Of a stretch of DNA of 38,969 nucleotides, positions 1 to 38,969 are shown piece by piece. A program made the position numbers and the translations under genes. The stretch covers positions 1 to 38,969 of the forward strand of contig CAZFUH010000001.1 in NCBI GenBank assembly GCA_964522235.1, given 5' to 3'. Each line of letters opens with the position of its first letter. The stretch's first letter is position 1. The notes under the pieces were generated by a model that saw only the letters and a program-made list of their open reading frames with translations, did not search any database and was not told the DNA's origin. This DNA is from an uncultured Rhodanobacteraceae bacterium. Lineage in GTDB: Bacteria; Pseudomonadota; Gammaproteobacteria; Xanthomonadales; UBA2363.

Positions 1-454
1 CTTCCAGCGAAATCTCGCCGGTCAGCCAGGCGACATTGACCAGCCACTCGCGGGCACCCGAATCGAGCCGAACCCAGCCGCCGGTGGAACTGCCGTCGGG
101 AAAGAAACGAATACGCCCCGAAGTCTCTTCGTCGCTGGTCAACTCGCTGCGAATGGTTCGAACACGAATCGACATGTTCTCGGGAAATTGCACGGTGGCG
201 CGACCAGGAGCAGTGTAGGTTTTGTTTTCGACATCGATCTCGAGCGCGCGTTCCTCACGTTTGAGAATTGCCTGGCCGCGGGTGTAGCGCATCGCCGCCG
301 CCAGATCGCGACTCGCGGCCATGACCTTGGTCCCAGTCAGGCCGCGCACGAGACTGAACGTCATCGCCACCGCGATGATGGCGATCAGGGCCAGCACGGC
401 GACCATTTCGATCAAGGTGAAACCGCGCGCTTCGCGGGCGCGAGTAGAACGCAC
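1..454 (-). CDS. gspH: Type II secretion minor pseudopilin H (GspH/XpsH); 3' end runs off the window
   Basis: Not in the ORF track because there is no stop in the window. Hand translation from GTG 454: MRSTRAREARGFTLIEMVAVLALIAIIAVAM...IRFFPDGSSTGG...VNVAWLTGEISLE. Prepilin motif GFTLIE plus typical GspH C-terminal motifs; follows gspG. Confidence 0.88.
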   Translation of the reverse strand, partial: MRSTRAREARGFTLIEMVAVLALIAIIAVAMTFSLVRGLTGTKVMAASRDLAAAMRYTRGQAILKREERALEIDVENKTYTAPGRATVQFPENMSIRVRTIRSELTSDEETSGRIRFFPDGSSTGGWVRLDSGAREWLVNVAWLTGEISLE

Positions 455-694
455 GTTGGAAAGGCGGCGAGGCGGCGGGAGGGCGGAACATGAGGCCGAT
501 TCGCGGGAGACCGCACAGCCGACCACAGATTGCCTTCGGGGTCGCGACCCTGGCGAGACTGTCCGAGCGGGCCGAGCCTGCGCCCCGCTCCCTGTTCCCT
601 GCCTGCTGGCGCGCCCGTCGTTCATCACTGCCTTTACGCTGGACCACCGATTCAATACTGAGGCAACGTCGACCGGCTGGTCGCGAGGCGCGGG

Positions 695-1090
695 TCACCA
701 ATTGCTGATATCGGCATTGTTTCCTTCACCGCCAGGCTTGCCGTCCTGACCATGCGAAATCAGGTCAAAGTCACGACCGCTCTGGCCGGGCACCCGGTAG
801 ACAATGTCGTTCTTCCACGGATCCTTGAGCTGCGACTCGCGCAGATGGCCTTTGCTGACCAGGGCCTGGAGATTCTCCGGGTAACGGCCGTTCTCCATGT
901 AGTAGGCCTCGACCGAGGTCGAAATCGTGTTGATCTGGGCCTTGGCGGCATTGACCTGGCCGCCGGTGAAGCCGGGCATGACATTGCGCACAACCAGGGT
1001 CGCGACGATGCCGATCAACACCAGAACGGCGATCATCTCGATCAGGCTGAAGCCGCCGGCCCGGCGGGCATTGGGGGTGAAACGTAACAT
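695..1090 (-). CDS. gspG: Type II secretion major pseudopilin G
   Basis: GFSLIEM prepilin motif, KDPWKNDIVY, SHGQDGKPGGEG..ADISNW. ATG 1090 chosen because AGGAG lies about 7 nt upstream. Confidence 0.95.
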   Translation of the reverse strand: MLRFTPNARRAGGFSLIEMIAVLVLIGIVATLVVRNVMPGFTGGQVNAAKAQINTISTSVEAYYMENGRYPENLQALVSKGHLRESQLKDPWKNDIVYRVPGQSGRDFDLISHGQDGKPGGEGNNADISNW

Positions 1091-1092
1091 GA

Positions 1093-2310
1093 TCAAGCTC
1101 CTACGGTGGACATGATGGTCATGATCGGCAGCAGCAGCGCCATCATGATGAGACCGACGACCAAGGCCATGATCAGCGTCAGGATCGGCGTCAAGGCGGC
1201 GAGCAGTCGATCGATGGTCGCCCTGGTTTCAGCATCAAAGGTGTCGGCGACCTTCAGCAGCATGGTATCCAATTCGCCGGATTCCTCGCCGACCGCGACC
1301 ATCTGCAGCGCCAGCTTCGGAAAGCGCTTCTGCTGGCCCAGCGCGTAGCCCAGGCCATCACCCGTCTTGACCAGATGGGTCGCCTCGTCGACAGCCTCAG
1401 CCAGGACACTATTGCTGAGCACGTTGCGCGCAATGGTCAGCGCAGTAAGCAATGGAACGCCGCTTTGCAGCAAAGTTCCCAGGGTGCGGGCCAGGCGCGC
1501 GGTATCCAGACGCAGAAACAGCGTGCCGAACAATCCCATGCGCAGGAAGCGCTCGTCCCAGGCCCGCCGACTGTCAGGCTGCGCCAGTTGCCGCTGGAAC
1601 CACACTGCGAACAGAATGACGCCGCCAATCAGCAGCCACCAATAGCCGGTCAAGGCGTTGCCGAATGCCAGCACAACGCGGGTCATCAGCGGCAGTTGCG
1701 CGCCCATGTCCTCGAACATCGGCACGAATTGCGGCACCACGAACATCAACAGCATGAAGATCGCACCCAGCACGGCCAGCACAAGGATCGCAGGATAGAT
1801 CAGGGCGCTGATTACCGAGCTCTTCAGCTTCTGACTGCGATCCATGTACTCGGCCAGACGGCGCAGCGTGCGTTCCAGCGTGCCGCCGATCTCGCCGGCG
1901 CGAACCATATTGATGTACAGGCGCGAGAACGCCCCATGCTGCGCTTCCAGGGCATCGGACAGCGACGACCCCTCGCGCACCTGATCGCGGACGCGGCTGA
2001 TCAGCTTGCGTGCCTTCTCGCTTTCCGGCAGCTCCAGCAGAATCTGCATGGCCCGGTCCAGCGGCTGCCCGGCGCCCATCAAGGTGGCCAGCTGGTCGGT
2101 GAATGCCGTGACCTGCTTCGGGTTCATCGCCTGCTTGCGCAGCAGGGCGGTCAGACCGACACCGACGGCGCCGTCCGCCTCGACCGCCGACAACGGAATA
2201 TTGCCGGCATCCTGGACCTTGGCGATCACTTCGTCCGGGCTGGCCGCGTCCATCTGCCCTTCCAGAGTCTCGCCGCTGGGCGTGACCGCCTTGTAGCGGT
2301 AAAGGGTCAT
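1093..2310 (-). CDS. gspF: Type II secretion inner-membrane platform protein F
   Basis: Two T2SSF repeats (YINMVRAGEIGG, MVAVGEESGELD), 405 aa, between gspE and gspG. Confidence 0.95.
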   Translation of the reverse strand: MTLYRYKAVTPSGETLEGQMDAASPDEVIAKVQDAGNIPLSAVEADGAVGVGLTALLRKQAMNPKQVTAFTDQLATLMGAGQPLDRAMQILLELPESEKARKLISRVRDQVREGSSLSDALEAQHGAFSRLYINMVRAGEIGGTLERTLRRLAEYMDRSQKLKSSVISALIYPAILVLAVLGAIFMLLMFVVPQFVPMFEDMGAQLPLMTRVVLAFGNALTGYWWLLIGGVILFAVWFQRQLAQPDSRRAWDERFLRMGLFGTLFLRLDTARLARTLGTLLQSGVPLLTALTIARNVLSNSVLAEAVDEATHLVKTGDGLGYALGQQKRFPKLALQMVAVGEESGELDTMLLKVADTFDAETRATIDRLLAALTPILTLIMALVVGLIMMALLLPIMTIMSTVGA

Positions 2311-2316
2311 GATCGG

Positions 2317-4044
2317 CTAGTTTTCCTGAGTGACACGCAGCACCTCTTCGATCGTGGTGACTCCCTGCAGGGCTTTCGACAGGCCGTCCTCGAACATCGT
2401 GCGCATGCCGTCGGCCTGCGCCTGGGCCTGCAACTTCTGCTCGTCGGCGTGCTGCATGACCATGCGCCGCAGCGACTCGGTCATGGTCAGAAACTCCATG
2501 ATCGTGGTGCGGCCGAAATAGCCAGTCGGCGTCAGCGCCGACGGTATCGGCCGATAGAGCCGGACCGGACGCTCGTCGCTGAACTGCTCCAGACGGTATT
2601 CGCGAACTACCTCGGGCGCCGGTTCGTACGGTTCGGCATGGGCCGGATCCATGCGCCGGACCAGGCGTTGGGCCAGGATGCCGTTGACGGTCGAGGTCAG
2701 CAGGTAATCGTCAACGCCCATGTCGAGCATGCGTGTGATACCGCCCGCTGCCGAGTTCGTGTGCAGGGTCGAAAGCACCAGATGACCGGTCAGCGCCGAC
2801 TGGATCGCGATCTTCGCGGTCTCCAGGTCGCGCATCTCGCCGATCATGATCACGTCCGGATCCTGGCGCACGATCGAGCGCAGCGCCTGAGCGAAATCCA
2901 GACCGATCTGCGGTTTGGCCTGAATCTGGTTGATCCCTTCGATCTGGTACTCGACCGGATCCTCGACGGTGATGATCTTGACGTCGGGCGTATTGATTTG
3001 CGACAGCGCCGTGTACAGGGTCGTGGTCTTGCCCGAACCGGTCGGACCGGTGACCAGCAGGATGCCGTGCGGCATCTCCAACACCTTGAGGAACTTGGGC
3101 AGGAAGTGATCGGTGAAGCCCAGGCGCTTGAAGTCGAAGACCACGCTTTCGCGATCAAGGATACGCATGACCACGCTCTCGCCGTGCGCGGTCGGCACCG
3201 TCGAGACACGCAGATCCAGCTCCTTGCCCTGAACGCGGAGCATGATTCGGCCGTCCTGTGGCAGCCGGCGCTCGGCAATGTTCAACTTGGCCATGATCTT
3301 GACGCGCGAGATCACCGCAGCGGTGCTCGAGGCCGGCGGCGACTCGACCTCGTGCAGGACGCCATCGATCCGGTAGCGGACCTTCAGACGGTTTTCGAAC
3401 GGCTCGATGTGGATGTCGCTGGCGCGCTGCTCAACCGCGCGCTGGATGACCAGATTGACCAGCCGGATCACCGGCGCCTCGGACGCCAGGTCGCGTAGAT
3501 GCTCGACATCGTCTTCGCCGCGACCGCCGTCGTCGCTCAGGCTTTCGACGATCGTGCCCAGGGCCGATCGGCCCTGGCCGTAGTAGCGCTCGATCAGATC
3601 GTCGATTTCCGAGCGCAACCCGACCGCGACCTCGACCCGCTTGCCGGTGGCCAGGCGGGTCGCCTGGACCGGGTAGTTTTCCTGAGGGTCGGCGACCAGC
3701 AGCTCGACGCTGGTTTCGCTCTCGCCGATCGGAACGACGTGGTGCTGCTTGAGAAAGCGCAGCGGCAGCAGGGTATTTTCCGGCGGCGTCTCGGAAACGT
3801 CCTTGGAATATTTCAGCGGCAGCTCCAGCACCGACGCGATCGCCTCGGCGACGTCACGCTCCGAGGCCAGACCCAGCTTGGTCAGCAACGAGACCAGGCT
3901 GCCGCCGGACTCCTCGTGCAGGCGCTTGGCGCGATTGAGATCGGTCTCTTTCAGACGGCCGCGCTCGACCAGGGCGGTGCAGATGCGCACCTCGTTCAGA
4001 GCCTGGCCGGTCGACACCGGCGATTCGGGAAGTGCGGCGGCCAT
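2317..4044 (-). CDS. gspE: Type II secretion ATPase E
   Basis: ASDIHIEP, AERRLPQDG, Walker A GPTGSGKTTT, EDPVE, RQDPDVIMIGEMRD, STLHTN; long XpsE-type N-terminus. Confidence 0.96.
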   Translation of the reverse strand: MAAALPESPVSTGQALNEVRICTALVERGRLKETDLNRAKRLHEESGGSLVSLLTKLGLASERDVAEAIASVLELPLKYSKDVSETPPENTLLPLRFLKQHHVVPIGESETSVELLVADPQENYPVQATRLATGKRVEVAVGLRSEIDDLIERYYGQGRSALGTIVESLSDDGGRGEDDVEHLRDLASEAPVIRLVNLVIQRAVEQRASDIHIEPFENRLKVRYRIDGVLHEVESPPASSTAAVISRVKIMAKLNIAERRLPQDGRIMLRVQGKELDLRVSTVPTAHGESVVMRILDRESVVFDFKRLGFTDHFLPKFLKVLEMPHGILLVTGPTGSGKTTTLYTALSQINTPDVKIITVEDPVEYQIEGINQIQAKPQIGLDFAQALRSIVRQDPDVIMIGEMRDLETAKIAIQSALTGHLVLSTLHTNSAAGGITRMLDMGVDDYLLTSTVNGILAQRLVRRMDPAHAEPYEPAPEVVREYRLEQFSDERPVRLYRPIPSALTPTGYFGRTTIMEFLTMTESLRRMVMQHADEQKLQAQAQADGMRTMFEDGLSKALQGVTTIEEVLRVTQEN

Positions 4045-4045
4045 A

Positions 4046-4792
4046 TCAGTTCTCGGGTTCTCGCTCCGGCCCCGCTACCGGGGGCTGGGCTGCGGGTTCG
4101 ACCGGCGCGACCGGTACAGGTTCCGCGATCCGGCCGGTCAGCTGCTCGATCGCGGCGCGGTTCATCAGCACCCACAGTACCACCGGCACCACGGCCGGCA
4201 GAATCAGGTAGCCGAACTGGTAGCCGGCGGCGAGCAGATTCAGCCAGATGCCCTCGGCGGCGAGCGTGGCGCCGCCGAGATGCTGCATGGCCTTGATCAG
4301 GGCATTGGTGACCAGGCCAAAGATCTGGACCACGACGATCGCCGCCCAGCCCGCGGCCATCTGTATCAGGCGCCGGCGCGCCGACAGCGGCGTCGCCATG
4401 ATCAAACCCCAGATCAACGCCAGACCGTAGCCGTAGACCATGCTGTTGACCGGGACCAGGATTTCCGTTCCGGCGCGCCGCTCGGCGCGCATCGGCTCGG
4501 GCATTGCGCGCTCGTTGTAGCGCAGAACCAGCAAATGGTCGTAGCGATAGCCTGAGCCCTGTCTCGGTGTTCCAGGCGCAGTCGGGACCGCTGCGTCGGG
4601 GTCGATCAGCTCGCTCGGATAGCCGACATAGGCGGCCTGGAAGATGCCGCCGAACCGCGACTCCAGAATCGCACTGGCGGCGCTGGTCGCCGGCAGCGAA
4701 AACACACTGGACAGGTAGACCCAGACGAAGAACATCGCCGGCAGCCAGAGCACGGCCAGGAGCAGGAAACGCTTCAGCGGATTGGGCTTCAT
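4046..4792 (-). CDS. Multi-pass membrane protein resembling the exosortase H-associated membrane protein family
   Basis: Several TM helices; motifs VNSMVYGYGLALIWGLIMATP and YQFGYLILPAVVPVVLWVLMNR recalled from that family, not search-verified. 4 nt after purL, 1 nt before gspE. Confidence 0.65.
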   Translation of the reverse strand: MKPNPLKRFLLLAVLWLPAMFFVWVYLSSVFSLPATSAASAILESRFGGIFQAAYVGYPSELIDPDAAVPTAPGTPRQGSGYRYDHLLVLRYNERAMPEPMRAERRAGTEILVPVNSMVYGYGLALIWGLIMATPLSARRRLIQMAAGWAAIVVVQIFGLVTNALIKAMQHLGGATLAAEGIWLNLLAAGYQFGYLILPAVVPVVLWVLMNRAAIEQLTGRIAEPVPVAPVEPAAQPPVAGPEREPEN

Positions 4793-4796
4793 CGTC

Positions 4797-7700
4797 TCAA
4801 CCCAGGTGCGCGCGAGCGTTGCGGAACAGACGCAACCATGGCGAAGCCTCGCCCCAGTGGGCCGGTGCCCAGCTCATCTGGGCACTGCGGAACACCCGCT
4901 CCGGATGCGGCATCAGAATCGTGACCCGGCCGTCGTCGCTGCAGACTCCTGCAATGCCGCCAGGGGAACCATTCGGGTTGTCCGGGTAGCGCTCGGCAAC
5001 CCGACCGTCTCCGTCGACATAGCGGGCTACGGTCTTGGCCCGTTGCCGATCGCCGCCGCTGACGGCGAAATCGGCCTGGCCCTCGCCGTGGGCAACGACC
5101 ACCGGAATACGGCTGCCGGCCATGCCGGCGAAGAACAGCGACGGCGAATCGACCACCTCGACCAGGCTCAGGCGAGCCTCGTATTGCTCGGAGCGATTGC
5201 GCCGAAACACCGGCCAGTGGCTGCTGCCGGGAATGATCCCGCGCAACCAGGACAGCATCTGGCAGCCATTGCAGACCCCGAGCGCAAAGGTATCCAGATC
5301 TGCGAACCAGGCCGCGAACTGCTCACGCAGCTGACCGTGTTCGAGAATCGAGGTTGCCCAGCCACGGCCGGCACCGAGCACGTCACCGTACGAAAAGCCG
5401 CCGCACGCAGCGATGCCCTTGAACTCCGGCAGCCGGCGCCGACCGGCGATCAGATCGCTGAGATGGACATCGACGGCGGCGAAGCCGGCGCGATCGAACG
5501 CCGCCGCCATTTCGATCTGACCGTTGACGCCCTGCTCGCGCAAGATCGCGATACGCGGCCGTGCACCGATGCCGATGTAGGGTGCCGCGACGTCCTCGTT
5601 GGGATCGAAGCTCAATATCGGTGCCAGTCCCGGCGCGGCGAACTCGCAACGCTGTCGCTGCTCTTCGTCCGCGCATCCGGGCTCATCACGCAGGCGCTGC
5701 ATGGCATGGGTGGTGCGCGTCCATGCCGTCATCAGCTCCTGCCAGGGCCACTGGCCAACGACCGAGCCGGCTGTCCGCACCAAGACCCGCGGCTCGACGA
5801 TCGGGCTGGCAACCGGCCGCGCATATTCGAGCAGACCGTGTTCGGCGAGCCGGTCCTGGAACTTCTGCCGGTCGCAGTCGCGCACCTGCACCAGCACGCC
5901 CAGTTCCTCGGCGAACAGGTCGGCAACGGCATCCGTCGAGTCGATGTCGACGTCCAGACCGCAATGCGAGGCGAATGCCATCTCGACCAGGGCGACCAGC
6001 AGGCCGCCATCGCTGATGTCGTGATAGGCCGTGATCAGCCCCGCCTCACGCGCCGCCCTGAGCAGACCGAAGCCGCGCAGAAACAGCTGCGGATCGTCGA
6101 GGTCGGGAGCCGCGCCACCGTCGCGACCGTGGACCTGGGCCAGACAGGAGCCACCCAAGCGGCGCTGGCCGGCGGCCAGATCCAGCTGCCAGATCGTGCT
6201 CGGCTCGTCACGATCCAGCAACGGCGTCCAGACCCGGCGGACATCGCCGATCCGGCTGAATGCCGAGACGATCAACGACACCGGCGCGACCGTCGCATGC
6301 TCGATCTCGCCCACGTGATGGCGCACCTGCATCGACATCGAGTCCTTGCCGACCGGAATCGACAGGCCCAGGGCCGGGCACAATTCCATGCCAACCGCAT
6401 GGACGGCGTCAAACAGGGCCGCGTCCTCGCCCGGATGACCGACTGCAGCCATCCAGTTTGCCGACAGCTTGACCTCGGTCATCCGCTCGATCGGCGCCGC
6501 CCACAGGTTGGTCAAGGCCTCACCGACCGCCATCCGGGCGCTCGCCGCGGCATCGAGGAGGGCCAACGGCGTGCGCTCGCCGATCGCCATCGCCTCACCG
6601 GCATGACCGTCGAAATCGGCCAGGGTCGCGGCGCAGTCGGCCACCGGAACCTGCCAGGGGCCGATCATCGGGTCGCGCGCGCACAGACCGCCGACGCTGC
6701 GGTCGCCGATCGTCACCAGAAAGCCCTTGTGGCCAATGGTCGGGAATGAAAGCAGCCGCGGCAGCGCCTCCTGAATGGAAATCCCCCGCAAATCCAGGGC
6801 CTGGCTCGCGGGCAGCAGCCGGCGAACATCACGATGCATCTTTGGCGCCTTGCCGAACAACACCTGCATCGGCAGATCGATCACGGCCCGACCGTCCGCG
6901 GCCAGCACTGCCAGATGCTCGGCCCGGGTCGCCTGGCCGAGCACCGAAAACGGCGCCCGCTCGCGCTCGCACAGGGAAGCAAAACGAGCCAGGTCGGCCT
7001 CGCGCACGGCCAGCACATAGCGTTCCTGGGATTCGTTGCACCACAACTCCATCGGACTCAGGGCCGGGTCGGCGCTGGGAATCGCCGCCAACTCGATGCG
7101 ACCACCGACACCGGCATCATGCAGCAGCTCGGGTACGGCATTGCTGAGGCCGCCGGCGCCGACATCGTGGATCGCGACGATCGGATTGCCATCGCCCAGC
7201 GCCATGCAGGCATCGATGACTTCCTGGCAACGACGCTGCATCTCCGGGTTGTCGCGCTGGACCGAGGCGAAATCGAGGTCGGCGCTGTCGCCGGCGGCCT
7301 TCGATGACGCCGCACCCCCACCCAGACCGATCAGCATTGCCGGACCGCCCAGGACAATGACCGCATCGCCGGGCTGGACCCGTTGCTTGGCGACATGCCC
7401 GGGTCGCACTGCGCCGAGACCGCCAGCGATCATGATCGGCTTGTCGTAGCCGCGCACCAGGGTCGGACTGCGCACTTGTTCGAAGCTGCGGAAGTAGCCG
7501 CCCAGACAGGGCCGGCCGAACTCGTTGTTGAACGCGGCGGCGCCGATCGGGCCATCGCGCATGATCTCAAACGCTGTTGCATAGCCGGGCGGCAACGGCC
7601 GCGGCACTTCCCAGGGCTCGGTCTGGCCGGGAATGCGCAGATGCGAGACCGAAAAGCCGGTCAGACCGGCCTTGGGTTTGCCGCCGCGCCCGACTGCGCC

Positions 7701-8633
7701 CTCGTCACGGATTTCGCCGCCGGCGCCGGTCGCGGCACCCGGATGCGGCGCGATTGCGGTCGGATGGTTGTGAGTTTCAACCTTGATTGCATACGCGGCC
7801 ATCTCCGCTTGCCGCACATACTCACCGCTGTCCGGGTCCGGGCGCAGACGCGCAGCCTCATGGCCCTCGATCACGGCGGCGTTGTCGCTATAGGCGCTGA
7901 GCGTTCCCTCCGGCGTCACGGCATGGGTGTTGCGAATCATTGCGAACAGCGACCGTGGCTGTGCCTGCCCGTCGACGGACCAATCGGCATTGAACACCTT
8001 GTGCCGGCAATGTTCCGAGTTCGCCTGCGCAAACATCATCAGTTCGGCATCCTGCGGGTCGCGGCCGAGCTCGCCGTAGCGCTCGCGCAGGTAGTCGATT
8101 TCGTCGGCGCTCAGGGCCAGGCCAAGCTCGCGATTGGCCTGCTCCAGCCCCGACAGCGGAATCGTCGCCAGCGGCCGCAGCGGCCGTGGCTCGAACAGCT
8201 CGGCCGCCGCCGGTACCGTATCAAGACAGGACTGAGTCATTGGATCGTGCAATACACGAGCCAGTTTCAGCCGTGACTCGGGGCCGGTCGACGGTCGATC
8301 CAGGCTCAGGCGTTGGCCGCGCTCGACTCGGCGCACCGGCAGGCCGCAGCCGCGAAGAATATCGGTCGCCTTCGACGACCAGGGCGAGATCGTACCCAGC
8401 CGGGGCACGATGAACAGCTCGGCCGCACCGGTTGTCGCGGGAACTTCGGCCGGCACCCCCAGAATCGCCGCCACTCGCGCCAGCATCCCGGCCTCGGGCT
8501 CGGACTCCAGGTCGAGAAAGTACAGCCAGTGGGCGCCGAGCAGGCGACTGTCGTCACCTGCCTCGGCCAGCGCCAGATTCAATCGTTCCAGCCGAAACGT
8601 GGAAAGAGCAGCGCTGCCGGACAGGACGATCAT
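4797..8633 (-). CDS. purL: Phosphoribosylformylglycinamidine synthase (large PurL)
   Basis: [20 protein letters not shown], glutaminase GVCNGCQ and MPHPER; about 1278 aa from ATG 8633. Confidence 0.97.
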
Positions 8634-8711
8634 CGAAGGGCGGTTTTGCGGGGCGCCATAGCATAGCGGAGGTCCCCGGCCGCACCCACCATCGGTTGGT
8701 TGCATACCGGC

Positions 8712-8748
8712 CGGGCCAGTCTCCGCACAGCCGCGACAGACTGGCCCG
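8712..8748 (-). terminator. 11-bp stem-loop downstream of dsbC; possible terminator or stabilising hairpin
   Basis: CGGGCCAGTCT (8712-8722) pairs with AGACTGGCCCG (8738-8748); no U-tract. Confidence 0.35.
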
Positions 8749-8760
8749 CTGCGCCGGGAG

Positions 8761-9492
8761 TCAGTTTCTGGCCGCGACCGCCTGCGCCTGCTTCAAGCCA
8801 TCCAGACGCTCGAGCAGGGCATCGGCCGGCAAGTAGCCCGGCAGCAGATCGCCTTGCTCGGTGATCAGGGCCGGCGTTCCGCTCAGACCGATCTGGATCG
8901 CCAGTTGCGTGTCGTCGGCAATCGGATTGTCGCAGCTCCGGCGCTCCAGTTCCTGGCCGGCCTTGGCCCGGGTCATGGCGTCGTTCTTGTCGGCTGAGCA
9001 CCAGACATTGACCGCCTTCTGGAACGATTCACTGCCGACGCCAGCGCGAGGGAAGAACAGGTATTCGATGGCGATGCCGCGGGCGTTGTAGTCGGCAATC
9101 TCCTGGTGCAGGCGACGACAGTATCCGCAGTCGATGTCGGTGAACACGGTCAACCGATGCTTGACCTCGTTCGGCGCGAAGATGATGCGCTTGTCCGCCG
9201 GGATCTGCTCGAGCGCCGTCTTGCGGGCACCGCTACGCTTCTGCTCGGTCAGATCGACCTTGTTGACGATGTCGAAGACACTGCCCTGGACCAGGAAGCG
9301 ACCGTCGGCGCTGACATAGATCAGCTGACCGCCGACCCCGACCTCGTAGAAGCCGGGCAAGGTCGACTCGGCAATCGTGTCGATCGTCGCGTTTGGCACC
9401 AGGGTCAGAATCGCGTCGCGGACGACCTTGTCGTCAGCCTGAACGGACAGGGCGCCGGCGAGCAGACCGGCGGCGAGGAAATAGCGGCTCAT
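8761..9492 (-). CDS. dsbC: Disulfide isomerase DsbC, downstream paralogue
   Basis: Signal peptide, N-terminal dimerisation domain, FTDIDCGYC active site, GTP cis-Pro motif. Confidence 0.92.
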
Positions 9493-9567
9493 AGGGCGAG
9501 TTCCGATTGTGGGTTGGATGGGCATCGGACCGGCCAATGCGGCGAAGGTTCCGCACCCGGTTGCCGG

Positions 9568-10290
9568 TCAGTTGCCGGCCTGAGCCTGCTTCAGACCATC
9601 CAGCCGCTGCAACAGGGCATCGGCCGGCATGTAGCCGGGCAGCAGGTCGCCGTTCTCGGTAATCAGGGCCGGCGTGCCATTGATACCGATCTGCTGACCA
9701 AGCTGGAAGTCGTCAAGCACCGAATTGTCGCAGGTCCGGCGCTCCAGCTCCTGACCCGCCTTGGCCCGGGTCATGGCGTCGTTCTTGTCAGTCGCACACC
9801 AGACGTTGACGGCTTTCTGGAACGATTCGCTGCCGACCCCGGCGCGCGGAAAGAACAGGTACTCGATCGCAATGCCACGGGCGTTGTAGTCGGCCATCTC
9901 CTGATGCATACGGCGGCAATAGCCGCAGTCGATATCGGTGAACACGGTCAGCCGGTGCTTGACCTCGCTTGGTGCGAACACGATCCGGTTCTCCGACGGC
10001 AGCTGGTCGAGCGCAGTCTTGCGGACACCGCTGCGCTTCTGCTCGGTCAGATCGACCTTGTTGACGATGTCGAAAACACCGCCTTGGATCAGAAAGCGGC
10101 CGTCGGCGCTGACATACACGAGCTGCCCGCCCAGACCCACTTCGTAGAAGCCCGGCAAGGTCGATTCGGCGATCGTATCGATCGTCGCATTCGGCACCAG
10201 GGACAGGATTGCTTCGCGGACGATCTTGTCGTCAGCCTGCACGGAGGCGGCCGCGACGAGCACGCCAGCGGCGAAAAGAAGACGGTTCAT
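9568..10290 (-). CDS. dsbC: Disulfide isomerase DsbC, paralogue adjacent to xerD
   Basis: Same motifs ([15 protein letters not shown]); canonical xerD-dsbC adjacency. Confidence 0.93.
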   Translation of the reverse strand: MNRLLFAAGVLVAAASVQADDKIVREAILSLVPNATIDTIAESTLPGFYEVGLGGQLVYVSADGRFLIQGGVFDIVNKVDLTEQKRSGVRKTALDQLPSENRIVFAPSEVKHRLTVFTDIDCGYCRRMHQEMADYNARGIAIEYLFFPRAGVGSESFQKAVNVWCATDKNDAMTRAKAGQELERRTCDNSVLDDFQLGQQIGINGTPALITENGDLLPGYMPADALLQRLDGLKQAQAGN

Positions 10291-10334
10291 GAATGAAATC
10301 CTGCGGACGGACTGGGCACGAGCCGGCAATGATA

Positions 10335-11261
10335 TCAGCCGCGCGGGTGATGCCGGGCATGCAGCCGCTTCAGCCCTTCGCGCGCGACCAGGGTATAGAT
10401 CTGGGTCGTCGACAGGCTGGCGTGGCCGAGCAGCAGTTGCAAGGCACGTAGATCGGCGCCGTGGTTCAGCAAATGGGTGGCAAAGGCATGACGCAAGCCG
10501 TGCGGTGACAGTTCGGCACGAATGCCGGCGGCGCCGGCATAGGTCTTGATCAGTCGCCAGAACGCCTGCCGAGTCAGTGCCTGGCCACCAGACCCGAGAA
10601 ATAGCGTCTGGCAGCCACCTGCTCCAGCCAAGATCGGACGGGCCTGGTCATGATATCGCTGCAACCAATGCAGGGATTCCTCGCCGATCGGCACCAGGCG
10701 CTCCTTGCTGCCCTTGCCAGTCACTCGCAGCACGCCCTGGCGCAAGTTCACCGCCGCCAGATCGAGCCCGATCAGTTCCGATACCCGCAAACCGGTCGCG
10801 TACATCAGTTCCAGCATGGCCTTGTCACGCAGGCCAAGCGGATTATCGAGGTCGGGCACCGCCAGCAGCGCTTCGATCTCGCCCTCGCCGGGGGCCTTTG
10901 GCAGTCCCCGGCGCAGCTTCGGCGCCTCGACGCGCGCGCTCGGATCAGCCGCGATCAGGCCCTGACGCAATGCCCACTGGCAAAACCGGCGCAGCGTCGA
11001 CAACAGGCGGGCGTTGCTGCGCGCCTGATAGCCGGCGGCCAGACGCACAGCCAAGTAGTCGTACAGCTGTTCACGGCGGAAGCCGATCAGGTCGCTGCCG
11101 ACTCGGGACAGCCAGCGCGCGAACAGCTTCAAGTCCTGGCCGTAGCTGGACAGGGTATTGGCGCTGGCGCCGGTTTCCGACCAGAACTGGTCGAGAAAGG
11201 CATCGATCCGTTCCTGCTCGGCGTCCGGCAGCGGCGGCAGATCCAGACTCGTCTTGATCAC
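10335..11261 (-). CDS. xerD: Site-specific tyrosine recombinase XerD
   Basis: LELMYATGLRVSEL, GKGSKERLVP, SPHGLRHAFATHLLNHGADLR, LLGHASLSTTQIYT, C-terminal HHPRG. Confidence 0.96.
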   Translation of the reverse strand: MIKTSLDLPPLPDAEQERIDAFLDQFWSETGASANTLSSYGQDLKLFARWLSRVGSDLIGFRREQLYDYLAVRLAAGYQARSNARLLSTLRRFCQWALRQGLIAADPSARVEAPKLRRGLPKAPGEGEIEALLAVPDLDNPLGLRDKAMLELMYATGLRVSELIGLDLAAVNLRQGVLRVTGKGSKERLVPIGEESLHWLQRYHDQARPILAGAGGCQTLFLGSGGQALTRQAFWRLIKTYAGAAGIRAELSPHGLRHAFATHLLNHGADLRALQLLLGHASLSTTQIYTLVAREGLKRLHARHHPRG

Positions 11262-11364
11262 TGCACGGTCCGGCCGAGGATTGCCGGCGGTGGCGGCACG
11301 CGGAAATGCGAGGCGACTTGCATCCTGCTATGTTCGCCCGCCCGCGCCCGCTTTGCCATCACCG

Positions 11365-11808
11365 ATGTCCCTGCCCGCTGCTCCGCTCTGGCGCCGAATG
11401 CTCGCCCTGCTCTACGACTTGATGGCCTTGATCGGGATCTGGTTCCTGGTCGGCGTGGTCGCCGTGGCGATCAAGGGCGGTGAAATCGACATCCGCAACT
11501 GGCGCGAACTGACCTTGCTGTACGGCGCACTCTGGCTGGCCATGGGCACGTACTACACGCTGTCCTGGTGCCACGGCGGCCAGACTCTGGGCATGCGGCC
11601 ATGGCGGCTGCTGGCACAACGCGGCGACGGTGCGACCCTCGGTTACGGCCGTGCCTGGCTGCGCTATGCCTGTGCCTGGCTCAGCCTGCTGCCGGCCGGT
11701 GCCGGCATGCTGCTGTGCCTGATCGACCGCGACCAGCGCGCCCTGCACGACCGGCTGTCCGGCACCCGGCTTGCGTTGCTGCCCTCCGGACGAGCCGGAA
11801 ACGGGTGA
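11365..11808 (+). CDS. RDD family membrane protein
   Basis: APLWRRMLALLYD, GQTLGMRPW, ALHDRLSGT; divergent from xerD. Confidence 0.9.
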   Translation: MSLPAAPLWRRMLALLYDLMALIGIWFLVGVVAVAIKGGEIDIRNWRELTLLYGALWLAMGTYYTLSWCHGGQTLGMRPWRLLAQRGDGATLGYGRAWLRYACAWLSLLPAGAGMLLCLIDRDQRALHDRLSGTRLALLPSGRAGNG

Positions 11809-11815
11809 CATCGAG

Positions 11816-11846
11816 ATCGGAGGGCGGCAGACAGACCGCCCCGATC
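11816..11846. terminator. Imperfect GC-rich hairpin between the convergent RDD and flotillin genes
   Basis: GATCGG-A-GGGCGG ... CCGCC-CCGATC; no clear U-tract. Confidence 0.3.
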
Positions 11847-11910
11847 CGCGATCAACCGCCCGAGTTCCACAACCCGCATTGGCAATGAACAATGGCGGTT
11901 GGTGTGCTAC

Positions 11911-13644
11911 CTATTCGGGCCGCTTTGGCGACGGCTTCGGCGCGTCCGACGGCGGCCGGGTCGGTTGTGGCTGCGACGGCGACTCCGGCGGCGCTGGTGG
12001 CGGCTCGGGCTGGGCGACCAGGTTGCCAAGATCGGCAAGATCGCCCAGACCGACCTCCTTGAGCAGGGCGTCGACCAGCGGCCGCTGAGCGCGGTAGCGC
12101 AATGCGTGATCGACGACGGAACTGGCCAGGCTGCCGCCGCCATTGCCGCCGCCACCGCCGTCGCCACCACCGCCACTGCCGCCGCCGATCGCGCTCATGC
12201 CGCGGACATCGACGATCTTGATGCCGTCGATGCGCTCCATCGGCTTCACCGACTGCTCGATGATCTGCGGCAGACGGCGCAGCAGTTCAAGCTTGGTTTC
12301 CAGAGCGATCTGTTCGTTGTTGAGGGCGTTGCGTGCTTCATTGATTGCCCGCTGACCTTCGGCCTCGACCCGATAGCGCTCTTCATCGGCCTGGGCGCGG
12401 ATGCGCACGGCGTCAGCCTCACCGGTTGCGGCGACGCGAATCGCCTCGGCGCGATCATCGGCGGACTTTTTCTCGGCCTCGGCAGCAACGGTGATGGCGA
12501 TCGCATCCTGCTCGGCCTGCTCGCGCGCCTGGACCAGGCGTACGGCTTTCGAACGCTCGGCGATCGCCGTCTCGCGCACCTTCTTGACTTCTTCCTCGGC
12601 GCTGACGGCCTTGGCCAGCGCGATGTCGGCTTCGGCCTTGGCGGCGGATTCTTCCTGCGATTTCTGCGACACCGCGATCTCGCGCTCCTGATCGGCGATG
12701 CGCACGGCGCGCTCGCGTTCGATCTCGCGCTGCTCGATCAGCCGGCGTTTCTCGATCTCCGACTCCGCGATCGCGCGATCCGAAGAAATCTTGGCTTGTT
12801 CGGCCTCCCGGTGCCGCTCAGCCTCCTGCTGGGCGATCAGCGCCGCGGCTTCGGCCGAACGCACCTTCACCTCCTGGTCCTGCAGCAGGCGCGCATACTC
12901 CTGGTCGCGGGCAATTTCCAGCGACTGCCGCTCGGTCTCCAGGTTCTTCATCTCGATCTGGATCTTGGTGTCACGCTCGATGTCGTTGCGCTGCTTGCGC
13001 CGCAGTTCGATTTCCTGGGTCAGCTTGGTTAAGCCCTGGGCGTCGAAGGCATTGGACGGATTGAAGAAGTCGGCAGCGGTCTGGTCGAGACCGGTCAGCG
13101 ACACCGACTCCAGCTCCAGGCCATTTTTGTGCAGGTCTTCGGCGACGGCAATCTGCACCTTCTGGGCGAAATCGACCCGGTTCTCGTGCAAGCCTTCCAT
13201 GGTCATGCCGGCGGCGACCGCGCGCAGCGCATCGACGAACTTGCCTTCGACCAGTTCCTTCAGCGCCGAAGGCTCCATGGTCCGCCGGCCCAAGGTCTGG
13301 GCTGCGGTCGAGATCGCCGCAGCATCGGGCTTGACCCGTACATAGAACTCGGCCTGGACGTCGACGCGCATGCGGTCGTGCGTGATCAACGCCGCCTCAC
13401 GCGCACGCAGCACCTCCAACTTGAGGGTATTCATATTGACCGGGATGGTCTCGTGCAGCACCGGCAGCACCAGGGCGCCGCCGTCGCGCACGACCTTCTC
13501 GCCGCCCAGGCCGGTGCGGACGAAGGCGATCTCCTTGCTCGCACGATGATAAAGGCGGGCAAAAATCAGGCCGAGCGCGAACAGCGCGATCAGAATGATC
13601 ACGGCCGGCACGATCACCGACATGTAGGGCACGTTGAAGTCCAT
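11911..13644 (-). CDS. Flotillin family SPFH/band-7 protein (YqiK-like)
   Basis: N-terminal TM, AFVRTGLGGEKVV, SPFH core (GLELESVSLT), long EA-rich coiled coil, VKPMERIDGIKIV motif, Gly- and Pro-rich tail. Confidence 0.92.
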   Translation of the reverse strand: MDFNVPYMSVIVPAVIILIALFALGLIFARLYHRASKEIAFVRTGLGGEKVVRDGGALVLPVLHETIPVNMNTLKLEVLRAREAALITHDRMRVDVQAEFYVRVKPDAAAISTAAQTLGRRTMEPSALKELVEGKFVDALRAVAAGMTMEGLHENRVDFAQKVQIAVAEDLHKNGLELESVSLTGLDQTAADFFNPSNAFDAQGLTKLTQEIELRRKQRNDIERDTKIQIEMKNLETERQSLEIARDQEYARLLQDQEVKVRSAEAAALIAQQEAERHREAEQAKISSDRAIAESEIEKRRLIEQREIERERAVRIADQEREIAVSQKSQEESAAKAEADIALAKAVSAEEEVKKVRETAIAERSKAVRLVQAREQAEQDAIAITVAAEAEKKSADDRAEAIRVAATGEADAVRIRAQADEERYRVEAEGQRAINEARNALNNEQIALETKLELLRRLPQIIEQSVKPMERIDGIKIVDVRGMSAIGGGSGGGGDGGGGGNGGGSLASSVVDHALRYRAQRPLVDALLKEVGLGDLADLGNLVAQPEPPPAPPESPSQPQPTRPPSDAPKPSPKRPE

Positions 13645-13731
13645 GCATTCTCTCCCTTGGTTCGGATGCTTCGAATAGGAAACAGGTGAAACGAAAAAAG
13701 CGGATGAAACAGGCCGCGCCGCCAGGCGCGC

Positions 13732-14430
13732 TCACCTGGACTCGTCGATCAAGGCCTGGTTCGGATTGGCAATGGCACTGAAGCGTCCGGCACCGGTCTG
13801 TCGCACCAGCAGCACGACACTGCCGGCGACGAAACGATCGGCCTCGTCTTCCGGTTCCACCAGGACATAGTGGTCGGTGCCGAAGCTGTCGGTAACCCGG
13901 GCCTGCGCAGGCAGGTCAGCACGAGCGTCGCCACCGGTGATCAAGGCCGTGCGTCCGACCAGACTCTCGATCCGGATCGCACTGCTCTCGTCCTGCGGCA
14001 GGATTCGCGCCAGACCGCCGGTGCACGCACGCACGAACGGCAGGCACAGCAGCAGTGCGGCTGGCGCCGCGAGCACGCCAGGCAGGGCGAACCCCAGGGT
14101 TTGCCGCAGCAAGCCCTGAGCGACCAGACCGACCAGACCAAACAGGGTGAGAAACACGATCAGCACCATCAGCACCGGCACCTTGCCGATGTACAGCCAG
14201 GCCAGAAAGCGCCCGACCACACCCGGACCATCGACGCTGCCGGTCGCCTCCATCCCGGTCGGCGCCTCGCCCAGCGTTTCGATGCCGGAATGGGAAACGA
14301 CGAACTCGTCGACCAGATCGTTGAGGCTGAAGCCGGTCAACATCGCGATCAGCTCAACCGCGGCCAGTCCGAGCATGACCAGCAGGGCGATTACGAACGG
14401 TGCATTGCCAGCAGCGGTCATCCAGGTCAT
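13732..14430 (-). CDS. YqiJ-like membrane protein with C-terminal NfeD-like OB fold
   Basis: NAPFVIAL, WLYIGKVPVLMVL, LVGRTALITGGDA...PAQARVTDSFGTDHYVLVEP; directly upstream of the flotillin as in yqiJ-yqiK. Confidence 0.85.
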   Translation of the reverse strand: MTWMTAAGNAPFVIALLVMLGLAAVELIAMLTGFSLNDLVDEFVVSHSGIETLGEAPTGMEATGSVDGPGVVGRFLAWLYIGKVPVLMVLIVFLTLFGLVGLVAQGLLRQTLGFALPGVLAAPAALLLCLPFVRACTGGLARILPQDESSAIRIESLVGRTALITGGDARADLPAQARVTDSFGTDHYVLVEPEDEADRFVAGSVVLLVRQTGAGRFSAIANPNQALIDESR

Positions 14431-14476
14431 GGTCCTCTCCTCCGTTCCAGCGCGTGACAGCTGGGCATCCCCGGCG

Positions 14477-14656
14477 TCATCGCGCCGCCCGGTTCAGTCC
14501 GGCACCGATCGCCAGACCGATGCCGATCCCGATCGCCACGCCCAGCGCGATCTGATCCAGGGCGACTCCGATCGACAACCCGATCGCAACGCCGACGGCC
14601 AGTCCGCTGCCGATGCGGGTGATCTTGTCCTCTCGATGGTAACGGTCTCTGCGCAT
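14477..14656 (-). CDS. 59-aa glycine-zipper membrane microprotein
   Basis: GAGGAG 7 nt before ATG 14656; MRRDRYHREDKITRIGSGLAVGVAIGLSIGVALDQIALGVAIGIGIGLAIGAGLNRAAR, two hydrophobic helices with GxxxG repeats. Confidence 0.7.
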   Translation of the reverse strand: MRRDRYHREDKITRIGSGLAVGVAIGLSIGVALDQIALGVAIGIGIGLAIGAGLNRAAR

Positions 14657-14708
14657 CGACATGCTCCTCGACTGAGCCGCCGCGCCGGATGGCTGCGCGC
14701 GGCGATGT

Positions 14709-15389
14709 TTATCGTTTGCCGGCCTTGAGCTGGGCCAGACGTTCGGCAACCCGATTCTTGAGCGCCAGTTCCTCCAGCTCGGCCAGCTTGGCCGCCTGGT
14801 CGGCACCGGCACCGCTGGTTCCCTTGAGACCGGTCTGGCGCTGGAAGATGCGATCGAACGCGTCGGCTGCGCGATCGGCACGACCCTGCACGTGCTCGCC
14901 GGCCTGGCTGCTGCCGGTAGCGGTGCCGCTGGCCGACGCCTGCTGTTCGCGGACACGGCGATAGTCGGCCAGGGCTTCGCGCATCTCGCGCTTTTTTGCC
15001 TGCAGCGCCGAGATATAGCCTTCCAGACGCGCCTTGTCCTCGGCCAGTTCCGCCAGGCGCGACTCCAGCACCGGGAGCTGCGCCTCCAGGTCGATCTGAC
15101 GCTCGACTGCGGCGCGGGCCAAATCCTCTCGATCCTGGTCCAGGGCGAGCCGCGCCTGCTCGCCGAGCTGCTCCTGGCGAGCGCTGTCTTCGGCCAGACG
15201 TTTGGCGGTCAGATGACGCTGCGCCTCGACGGTGCCGAGATCGGCACGGACATCGGCAACCGCACTGTCGATCTCACGGATGGCCTGTTCCATCACCGAT
15301 TCCGGCGCAGCGTTCTCGACGGCATCGACGATGGCGTGGAAGCTGCCGGCAATCAGGCGGCCGACGCGGCTGGTCAACGATTCGCTCAT
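14709..15389 (-). CDS. PspA/IM30 family protein (bacterial ESCRT-III-like)
   Basis: N-terminal amphipathic helix (SLTSRVGRLIAG), ENAAPESVMEQAIREI, EDLARAAVERQ, all-helical, ends ERLAQLK; GAGGA RBS before ATG 15389. Confidence 0.88.
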   Translation of the reverse strand: MSESLTSRVGRLIAGSFHAIVDAVENAAPESVMEQAIREIDSAVADVRADLGTVEAQRHLTAKRLAEDSARQEQLGEQARLALDQDREDLARAAVERQIDLEAQLPVLESRLAELAEDKARLEGYISALQAKKREMREALADYRRVREQQASASGTATGSSQAGEHVQGRADRAADAFDRIFQRQTGLKGTSGAGADQAAKLAELEELALKNRVAERLAQLKAGKR

Positions 15390-15409
15390 GACTACGGTCC
15401 TCATGTACT

Positions 15410-15922
15410 TCAGTGGGAAGGGTCGCCGCGGTCGGCGCTGATCGCCGCAGTCATCGCGACCGCGGGGGCAGCCCGCTGCGCCAAGTCACCGGGGGCATAA
15501 CACCCCGGAAACCCGGCCTGCGCAAGCTGCAATACGGAATCCGTCAACCCCAGCACGCGCTCGCCCAGGCCGCGCTCGAACCGGCGCAGGCCGGCGGCTT
15601 CGTCGTCGCCGTGCCGCTCGGCACTGGCGGCAAGGACAAAGGCGGCAGTCTCGGGCAGCCAGGCCAGCACCCGTGCAATCAGCTCCGAGCGCAGCTGGCT
15701 GCGCAGCTCGGCCTGACGCAGGCTGCGCTCTGGCGTGCCGAACAGGCGCCGCGCGAAATCATAGGCGGCGCCGTAGTCGGCCAGGCCTTCTCGTTGCAGG
15801 CGTGCCTCGGCAAGCACGGCGCGGATCTTTTCACTGAGATTGCTGGCGCCGGGCAGTTCGATCTGCGCCAGGTAGGTAAGGTCGTCCTCGTCCAGACGCA
15901 GGGTGACGGTTTGCTTGGCCAT
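15410..15922 (-). CDS. Putative regulator with N-terminal ribbon-helix-helix (CopG-like) domain
   Basis: KQTVTLRLDEDDLTYLAQ...SNLSEKIRAVLAEA fits the beta-strand/helix/helix RHH pattern; GGAG RBS before ATG 15922; C-terminal region not recognised. Confidence 0.65.
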   Translation of the reverse strand: MAKQTVTLRLDEDDLTYLAQIELPGASNLSEKIRAVLAEARLQREGLADYGAAYDFARRLFGTPERSLRQAELRSQLRSELIARVLAWLPETAAFVLAASAERHGDDEAAGLRRFERGLGERVLGLTDSVLQLAQAGFPGCYAPGDLAQRAAPAVAMTAAISADRGDPSH

Positions 15923-15948
15923 GGCAGGCTCCATTGCGGACGCATGCC

Positions 15949-15989
15949 ATACTATCGCAAACGTATTACGATTGCAATACGTTTGCGAT
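15949..15989 (-). promoter_or_regulatory. Sigma70-type promoter overlapped by a perfect 14-bp inverted repeat (candidate operator)
   Basis: Minus strand TTGCAA (15977-15972), 17-bp spacer, TAGTAT (15954-15949). Repeat arms ATCGCAAACGTATT (15954-15967) and AATACGTTTGCGAT (15976-15989). Confidence 0.75.
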
Positions 15990-16083
15990 CAACCCGCAGG
16001 CGAGCGATCACGATCACTCTGGTTGCGATACGTCTGCAGCGTCAATGGTTGCCGGAACTCGATCGCTGCTCCGGCATCGCCGG

Positions 16084-16725
16084 TCACGGCTGGTGTTCGA
16101 TCAGCCAATCAACGACTGTCAGCGGCGAAATGCCGCCGGGCTGGACGTTTCCGACCCGGTAGCGGCCGGACACGATCAGGGTCGGTGTCGATTCGATCGC
16201 GGCTCGCTGCACATACTCGCGGCTGCGTTCCAGGGCGGCGGTGACCGCCGGTGACTGGGCCGTATCCAGGAAGCGCTGGCGATCGACGCCGGCCCCGGCG
16301 ACGACATCGGCGAGGTCGGACAGGGTATTGACCGGCCGTCCGGCCTGAGCCAGGCCGCCATAGATCGCCCGGTGCACGCGACTCAGCGCTCCCATCTCCT
16401 GTGCAGCATGGAACGCCCGCGCGAACGGCTCCCAGCTGGCATTGAACACCGCCGGCACGTAGCGCAAGACGATGGCATCGCCACGGTCGCGCTTCCAGGC
16501 GTCGATCTGCGGCTGCAACTGGCCGCAGGCCGGACAGGCATACGAAAACACCTCGACCACTTCGTTCGCTTCGGCATCCAACGGCCGCGCGAGCCGCTCG
16601 TAGTGGACACCGTCCTGGTAGCGCGCGCCACCGGGCGAGCTGGCCGTTGCGGCATCGCGGTCGGCACCGCCACAGGCTGCGAACAGCGGCAGGAAAAGCA
16701 GCAGGGAGAACAAGCGGACAGTCAT
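16084..16725 (-). CDS. DsbA-like thiol:disulfide oxidoreductase, probable lipoprotein
   Basis: EVFSYACPAC active site, ESTP cis-Pro loop, signal peptide ending LFAAC. Confidence 0.85.
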   Translation of the reverse strand: MTVRLFSLLLFLPLFAACGGADRDAATASSPGGARYQDGVHYERLARPLDAEANEVVEVFSYACPACGQLQPQIDAWKRDRGDAIVLRYVPAVFNASWEPFARAFHAAQEMGALSRVHRAIYGGLAQAGRPVNTLSDLADVVAGAGVDRQRFLDTAQSPAVTAALERSREYVQRAAIESTPTLIVSGRYRVGNVQPGGISPLTVVDWLIEHQP

Positions 16726-17555
16726 GACGATTCCTCATTGGTTTCAGACAGGGAGCACCACGCGCAGCTCTCGGGCAGACGCGCGGTCAAGGCAAGGGGT
16801 AGATGATCGGACAGTCCGAAGCGGGCGGTATCACAGCGCAGCGATTGCAGGCTTTCCGAGAGCAGGATGTGATCGATGCCACGCACCGGCGCCCAGCTCG
16901 GAAACGTCGCCGGCGATGCCGCCGGCGGCAGCAGCGGCGTATCGGCGTACAGGCGCAGCATCTCCGGCGCCGTCGCCGGGCAGTTGAAGTCGCCCATGAC
17001 CACGACATGGCGATGATCTTCAATGATCGAGCGCACGAAGTCGATCTGGCGCCCGCGCGCGCGCGGACCCAGCGACAAGTGCACGACGACCACGAGCAGG
17101 GAGTTTGCCCCGGTGCCAAAGCGCGCCCAAAGCGCACCGCGACCGGGCAAGGTACCGGGCAAGGCGTAGTCGCGTACCTCGCTCGGCTCACGGCGCATCA
17201 GCAAGGCATTGCAGGTGTGGGTGATGCCGCCGATCCGGCGATTGGTCTGGACACTGAACCAGCCAAAACCCGCTTCTTCGGCGAGGTATTCGATCTGATT
17301 GGTGAAACCCGAACGCAGGCTGCCGGCATCGGCCTCCTGCAGGGCGACGATGTCGTAGTCGTTGAGCAGGCCGGCCAGACGTTCCAGATTGCGCCGGCGC
17401 GCTCCATGCGCCAGCAGATGCCGCCAGGGCCGGGTCACATAATGGTGATAGCGCTCGAAATGGGCGCCGGCCTGAATGTTGAAGCTGAGCAGGCGCAGCT
17501 CGACTTCGGCGGACCCGCTCGGGCCGCCGGAAGCGGCATGTCGGCGCGTGCTCAC
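16722..17555 (-). CDS. Endonuclease/exonuclease/phosphatase (EEP) family protein
   Basis: LLSFNIQ, DIVALQE, VHLSL, MGDFN, IDHIL, SDHLP. Confidence 0.9.
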   Translation of the reverse strand: MSTRRHAASGGPSGSAEVELRLLSFNIQAGAHFERYHHYVTRPWRHLLAHGARRRNLERLAGLLNDYDIVALQEADAGSLRSGFTNQIEYLAEEAGFGWFSVQTNRRIGGITHTCNALLMRREPSEVRDYALPGTLPGRGALWARFGTGANSLLVVVVHLSLGPRARGRQIDFVRSIIEDHRHVVVMGDFNCPATAPEMLRLYADTPLLPPAASPATFPSWAPVRGIDHILLSESLQSLRCDTARFGLSDHLPLALTARLPESCAWCSLSETNEESS

Positions 17556-17577
17556 GCGGGCCCGCGACCGGCGCCGA

Positions 17578-18201
17578 TCAATTCGGCTTCTCAGCCTCCT
17601 GGCCGACCAGGAAGTCGACCACTTGCAGAGTCATCTGGCCACCGGCCGCAGGTACGCGGTACTTGCCGGCAACCACCATGCTCGGCGTGCCGTCGATCTG
17701 GTAGGACTGGACCTCGGCATGGCCCTCGACGAGCTTGCGCGTGGTTTCCTCGGACATCGCCGTGGTCAGGAATACCTCCCGCTCGACACCGAGGTCGGCG
17801 GCGAAGCCGGCAATGTCTTCAATCGTGCGCAACGGCTTGCGATCACGGTGCAAGGCATCGAACAGGGGTTGGTGCAGACGCTCCAGTTCACCCATCGACT
17901 GCGCCGCATAGTAGGCGCGCGCATAGGGTTCCCAGGCCTGGCTGAATACCGCCGGCAGCGCCCGGAACCGCGTACCCTCGGGCAGCTGCTTCTTCCATGC
18001 GGTCACGTAGGGCTCAAAGTTTGCGCAATGCACGCACGCATACGAGAACACCTCGATGACCTCGACCTGGCCGGGGTCGGCCTGCGTCGGCTGCGGCGGA
18101 TCGATGCGATGGTAGTGCCGACCTTCCATGTACAGCGCCTGGGCGCTGGCCAGGACGGGAGTCAACAGCGCAAGAATGAGCGCGGCGATACGGACAGGCA
18201 T
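17578..18201 (-). CDS. dsbA: Thiol:disulfide oxidase DsbA
   Basis: Signal peptide, EVFSYACVHC, DGTP; directly downstream of cytochrome c4. Confidence 0.88.
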   Translation of the reverse strand: MPVRIAALILALLTPVLASAQALYMEGRHYHRIDPPQPTQADPGQVEVIEVFSYACVHCANFEPYVTAWKKQLPEGTRFRALPAVFSQAWEPYARAYYAAQSMGELERLHQPLFDALHRDRKPLRTIEDIAGFAADLGVEREVFLTTAMSEETTRKLVEGHAEVQSYQIDGTPSMVVAGKYRVPAAGGQMTLQVVDFLVGQEAEKPN

Positions 18202-18250
18202 GATCTGCTCCTGAAACGGGACGAATTGGATAGGACCGGAATCTAGGCGA

Positions 18251-19075
18251 TCAGGTTCCCGACTCGCTCGGTTCGCCGACAGCCCTCGTTTCCTCGGGAT
18301 CGGACTCGACCGCTCCACCAGCGTCATCCGGCTGCGGATCGATTCCATGGTCGGGCGCTGGTGGCGCCGGTGCTGCGGCGCCGCCGCCGGCAGCCATTGC
18401 CCGCGCCTGGGCCTGTGGATCGGCCCGATGCAGACCTTCGATATAGGTCGCCAGCGCATCGATCTCGGTACTGTCGAGCTTGCCGGCAATGGTCACCATG
18501 ATCGTGCTGGGGTCGTTGTCGCCGCCGTAATGTTCGCCGCGATGGAAGTAGCGCAGGCGTTCGGCCGTGTAGACCGCATGCTGCCCGGCCAGCGCCGGAT
18601 AGCCGGCGCCGGGGACGCCGCGCCCAGTCGGACCATGACAGGCCGCACAGGCCGGGACACCGGCCGCAGGCTTCCCGGCCCGGTACAGCTGGGCGCCAAG
18701 GCCGGCATAGGTCTGGTCTTCGCGGCCGACGATGGCACTGTCGTCGGCGACCCCGGCCATGATCACATTCCGGGCGTAAAACGCCGAGATGTCGGCAATG
18801 TCCTGATCGCTCAGACCCTGCACGAACGGCAGCATGGTCAGATTCTCGCGACCGCCGTCGCGAACCAGAACGGTATGCCGGAAGTTGTAGTCGGCATGCT
18901 GTCCGGCAAGCTTCGGCCACTCCGCGGCCGGCGAATTGCCGTCCATGCCGTGACAGGCGACGCAGGTCGCGGACTTGGCGGCACCGGCGTCAGGGTCGCC
19001 AACCGGAGCTGGCTCCAATGCTTGTGCGGCGAAGGCGGACAGACCCGCCAAGGCGACTAGCAGCCGCTTGCTCAT
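18251..19075 (-). CDS. Di-heme cytochrome c4
   Basis: Signal peptide from MSKRLL, two CxxCH motifs (CVACH, CAACH), P.LAGQH repeats; divergent from engB. Confidence 0.92.
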   Translation of the reverse strand: MSKRLLVALAGLSAFAAQALEPAPVGDPDAGAAKSATCVACHGMDGNSPAAEWPKLAGQHADYNFRHTVLVRDGGRENLTMLPFVQGLSDQDIADISAFYARNVIMAGVADDSAIVGREDQTYAGLGAQLYRAGKPAAGVPACAACHGPTGRGVPGAGYPALAGQHAVYTAERLRYFHRGEHYGGDNDPSTIMVTIAGKLDSTEIDALATYIEGLHRADPQAQARAMAAGGGAAAPAPPAPDHGIDPQPDDAGGAVESDPEETRAVGEPSESGT

Positions 19076-19234
19076 CAGCTTCACTCCAAAAACCTGGGAT
19101 TTGAACAGGCTGCGGATTTTAGCCGGAATTGCCGCCGCCGTCCGCGACCGGTCAGGATCGCCCAGGGGCAAGCGCAAGGACGGGTGATCGAAGGTTCGCG
19201 CTGCCGCAGCCACCGGCCCAGGTATCATGCGGCA

Positions 19235-19849
19235 ATGAAGAACCTCTTTGCCCGTGCCAAGTTCGGGCTTTCCGGACCGCGGCTGGCCGATCTGCCGTCC
19301 GACCACGGCCGCGAACTGGCGTTCGCCGGCCGTTCCAATGCCGGAAAATCCAGCGCGATCAACACCATCACCGGCATCGGCGGCCTCGCTCGTACCTCGC
19401 GTACGCCCGGCCGCACCCAGCATATCGTCGCCTTCGACCTTGATGAGAGTCATCGCCTGGTCGACCTGCCCGGCTACGGCTATGCCAAGGTGCCGATGGC
19501 GGTGCGCGAGCAATGGGGCAAGGATCTGGCCCAGTACTTCGATCAGCGCCAGTCTCTGATCGGCCTGGTCCTGATCATGGACGCCCGACATCCGCTCAAA
19601 GACAGCGACTGGCTGTTGCTGGAGGCCTGCGCCGACCGCAGCCTGCCGGCCCTGGTCCTGCTGACCAAGTCCGACAAGCTCAACCGAAGCGAGCAGCAGC
19701 TACTGCTGCGCCAGGTCCGACAGCGGCTGGCCGAGGGCGGCGCCGTCGTCGCCGCGCGCCTGTTCTCGTCGCACAAGCCGACGCAGCTCGACAGCCTGCG
19801 CGCCGAACTCGCCACCTGGCTCTACGACGGCGCAATCCCCGAAATCTGA
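19235..19849 (+). CDS. engB: Ribosome biogenesis GTPase EngB/YihA
   Basis: GRSNAGKSS, TPGRT, DLPGYG, TKSD. Confidence 0.95.
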   Translation: MKNLFARAKFGLSGPRLADLPSDHGRELAFAGRSNAGKSSAINTITGIGGLARTSRTPGRTQHIVAFDLDESHRLVDLPGYGYAKVPMAVREQWGKDLAQYFDQRQSLIGLVLIMDARHPLKDSDWLLLEACADRSLPALVLLTKSDKLNRSEQQLLLRQVRQRLAEGGAVVAARLFSSHKPTQLDSLRAELATWLYDGAIPEI

Positions 19850-20066
19850 CCCGCGCGCACCGCCCCCGAGCTTCATTCCGCACGACGCCCGAACGGGACC
19901 GCATTTCATGTCCTTGAATGGTCGTGCAATCGCCGCCGGTGATAGGCGGTTCGGCGAACGATCGTCGATGCTGCCAGGGCCCGTGGCTCGGCACGCCGGC
20001 GGCGCACTGGCTGCTGCGCTGCAATTGCGTCTATCCTCCTTGGTTCTCGACAGCGGCTGATTCGAC

Positions 20067-20597
20067 GTGGGCAACAAGCGGATTGATGCGATCACCGAGG
20101 CGGTGCCGGTGCTGGCGCCGGACCTGCGGCCCGCGGTGGATGCAGCGATCGCTGCGCACCGGCATCGCGCCGGCGCCCTGCTGCCGATCCTGCACGCGGT
20201 GCAGCAGTCTTTGGGCTGGATTCCGGAAGGCGCAGTGGCGCCGATCGCGCAGGCCTTGAATCTGTCCCGTGCCGACGTTCACGGCACGATCTCGTTCTAT
20301 CACGACTTCCGGCGCACGCCGCCGGGCCGGCACGTCGTGCGTGTGTGCGCGGCCGAGGCGTGCCAGGCGATGGGTGCGCGCGCGCTGCACGACCATGCCG
20401 AGCGCCGCCTCGGCATCCGCGGCCACGGCACCAGCCGCGATGGCCGCTTCACGCTGGAGCCAATTTACTGCCTGGGCAATTGCGCCTTGTCGCCGGCCCT
20501 GCTGTTCGATGGTGAGTTGCACGGCCGGATGACGCCAGCGCGATTCGATGCCCTGGTCAGCGACTGCCGGGCGGCGGACGACGTGGAGGCGGCATGA
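20067..20597 (+). CDS. fdsG: NAD+-dependent formate dehydrogenase gamma subunit (NuoE-like 2Fe-2S)
   Basis: LLPILH, NLSRADVHG..SFYHDF, CAAEAC, CLGNC. Confidence 0.9.
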   Translation: MGNKRIDAITEAVPVLAPDLRPAVDAAIAAHRHRAGALLPILHAVQQSLGWIPEGAVAPIAQALNLSRADVHGTISFYHDFRRTPPGRHVVRVCAAEACQAMGARALHDHAERRLGIRGHGTSRDGRFTLEPIYCLGNCALSPALLFDGELHGRMTPARFDALVSDCRAADDVEAA

Positions 20598-22132
20598 ATG
20601 CCGTGACCGTCCATGTGCCGGCGGATGCCGCCGCGGTCTCGGTCGGTGCCGACCGTGTCGCCGCTGCGCTCGCGGCCGAAGCCGCGCGTCGTGACGTCGA
20701 TCTGCATCTGCGTCGAAATGGTTCCCGCGGTGCGCTGTGGCTGGAGCCGATGCTCGAGGTCGGGACCCCGGCCGGCCGGATCGCATACGGTCCGGTCGAA
20801 CCCGAGCAGGTGCCCGCGCTGTTCGATGCCGGTTTTGTTCGCGGCGATGCGCATCCGTTGCGCCTGGGACCGGTCGACACCATTGCCTACCTGAAGCGGC
20901 AGGAGCGACTGTGCTTCGCGCGTGTCGGCGTCATCGATCCGCTCGATCTCGACGACTACCGCAGCCATGGCGGCTGGCGCGGGCTTGCGGCGGCGCTGGA
21001 GATGGCGCCGGCGCAGATCGTCGATGTCGTCACCGCTTCCGGCCTGCGCGGCCGGGGTGGCGCCGCGTTTCCGGCCGGAATCAAGTGGCGCACCGCCCTC
21101 GACGCCGAAGCCGGCTGCAAGTACATCGTCTGCAATGCCGACGAGGGCGACTCCGGCACCTTCTCCGATCGCATGCTGATCGAGGGCGATCCCTACTGCC
21201 TGATCGAGGGCATGATCATTGCCGGCCTGGCGGTCGGCGCCGAGTCCGGCTACATCTATCTGCGCAGCGAGTATCCGCACGCCGCCCGTATCCTCGATCA
21301 GGCCCTGCAGCGCACGCTCGCCGCCGGCGTGCTCGGCGACGACGTACTCGGCAGTGGCCGACGCTTTCATCTGGAGCTGCGGATCGGCGCCGGCGCCTAC
21401 ATCTGCGGCGAGGAAACCTCGCTGCTCGACAGTCTTGAGGGCAAGCGTGGTCAGGTGCGACCGAAGCCGCCGTTGCCGGCGATCCAGGGCCTGTTCGGTC
21501 GACCGACCGTGGTCAACAACGTCATCACCCTGGCCTCGGTGCCGTGGATACTCGCGCATGGCGCCGAGGCCTATCGCGATTTCGGCCTGGGCCGTTCGCG
21601 CGGCACCTTGCCGCTGCAACTGGCCGGCAACATCGCCCGCGGCGGCCTGGTCGAAAAGGCGTTCGGGCTGACCTTGCGCGAGCTGCTGTACGACTACGGC
21701 GGCGGCAGCGCCAGCGGCCGGCCGATCCGAGCCGTGCAGGTCGGCGGGCCGCTCGGCGCCTACCTGCCGGAGTCACAGTTCGACACGGCAATCGACTATG
21801 AGGCGTTCGCGGCGATTGGCGCCATGCTCGGTCACGGTGGCATCGTGGTATTCGACGACAGCGTCGACATGGCTGAGCAGGCGCGCTGGGCGATGCAGTT
21901 CTGCGCGATCGAATCCTGCGGCAAATGCACGCCGTGCCGGATCGGATCCGTGCGCGGCGTCGAGGTCCTTGATCGCTGGCGCAACGGTGTCGGCGATCCG
22001 GGTGAGCACGAGGAGCTGGTTCGTGACCTGTGCCGGACGATGCTGGACGGGTCGCTGTGCGCACTGGGCGGGATGGCGCCGTATCCGGTGCTCAGCGCGC
22101 TCGATCATTTCCCGGCGGATTTCCGGCGATGA
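20594..22132 (+). CDS. fdsB: Formate dehydrogenase beta subunit (NuoF-like, FMN/NADH-binding)
   Basis: SGLRGRGGAAFP, CNADEGDSG, GAGAYICGEET, ESCGKCTPCR, SLCALGG. Confidence 0.93.
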   Translation: MNAVTVHVPADAAAVSVGADRVAAALAAEAARRDVDLHLRRNGSRGALWLEPMLEVGTPAGRIAYGPVEPEQVPALFDAGFVRGDAHPLRLGPVDTIAYLKRQERLCFARVGVIDPLDLDDYRSHGGWRGLAAALEMAPAQIVDVVTASGLRGRGGAAFPAGIKWRTALDAEAGCKYIVCNADEGDSGTFSDRMLIEGDPYCLIEGMIIAGLAVGAESGYIYLRSEYPHAARILDQALQRTLAAGVLGDDVLGSGRRFHLELRIGAGAYICGEETSLLDSLEGKRGQVRPKPPLPAIQGLFGRPTVVNNVITLASVPWILAHGAEAYRDFGLGRSRGTLPLQLAGNIARGGLVEKAFGLTLRELLYDYGGGSASGRPIRAVQVGGPLGAYLPESQFDTAIDYEAFAAIGAMLGHGGIVVFDDSVDMAEQARWAMQFCAIESCGKCTPCRIGSVRGVEVLDRWRNGVGDPGEHEELVRDLCRTMLDGSLCALGGMAPYPVLSALDHFPADFRR

Positions 22133-22314
22133 CGCCGCTCGTGCGCACGCGTGGTTGTCCGCCGTTCCTTCTCACCGTGACAACGGGGAGAAGGAGCGTG
22201 AGGGCCGCGGCTCGATCTTTTCCCGGAGATTTCCGGCGATGATGCCGTTCGTGCACACACGAGGTCCGTTCCCTTTCCCCGTGACCATGGGGCGAAGGAA
22301 AGTGAAGACGTCGG
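22100..22314 (+). repeat. Imperfect tandem duplication (about 111 + 104 bp) of the fdsB 3' end plus a palindromic hairpin
   Basis: CTCGATCATTTCCCGGCGGATTTCCGGCGATGA at 22100 recurs as CTCGATCTTTTCCCGGAGATTTCCGGCGATGA at 22211. Hairpins CCTTCTCACCG-TGACAA-CGGGGAGAAGG and CCTTTCCCCG-TGACCA-TGGGGCGAAGG. Confidence 0.85.
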
Positions 22315-22368
22315 TGATGGAATTCCATGCCGCCCCGGCGGACCGTGGCGGTGACAGGAGGTGGTGTG

Positions 22369-25293
22369 ATGCGCTCGATCGATGATGTCGATCTGGGGAC
22401 GCCGGACCCGCAATTCGGACACCGCGAGGTGCTGCCATCCGTCGTCGTCGACATCGATGGTCGGCGGGTCGAGGTGCCGGCTGGCACCTCGGTGTTACGT
22501 GCGGCCGCCATCGCCGGAGCGAAGATTCCGAAACTGTGCGCGACCGACAGCGTCGAAGCATTTGGTTCCTGCCGGTTGTGCGTGGTCGAGATCGAAGGCC
22601 GCAAGGGCTATCCGGCCTCGTGTACGACGCCGGTCGCCGACGGCATGCAGGTGCGCACGCACAGCGATGCACTCGCGCGACTACGCCGCGGCGTCATGGA
22701 GCTGTACATCTCCGATCACCCATTGGATTGTCTGACCTGTACCGCGAACGGACACTGCGAATTGCAGGACATGGCAGGTGCAGTCGGCCTGCGCGAAGTG
22801 CGCTATGGCTACGATGGCGACAACCATGTCCAGCCGGACGGCCCCGAGGGCGAGGCCAATCCGCTGTATCGCGGCAAGGACGAATCGAATCCCTACTTCA
22901 GTTTCGACCCGAGCAAGTGCATCGTCTGCTCGCGTTGTGTACGCGCGTGTGCCGAGCAGCAGGGCACCTTCGCGCTGACCATCGCCGGTCGTGGCTTTGA
23001 CTCCCATGTCGCCGCGTCGCAGGAACAGTCGTTCCTGGACTCCGAGTGCGTCAGCTGCGGCGCCTGCGTGCAGGCGTGCCCGACCGCGACCCTGAGTGAG
23101 AATTCGATCATCGAGCACGGCCAGCCGGAGCGCAGCGTGGTCACCACCTGCGCCTATTGCGGAGTCGGCTGTTCATTCCGGGCTGAGCTGCGTGGCGAGC
23201 AATTGCTGCGGATGGCGCCGAATCCCGATGGCGGCGCCAATCACGGCCATGCCTGCGTCAAGGGCCGGTTCGCGTTCGGTTACGCCACCCACCCGGACCG
23301 GATCACGACGCCGATGATCCGCGGCTCGATCCATGAACCGTGGCGTCAAGTCGGCTGGGACGAGGCGATTGCCCATGCCGCGCGCGAGTTCCAACGCATC
23401 CAGGCCACCTACGGCCAGTACTCGATCGGCGGCATCACCTCGTCGCGCTGCACCAACGAGGAAACCTATCTGGTGCAGAAGCTGGTCCGGGCAGCGTTCG
23501 GCAACAACAACGTCGACACCTGTGCCCGGGTCTGCCATTCGCCAACCGGCTACGGGTTGAAGCAGACCCTGGGCGAATCGGCCGGCACGCAGAACTTTGA
23601 CTCGGTACTGCAAGCCGACGTCATCATCGTCATCGGCGCCAATCCGACCGACGGCCATCCGGTGTTTGCCTCGCAGATGAAGCGGCGACTGCGCCAGGGT
23701 GCGCGCCTGATCGTCATCGATCCGCGCCGAATCGATCTGGTGCGCTCGCCGCACGTTCGCGCCGAATATTTCCTGCAGCTGCGGCCGGGCACCAATGTCG
23801 CAGTGCTGACCGCCATGGCCCATGCCATCGTCACCGAAAATCTGATCGACGACGAGTTCGTTGAGCGCCGCTGCGAGCCGGAGCCATTCCGACGCTGGCG
23901 CGAGTTCGTTGCCGATCCCTCGCGTTCCCCGGAAGCAGTCGAAGCCGAAACCGGCGTGCCTGCGGCCGAACTACGCGCCGCCGCACGCCTGTACGCAACC
24001 GGCGGCAATGGCGCAATCTACTACGGCCTCGGCGTTACCGAGCACTCCCAGGGTTCGACCGCGGTGATGGCGATCGCGAACCTGGCGATGGCCACCGGCA
24101 ACATCGGCCGGGCCGGTGTTGGCGTCAACCCGCTGCGCGGCCAGAACAATGTCCAGGGCTCCTGCGACATGGGCTCGTTCCCGCACGAACTCCCCGGCTA
24201 TCGGCACATCGCCGATGCCCAGACCCGCGCTGTGTTCGAGCGCGAATGGGGTGTGCACCTGCACGATGAACCCGGGTTGCGCATTCCAAACATGTTCGAG
24301 GCGGCGCTGGACGGTGAGTTCAAGGGCATCTACATCCAGGGCGAGGATCTGGCCCAGTCCGATCCGAACACCCAGCACGTCAGCGCGGCATTGGCGGCGA
24401 TGGAATGCGTGGTCGTACACGATCTGTTTCTGAACGAGACCGCGAAGTTCGCCCATGTGTTCCTGCCCGGCGCAAGTTTTCTGGAGAAGGACGGCACCTT
24501 CACCAATGCCGAGCGCCGGATTTCCCGCGTGCGCCGGGTCATGGCGCCGAAGGCCGGCTATGCCGACTGGCAGGCGACACAACTGCTGGCGCAGGCGATG
24601 GGCTATCCAATGCACTACGAGCATCCGGAACAGATCATGGCCGAGATCGCCCGCCTCACGCCGAGCTTCCATGGCGTCAGCTACGAGCGCCTGGATCGAG
24701 CCGGCAGCCTGCAATGGCCATGCAACCAGGCCCAGCCCGAAGGCACGCCGACCATGCATGTCGACACCTTCGTCCGCGGCCTGGGGAAGTTCATGCTGAC
24801 GCCATACGTGCCGACGCGCGAGAAGATCAACGCCAGGTATCCGCTGGTCCTGACCACCGGCCGGATCCTGAGCCAGTACAACGTCGGTGCGCAGACCCGG
24901 CGCACCGACAACGTGGTCTGGCACGACGAGGACCGGCTGGAGATCCATCCGGAGGATGCGCAGCAACGCGGCATCGGCGACGGCGACTGGGTCGGCATCG
25001 CCAGCCGCGTTGGTCAGACCGTGCTGCGCGCCCGAATCAGTGATCGCGTGCAGGTTGGCATCGTCTATACGACCTTTCATTTCCCGTTCTCTGGCGCGAA
25101 CGTCGTCACCACCGAGAATTCGGACTGGGCGACGAACTGTCCCGAATACAAGGTCACGGCGGTGCAGGTGACGCGGGTCAGCCAGCCGTCGGATTGGCAG
25201 GCGCGGTATCGCGCGTTCAGTGACAAGCAGCGCGGGCTTGCCGCGGCTGCCGGCGATGGTGCGGCTGCGAAGGTTGGCGAGGCTGCGGGGTGA
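22369..25293 (+). CDS. fdsA: Formate dehydrogenase alpha subunit (bis-MGD molybdoenzyme, Cys ligand)
   Basis: IPKLC..GSCRLC, HPLDC, CIVCSRCVRAC, CAYCGVGC, DTCARVCH, LRGQNNVQG; AGGAGG RBS before ATG 22369. Confidence 0.95.
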   Translation: MRSIDDVDLGTPDPQFGHREVLPSVVVDIDGRRVEVPAGTSVLRAAAIAGAKIPKLCATDSVEAFGSCRLCVVEIEGRKGYPASCTTPVADGMQVRTHSDALARLRRGVMELYISDHPLDCLTCTANGHCELQDMAGAVGLREVRYGYDGDNHVQPDGPEGEANPLYRGKDESNPYFSFDPSKCIVCSRCVRACAEQQGTFALTIAGRGFDSHVAASQEQSFLDSECVSCGACVQACPTATLSENSIIEHGQPERSVVTTCAYCGVGCSFRAELRGEQLLRMAPNPDGGANHGHACVKGRFAFGYATHPDRITTPMIRGSIHEPWRQVGWDEAIAHAAREFQRIQATYGQYSIGGITSSRCTNEETYLVQKLVRAAFGNNNVDTCARVCHSPTGYGLKQTLGESAGTQNFDSVLQADVIIVIGANPTDGHPVFASQMKRRLRQGARLIVIDPRRIDLVRSPHVRAEYFLQLRPGTNVAVLTAMAHAIVTENLIDDEFVERRCEPEPFRRWREFVADPSRSPEAVEAETGVPAAELRAAARLYATGGNGAIYYGLGVTEHSQGSTAVMAIANLAMATGNIGRAGVGVNPLRGQNNVQGSCDMGSFPHELPGYRHIADAQTRAVFEREWGVHLHDEPGLRIPNMFEAALDGEFKGIYIQGEDLAQSDPNTQHVSAALAAMECVVVHDLFLNETAKFAHVFLPGASFLEKDGTFTNAERRISRVRRVMAPKAGYADWQATQLLAQAMGYPMHYEHPEQIMAEIARLTPSFHGVSYERLDRAGSLQWPCNQAQPEGTPTMHVDTFVRGLGKFMLTPYVPTREKINARYPLVLTTGRILSQYNVGAQTRRTDNVVWHDEDRLEIHPEDAQQRGIGDGDWVGIASRVGQTVLRARISDRVQVGIVYTTFHFPFSGANVVTTENSDWATNCPEYKVTAVQVTRVSQPSDWQARYRAFSDKQRGLAAAAGDGAAAKVGEAAG

Positions 25294-25410
25294 TGCTGAG
25301 TTTGTGGCGTACTCCAGTCGATCCGTCATCGTTGCAGGTGCGGACAGTCGCCCCCCTTCTTCGAGCGCATTCGACTCTCACTCCTCTGCACTCACTCCCC
25401 GCTTGACCGC

Positions 25411-26217
25411 ATGAAAGGCGCAAGCACACGACCAGTATGGCGGCAGCGTGACGGTGCGATCGAGCATCTCGACGATGCCATTGCCGCCGAGGTGCCGGTG
25501 GCGCTGACATACAACAGCGTGGCCTTCGCCGTGATGATGGCGACGCCGGATGATCTTGAGGATTTCGCGTTCGGTTTCTCGCTCGCGGAGGGGATCGTCG
25601 ACGCAGCCGACGAAGTTGAGGTCGAGACGATCGCCGAGCAACTCGACGGCATTGTCATCGAGATGCGGATTCCGGCGTCGCGCGCGCAGGCGCTGGCGGC
25701 TCGGCGCCGCAACCTGGCCGGCTACAGCGGCTGCGGCATCTGCGGCAGCGCCGAGATCGAGGCCGTGCTGCGGCCACCGCGTGCGTCGCACAGCATCATC
25801 GAAATCGACACCGATGCGCTGCGGCGCGCGCTGCATGAGCTGACGCTGCGGCAACCGCTGAATGAACGTACCGGAGCGACCCATGCCGCGGCCTGGGCGG
25901 CCGCAGCCGGCGAGTTGCAGCTGGTGCGCGAGGACGTCGGCCGCCACAATGCGCTTGACAAACTGATCGGCGCGATGGTCCGGGGCGGTATTGATGCCGG
26001 CGCCGGATTCGCCGTGGTCAGCAGCCGCGCCAGCTATGAACTGGTGCAGAAGGCGGCCCAGGCCGGCATTGGCTTGCTTGCTGCGATCTCGGCGCCGACG
26101 GCGCTGGCGATCGATCTGGCCGAGCGCGCCGGTCTGACTCTGGTCGGATTCGCCCGCGATGACGGCCAGGCCGTATACAGTCACCCCCGACGGCTGCGCG
26201 GCGCGGCACCAAACTGA
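25411..26217 (+). CDS. fdhD: Formate dehydrogenase sulfurtransferase FdhD/FdsC
   Basis: MMATPDDLEDFA, SGCGICG, TGATHAA, REDVGRHNALDKLIG; start codon uncertain. Confidence 0.93.
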   Translation: MKGASTRPVWRQRDGAIEHLDDAIAAEVPVALTYNSVAFAVMMATPDDLEDFAFGFSLAEGIVDAADEVEVETIAEQLDGIVIEMRIPASRAQALAARRRNLAGYSGCGICGSAEIEAVLRPPRASHSIIEIDTDALRRALHELTLRQPLNERTGATHAAAWAAAAGELQLVREDVGRHNALDKLIGAMVRGGIDAGAGFAVVSSRASYELVQKAAQAGIGLLAAISAPTALAIDLAERAGLTLVGFARDDGQAVYSHPRRLRGAAPN

Positions 26218-26224
26218 GCGCCTG

Positions 26225-26455
26225 ATGATGTCCCGAACCGCAATCCTGGTGCAGATGGCGAACGACATCGCCGACTACTTCGCCGCCGAGCCGGACCACG
26301 CGCAGGGCGTCGAAGGCGTGCTCGGCCATCTCCAGCGCTTCTGGGACCCGCGCATGCGTCGCAAGCTCGCCGAGCACGTGCGCAGCACCGGCGGCGGCGA
26401 CCTCAGCCCGCTCGCCCGCGAAGCCGCGCTGCGCCTCGGCAAGGCCGCCACCTGA
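26225..26455 (+). CDS. fdsD: Formate dehydrogenase delta subunit
   Basis: LVQMANDIADYF, HLQRFWDPRMR; last gene of fdsGBACD. Confidence 0.9.
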   Translation: MMSRTAILVQMANDIADYFAAEPDHAQGVEGVLGHLQRFWDPRMRRKLAEHVRSTGGGDLSPLAREAALRLGKAAT

Positions 26456-26492
26456 CGCCAACGCGGATCCCTGCGGAGCGACACGTCGCAGT

Positions 26493-27077
26493 TCAGATCA
26501 ACTCATCGTATGCAATGGACTCCGTACTGCGCTCGCGCCACGGTTCAGTACATGCGTCTCGCAACGGTACTTCGACGGGAGCAGGCAGCACCGTACACCG
26601 ATCCTTGCCGCCCTTGCCGCGACGTACCATGACCTGATGACGATCGAAATCGACATCCTGCACACGCAGGCGCAGCGCCTCGAGCAGGCGCAAGCCACTG
26701 CCGTAGAGCAGGCAGGCGACCAACCACGGGGTTCCATACATCTGGCCAAGCAGCGCCTGCACCTCCGCTTTCGACAGCACGGTCGGCGGTCGTTCGGGCC
26801 GCTTCGCCCGGCGGATATCCTCTAGCCAGGGCAGCTCAATCCCCAGCACCTCCCGGTACAGAAACAGAAAGGCAGCCAGCGCCTGGTTCTGCGTCGATGC
26901 AGCGACCCCGCCGCGCACTGCCAGATGGGTCAGGAAGGCTTCGATCTCGTTCTTGCCCATCTCCGCCGGATGCAGTTTGCCACTCGCCAGAATGAAGCGT
27001 CGGATCCAGCAGCAATGGACTTCCTCGGTGCGTCGAGCCAGTCCGAGCCGCCGGATGCGTGCACGAACCCGATCCAT
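26493..27077 (-). pseudogene. intI: Integron integrase IntI, C-terminally truncated
   Basis: IntI hallmarks RRTEE..WIRRFI, VAASTQNQALAAFLFLYREVL, LLYGSGLRLLE, RRGKGGKDR.TVLP. Similarity stops near residue 172, so the IntI patch, HxxRH and catalytic Tyr are missing. A possible extra frameshift lies in the C6 run upstream (alternative ATG at 27150). Confidence 0.9.
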
Positions 27078-27299
27078 GAGTCGGGGCTGACTCTGGTGTC
27101 CGGGATCGGGGGGAGCCGAGTGCCGGTGGCGTCTGCGGAGAGGATGACATTGAGCCGAGTCGAGCGATGGAAAAGCGGCCAGATTGGGCTGCCGGATTAG
27201 GCGGCGTGAATCGGATCATGCCGCTGAAAACCATCGGAATTCTCCGATACCGCGACTCCCGCAGCCCATGCTACGCTGCCGCATATCACGGCGATTCCT

Positions 27300-27323
27300 C
27301 GCCGATTTGTAGTTGGGTCTTGG
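27300..27323 (+). other. Candidate attI site / 5' boundary of the first cassette
   Basis: GTTRRRY core GTTGGGT at 27312, upstream of and divergent from intI. GTTGGGTCTTGG (27312-27323) is the reverse complement, at 11/12 positions, of CCAAGACCTAAC (27810-27821) at the cassette 3' end. Confidence 0.7.
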
Positions 27324-27336
27324 TGTGGGATTCGCA

Positions 27337-27831
27337 ATGTCTTGGCTGGGTGACATCCTTAAGCAACTTGAGATATCCAAGGCCTTCACCGGCGCAATTT
27401 TCGTAAGTACGCTTACTGTTCTAGTGGCGCCACGATTCTTCCCAGAGGCTTTTGACTCAGTTCCTGGCCAATGGCGTTGGTTAGTGAGCGGCGCATGCAT
27501 ATTCAGCGGCGCACTTCTTGCCATATGGGCGGCTCAACCCCTCTGGCGCTTCTTCGTCCGTGCGCCCGGGCTTATTCTCAACAACCCTAAGATCCGCACT
27601 CCTTCAGACAAAGAGCTAGGATTTCTTGCGTTCCTTGGTGAGAATTATCCCAATGATTCTGCGCACCTCGACCACATTCAACATGACCATATTTCCAAGC
27701 TAGAGGCGCTGCAAATGTGCTTCGGGCTACAGCGCAAGGGACTTGTGCGCGTCAACCCGTTTGAGACAAATCTTGTCAGCCTCACCCCTGAGGGCCGAGA
27801 GTATGCAAGCCAAGACCTAACGCGGCGTTAG
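27337..27831 (+). CDS. Cassette 1: two-TM protein with a winged-helix-like C-terminus (architecture resembles superinfection exclusion protein B)
   Basis: Visibly AT-richer than the flanks; two hydrophobic segments, then SDKELGFLAFL...LQRKGLV...SLTPEGREYA. Family link is tentative. Confidence 0.7.
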   Translation: MSWLGDILKQLEISKAFTGAIFVSTLTVLVAPRFFPEAFDSVPGQWRWLVSGACIFSGALLAIWAAQPLWRFFVRAPGLILNNPKIRTPSDKELGFLAFLGENYPNDSAHLDHIQHDHISKLEALQMCFGLQRKGLVRVNPFETNLVSLTPEGREYASQDLTRR

Positions 27832-27833
27832 GC
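27815..27833 (+). other. Collapsed attC: only the R'' and R' boxes remain
   Basis: ACCTAAC-GCGGC-GTTAGGC, i.e. RYYYAAC and GTTRRRY 5 bp apart with no L boxes. Confidence 0.65.
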
Positions 27834-27864
27834 GTCATGCGCGCCCCTGTGCGATCCTTGACGG

Positions 27865-28065
27865 ATGAACGTACAGGAAGTCTTGGAGCGGCTGCTTGCT
27901 GACGGCTGGCGAGTCGTTCGCCAGAAGGGAAGCCACCGGCAGCTTCAGCATCCGCAGAAACCCGGAACGGTAACCGTCGCAGGCAGGCCCAGCATCGATG
28001 TACCCCCGGGAACACTGAACAGCATCCTCAAGCAGGCTGGGCTAAAGCAATTAGGTGCCCCATGA
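27865..28065 (+). CDS. hicA: HicA family toxin
   Basis: GWRVVRQKGSHRQLQHP..PGTVTV, PGTLNSILKQAGL. Confidence 0.92.
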   Translation: MNVQEVLERLLADGWRVVRQKGSHRQLQHPQKPGTVTVAGRPSIDVPPGTLNSILKQAGLKQLGAP

Positions 28066-28274
28066 AGTACATGATTGTCGTAGAGCGCGGCCCCACGAGC
28101 TTCGGAGCGTACGTTCCGGATCTGCCAGGCTGTGTCGCCGCGGGGGAGTCTCGAGAAGAGGTTCTGGAACTAATTCGTGAAGCCATTGAGCTTCATCTCG
28201 AAGGGCTACGCGCGCAGGGCGAGGAGCCGCCGCAACCGAGCTCATCGAGTGAGACGGTCGACGTAGCCGCATAA
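28062..28274 (+). CDS. hicB: HicB family antitoxin, short form without DNA-binding domain
   Basis: AYVPDLPGCVAAGESREE..IREAIELHLE; ATGA overlap with hicA. Confidence 0.92.
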   Translation: MKYMIVVERGPTSFGAYVPDLPGCVAAGESREEVLELIREAIELHLEGLRAQGEEPPQPSSSSETVDVAA

Positions 28275-28323
28275 CGGCTAAGGATAGATCGCGCGCAGCC
28301 GCGATCTGATCCGGTTGTTGAAC
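28269..28323 (+). other. Candidate attC site (55 bp) closing the hicAB cassette
   Basis: GCATAAC overlaps the hicB stop and matches the complement of the upstream GTTAGGC at 6/7; central stem GGAT-AGATCGCG...CGCGATCT-G-ATCC with one bulged base; ends in GTTGAAC. Confidence 0.6.
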
Positions 28324-28348
28324 AAGCACGGTCAGGCTTGCCGACACC
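28280..28348 (+). repeat. 69-bp dispersed repeat, copy A
   Basis: Ungapped 56/69 identity (hand count) to 34307-34375. Confidence 0.8.
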
Positions 28349-28560
28349 TTACCTATAGGAAATAGCTTTTTCGGCGTGGCGCTTCAGCGATTGTCGATCG
28401 CGTGGATTGAGGCGGATCGACGTCGGGTGCGCAGCGCAAGCGGCCGACCGCGGCCTCGATCGGTCGGCCTGGCACGGGAAGCTGCGCAAATTCCCCTGTT
28501 TGCGGCGTAGCCCGCCCGTCAAGGCACCCGGCCTCGAAACTCGATGTTCGTCCTGGCGTC

Positions 28561-28611
28561 TTCCTCGTGCAGGTCGTTCGAGTCACGCCGCACGACTACC
28601 GGAGCAATTGA
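28561..28611 (+). pseudogene. 3' remnant of a RelE/HigB-like toxin gene
   Basis: Reads FLVQVVRVTPHDYRSN* and stops 1 nt before the Xre antitoxin ATG. This C-terminus is recalled from toxins paired with this antitoxin type; the rest of the gene is absent. Confidence 0.55.
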
Positions 28612-28612
28612 G

Positions 28613-28915
28613 ATGAAGAGCCCGTTCCGCCCAGCCAAGAAGCGCGTCGAGGTATCCGTTGGTGAGTCCGTCCGGATCATCCGAGAGCTTCAGGGGTTGA
28701 GCCAGAATCAGCTTTCTGAGCTTGCTGGTATATCACAAGCAACAATCTCCGCAATCGAGAATGGGCGGGGCAACCTTGGGGTGGAGCGCGCCAAGGTATT
28801 GGCCATCGCACTGCAATGTCGTACGGCCGTGCTAGTCTTTCCTGGTTGGGAGGAACCGCTGAGGATCTGTTCACATCCATCAGACATTTGCGGCGGTCGT
28901 GAAGCAGGGAGCTGA
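28613..28915 (+). CDS. Xre/HTH_3 HigA-like antitoxin with a probably non-native C-terminal tail
   Basis: SVGESVRIIRELQGLSQNQLSELAGISQATISAIENG..NLGVERAK; the tail runs into the next gene. Confidence 0.8.
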   Translation: MKSPFRPAKKRVEVSVGESVRIIRELQGLSQNQLSELAGISQATISAIENGRGNLGVERAKVLAIALQCRTAVLVFPGWEEPLRICSHPSDICGGREAGS

Positions 28916-29087
28916 CGCCTGGATTGGGTGGATCGAGGAGGTGCCTGGAGTCGACTGCCAAGAGTTCACCCGTGAATCATTGCTCGAGTCCCTGCGGGTC
29001 ATGCTCACCGAAGCCCTTGAGTTCAACCGCCAAGAGGCCATTGGCGCCGCCGGAAACGACTACGAAGAGCTGCCCGTTGGGGGATGA
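28875..29087 (+). pseudogene. HicB-like antitoxin whose start appears mutated (ATC at 28875); alternative GTG at 28899
   Basis: IHQTFAAVVKQGADAWIGWIEEVPGVDCQE.TRESLLESLR; GAGGA 9 nt before the ATC. Confidence 0.7.
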
Positions 29088-29134
29088 AGCGCCGTGATCT
29101 TCTGACGCATCTTTCAGTACTGGGGTGCGTGCTC
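29084..29134 (+). pseudogene. 5' fragment of a HicA-like toxin
   Basis: MKRRDLLTHLSVLGCVL resembles a HicA N-terminus, overlaps the antitoxin stop (ATGA) and breaks off at the stop codon of the opposite-strand gene. Confidence 0.6.
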
Positions 29135-29744
29135 ACTGCCGCAACGGGTAGCGGGCCACGCGATCGCCGCGGAAGGTGCATCCAGATTTCGTCGCCGACG
29201 ACGATCGCGGCGGATGCGCCGCCAAAGTCCGGGCTGCCGGGCTCTTCGAGTTGCCGTTCGAGGGCTTGGGTGTTCGGATCGAAGCGCAATACGACGAAGC
29301 CCACCGTGCATACCGGTTCGCGTAAGCATTCGAACACCTCGGCGGACTTCGCTGCCTGAGCGGCGATCAGCAGGCTGCCGTCCGCGAGCATGCGAATATT
29401 GTCCGGGCGCAGGCCTGACAGATCGATCGTCTGGCGCGTGTGCGGAATCTCGCCGCGCGAAAGAATATGGAGCTTGCCGTCGCCCCACGTCGTGACGAAC
29501 AGCTGCTTGCCGTCGTCCGAAACGGCGATGCCATTGTTGGCGACCAGCAACGTCCCCGGAACTTCCGACCACCCCGCCACGAGGTGTTCTCGATCAGGAT
29601 GAGATCTTCCGCGTTTCGCAGGCCGCAGATATAGGAGGCGCGACCGTCCGACTTGCATCCGTTGCTCGCCGCGTCGGCAGCAAGGCTGGTGTCGGCTGCA
29701 CCGACCAGGCTCATCAGCGACATGAGCGCAACGACCCCATTCAT
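29133..29744 (-). pseudogene. Secreted beta-propeller lactonase/arylesterase-like (SMP-30/paraoxonase-type) pseudogene
   Basis: Signal peptide and CGLRNAEDL in one frame, NNGIAVSDDGKQLFV and PDNI in a second, TFRGDRVARYPLRQ* in a third: two frameshifts and a probable internal deletion. Confidence 0.7.
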
Positions 29745-29930
29745 GTGAGTTCTCCGTGCAGGAACGTTTCCGTGCACTGAGCGGTTGCCGCGAATGCGCA
29801 GCAGAACCCCAGTCGCTTCCAGCATCCATCGCAACTGAACCGACCCGGCTGTCAGGGTCGCCGCCCGTTTGGCGTTATCAATCAGTACAGGTGCGGCGTT
29901 CCGGCTGCGCCGCAGACAAGGCCTGCGAAC

Positions 29931-31070
29931 ATGGCTAATCCAAACGCCTTCGTTTCACGCGTCCTGCCGCTGCCGCAGCTGGCCGAGCACGCACCGGCCG
30001 AAGCGCTGCGAAGCGCTGAAGGTGCCGCTATTTCCCTGGAAGACGGTCGCCGGGCACGACTGGATCCGGACGACCCCCGCTCGGCCCAGCGGCTGAGCTT
30101 GCTCGCGGGTCTCAGCCAGCGCGGCATTCCCGTCTACCTGGAGATCGACCCGGAGACTTTGATCATCACCCGGCTGCTGATCCCCACCGTTGCTCGGGTA
30201 GTCGACATCCGAACGGATGCCGCAGGTTCGGTCGAAGTGCTGCTCGAACCGTCTCACGCCCGCCATGTCCTGCCTGGCGATCAGCCGGCACGTGACGAAT
30301 ACCTCCAGACACTTCGTGCGGCCCAGCGAGCCGGCGAGATCGTCGCAGTCACCATGGACGACGCCAACACGATCATTGACATCCGTGCCTACCGCCCATC
30401 ACCGGACGGTCCGGACCGGCCCCTTCCCCTGCCGTTGCCGGATCATCCCAGGTTCGATTGGCGGCACCCGTTGCGTTCGTTGCGCTATTGGCTGCATCGG
30501 CTTTGGTACTGGCGCTGGTGGCCCTGGTGGTGGTGTTGGTGGCGTTGCGTGTCGCCGGCCAGGGCCCAGCAGATATTCGACGCGATGAGCGCGACCAGTT
30601 GCCCGCCCCTGACAGTCGCCGCACCGTGCATTCCGTTTCTGTATCCAGAAAATGGCTGCTGGGCACGAGCCCATGAGATGCGCCGGCTGATGCTCAGCAT
30701 GGGCCATTCGTCCAGAAAGGTGTGGATTCACGGCTCCTTGCGAACCCCAACCAAGAACAGCCCGAACTGTGAAGTCCATTGGGGCTGGCACGTGGCCCCG
30801 ACTCTATGCGTTCGCTACTGGCTGTTGTTCGCGCGGAGAATGGTGATCGACCCGTCGCTGTTCGCGGCGCCGGTCACCAAGGCGACCTGGAAAAGCGTCC
30901 AAGGCGACCCCGCCGCGGCGCTCAACGACACTCATGGCTCGATCTATTATTTCCCCAACACCACCGATCCGACCTATTCGGGCACCAACTACTACCTCGC
31001 CCACTATCGCGCGGTATTGCAGAATCGTTCGATCAATCAAGGCCCACCGCCGTACGCGCATTGCGCATAG
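29931..31070 (+). CDS. Protein-glutamine glutaminase family protein with a long N-terminal pro-region
   Basis: CIPFLYPENGCWARAH (Cys), WGWHVAP (His), VIDPSLF (Asp) match the Chryseobacterium protein-glutaminase triad motifs. Confidence 0.85.
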   Translation: MANPNAFVSRVLPLPQLAEHAPAEALRSAEGAAISLEDGRRARLDPDDPRSAQRLSLLAGLSQRGIPVYLEIDPETLIITRLLIPTVARVVDIRTDAAGSVEVLLEPSHARHVLPGDQPARDEYLQTLRAAQRAGEIVAVTMDDANTIIDIRAYRPSPDGPDRPLPLPLPDHPRFDWRHPLRSLRYWLHRLWYWRWWPWWWCWWRCVSPARAQQIFDAMSATSCPPLTVAAPCIPFLYPENGCWARAHEMRRLMLSMGHSSRKVWIHGSLRTPTKNSPNCEVHWGWHVAPTLCVRYWLLFARRMVIDPSLFAAPVTKATWKSVQGDPAAALNDTHGSIYYFPNTTDPTYSGTNYYLAHYRAVLQNRSINQGPPPYAHCA

Positions 31071-31379
31071 ACACCGCGGCCGGACTCGCGCCACATTTCA
31101 TCCTGGACAGCCGCTTCGAGATCTGGGTGGTCACGGCCGCGGCGTCTGGAAGGCGTAGGCGCAGCCACGCCCACGAATACGGCGTACCGTTTCATTGGCC
31201 CTGCCCCGCGAGTCATTCGTCGTGTGTTTGCTTCGGCGCGTCGCGCAGGCGTTGCTCGACGCCCTCTAAACCGGTAATCGTGGGCTCGGCGACGCCCTGA
31301 CTCCCGCCTGCAGGGCGCGCACGCGGCGATCAGGCGCGAGTGTCGCCATGAGCGCCTGAGGCGGCTCGCCAACGGAAGA

Positions 31380-32117
31380 ATGACCATGACCGCCTGGGTC
31401 TACCTCCGCAACCACATCGGCACTGTTCAGGTGCTGATTCTGGTCGCCTTGCTGCTGTCTGTAGCGCTTCCCGTGCAGATTCTCGCCTTCGGGCCGCCAG
31501 TCGGCAGCCCCGATCCCGAGCGCTTCGCGCAGCTTCATCTGCACGAGGACTTCTGGCGTCGCGCCGTACTGACCATTGCCTACTTTCCTGCGGTAATCGT
31601 GCTGCATCTGTTCGCGCAACCCGCGAGGCGGAACTTGCAGATCCTGTTCCTCGCCGGGTTCGGGTTGTTCCTGCTTGGCAACGGTATCGATCTGTTGTTT
31701 CGTTCCGTGCAGTTCCTGGTGGCACATGCGGTCTGGGCACCGCAGTTGCTCGACCTCGCCGACTCGGCCGCGCGCGAGCATGCGCGCGGCAAAGTTCTAG
31801 CCTTCAACGAGATCGCACCAGCAGTGGGCTTCTGCTTTTCGTTGCTGTTCGCGATCGGGCGTGTTCTGATGGGCTTGGCCTTACTGCCAGAAGGCGGTCT
31901 CGTTTCGCGTCTGGCCGGCCTGGTTCTGGTCATCACTGGTCTGCTCAACCTTTGCGTCGCACTGGCCCTGGTCCCCGGGCATTCCTCCCTCGGGGCGGTT
32001 GGTCCCGCCTATCTCTGGATCTGGCCGATCGGACTGCTGCTGGTCGGCGCGGCAGCATGGGCTTCATCGGGGCATTCCTTCAACAGCCCTGTCCGAGCTC
32101 GGAGCGGACAGTCGTGA
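31380..32117 (+). CDS. Hypothetical multi-pass membrane protein
   Basis: 245 aa with about six hydrophobic segments; family not recognised. Confidence 0.7.
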   Translation: MTMTAWVYLRNHIGTVQVLILVALLLSVALPVQILAFGPPVGSPDPERFAQLHLHEDFWRRAVLTIAYFPAVIVLHLFAQPARRNLQILFLAGFGLFLLGNGIDLLFRSVQFLVAHAVWAPQLLDLADSAAREHARGKVLAFNEIAPAVGFCFSLLFAIGRVLMGLALLPEGGLVSRLAGLVLVITGLLNLCVALALVPGHSSLGAVGPAYLWIWPIGLLLVGAAAWASSGHSFNSPVRARSGQS

Positions 32118-32374
32118 GCACTGAAACGGACTACGCATCGAGCGGCGATCGGTCGAATGGCTACGAGGCAGTCGGTGCAGAATTCATGCGCCGGCCTGAA
32201 GCGTCGAGCATCGGTGTCGCAACGGTACGACTGTGGGCTCGATTGCTGCCGAGTGGCGAAACGGTTCTCGATCTCGGCTGCGGCTCCGGGGAACCGATCT
32301 CGACGGCGCTGAACGACGACGCGCGCCTGCAGTTGGGGGAAGACGATGAAGCCGGAAATCCAGGAATACAATGA
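32114..32374 (+). pseudogene. Class I SAM-dependent methyltransferase, N-terminal fragment
   Basis: GTG 32114; DRSNGYE...VLDLGCGSGEPIS (motif I), then similarity ends and the frame runs into the next gene. Confidence 0.75.
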
Positions 32375-32738
32375 ACTACAGGAGCCGAACCACAAGGAGA
32401 TCTGCGATCTTCTGGCTCGGGAAATCGATCGAGCCCTGCCAAAGAGCGAAAGCAAGATATGGCACGCCCATCCGGTCTGGTTCGTCGACGGCAATCCGAT
32501 CGTCGGATTCAGCAGGCAGAAACCCGGAATACGATTGATGTTCTGGAGCGGTGCGGACTTCGAGGAGCCGGGGTTGAACATCGTGGGCAAGAAGTTCAAG
32601 GATGCCTCGATCTTCTACAACGACGCTTCAGACGTGGATCAGGCGGATCTACGACGCTGGCTGAAGAAATCGATCGAAATCCAGTGGAACTACAAGAATA
32701 TCGTTCGCCGGAAGGGCCGGCTGGATCGGCTGACGTAG
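32346..32738 (+). CDS. DUF1801 (YdhG-like) protein
   Basis: SKIWHAHPVWF.DGNPIVG, RLMFWSG, IQWNYKNIVRRKGRL. Confidence 0.85.
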   Translation: MKPEIQEYNELQEPNHKEICDLLAREIDRALPKSESKIWHAHPVWFVDGNPIVGFSRQKPGIRLMFWSGADFEEPGLNIVGKKFKDASIFYNDASDVDQADLRRWLKKSIEIQWNYKNIVRRKGRLDRLT

Positions 32739-33418
32739 TGAAGAAGTTCAAGACCAGTGCAAGGAACACACCCATGGCAACCGGACTGCTTTTCGCGGTA
32801 GTGCTCGTGCTGTCTTCGCAACTGCTGGCTGAACCTGCTGCTCCCGAGACCGGGGCGGGCACCCCTGTTCGGAACTTGCACATGCAACCGGGCTACTTCC
32901 GTGCCGGCTCAGCCATTGTCGACCGAGAGGCCCTCGGGGGCTTCGCGCCCTCGGACAACTATCCAAAGAGACTGGATCAGCCGGCACCCGCCGACGCGAT
33001 CAGCTTGATCGCACTGCCGGAAGTATCCGCCACGTTCGATGGGTCTTTTCAGGGTTTTCGCGTCATTCTCGCCAATACCACCCGCAAGGCAGTGCCATTC
33101 CCGGCCGCCGACAGTCGGCTCGGTATCATCCGCGAGGCGCTCGACACGGAAGGCAACTGGAAGCCCATCGAGTACCTAACCTCAAGCTCGTGCGGCAACA
33201 GTTTCCACCACGTCTTCCTCCCGCCCGATCACTACTGGTCGTTTGCGGCGCCGGTCTACGAGGGACCTTTCGACACAACGATGCGATTCGTTCTCTACTT
33301 CGATTACGAGGTGGACCCGATCTACTCGAACAGCTTTCCCGGCTCCATTTATCCGGAGCAGTTCTCGATCGAGCAGCACCAGGAACCGGCTGACATCATG
33401 GATTCCGGACAACACTGA
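32738..33418 (+). CDS. Hypothetical exported protein (start GTG 32738 or ATG 32774)
   Basis: Signal-peptide-like LLFAVVLVLSSQLLA, then a beta-rich domain (WKPIEY..SSCGNS, YSNSFPGSI). Confidence 0.7.
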   Translation: MKKFKTSARNTPMATGLLFAVVLVLSSQLLAEPAAPETGAGTPVRNLHMQPGYFRAGSAIVDREALGGFAPSDNYPKRLDQPAPADAISLIALPEVSATFDGSFQGFRVILANTTRKAVPFPAADSRLGIIREALDTEGNWKPIEYLTSSSCGNSFHHVFLPPDHYWSFAAPVYEGPFDTTMRFVLYFDYEVDPIYSNSFPGSIYPEQFSIEQHQEPADIMDSGQH

Positions 33419-33583
33419 GGTGGCCGCCTGTTGTTGGCCACGACCTCCGCGCGTACCCCGGGTCCTGTTGGCGCCCTTCAGTCCATCCTCCCGCCGCCTC
33501 GAGCGCCGCGACTCCGGATGCCTGCGCGAACGCTTTCACGGGACTTGGCTTTACTATTGGTCAGACCACAATCGAGGAACTCG

Positions 33584-34036
33584 ATGGCAACACATCAACT
33601 GCATACGGAAATCGAAATCAACGCGTCGGCCGAGCGGGTATGGGCGGTGCTCTCGGACTTTGCCTCGTATCCGCGCTGGAACCCCTTTATCAGGTCGGTC
33701 GTGGGGGTACCCGAGCAAGGCGCGCGGCTGAAGATCGAGGTTCAGCCCAGTGGCGGCAAGAGCATGCGCTTCAAACCTGAAGTGATCACAGCGCAAGCTG
33801 GGCGGGAGCTTCGTTGGCTGGGCCGGTTCGTGCTTCCCGGGTTGCTCGATGGAGAACACCGCTTTGTCATCGAGCCTCTGGGTGAAGACAAGGTTCGCTT
33901 CGAGCATAGCGAGCGCTTTAGCGGCATCTTGGTCGGATTGCTCCGAGCCAGCCTGGATCGCGACACCAAACGGGGATTTCAAGAAATGAATCAGGCGCTG
34001 AAGGCGCGAGCTGAGGGTTCCGGAGTGAGTGAATAA
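33584..34036 (+). CDS. SRPBCC (polyketide cyclase/START-like) family protein
   Basis: TEIEINASAERVWAVLSDFASYPRWNPF, ELRWLG, DGEHRF, MNQALKARAE; GAGGA RBS. Confidence 0.9.
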   Translation: MATHQLHTEIEINASAERVWAVLSDFASYPRWNPFIRSVVGVPEQGARLKIEVQPSGGKSMRFKPEVITAQAGRELRWLGRFVLPGLLDGEHRFVIEPLGEDKVRFEHSERFSGILVGLLRASLDRDTKRGFQEMNQALKARAEGSGVSE

Positions 34037-34056
34037 GGCTGCGGCATTGCGGCCTG

Positions 34057-34100
34057 GTTCAACCATTCGTTCAGCCGACGCCGCTACGCGGCCCGGCCCT
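34057..34100 (+). other. Degenerate attC remnant lacking its right end
   Basis: GTTCAAC-CATTC-GTTCAGCCGACGCCGCTACGCGGCCCGGC resembles short Xanthomonadales-type attC sites as recalled (AAC-N5-GTTCAAGCCGACGCCGCTTCGCGGCGCGGCTT); no GTTRRRY follows. Confidence 0.6.
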
Positions 34101-34306
34101 GAGGCCTGCTCAACCGACGAAGCAATGCTGCATCCGCATGGTGGCGTGGGGGATCGCGCGAAGAAGCGCGGACCCAGGCTGGGACGAGGCGCCATCGCTG
34201 ATCGAGATCAGCGTGCAGGCGCTCACAGGAATGATCGGCGACCTGATCGACTTCACATCGACGGGGTTTTGGCAGCGCAATCCCCTTGACGCTCGGAACG
34301 GTCGAC

Positions 34307-34375
34307 AAGGGTCGATCGCTCGAAGCCGCGATCTGCGCCGGTTGCCGAACAAGCCCGACCCGGCTTGCCGACGCC
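34307..34375 (+). repeat. 69-bp dispersed repeat, copy B
   Basis: See copy A at 28280-28348; the GTT of copy A is GCC here. Confidence 0.8.
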
Positions 34376-34471
34376 GTGACTTCTCTTCAGCTCGGTGCGT
34401 TCGGCCTTGCCTTGACCGTCGGCGTGGGCGGCCGCATAGTCCTGTACGCCAACTTGAACGAGTCATTGAAC

Positions 34472-34957
34472 ATGGGAATACGCGTCGCGGACTTGCTCAA
34501 GGGAGCCCTGCTGTTTGGGCTGCTTGGCCCACCACTGGGTTCACTCCTGTATTCCTTTCTTCTGCATGGCTTTGGCATGGTGCTGTCGGCGGATGGTGTG
34601 ATCCGGCTGCCCAGCCCGACCTGGACAACGCTAGGCGATCTTGCGTCGAAAGTGGCTGGCAACGCGTTTTTCTCCTACCTGCCGGGATTGATACCCGCGG
34701 CCCTGACCGGGCTGCTCGCAGGTGCCTTGCGCCGACAGTTCTCTCGGCTCGGGCTCAGTGCGGCGGCGGCGATCGGCGGCGCCCTATTGACCTTGCTGGT
34801 CATGGCCTCCTGGCAATGGATCCGCATTCCGGAACCGACCGTGGCCTTGGCCGCCGGTCTGGATTTCATGCCGTACGGGCTGTTTGCCGGCGCTGTCTGT
34901 GGCTGGCTGCTGGGTCGACCGCGCACGGATGTTGCCGCACTCGCCAGAGCTGCATGA
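34472..34957 (+). CDS. Inner-membrane protein, weakly CbrB-like
   Basis: About four TM segments; FGLLGPPLG and GLIPAALTG recall E. coli CbrB; start uncertain. Confidence 0.6.
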   Translation: MGIRVADLLKGALLFGLLGPPLGSLLYSFLLHGFGMVLSADGVIRLPSPTWTTLGDLASKVAGNAFFSYLPGLIPAALTGLLAGALRRQFSRLGLSAAAAIGGALLTLLVMASWQWIRIPEPTVALAAGLDFMPYGLFAGAVCGWLLGRPRTDVAALARAA

Positions 34958-35138
34958 GCGGGCTCCGATCGGGACGGTGGCCTTGGTGCGCGAACGCATC
35001 GCCCGTTGCCGGGCCGGGACGCCTCGGCGCTCAGGACGCTTGAGAACGGTCATGTTCTATGTCTGGCCACATTGAAGCCGGCGCGGAAAAGGTCCAGCAC
35101 AGGGAAGCGCAGGCGGTCGCGTGCCGACGCGCCCGCGT

Positions 35139-36209
35139 TCAGGCGGTCCGATACCAGCGTGCGGCGCGTCCGTGTCCGTCCAGGCGCAGCCGACCTTCGG
35201 CGCGCAACTGGTTGAGCACGCGCCTGATTCGCGCGGCCTCGATGTCGCCGAGCTGGCTGCGCAGCAGGGCCGAGCCGAAGCCATCGGGCATTTCCCGCAG
35301 CACGTGCAGGCGGATGCGCGTGTCCAGACCACCGTCGGCAGTTGCGGCGATGTAGCGGGCGACCGGCTCGGCAACCTGTGGCAGGCGCGGCTGGTGCAAG
35401 GCCGCATCGACGGCGGCGAACCAGCGTTGCGACCAGACGTTCGCCAGCTTGCGATTGCCTGCATAGATGCATTGCACGCGCGGAAACAATGCCGGCAGTT
35501 CGCCGAGCACTCGCAGCAAGTGCGCAGCCGGCCAGCGATCAATCTTTTCCGGTCTGCCGAAATCGGCGTACTGGGCCTCGATGACCATCGCCGCGTGCGG
35601 ATAGGTGGCCAGCTCCGCAAGCTGCTGGTGCAGACCCTTGAGTTCGGCCAGATCCCTCAGCAGATTGTCCTGAGTCTTGCGTTCGACGACGGCGACCGGA
35701 CGCTCGTCGTACAGCAGTGCGTAGTCGCCGACCGCCAGATTGCGACGGATGATTCGGGCACCGGGGAACTGCCACGGATAGCGCTCGCGGCTGTCGACCA
35801 CCAGGCTCAGGTCAGAACCGGCGCGTGGCGAAAGTTCGGCACGCTTGCTGCTGCGATGCGCGCGGGTGGCCGCTTCGGTGCGGAAGAACACCTGCTCGTA
35901 GTGGCCGGAGCCGTCGGCGCGGGGCTTTTCCAGGATCAGGAACTCGCAGCGCTTGCGCTGCGCGCGATCCAGGGTCACCGACAGTTTGCGCCCGAGTCGA
36001 GCCAGATGTGCGACCGGGACCCGTTCGATTTCGACTAGCGTCTGGTCGAGGGCAGGTTCGCGTTCACGCAGGCAGAACACTTGGCTGCCCGCCCCTGGCC
36101 ATGCCGCCTTGGCGCGAAACGCGAACAGGCAACGCCCGTCCTGCTCGATCGCGATCCGGAAAGGAAAGCGCTCGTCGTCGATTCGCTGGGTCAGCCAGTA
36201 CGCGGGCAT
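35139..36209 (-). CDS. ERCC4 (XPF/Mus81-type) nuclease domain protein with an uncharacterised N-terminal domain and a C-terminal winged-helix-like domain
   Basis: VVDSRE, LAVGDY, VVERKTQD motifs of the ERCC4 active site; ATG 36209 is 4 nt after the recQ stop. Confidence 0.85.
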   Translation of the reverse strand: MPAYWLTQRIDDERFPFRIAIEQDGRCLFAFRAKAAWPGAGSQVFCLREREPALDQTLVEIERVPVAHLARLGRKLSVTLDRAQRKRCEFLILEKPRADGSGHYEQVFFRTEAATRAHRSSKRAELSPRAGSDLSLVVDSRERYPWQFPGARIIRRNLAVGDYALLYDERPVAVVERKTQDNLLRDLAELKGLHQQLAELATYPHAAMVIEAQYADFGRPEKIDRWPAAHLLRVLGELPALFPRVQCIYAGNRKLANVWSQRWFAAVDAALHQPRLPQVAEPVARYIAATADGGLDTRIRLHVLREMPDGFGSALLRSQLGDIEAARIRRVLNQLRAEGRLRLDGHGRAARWYRTA

Positions 36210-36213
36210 GAGT

Positions 36214-38067
36214 TCAGCCCCCTGCTTCCTCGAACGGCGCGGCGGCCGGCTCTTCGCCGCGAACCAAGGCGAGCACATCGTCGCCGTATCGCTCCAGCTT
36301 GCTGGCGCCGATGCCGCTGATCGCGGTGAGCTGGTTGCGGGTCTTCGGCTCGCTTTCGGCGATCGCGCGCAGCGTGCTGTCATGGAAGATCACGTACGGC
36401 GGCAGGTTCTGTGCGCGTGCCGTGTCGATACGCCAGGCGCGCAGGCGTTCGAACAACTCGTTCTGCGCCGGCGTGAGATCGGCAGCGGCGGTCAGCGCGC
36501 GCGTTCCGGTTGCTGAGCGGGACTTGTCGCGACCTGCTCGCGGCAGGGCATCCAGGCGCAGCCGTACCGGCTGTTCGCCGCGCAGCACCGGTCGTGCTGC
36601 CTCGGTCAGGCGCAGACCGCCGAAGCCGCCGATGTCGACTTCGAGCACGCCGAACGCGACCAGCTGCCGGAATACGCTGCGCCAACGGTTGGCGTCGAAG
36701 TCGTCACCGATCCCGAAGACGCTGAGCCGGTCGTGGCCATGCTGGCGGATCTTCTCGGTGTCGCCGCCGCGCAGTACGTCGACCAGATGCGCGACACCGA
36801 AGCGTTGACCGGTGCGATAGACACACGACAGCGCCTTTTGCGCTGCCTCGGTCGCGTCCCAGGTCTGCGGCGGACTCAGACAGTTGTCGCAGTTGCCGCA
36901 CGGTTGCGGATAGGTTTCGCCGAAGTATTCGAGCAGGGCTTGGCGTCGGCAGCGAGTGGTCTCGCAATAGCCGAGCAGGGCGTCGAGCTTGCGCCGTTCC
37001 ACGCGCCGGCGCTCTTCGCTGGCCTCGGAACGGGCGATCATCTCACTGAGCGTGACCACGTCGCCAAGGCCATAGCACAGCCAGGCGTCCGCCGGTTCAC
37101 CATCGCGGCCGGCGCGGCCGGTCTCCTGATAGTAGCCCTCCATCGACTTCGGCAGGTCCAGATGTGCGACAAAGCGCACGTCCGGCTTGTCGATGCCCAT
37201 GCCGAACGCGATCGTCGCACAGACCACGACGCCGTCCTCGCGCAGAAAGCGGCGCTGGTGCGCGGCGCGCTGGCCGGTGTCGATGCCGGCATGATAGGCG
37301 AGCGCGGTAATGCCCTGGTCACGCAGCCAGTCCGCGGTCTCTTCGGTCTTGCGCCGTGACAGGCAGTAGACGATGCCGGCCTGGTCGCGATGCCGTTGCA
37401 GGAAGGCCAGCAACTGCTTGCGTGCGTTGTTCTTCTGCTCGACGTGATACCGGATGTTTGGACGGTCGAACGAGCTGACGAACTGGCGCGCCTGTTCCAG
37501 CTGCAGCCGTTCGACGATTTCGCGCCGGGTCGGCGCATCGGCGGTCGCGGTCAGCGCAATGCGCGGCACGTCCGGCCAGCGTGCGTGCAGGACGTCAAGC
37601 TGGCGGTATTCGGGCCGGAAGTCGTGGCCCCATTGCGAGACACAATGTGCTTCGTCGATCGCAAAAAGCGCAATCGAAGCCTGCTTGAGCAGATCCAGGC
37701 AGCGCTCGGTCAGCAACCGCTCGGGCGCGACGTAGAGCAGGTCGAGCACACCGGCGAGCAGGCGGCGCTCGACCTCGGCCGCCTCGTGGGCGCTGAGGCT
37801 GGAGTTCAGAAAGGCGGCATCAACGCCGAACTGGGCCAGCGCCTCGACCTGATCCTGCATCAGCGCGATCAGTGGCGAGATCACGATGCCGGTTCCCGGC
37901 CGCAGCAGGGCCGGGATCTGGTAGCACAGCGACTTGCCGGCGCCGGTCGGCATCAGCACCAGGGCGTCGCCACCACCGGCCACCTGCTCGATGATCGCCT
38001 GCTGCTCGTCGCGGAACGCCGGATAGCCGAAGACCTGGTTGAGAATTTCAAGAGCGGAGCGGGACAT
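36214..38067 (-). CDS. recQ: ATP-dependent DNA helicase RecQ
   Basis: MPTGAGKS, DEAHCVSQWGHDFRPEY, QETGRAGRDG, Zn site CRR...CGNCDNC, RQC and HRDC (PPYVIFHD) domains. Confidence 0.97.
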   Translation of the reverse strand: MSRSALEILNQVFGYPAFRDEQQAIIEQVAGGGDALVLMPTGAGKSLCYQIPALLRPGTGIVISPLIALMQDQVEALAQFGVDAAFLNSSLSAHEAAEVERRLLAGVLDLLYVAPERLLTERCLDLLKQASIALFAIDEAHCVSQWGHDFRPEYRQLDVLHARWPDVPRIALTATADAPTRREIVERLQLEQARQFVSSFDRPNIRYHVEQKNNARKQLLAFLQRHRDQAGIVYCLSRRKTEETADWLRDQGITALAYHAGIDTGQRAAHQRRFLREDGVVVCATIAFGMGIDKPDVRFVAHLDLPKSMEGYYQETGRAGRDGEPADAWLCYGLGDVVTLSEMIARSEASEERRRVERRKLDALLGYCETTRCRRQALLEYFGETYPQPCGNCDNCLSPPQTWDATEAAQKALSCVYRTGQRFGVAHLVDVLRGGDTEKIRQHGHDRLSVFGIGDDFDANRWRSVFRQLVAFGVLEVDIGGFGGLRLTEAARPVLRGEQPVRLRLDALPRAGRDKSRSATGTRALTAAADLTPAQNELFERLRAWRIDTARAQNLPPYVIFHDSTLRAIAESEPKTRNQLTAISGIGASKLERYGDDVLALVRGEEPAAAPFEEAGG

Positions 38068-38180
38068 CCGGACAGGCTAGCAAAGCCGGCGCCGCCACGG
38101 CAGCGGAATCTTGCCGAGGAAGTCGTCGGAATCCACTGATTCCGAGTTCAGCCCATGCAACTCGTTCTTTCCACGCCCGT

Positions 38181-38783
38181 TCAGTCGCGGCGTCCACGCA
38201 GGTCAATGAAGGCCAGGAACTCGGCTCGGGTACGGGCGTCGTCACGAAAACTGCCGAGCATCTGGCTGGTGATCATCGACACGCCGCGCTTGTGCACGCC
38301 ACGCGTGGTCATGCATTGGTGCGCAGCCTCGATCACTACGCCGACGCCGCGCGGCTTCAATACTTCCTCGATGCAGTGGGCGATTTGCGCGGTCAGCTTC
38401 TCCTGGACCTGAAAGCGACGGGCATAGGCTTCAACCACGCGCGCCAGCTTGGAGATGCCGACGACACGATCGGTCGGCAGGTAGCCGACATGGGCACGGC
38501 CGATGATCGGCGCCATGTGGTGCTCGCAGTGGGACTCGAATGCGATGTCGCGCAGCACGATGAGTTCGTCATAGCCATCGACTTCCTCGAACGTGCGGCG
38601 CAGGTAGTCGGCCGGCTCGATCGCGTAGCCGGAGAACCAATCGCGGTAGGCCTTGACGACCCTCTTTGGGGTGTCGACTAGACCTTCGCGGTCGGGATCG
38701 TCCCCCGCCCAGCGCAGCAGGACGCGTACAGCGTCCTCGGCCTGTTCCTGGGTTACAGCGGGGCTTGACTGAGGTGCGGTCAT
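38181..38783 (-). CDS. folE: GTP cyclohydrolase I
   Basis: [40 protein letters not shown]. Confidence 0.96.
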
Positions 38784-38888
38784 CGGGTTTCCTGAAAGCC
38801 GTCAGCAACGGCCAACGGTACATCGAATCAGGCTTGTGTTTCTCGCACCCCTTCTGCGGCGCCACGCACACGGGAACCTGGAGGACGG

Positions 38889-38969
38889 ATGCCACTGGCG
38901 GGCGAACGGTGCAGATCGGAAGAGTACACCGTGCGCGAGGCGATCACGCATCTGTCTCAGGCGGTGGAG
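38889..38969 (+). CDS. Possible 5' end of a gene running off the window
   Basis: GGAGGA RBS, then ATG 38889 with an open frame to the edge (MPLAGERCRSEEYTVREAITHLSQAVE). Confidence 0.35.
   Translation, partial: MPLAGERCRSEEYTVREAITHLSQAVE

What the first reader, a model, noticed from the sequence alone, without database searches (positions are those of the whole stretch)
35139..38067. recQ coupled to an XPF/Mus81-type (ERCC4) nuclease: candidate bacterial helicase-nuclease fork-processing system
Seen: full-length recQ ends at 36214 and the ERCC4 gene starts 4 nt later on the same strand, with intact VDSRE, GDY and ERKxxD motifs, an unrecognised N-terminal domain of about 130 aa and a winged-helix-like tail in place of HhH repeats. 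Established: ERCC4 nucleases are mainly archaeal and eukaryotic (XPF, Mus81, Hef); archaeal Hef fuses an SF2 helicase to this nuclease; Mus81 and RecQ-family Sgs1/BLM act on overlapping branched DNA substrates; bacterial members are sporadic and poorly studied. Inference: a two-gene bacterial analogue acting on stalled forks, flaps or crosslinks, or on invading DNA given its position at the integron edge.
Basis: partly seen in the sequence, partly recalled or inferred. Interest (0 to 1): 0.75.

Follow-up and report, generated by a model that had tools for sequence, protein, structure and literature searches.

The report
Bacterial XPF-type nuclease, not RecQ-coupled
This gene encodes a rare bacterial relative of the XPF/Mus81 DNA-cutting enzymes, predicted to act as a self-paired cutter of branched DNA with a borrowed, likely non-catalytic DNA-end-repair domain at its front; its place beside recQ is not shared by any relative examined, although relatives sit next to other helicases more often than nearby genes do.

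Summary
The two genes are real: intact recQ (38067-36214), a 4-nt gap, then a 356-aa ERCC4 protein (36209-35139). The proposed RecQ-nuclease system is not supported. No recQ lies beside 117 non-redundant homologous loci, and six congeneric recQ genes lack the nuclease next to them. The protein belongs to a sporadic, unstudied bacterial XPF/Hef-type family (10 of 401 genomes in the order). Its parts: an N-terminal barrel whose predicted fold matches only LigD 3'-phosphoesterases (Z 10.4 and 9.4, next 4.1) but lacks their metal ligands; a nuclease domain with D139, E142, D162, E176-R-K and E211 conserved (the motif's last Asp is Asn182); and a winged-helix tail, replaced by Lsr2 in some distant homologues. 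A model supports a homodimer through the nuclease domain. Best reading: a stand-alone branched-DNA endonuclease; defence is the main rival. This scan noted the family and its dead LigD-like domain before, on other DNA.

The parts
36214..38067 (-). recQ, intact resident housekeeping gene (617 aa); adjacent but not a conserved partner
   Evidence: TIGR01389 837 bits over cut-off; orthologues in 6 of 7 congeners at 69-77% identity, none with the nuclease beside it
36218..36223 (-). Ribosome-binding-like site AGGGGG in the last codons of recQ, 8 nt before the nuclease ATG
   Evidence: Read from the sequence; function inferred
35139..36209 (-). Gene for the 356-aa bacterial ERCC4-family nuclease (P0001)
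   Evidence: 576 homologues among 7998 candidates scored; model pLDDT 88
35874..36209 (-). Residues 1-112: beta-barrel with the predicted fold of the LigD 3'-phosphoesterase, metal-binding residues absent; likely nucleic-acid binding
   Evidence: Domain folded alone, pLDDT 90; 3p4h Z 10.4, rmsd 2.8, 100 aligned; 3n9b Z 9.4, rmsd 4.2, 111 aligned; next Z 4.1; Foldseek 3p43 E 1.3e-4, TM 0.64; first His of the protein is residue 68
35397..35810 (-). Residues 134-271: ERCC4 nuclease domain with D139, E142, D162, E176-R177-K178, N182, E211; predicted dimer interface in residues 204-270
   Evidence: Hef nuclease 1j22 Z 15.0, rmsd 1.9, 125 aligned; profile match to 1j22 E 1.9e-7 and human XPF E 1.3e-5; conservation; homodimer model
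35142..35342 (-). Residues 290-356: winged-helix domain, basic (pI 11.5), exchangeable across the family
   Evidence: Many winged-helix chains tied at Z 7.6-8.7; Lsr2 DNA-binding or other HTH tails in distant homologues; pI

Best explanation
The gene encodes a stand-alone bacterial XPF/Hef-type nuclease that is predicted to pair with itself and likely cuts branched DNA (flaps, forks, junctions) for host genome upkeep, and its position behind recQ is not conserved in any homologous locus examined. Shown by calls: three domains, a conserved metal-binding nuclease motif, no recQ linkage, and sporadic retention with frequent change of neighbours. Predicted: a homodimer through the nuclease domains, as in archaeal Hef and XPF. 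Inferred: two winged helices take over the duplex-gripping role of the missing HhH repeats; the phosphoesterase-like barrel, stripped of its metal site but rich in conserved Arg and Lys, binds a 3' end or single strand and steers the cut; the enzyme acts on branched DNA that any host helicase produces, which may be why it is kept beside helicases of several types. Here it is probably transcribed with recQ simply because it sits 4 nt behind it.
For: Nuclease fold and motif: Z 15.0 to Hef. D139, E142, D162, E176, R177, K178 and E211 are invariant in 67 of 67 close homologues and present in 49-54 of 54 diverse ones. Homodimer score 0.76 against best control 0.00; runs agree in at least 65% of contacts, pLDDT at least 74; the mark was reached by 20 of 30 solved pairs and 1 of 23 single chains; the pass may reflect memory of Hef/XPF dimers. 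The N-domain matches only LigD phosphoesterases among 48,161 chains, a domain that binds primer-template DNA (PMC3300020, passages). No conserved partner: recQ at 0 of 117 groups; the commonest neighbour is purA in 10 groups of one clade. Tree clades largely follow phyla and GC3 is host-like. No PADLOC match for the protein; none in 50,697 phage records or IMG/VR contigs. Repair-type neighbours occur: exonuclease I, AlkZ-like, UvrD, DinG.
Against: No activity or substrate was measured; an ERCC4 fold does not fix the substrate. The last motif position is Asn in this clade, effect unknown. The gene is in only 10 of 401 genomes of the order and in 5, 3 and 1 of 171 genomes in three other phylum samples, with broken copies, which is unusual for core repair. 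Toxin-antitoxin, Uma2 or Fic genes are an immediate neighbour at 17 of 81 genome loci (my count, no control), Cas3 lies within 3 kb in 5 of 117 groups, and the actinobacterial branch is on 23 plasmid records, with transposase, recombinase or TA genes close by in 5 of the 6 regions opened. No SOS-box-like motif is enriched upstream. The barrel's link to LigD rests on predicted structure; the profile score is matched by 4 of 100 shuffles.
Confidence: 0.55

Rival explanations
1. It is a defence or conflict nuclease that cuts replicating or recombining foreign DNA (phage, plasmid), with the exchangeable tail choosing the target, and it travels in defence-rich variable regions.
For: Patchy presence. 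TA-type neighbours at 17 of 81 loci. Located between cas3 and cas4 of type I-B operons at L144 and L170, before type I-G cas3 at L155, and head to head with DISARM drmD at L048. Lsr2 DNA-binding tails in 3 of 51 homologues scanned; that Lsr2 prefers AT-rich foreign DNA is recalled, not tested. Plasmid-borne in Actinomycetota.
Against: No PADLOC model matches. Most loci lie among housekeeping genes. The two type I-B cases fall in one clade. In the order, type I-G cas3 (10 of 401) overlaps the 10 nuclease-bearing genomes only in the window's own genome. No intI at 161 loci and no attC-like site after the gene at 106 loci tested.
Confidence: 0.27
2. It is the nuclease half of a split Hef: it needs a helicase or translocase to work but accepts different ones (SWIM-SNF2, Cas3, DinG, UvrD, HsdR, RecQ), so the recQ pairing here is one functional instance of a general rule.
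For: Helicase genes are 11 of 211 called immediate neighbours against 7 of 743 at ranks 2-12 (Fisher p 3.5e-4). A test free of gene calling gave 12 of 174 locus sides within 600 nt against 5 of 810 in six farther bins (p 1.8e-6). These are about 10 separate arrangements after merging kin; 8 of the 12 are on the same strand, with gaps down to 0 or overlap. SWIM-SNF2 genes recur in four different arrangements. Hef joins helicase and nuclease in one chain (PMC7776575, passages).
Against: About 105 of 117 groups show no helicase neighbour, and 12 further non-duplicate loci showed none. Four of the 12 loci are convergent or divergent; five are defence-system motors (three Cas3, HsdR, DrmD) that come with islands. 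The motors share no obvious interface. No helicase fusion was found among longer proteins (one 751-aa hit without a helicase domain; weak test). An SNF2 match is in 6 of 10 nuclease-bearing genomes against 207 of 401 overall. Kin are not independent, and the first distance bin always holds a gene edge, so both p values overstate.
Confidence: 0.13
3. It is a dedicated two-gene system with RecQ, a bacterial counterpart of Sgs1/BLM plus Mus81.
For: 4-nt gap, same strand, ribosome-binding-like site inside recQ, no terminator-like site between the genes. Both genes are intact.
Against: recQ at 0 of 161 loci and 0 of 9 further regions from the order. The nearest relative in the tree (Aquimonas, L049) follows a TPR gene at a similar gap. 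Six congeneric recQ genes lack it, and one congener keeps a decayed remnant beside purA. This RecQ is ordinary, with no extra domain.
Confidence: 0.05

Closest known systems
Archaeal Hef and crenarchaeal XPF (PDB 1j22, 2bgw; Pfam PF02732)
   Same: Nuclease-domain fold (Z 15.0 and 14.0), GDXnERK motif and later Glu, predicted homodimer through the nuclease domain.
   Different: No fused SF2 helicase and no (HhH)2; a winged helix instead; an added N-terminal phosphoesterase-like barrel; the last motif Asp is Asn; found in bacteria, where a 2018 review says XPF has no direct orthologues (PMC6320978, passage) and a 2012 survey lists the family for Archaea and Eukaryota only (PMC3424549, table row).
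Eukaryotic XPF-ERCC1 and MUS81-EME1
   Same: Nuclease-domain fold (Z 11.5-12.1); profile match to human XPF E 1.3e-5.
   Different: Those are heterodimers with an inactive partner; no such partner gene is linked here, and only one family member was found in the genome. No conserved link to a RecQ helicase.
LigD 3'-phosphoesterase (PE) domain of bacterial and archaeal end joining (PDB 3p4h, 3p43, 3n9b; Pfam PF13298)
   Same: Predicted barrel fold over about 100 of 118 residues, well above all other chains; first hairpin in register.
   Different: His9, His15 and Asp17, each needed for activity in CkoPE (PMC3082917, section 12), correspond to I10, P16 and R18; the protein has no His before residue 68. 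No Pfam LigD_N match. The genome has a separate normal LigD PE on another contig.
Actinobacterial 'ERCC4 domain-containing' and Lsr2-tailed proteins (e.g. WP_060722565.1, WP_016880612.1)
   Same: Homologous over the barrel and nuclease domains, 30-35% identity: the same family.
   Different: Lsr2-type or other tails, the canonical Asp more often kept, often on plasmids. Annotated only by domain name; no functional study was found in the searches run.

Membership tests
XPF/Mus81 (ERCC4) nuclease family | ERCC4 domain by profile and fold | tested here: met
   Pfam 31.1 bits over cut-off 24; Z 15.0, rmsd 1.9, 125 aligned to Hef
XPF/Mus81 (ERCC4) nuclease family | GDXnERK core and flanking acidic residues | tested here: met
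   D139, E142, D162, E176, R177, K178, E211 invariant in 67 of 67
XPF/Mus81 (ERCC4) nuclease family | Final Asp of ERKX3D | tested here: not met
   N182; Asn in 66 of 67 close homologues, Asp in 23 of 54 diverse ones
XPF/Mus81 (ERCC4) nuclease family | C-terminal tandem HhH domain | tested here: not met
   Residues 290-356 model and match as a winged helix; no HhH family in Pfam
XPF/Mus81 (ERCC4) nuclease family | Works as a dimer | tested here: inconclusive
   Model supports a homodimer, 0.76 against control 0.00, but may be recalling solved relatives
XPF/Mus81 (ERCC4) nuclease family | Metal-dependent cleavage at branched DNA | not testable with these tools
   Needs biochemistry
Hef (helicase-fused) | SF2 helicase in the same chain | tested here: not met
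   356 aa; NCBIfam Hef model 26.5 bits against cut-off 610; no helicase fusion among longer homologues, weak test
Two-gene RecQ-nuclease system (proposed) | Conserved adjacency to recQ | tested here: not met
   0 of 117 non-redundant groups
Two-gene RecQ-nuclease system (proposed) | Physical or functional interaction with RecQ | not tested
LigD 3'-phosphoesterase | Eight-stranded barrel fold | tested here: met
   Z 10.4 and 9.4 against next 4.1; Foldseek E 1.3e-4; predicted model only
LigD 3'-phosphoesterase | His-His-Asp metal site plus Arg, His, Tyr | tested here: not met
   I10, P16, R18 in register; no His before residue 68; the Arg position is Ala here, Arg in 32 of 67
Described anti-phage systems (PADLOC 2.0) | Match to a defence-protein model | tested here: inconclusive
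   No match at E 0.1; the library holds only systems described by 2023
Integron gene cassette | attC after the gene, orientation of the array | tested here: not met
   Opposite strand to most cassettes; no attC-like pattern after the gene here or at 106 loci; simple pattern, no covariance model

The most novel reading that the evidence does not exclude
Bacteria carry a modular XPF-type nuclease built from a disarmed LigD end-healing barrel used as a 3'-end sensor, an ERCC4 dimer and a swappable DNA-binding tail, and it works as the free nuclease half of a split Hef that couples to whichever helicase it is placed with (SWIM-SNF2, Cas3, DinG, UvrD, RecQ), feeding both repair and CRISPR pathways.
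Probability: 0.15. Interest if true: 0.78.

Novelty: new variant of a known kind. Interest (0 to 1): 0.42.

Why it matters
The reviews read here place XPF/Mus81 nucleases in archaea and eukaryotes only. A bacterial branch spread over many phyla, with its own domain layout, would be a compact single-gene model of how this fold finds branched DNA without HhH repeats, and an apparently undescribed case of the LigD phosphoesterase fold reused as a non-catalytic module. The recurring helicase neighbours give specific, testable pairings. The RecQ-specific system itself is not supported, which lowers the value of this particular locus.

Tried and rejected
RecQ coupling: rejected by neighbourhood counts. 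Integron cassette or integron association: rejected; my attC patterns were crude and missed the window's own degenerate sites. Phage origin: no match in phage records, IMG/VR contigs, or viral folds at E under 0.001. SOS control or a shared leader: no conserved upstream sequence in the 25 leaders compared by eye; a loose LexA-like pattern hit 4 of 112 upstream against 5 of 93 control stretches. Co-occurrence with SNF2 or type I-G Cas3 across the order: none. Sequence-level link of the N-domain to LigD PE: not significant; the profile's only PDB hits were malectin at E 0.21 or worse, taken as chance. Helicase fusion: none found, weak tests; the DEAD-box frame at L031 overlaps the gene in another frame and is not a fusion. 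Remnant beside the window genome's own purA: none. Rfam: nothing in 25000-38969. Expression: no RNA holder listed. Rv2529 as a family member: recalled from memory; passages in two papers gave no domain or function, so it is unverified and not used. Paper searches with no hit: ERCC4 + bacterial + Lsr2, ERCC4 + phosphoesterase + LigD. Searches listed no paper whose title or abstract start concerns this family; subscription journals and supplements were not searched.
Full report
Observation. The window ends with folE (38783-38181), recQ (38067-36214) and a 356-codon gene (36209-35139), all on the minus strand. recQ is complete and ordinary (TIGR01389 837 bits, cut-off 640). Four bases separate its stop from the next ATG, an AGGGGG lies 8 nt before that ATG, and no terminator-like site lies between the genes, so joint transcription is likely (inference). 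The product passes the Pfam ERCC4 cut-off. A DNA contig from a stromatolite metagenome run bridges the junction without differences; it may be the source sample.

Protein anatomy. An AlphaFold2 model from 67 homologues (pLDDT 88, pTM 0.68) has three domains. Residues 134-270 match the Hef nuclease (1j22, Z 15.0, rmsd 1.9, 125 aligned), then archaeal XPF, FANCM, Mus81-Eme1 and human XPF; a family profile finds the same entries by sequence. D139, E142, D162, E176, R177, K178 and E211 are invariant in 67 of 67 close homologues. Residues 290-356 form a winged helix with many tied matches. Among 51 homologues scanned, 3 carry an Lsr2 DNA-binding tail and several carry other HTH tails, so the tail is exchangeable.

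The N-terminal domain. Folded alone from 80 sequences (pLDDT 90), residues 2-112 match only LigD 3'-phosphoesterases among 48,161 chains (3p4h Z 10.4, rmsd 2.8, 100 aligned; 3n9b Z 9.4, rmsd 4.2, 111 aligned; next Z 4.1). Foldseek agrees (3p43 E 1.3e-4, TM 0.64). In CkoPE the metal ligands His9, His15, Asp17 and the phosphate contacts Arg19, His51 are each required (PMC3082917, sections 3 and 12 read). The start of the structural range and a profile alignment to 11 LigD domains give the same register: I10, P16, R18 and A20. I did not see a residue-by-residue structural alignment, and the profile score is reached by 4 of 100 shuffles, so the register is inferred. Independently of register, the protein has no His before residue 68, so the PE site cannot be formed. 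The domain is basic (pI 9.9), with R18, R48, R71, R82, K86, R87 and R110 invariant in 67 of 67. PE domains bind primer-template DNA on the catalytic face (PMC3300020, passages), so a DNA-end-binding role is the simplest inference. The genome has a separate normal LigD PE.

Dimer. Two copies fold together through residues 204-270 of the nuclease domain: score 0.76, best of 3 controls 0.00, runs agreeing in at least 65% of contacts, pLDDT at least 74; the mark was reached by 20 of 30 solved pairs and 1 of 23 single chains. Archaeal members are homodimers (PMC6320978, passage), so the pass may be from memory of them; it shows likeness, not binding.

Is it coupled to RecQ? I fetched 80 genome loci (best 80 of 105), 80 metagenome loci (best 80 of at least 373) and one relative's locus. 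tblastn with RecQ found only 26%-identity hits at two Planctomycete loci, which are DEAD-box genes. The 161 loci collapse to 117 groups at 90% identity, 111 with at least 300 nt and 99 with at least 1 kb upstream; recQ is beside none. Nine further regions from the order have none either. Six of 7 congeners have recQ and none has the nuclease next to it; none has the intact gene, and one keeps a short remnant beside purA. purA is the neighbour in 10 groups forming one side of a branch next to the window's protein, whose nearest row is an Aquimonas gene that follows a TPR gene (quick tree, support 90, rows under 250 aa left out). Gaps of about 5-11 nt or overlaps behind DUF3297, lipid A acyltransferase, Fic, TPR and SNF2 genes show that a tight gap carries little information in this family (crude gene caller). 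The RecQ-specific system is therefore not supported.

Other helicases. With 20 helicases of the window's genome as probes, helicase genes were 11 of 211 called immediate neighbours and 7 of 743 genes at ranks 2-12 (p 3.5e-4). Without gene calling, 12 of 174 locus sides had a helicase within 600 nt, against 5 of 810 in six farther 700-nt bins. They are SNF2 of the SWIM type (L028, L077, L081, L105, L165; SWIM confirmed for the last two), DrmD (L048), Cas3 (L144, L170, L155), HsdR (L137), DinG (L112) and UvrD (L113): about 10 arrangements after merging kin, 8 loci on the same strand, 2 convergent, 2 divergent. Against this: about 105 of 117 groups show none; of 21 more loci checked, 9 were duplicates and the 12 new ones had none; five of the 12 motors belong to defence systems; the first bin always contains a gene edge; kin are not independent; I had no control of other accessory genes; SNF2 does not co-occur at genome level (6 of 10 against 207 of 401); and no fusion was found. 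The signal is real in this sample but does not show coupling.

Distribution and defence. The gene is in 10 of 401 genomes of the order and in 5, 3 and 1 of 171 in samples centred on a Gemmatimonadota, a Spirochaetota and a Planctomycetota carrier (each count includes its centre). Tree clades largely follow phyla, which suggests old presence with frequent loss and relocation (inference). A more distant branch occurs on 23 actinobacterial plasmid records; of six regions opened, five show transposases, recombinases or TA genes close by. No phage record or IMG/VR contig matched. TA, Uma2 or Fic genes flank 17 of 81 genome loci, mostly Gemmatimonadota (my count). Cas3 is within 3 kb in 5 of 117 groups, with the gene between cas3 and cas4 in two related type I-B loci; an earlier scan note prompted this check. 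PADLOC has no model for the protein. The window's integron has a truncated intI and degenerate attC-like repeats (the attC reading is from recall of such sites); the nuclease gene faces it, has host-like GC3 and is not a cassette.

Mechanism and literature. Most likely (0.55) the protein is a stand-alone dimeric endonuclease for branched DNA, with winged helices replacing HhH repeats and a disarmed PE barrel binding an end or strand; the fold and motif are shown, the dimer is predicted, and the substrate and role are inferred from Hef and XPF (PMC7776575, PMC6320978, passages). Rivals are defence (0.27), a split Hef with interchangeable motors (0.13) and a dedicated RecQ pair (0.05). Ten paper searches showed no study of this family in their listings; a 2012 survey lists ERCC4 for Archaea and Eukaryota with no transfer (PMC3424549, table row). 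Databases name members only 'ERCC4 domain-containing protein' or Lsr2. This scan reported the family twice on other DNA, including the dead LigD-like domain, which I saw after my own result; those notes are not independent support. New here are the recQ test, the helicase-neighbour counts and the dimer model.

Noticed in passing
window 26493-34957: Decaying integron: intI truncated at 194 aa (TIGR02249 positions 3-176 of 315), followed by cassette-like genes (hicAB, HTH, protein-glutaminase-like, DUF1801, SRPBCC) with degenerate attC-like repeats (28280-28348 and 34307-34375, 81% alike); the first is multi-copy in the metagenome runs.
   Followed up: partly
window 29931-31070: 379-aa gene with a Gln_deamidase_2 (protein glutaminase) domain behind an unusual Trp-rich stretch, in the cassette array.
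   Followed up: no
window 8761-10329: Two tandem dsbC-like genes directly after xerD.
   Followed up: no
window 11911-15934: pspA-like, yqiJ-like and flotillin genes in one run with an unannotated 174-aa gene upstream.
   Followed up: no
L003 1444-1635 (G007): Decayed remnant of the ERCC4-family gene just downstream of purA in a congener, the site where 10 groups of relatives keep it intact.
   Followed up: partly
L144 5750-9571 and L170 5291-9568: The family gene sits between cas3 and cas4 of type I-B CRISPR operons, 9 and 0 nt before cas4; L144 continues into a type III-B module with Csx1.
   Followed up: partly
L081 2940-6254 and L084 2817-6131: In two Francisella genomes the gene overlaps the end of a convergent SNF2 helicase gene by 4 nt.
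   Followed up: partly
P0204, P0142, P0123: Variant architectures: a GIY-YIG-like tail (my reading, no Pfam hit), a fused nucleotidyltransferase plus HEPN pair, and a duplicated N-terminal barrel.
   Followed up: no
G000 contig C77 604-11655: The window's genome carries a type I-G cas3 (68% identical to that beside a homologue at L155) and a cas1, unlinked to this locus.
   Followed up: partly
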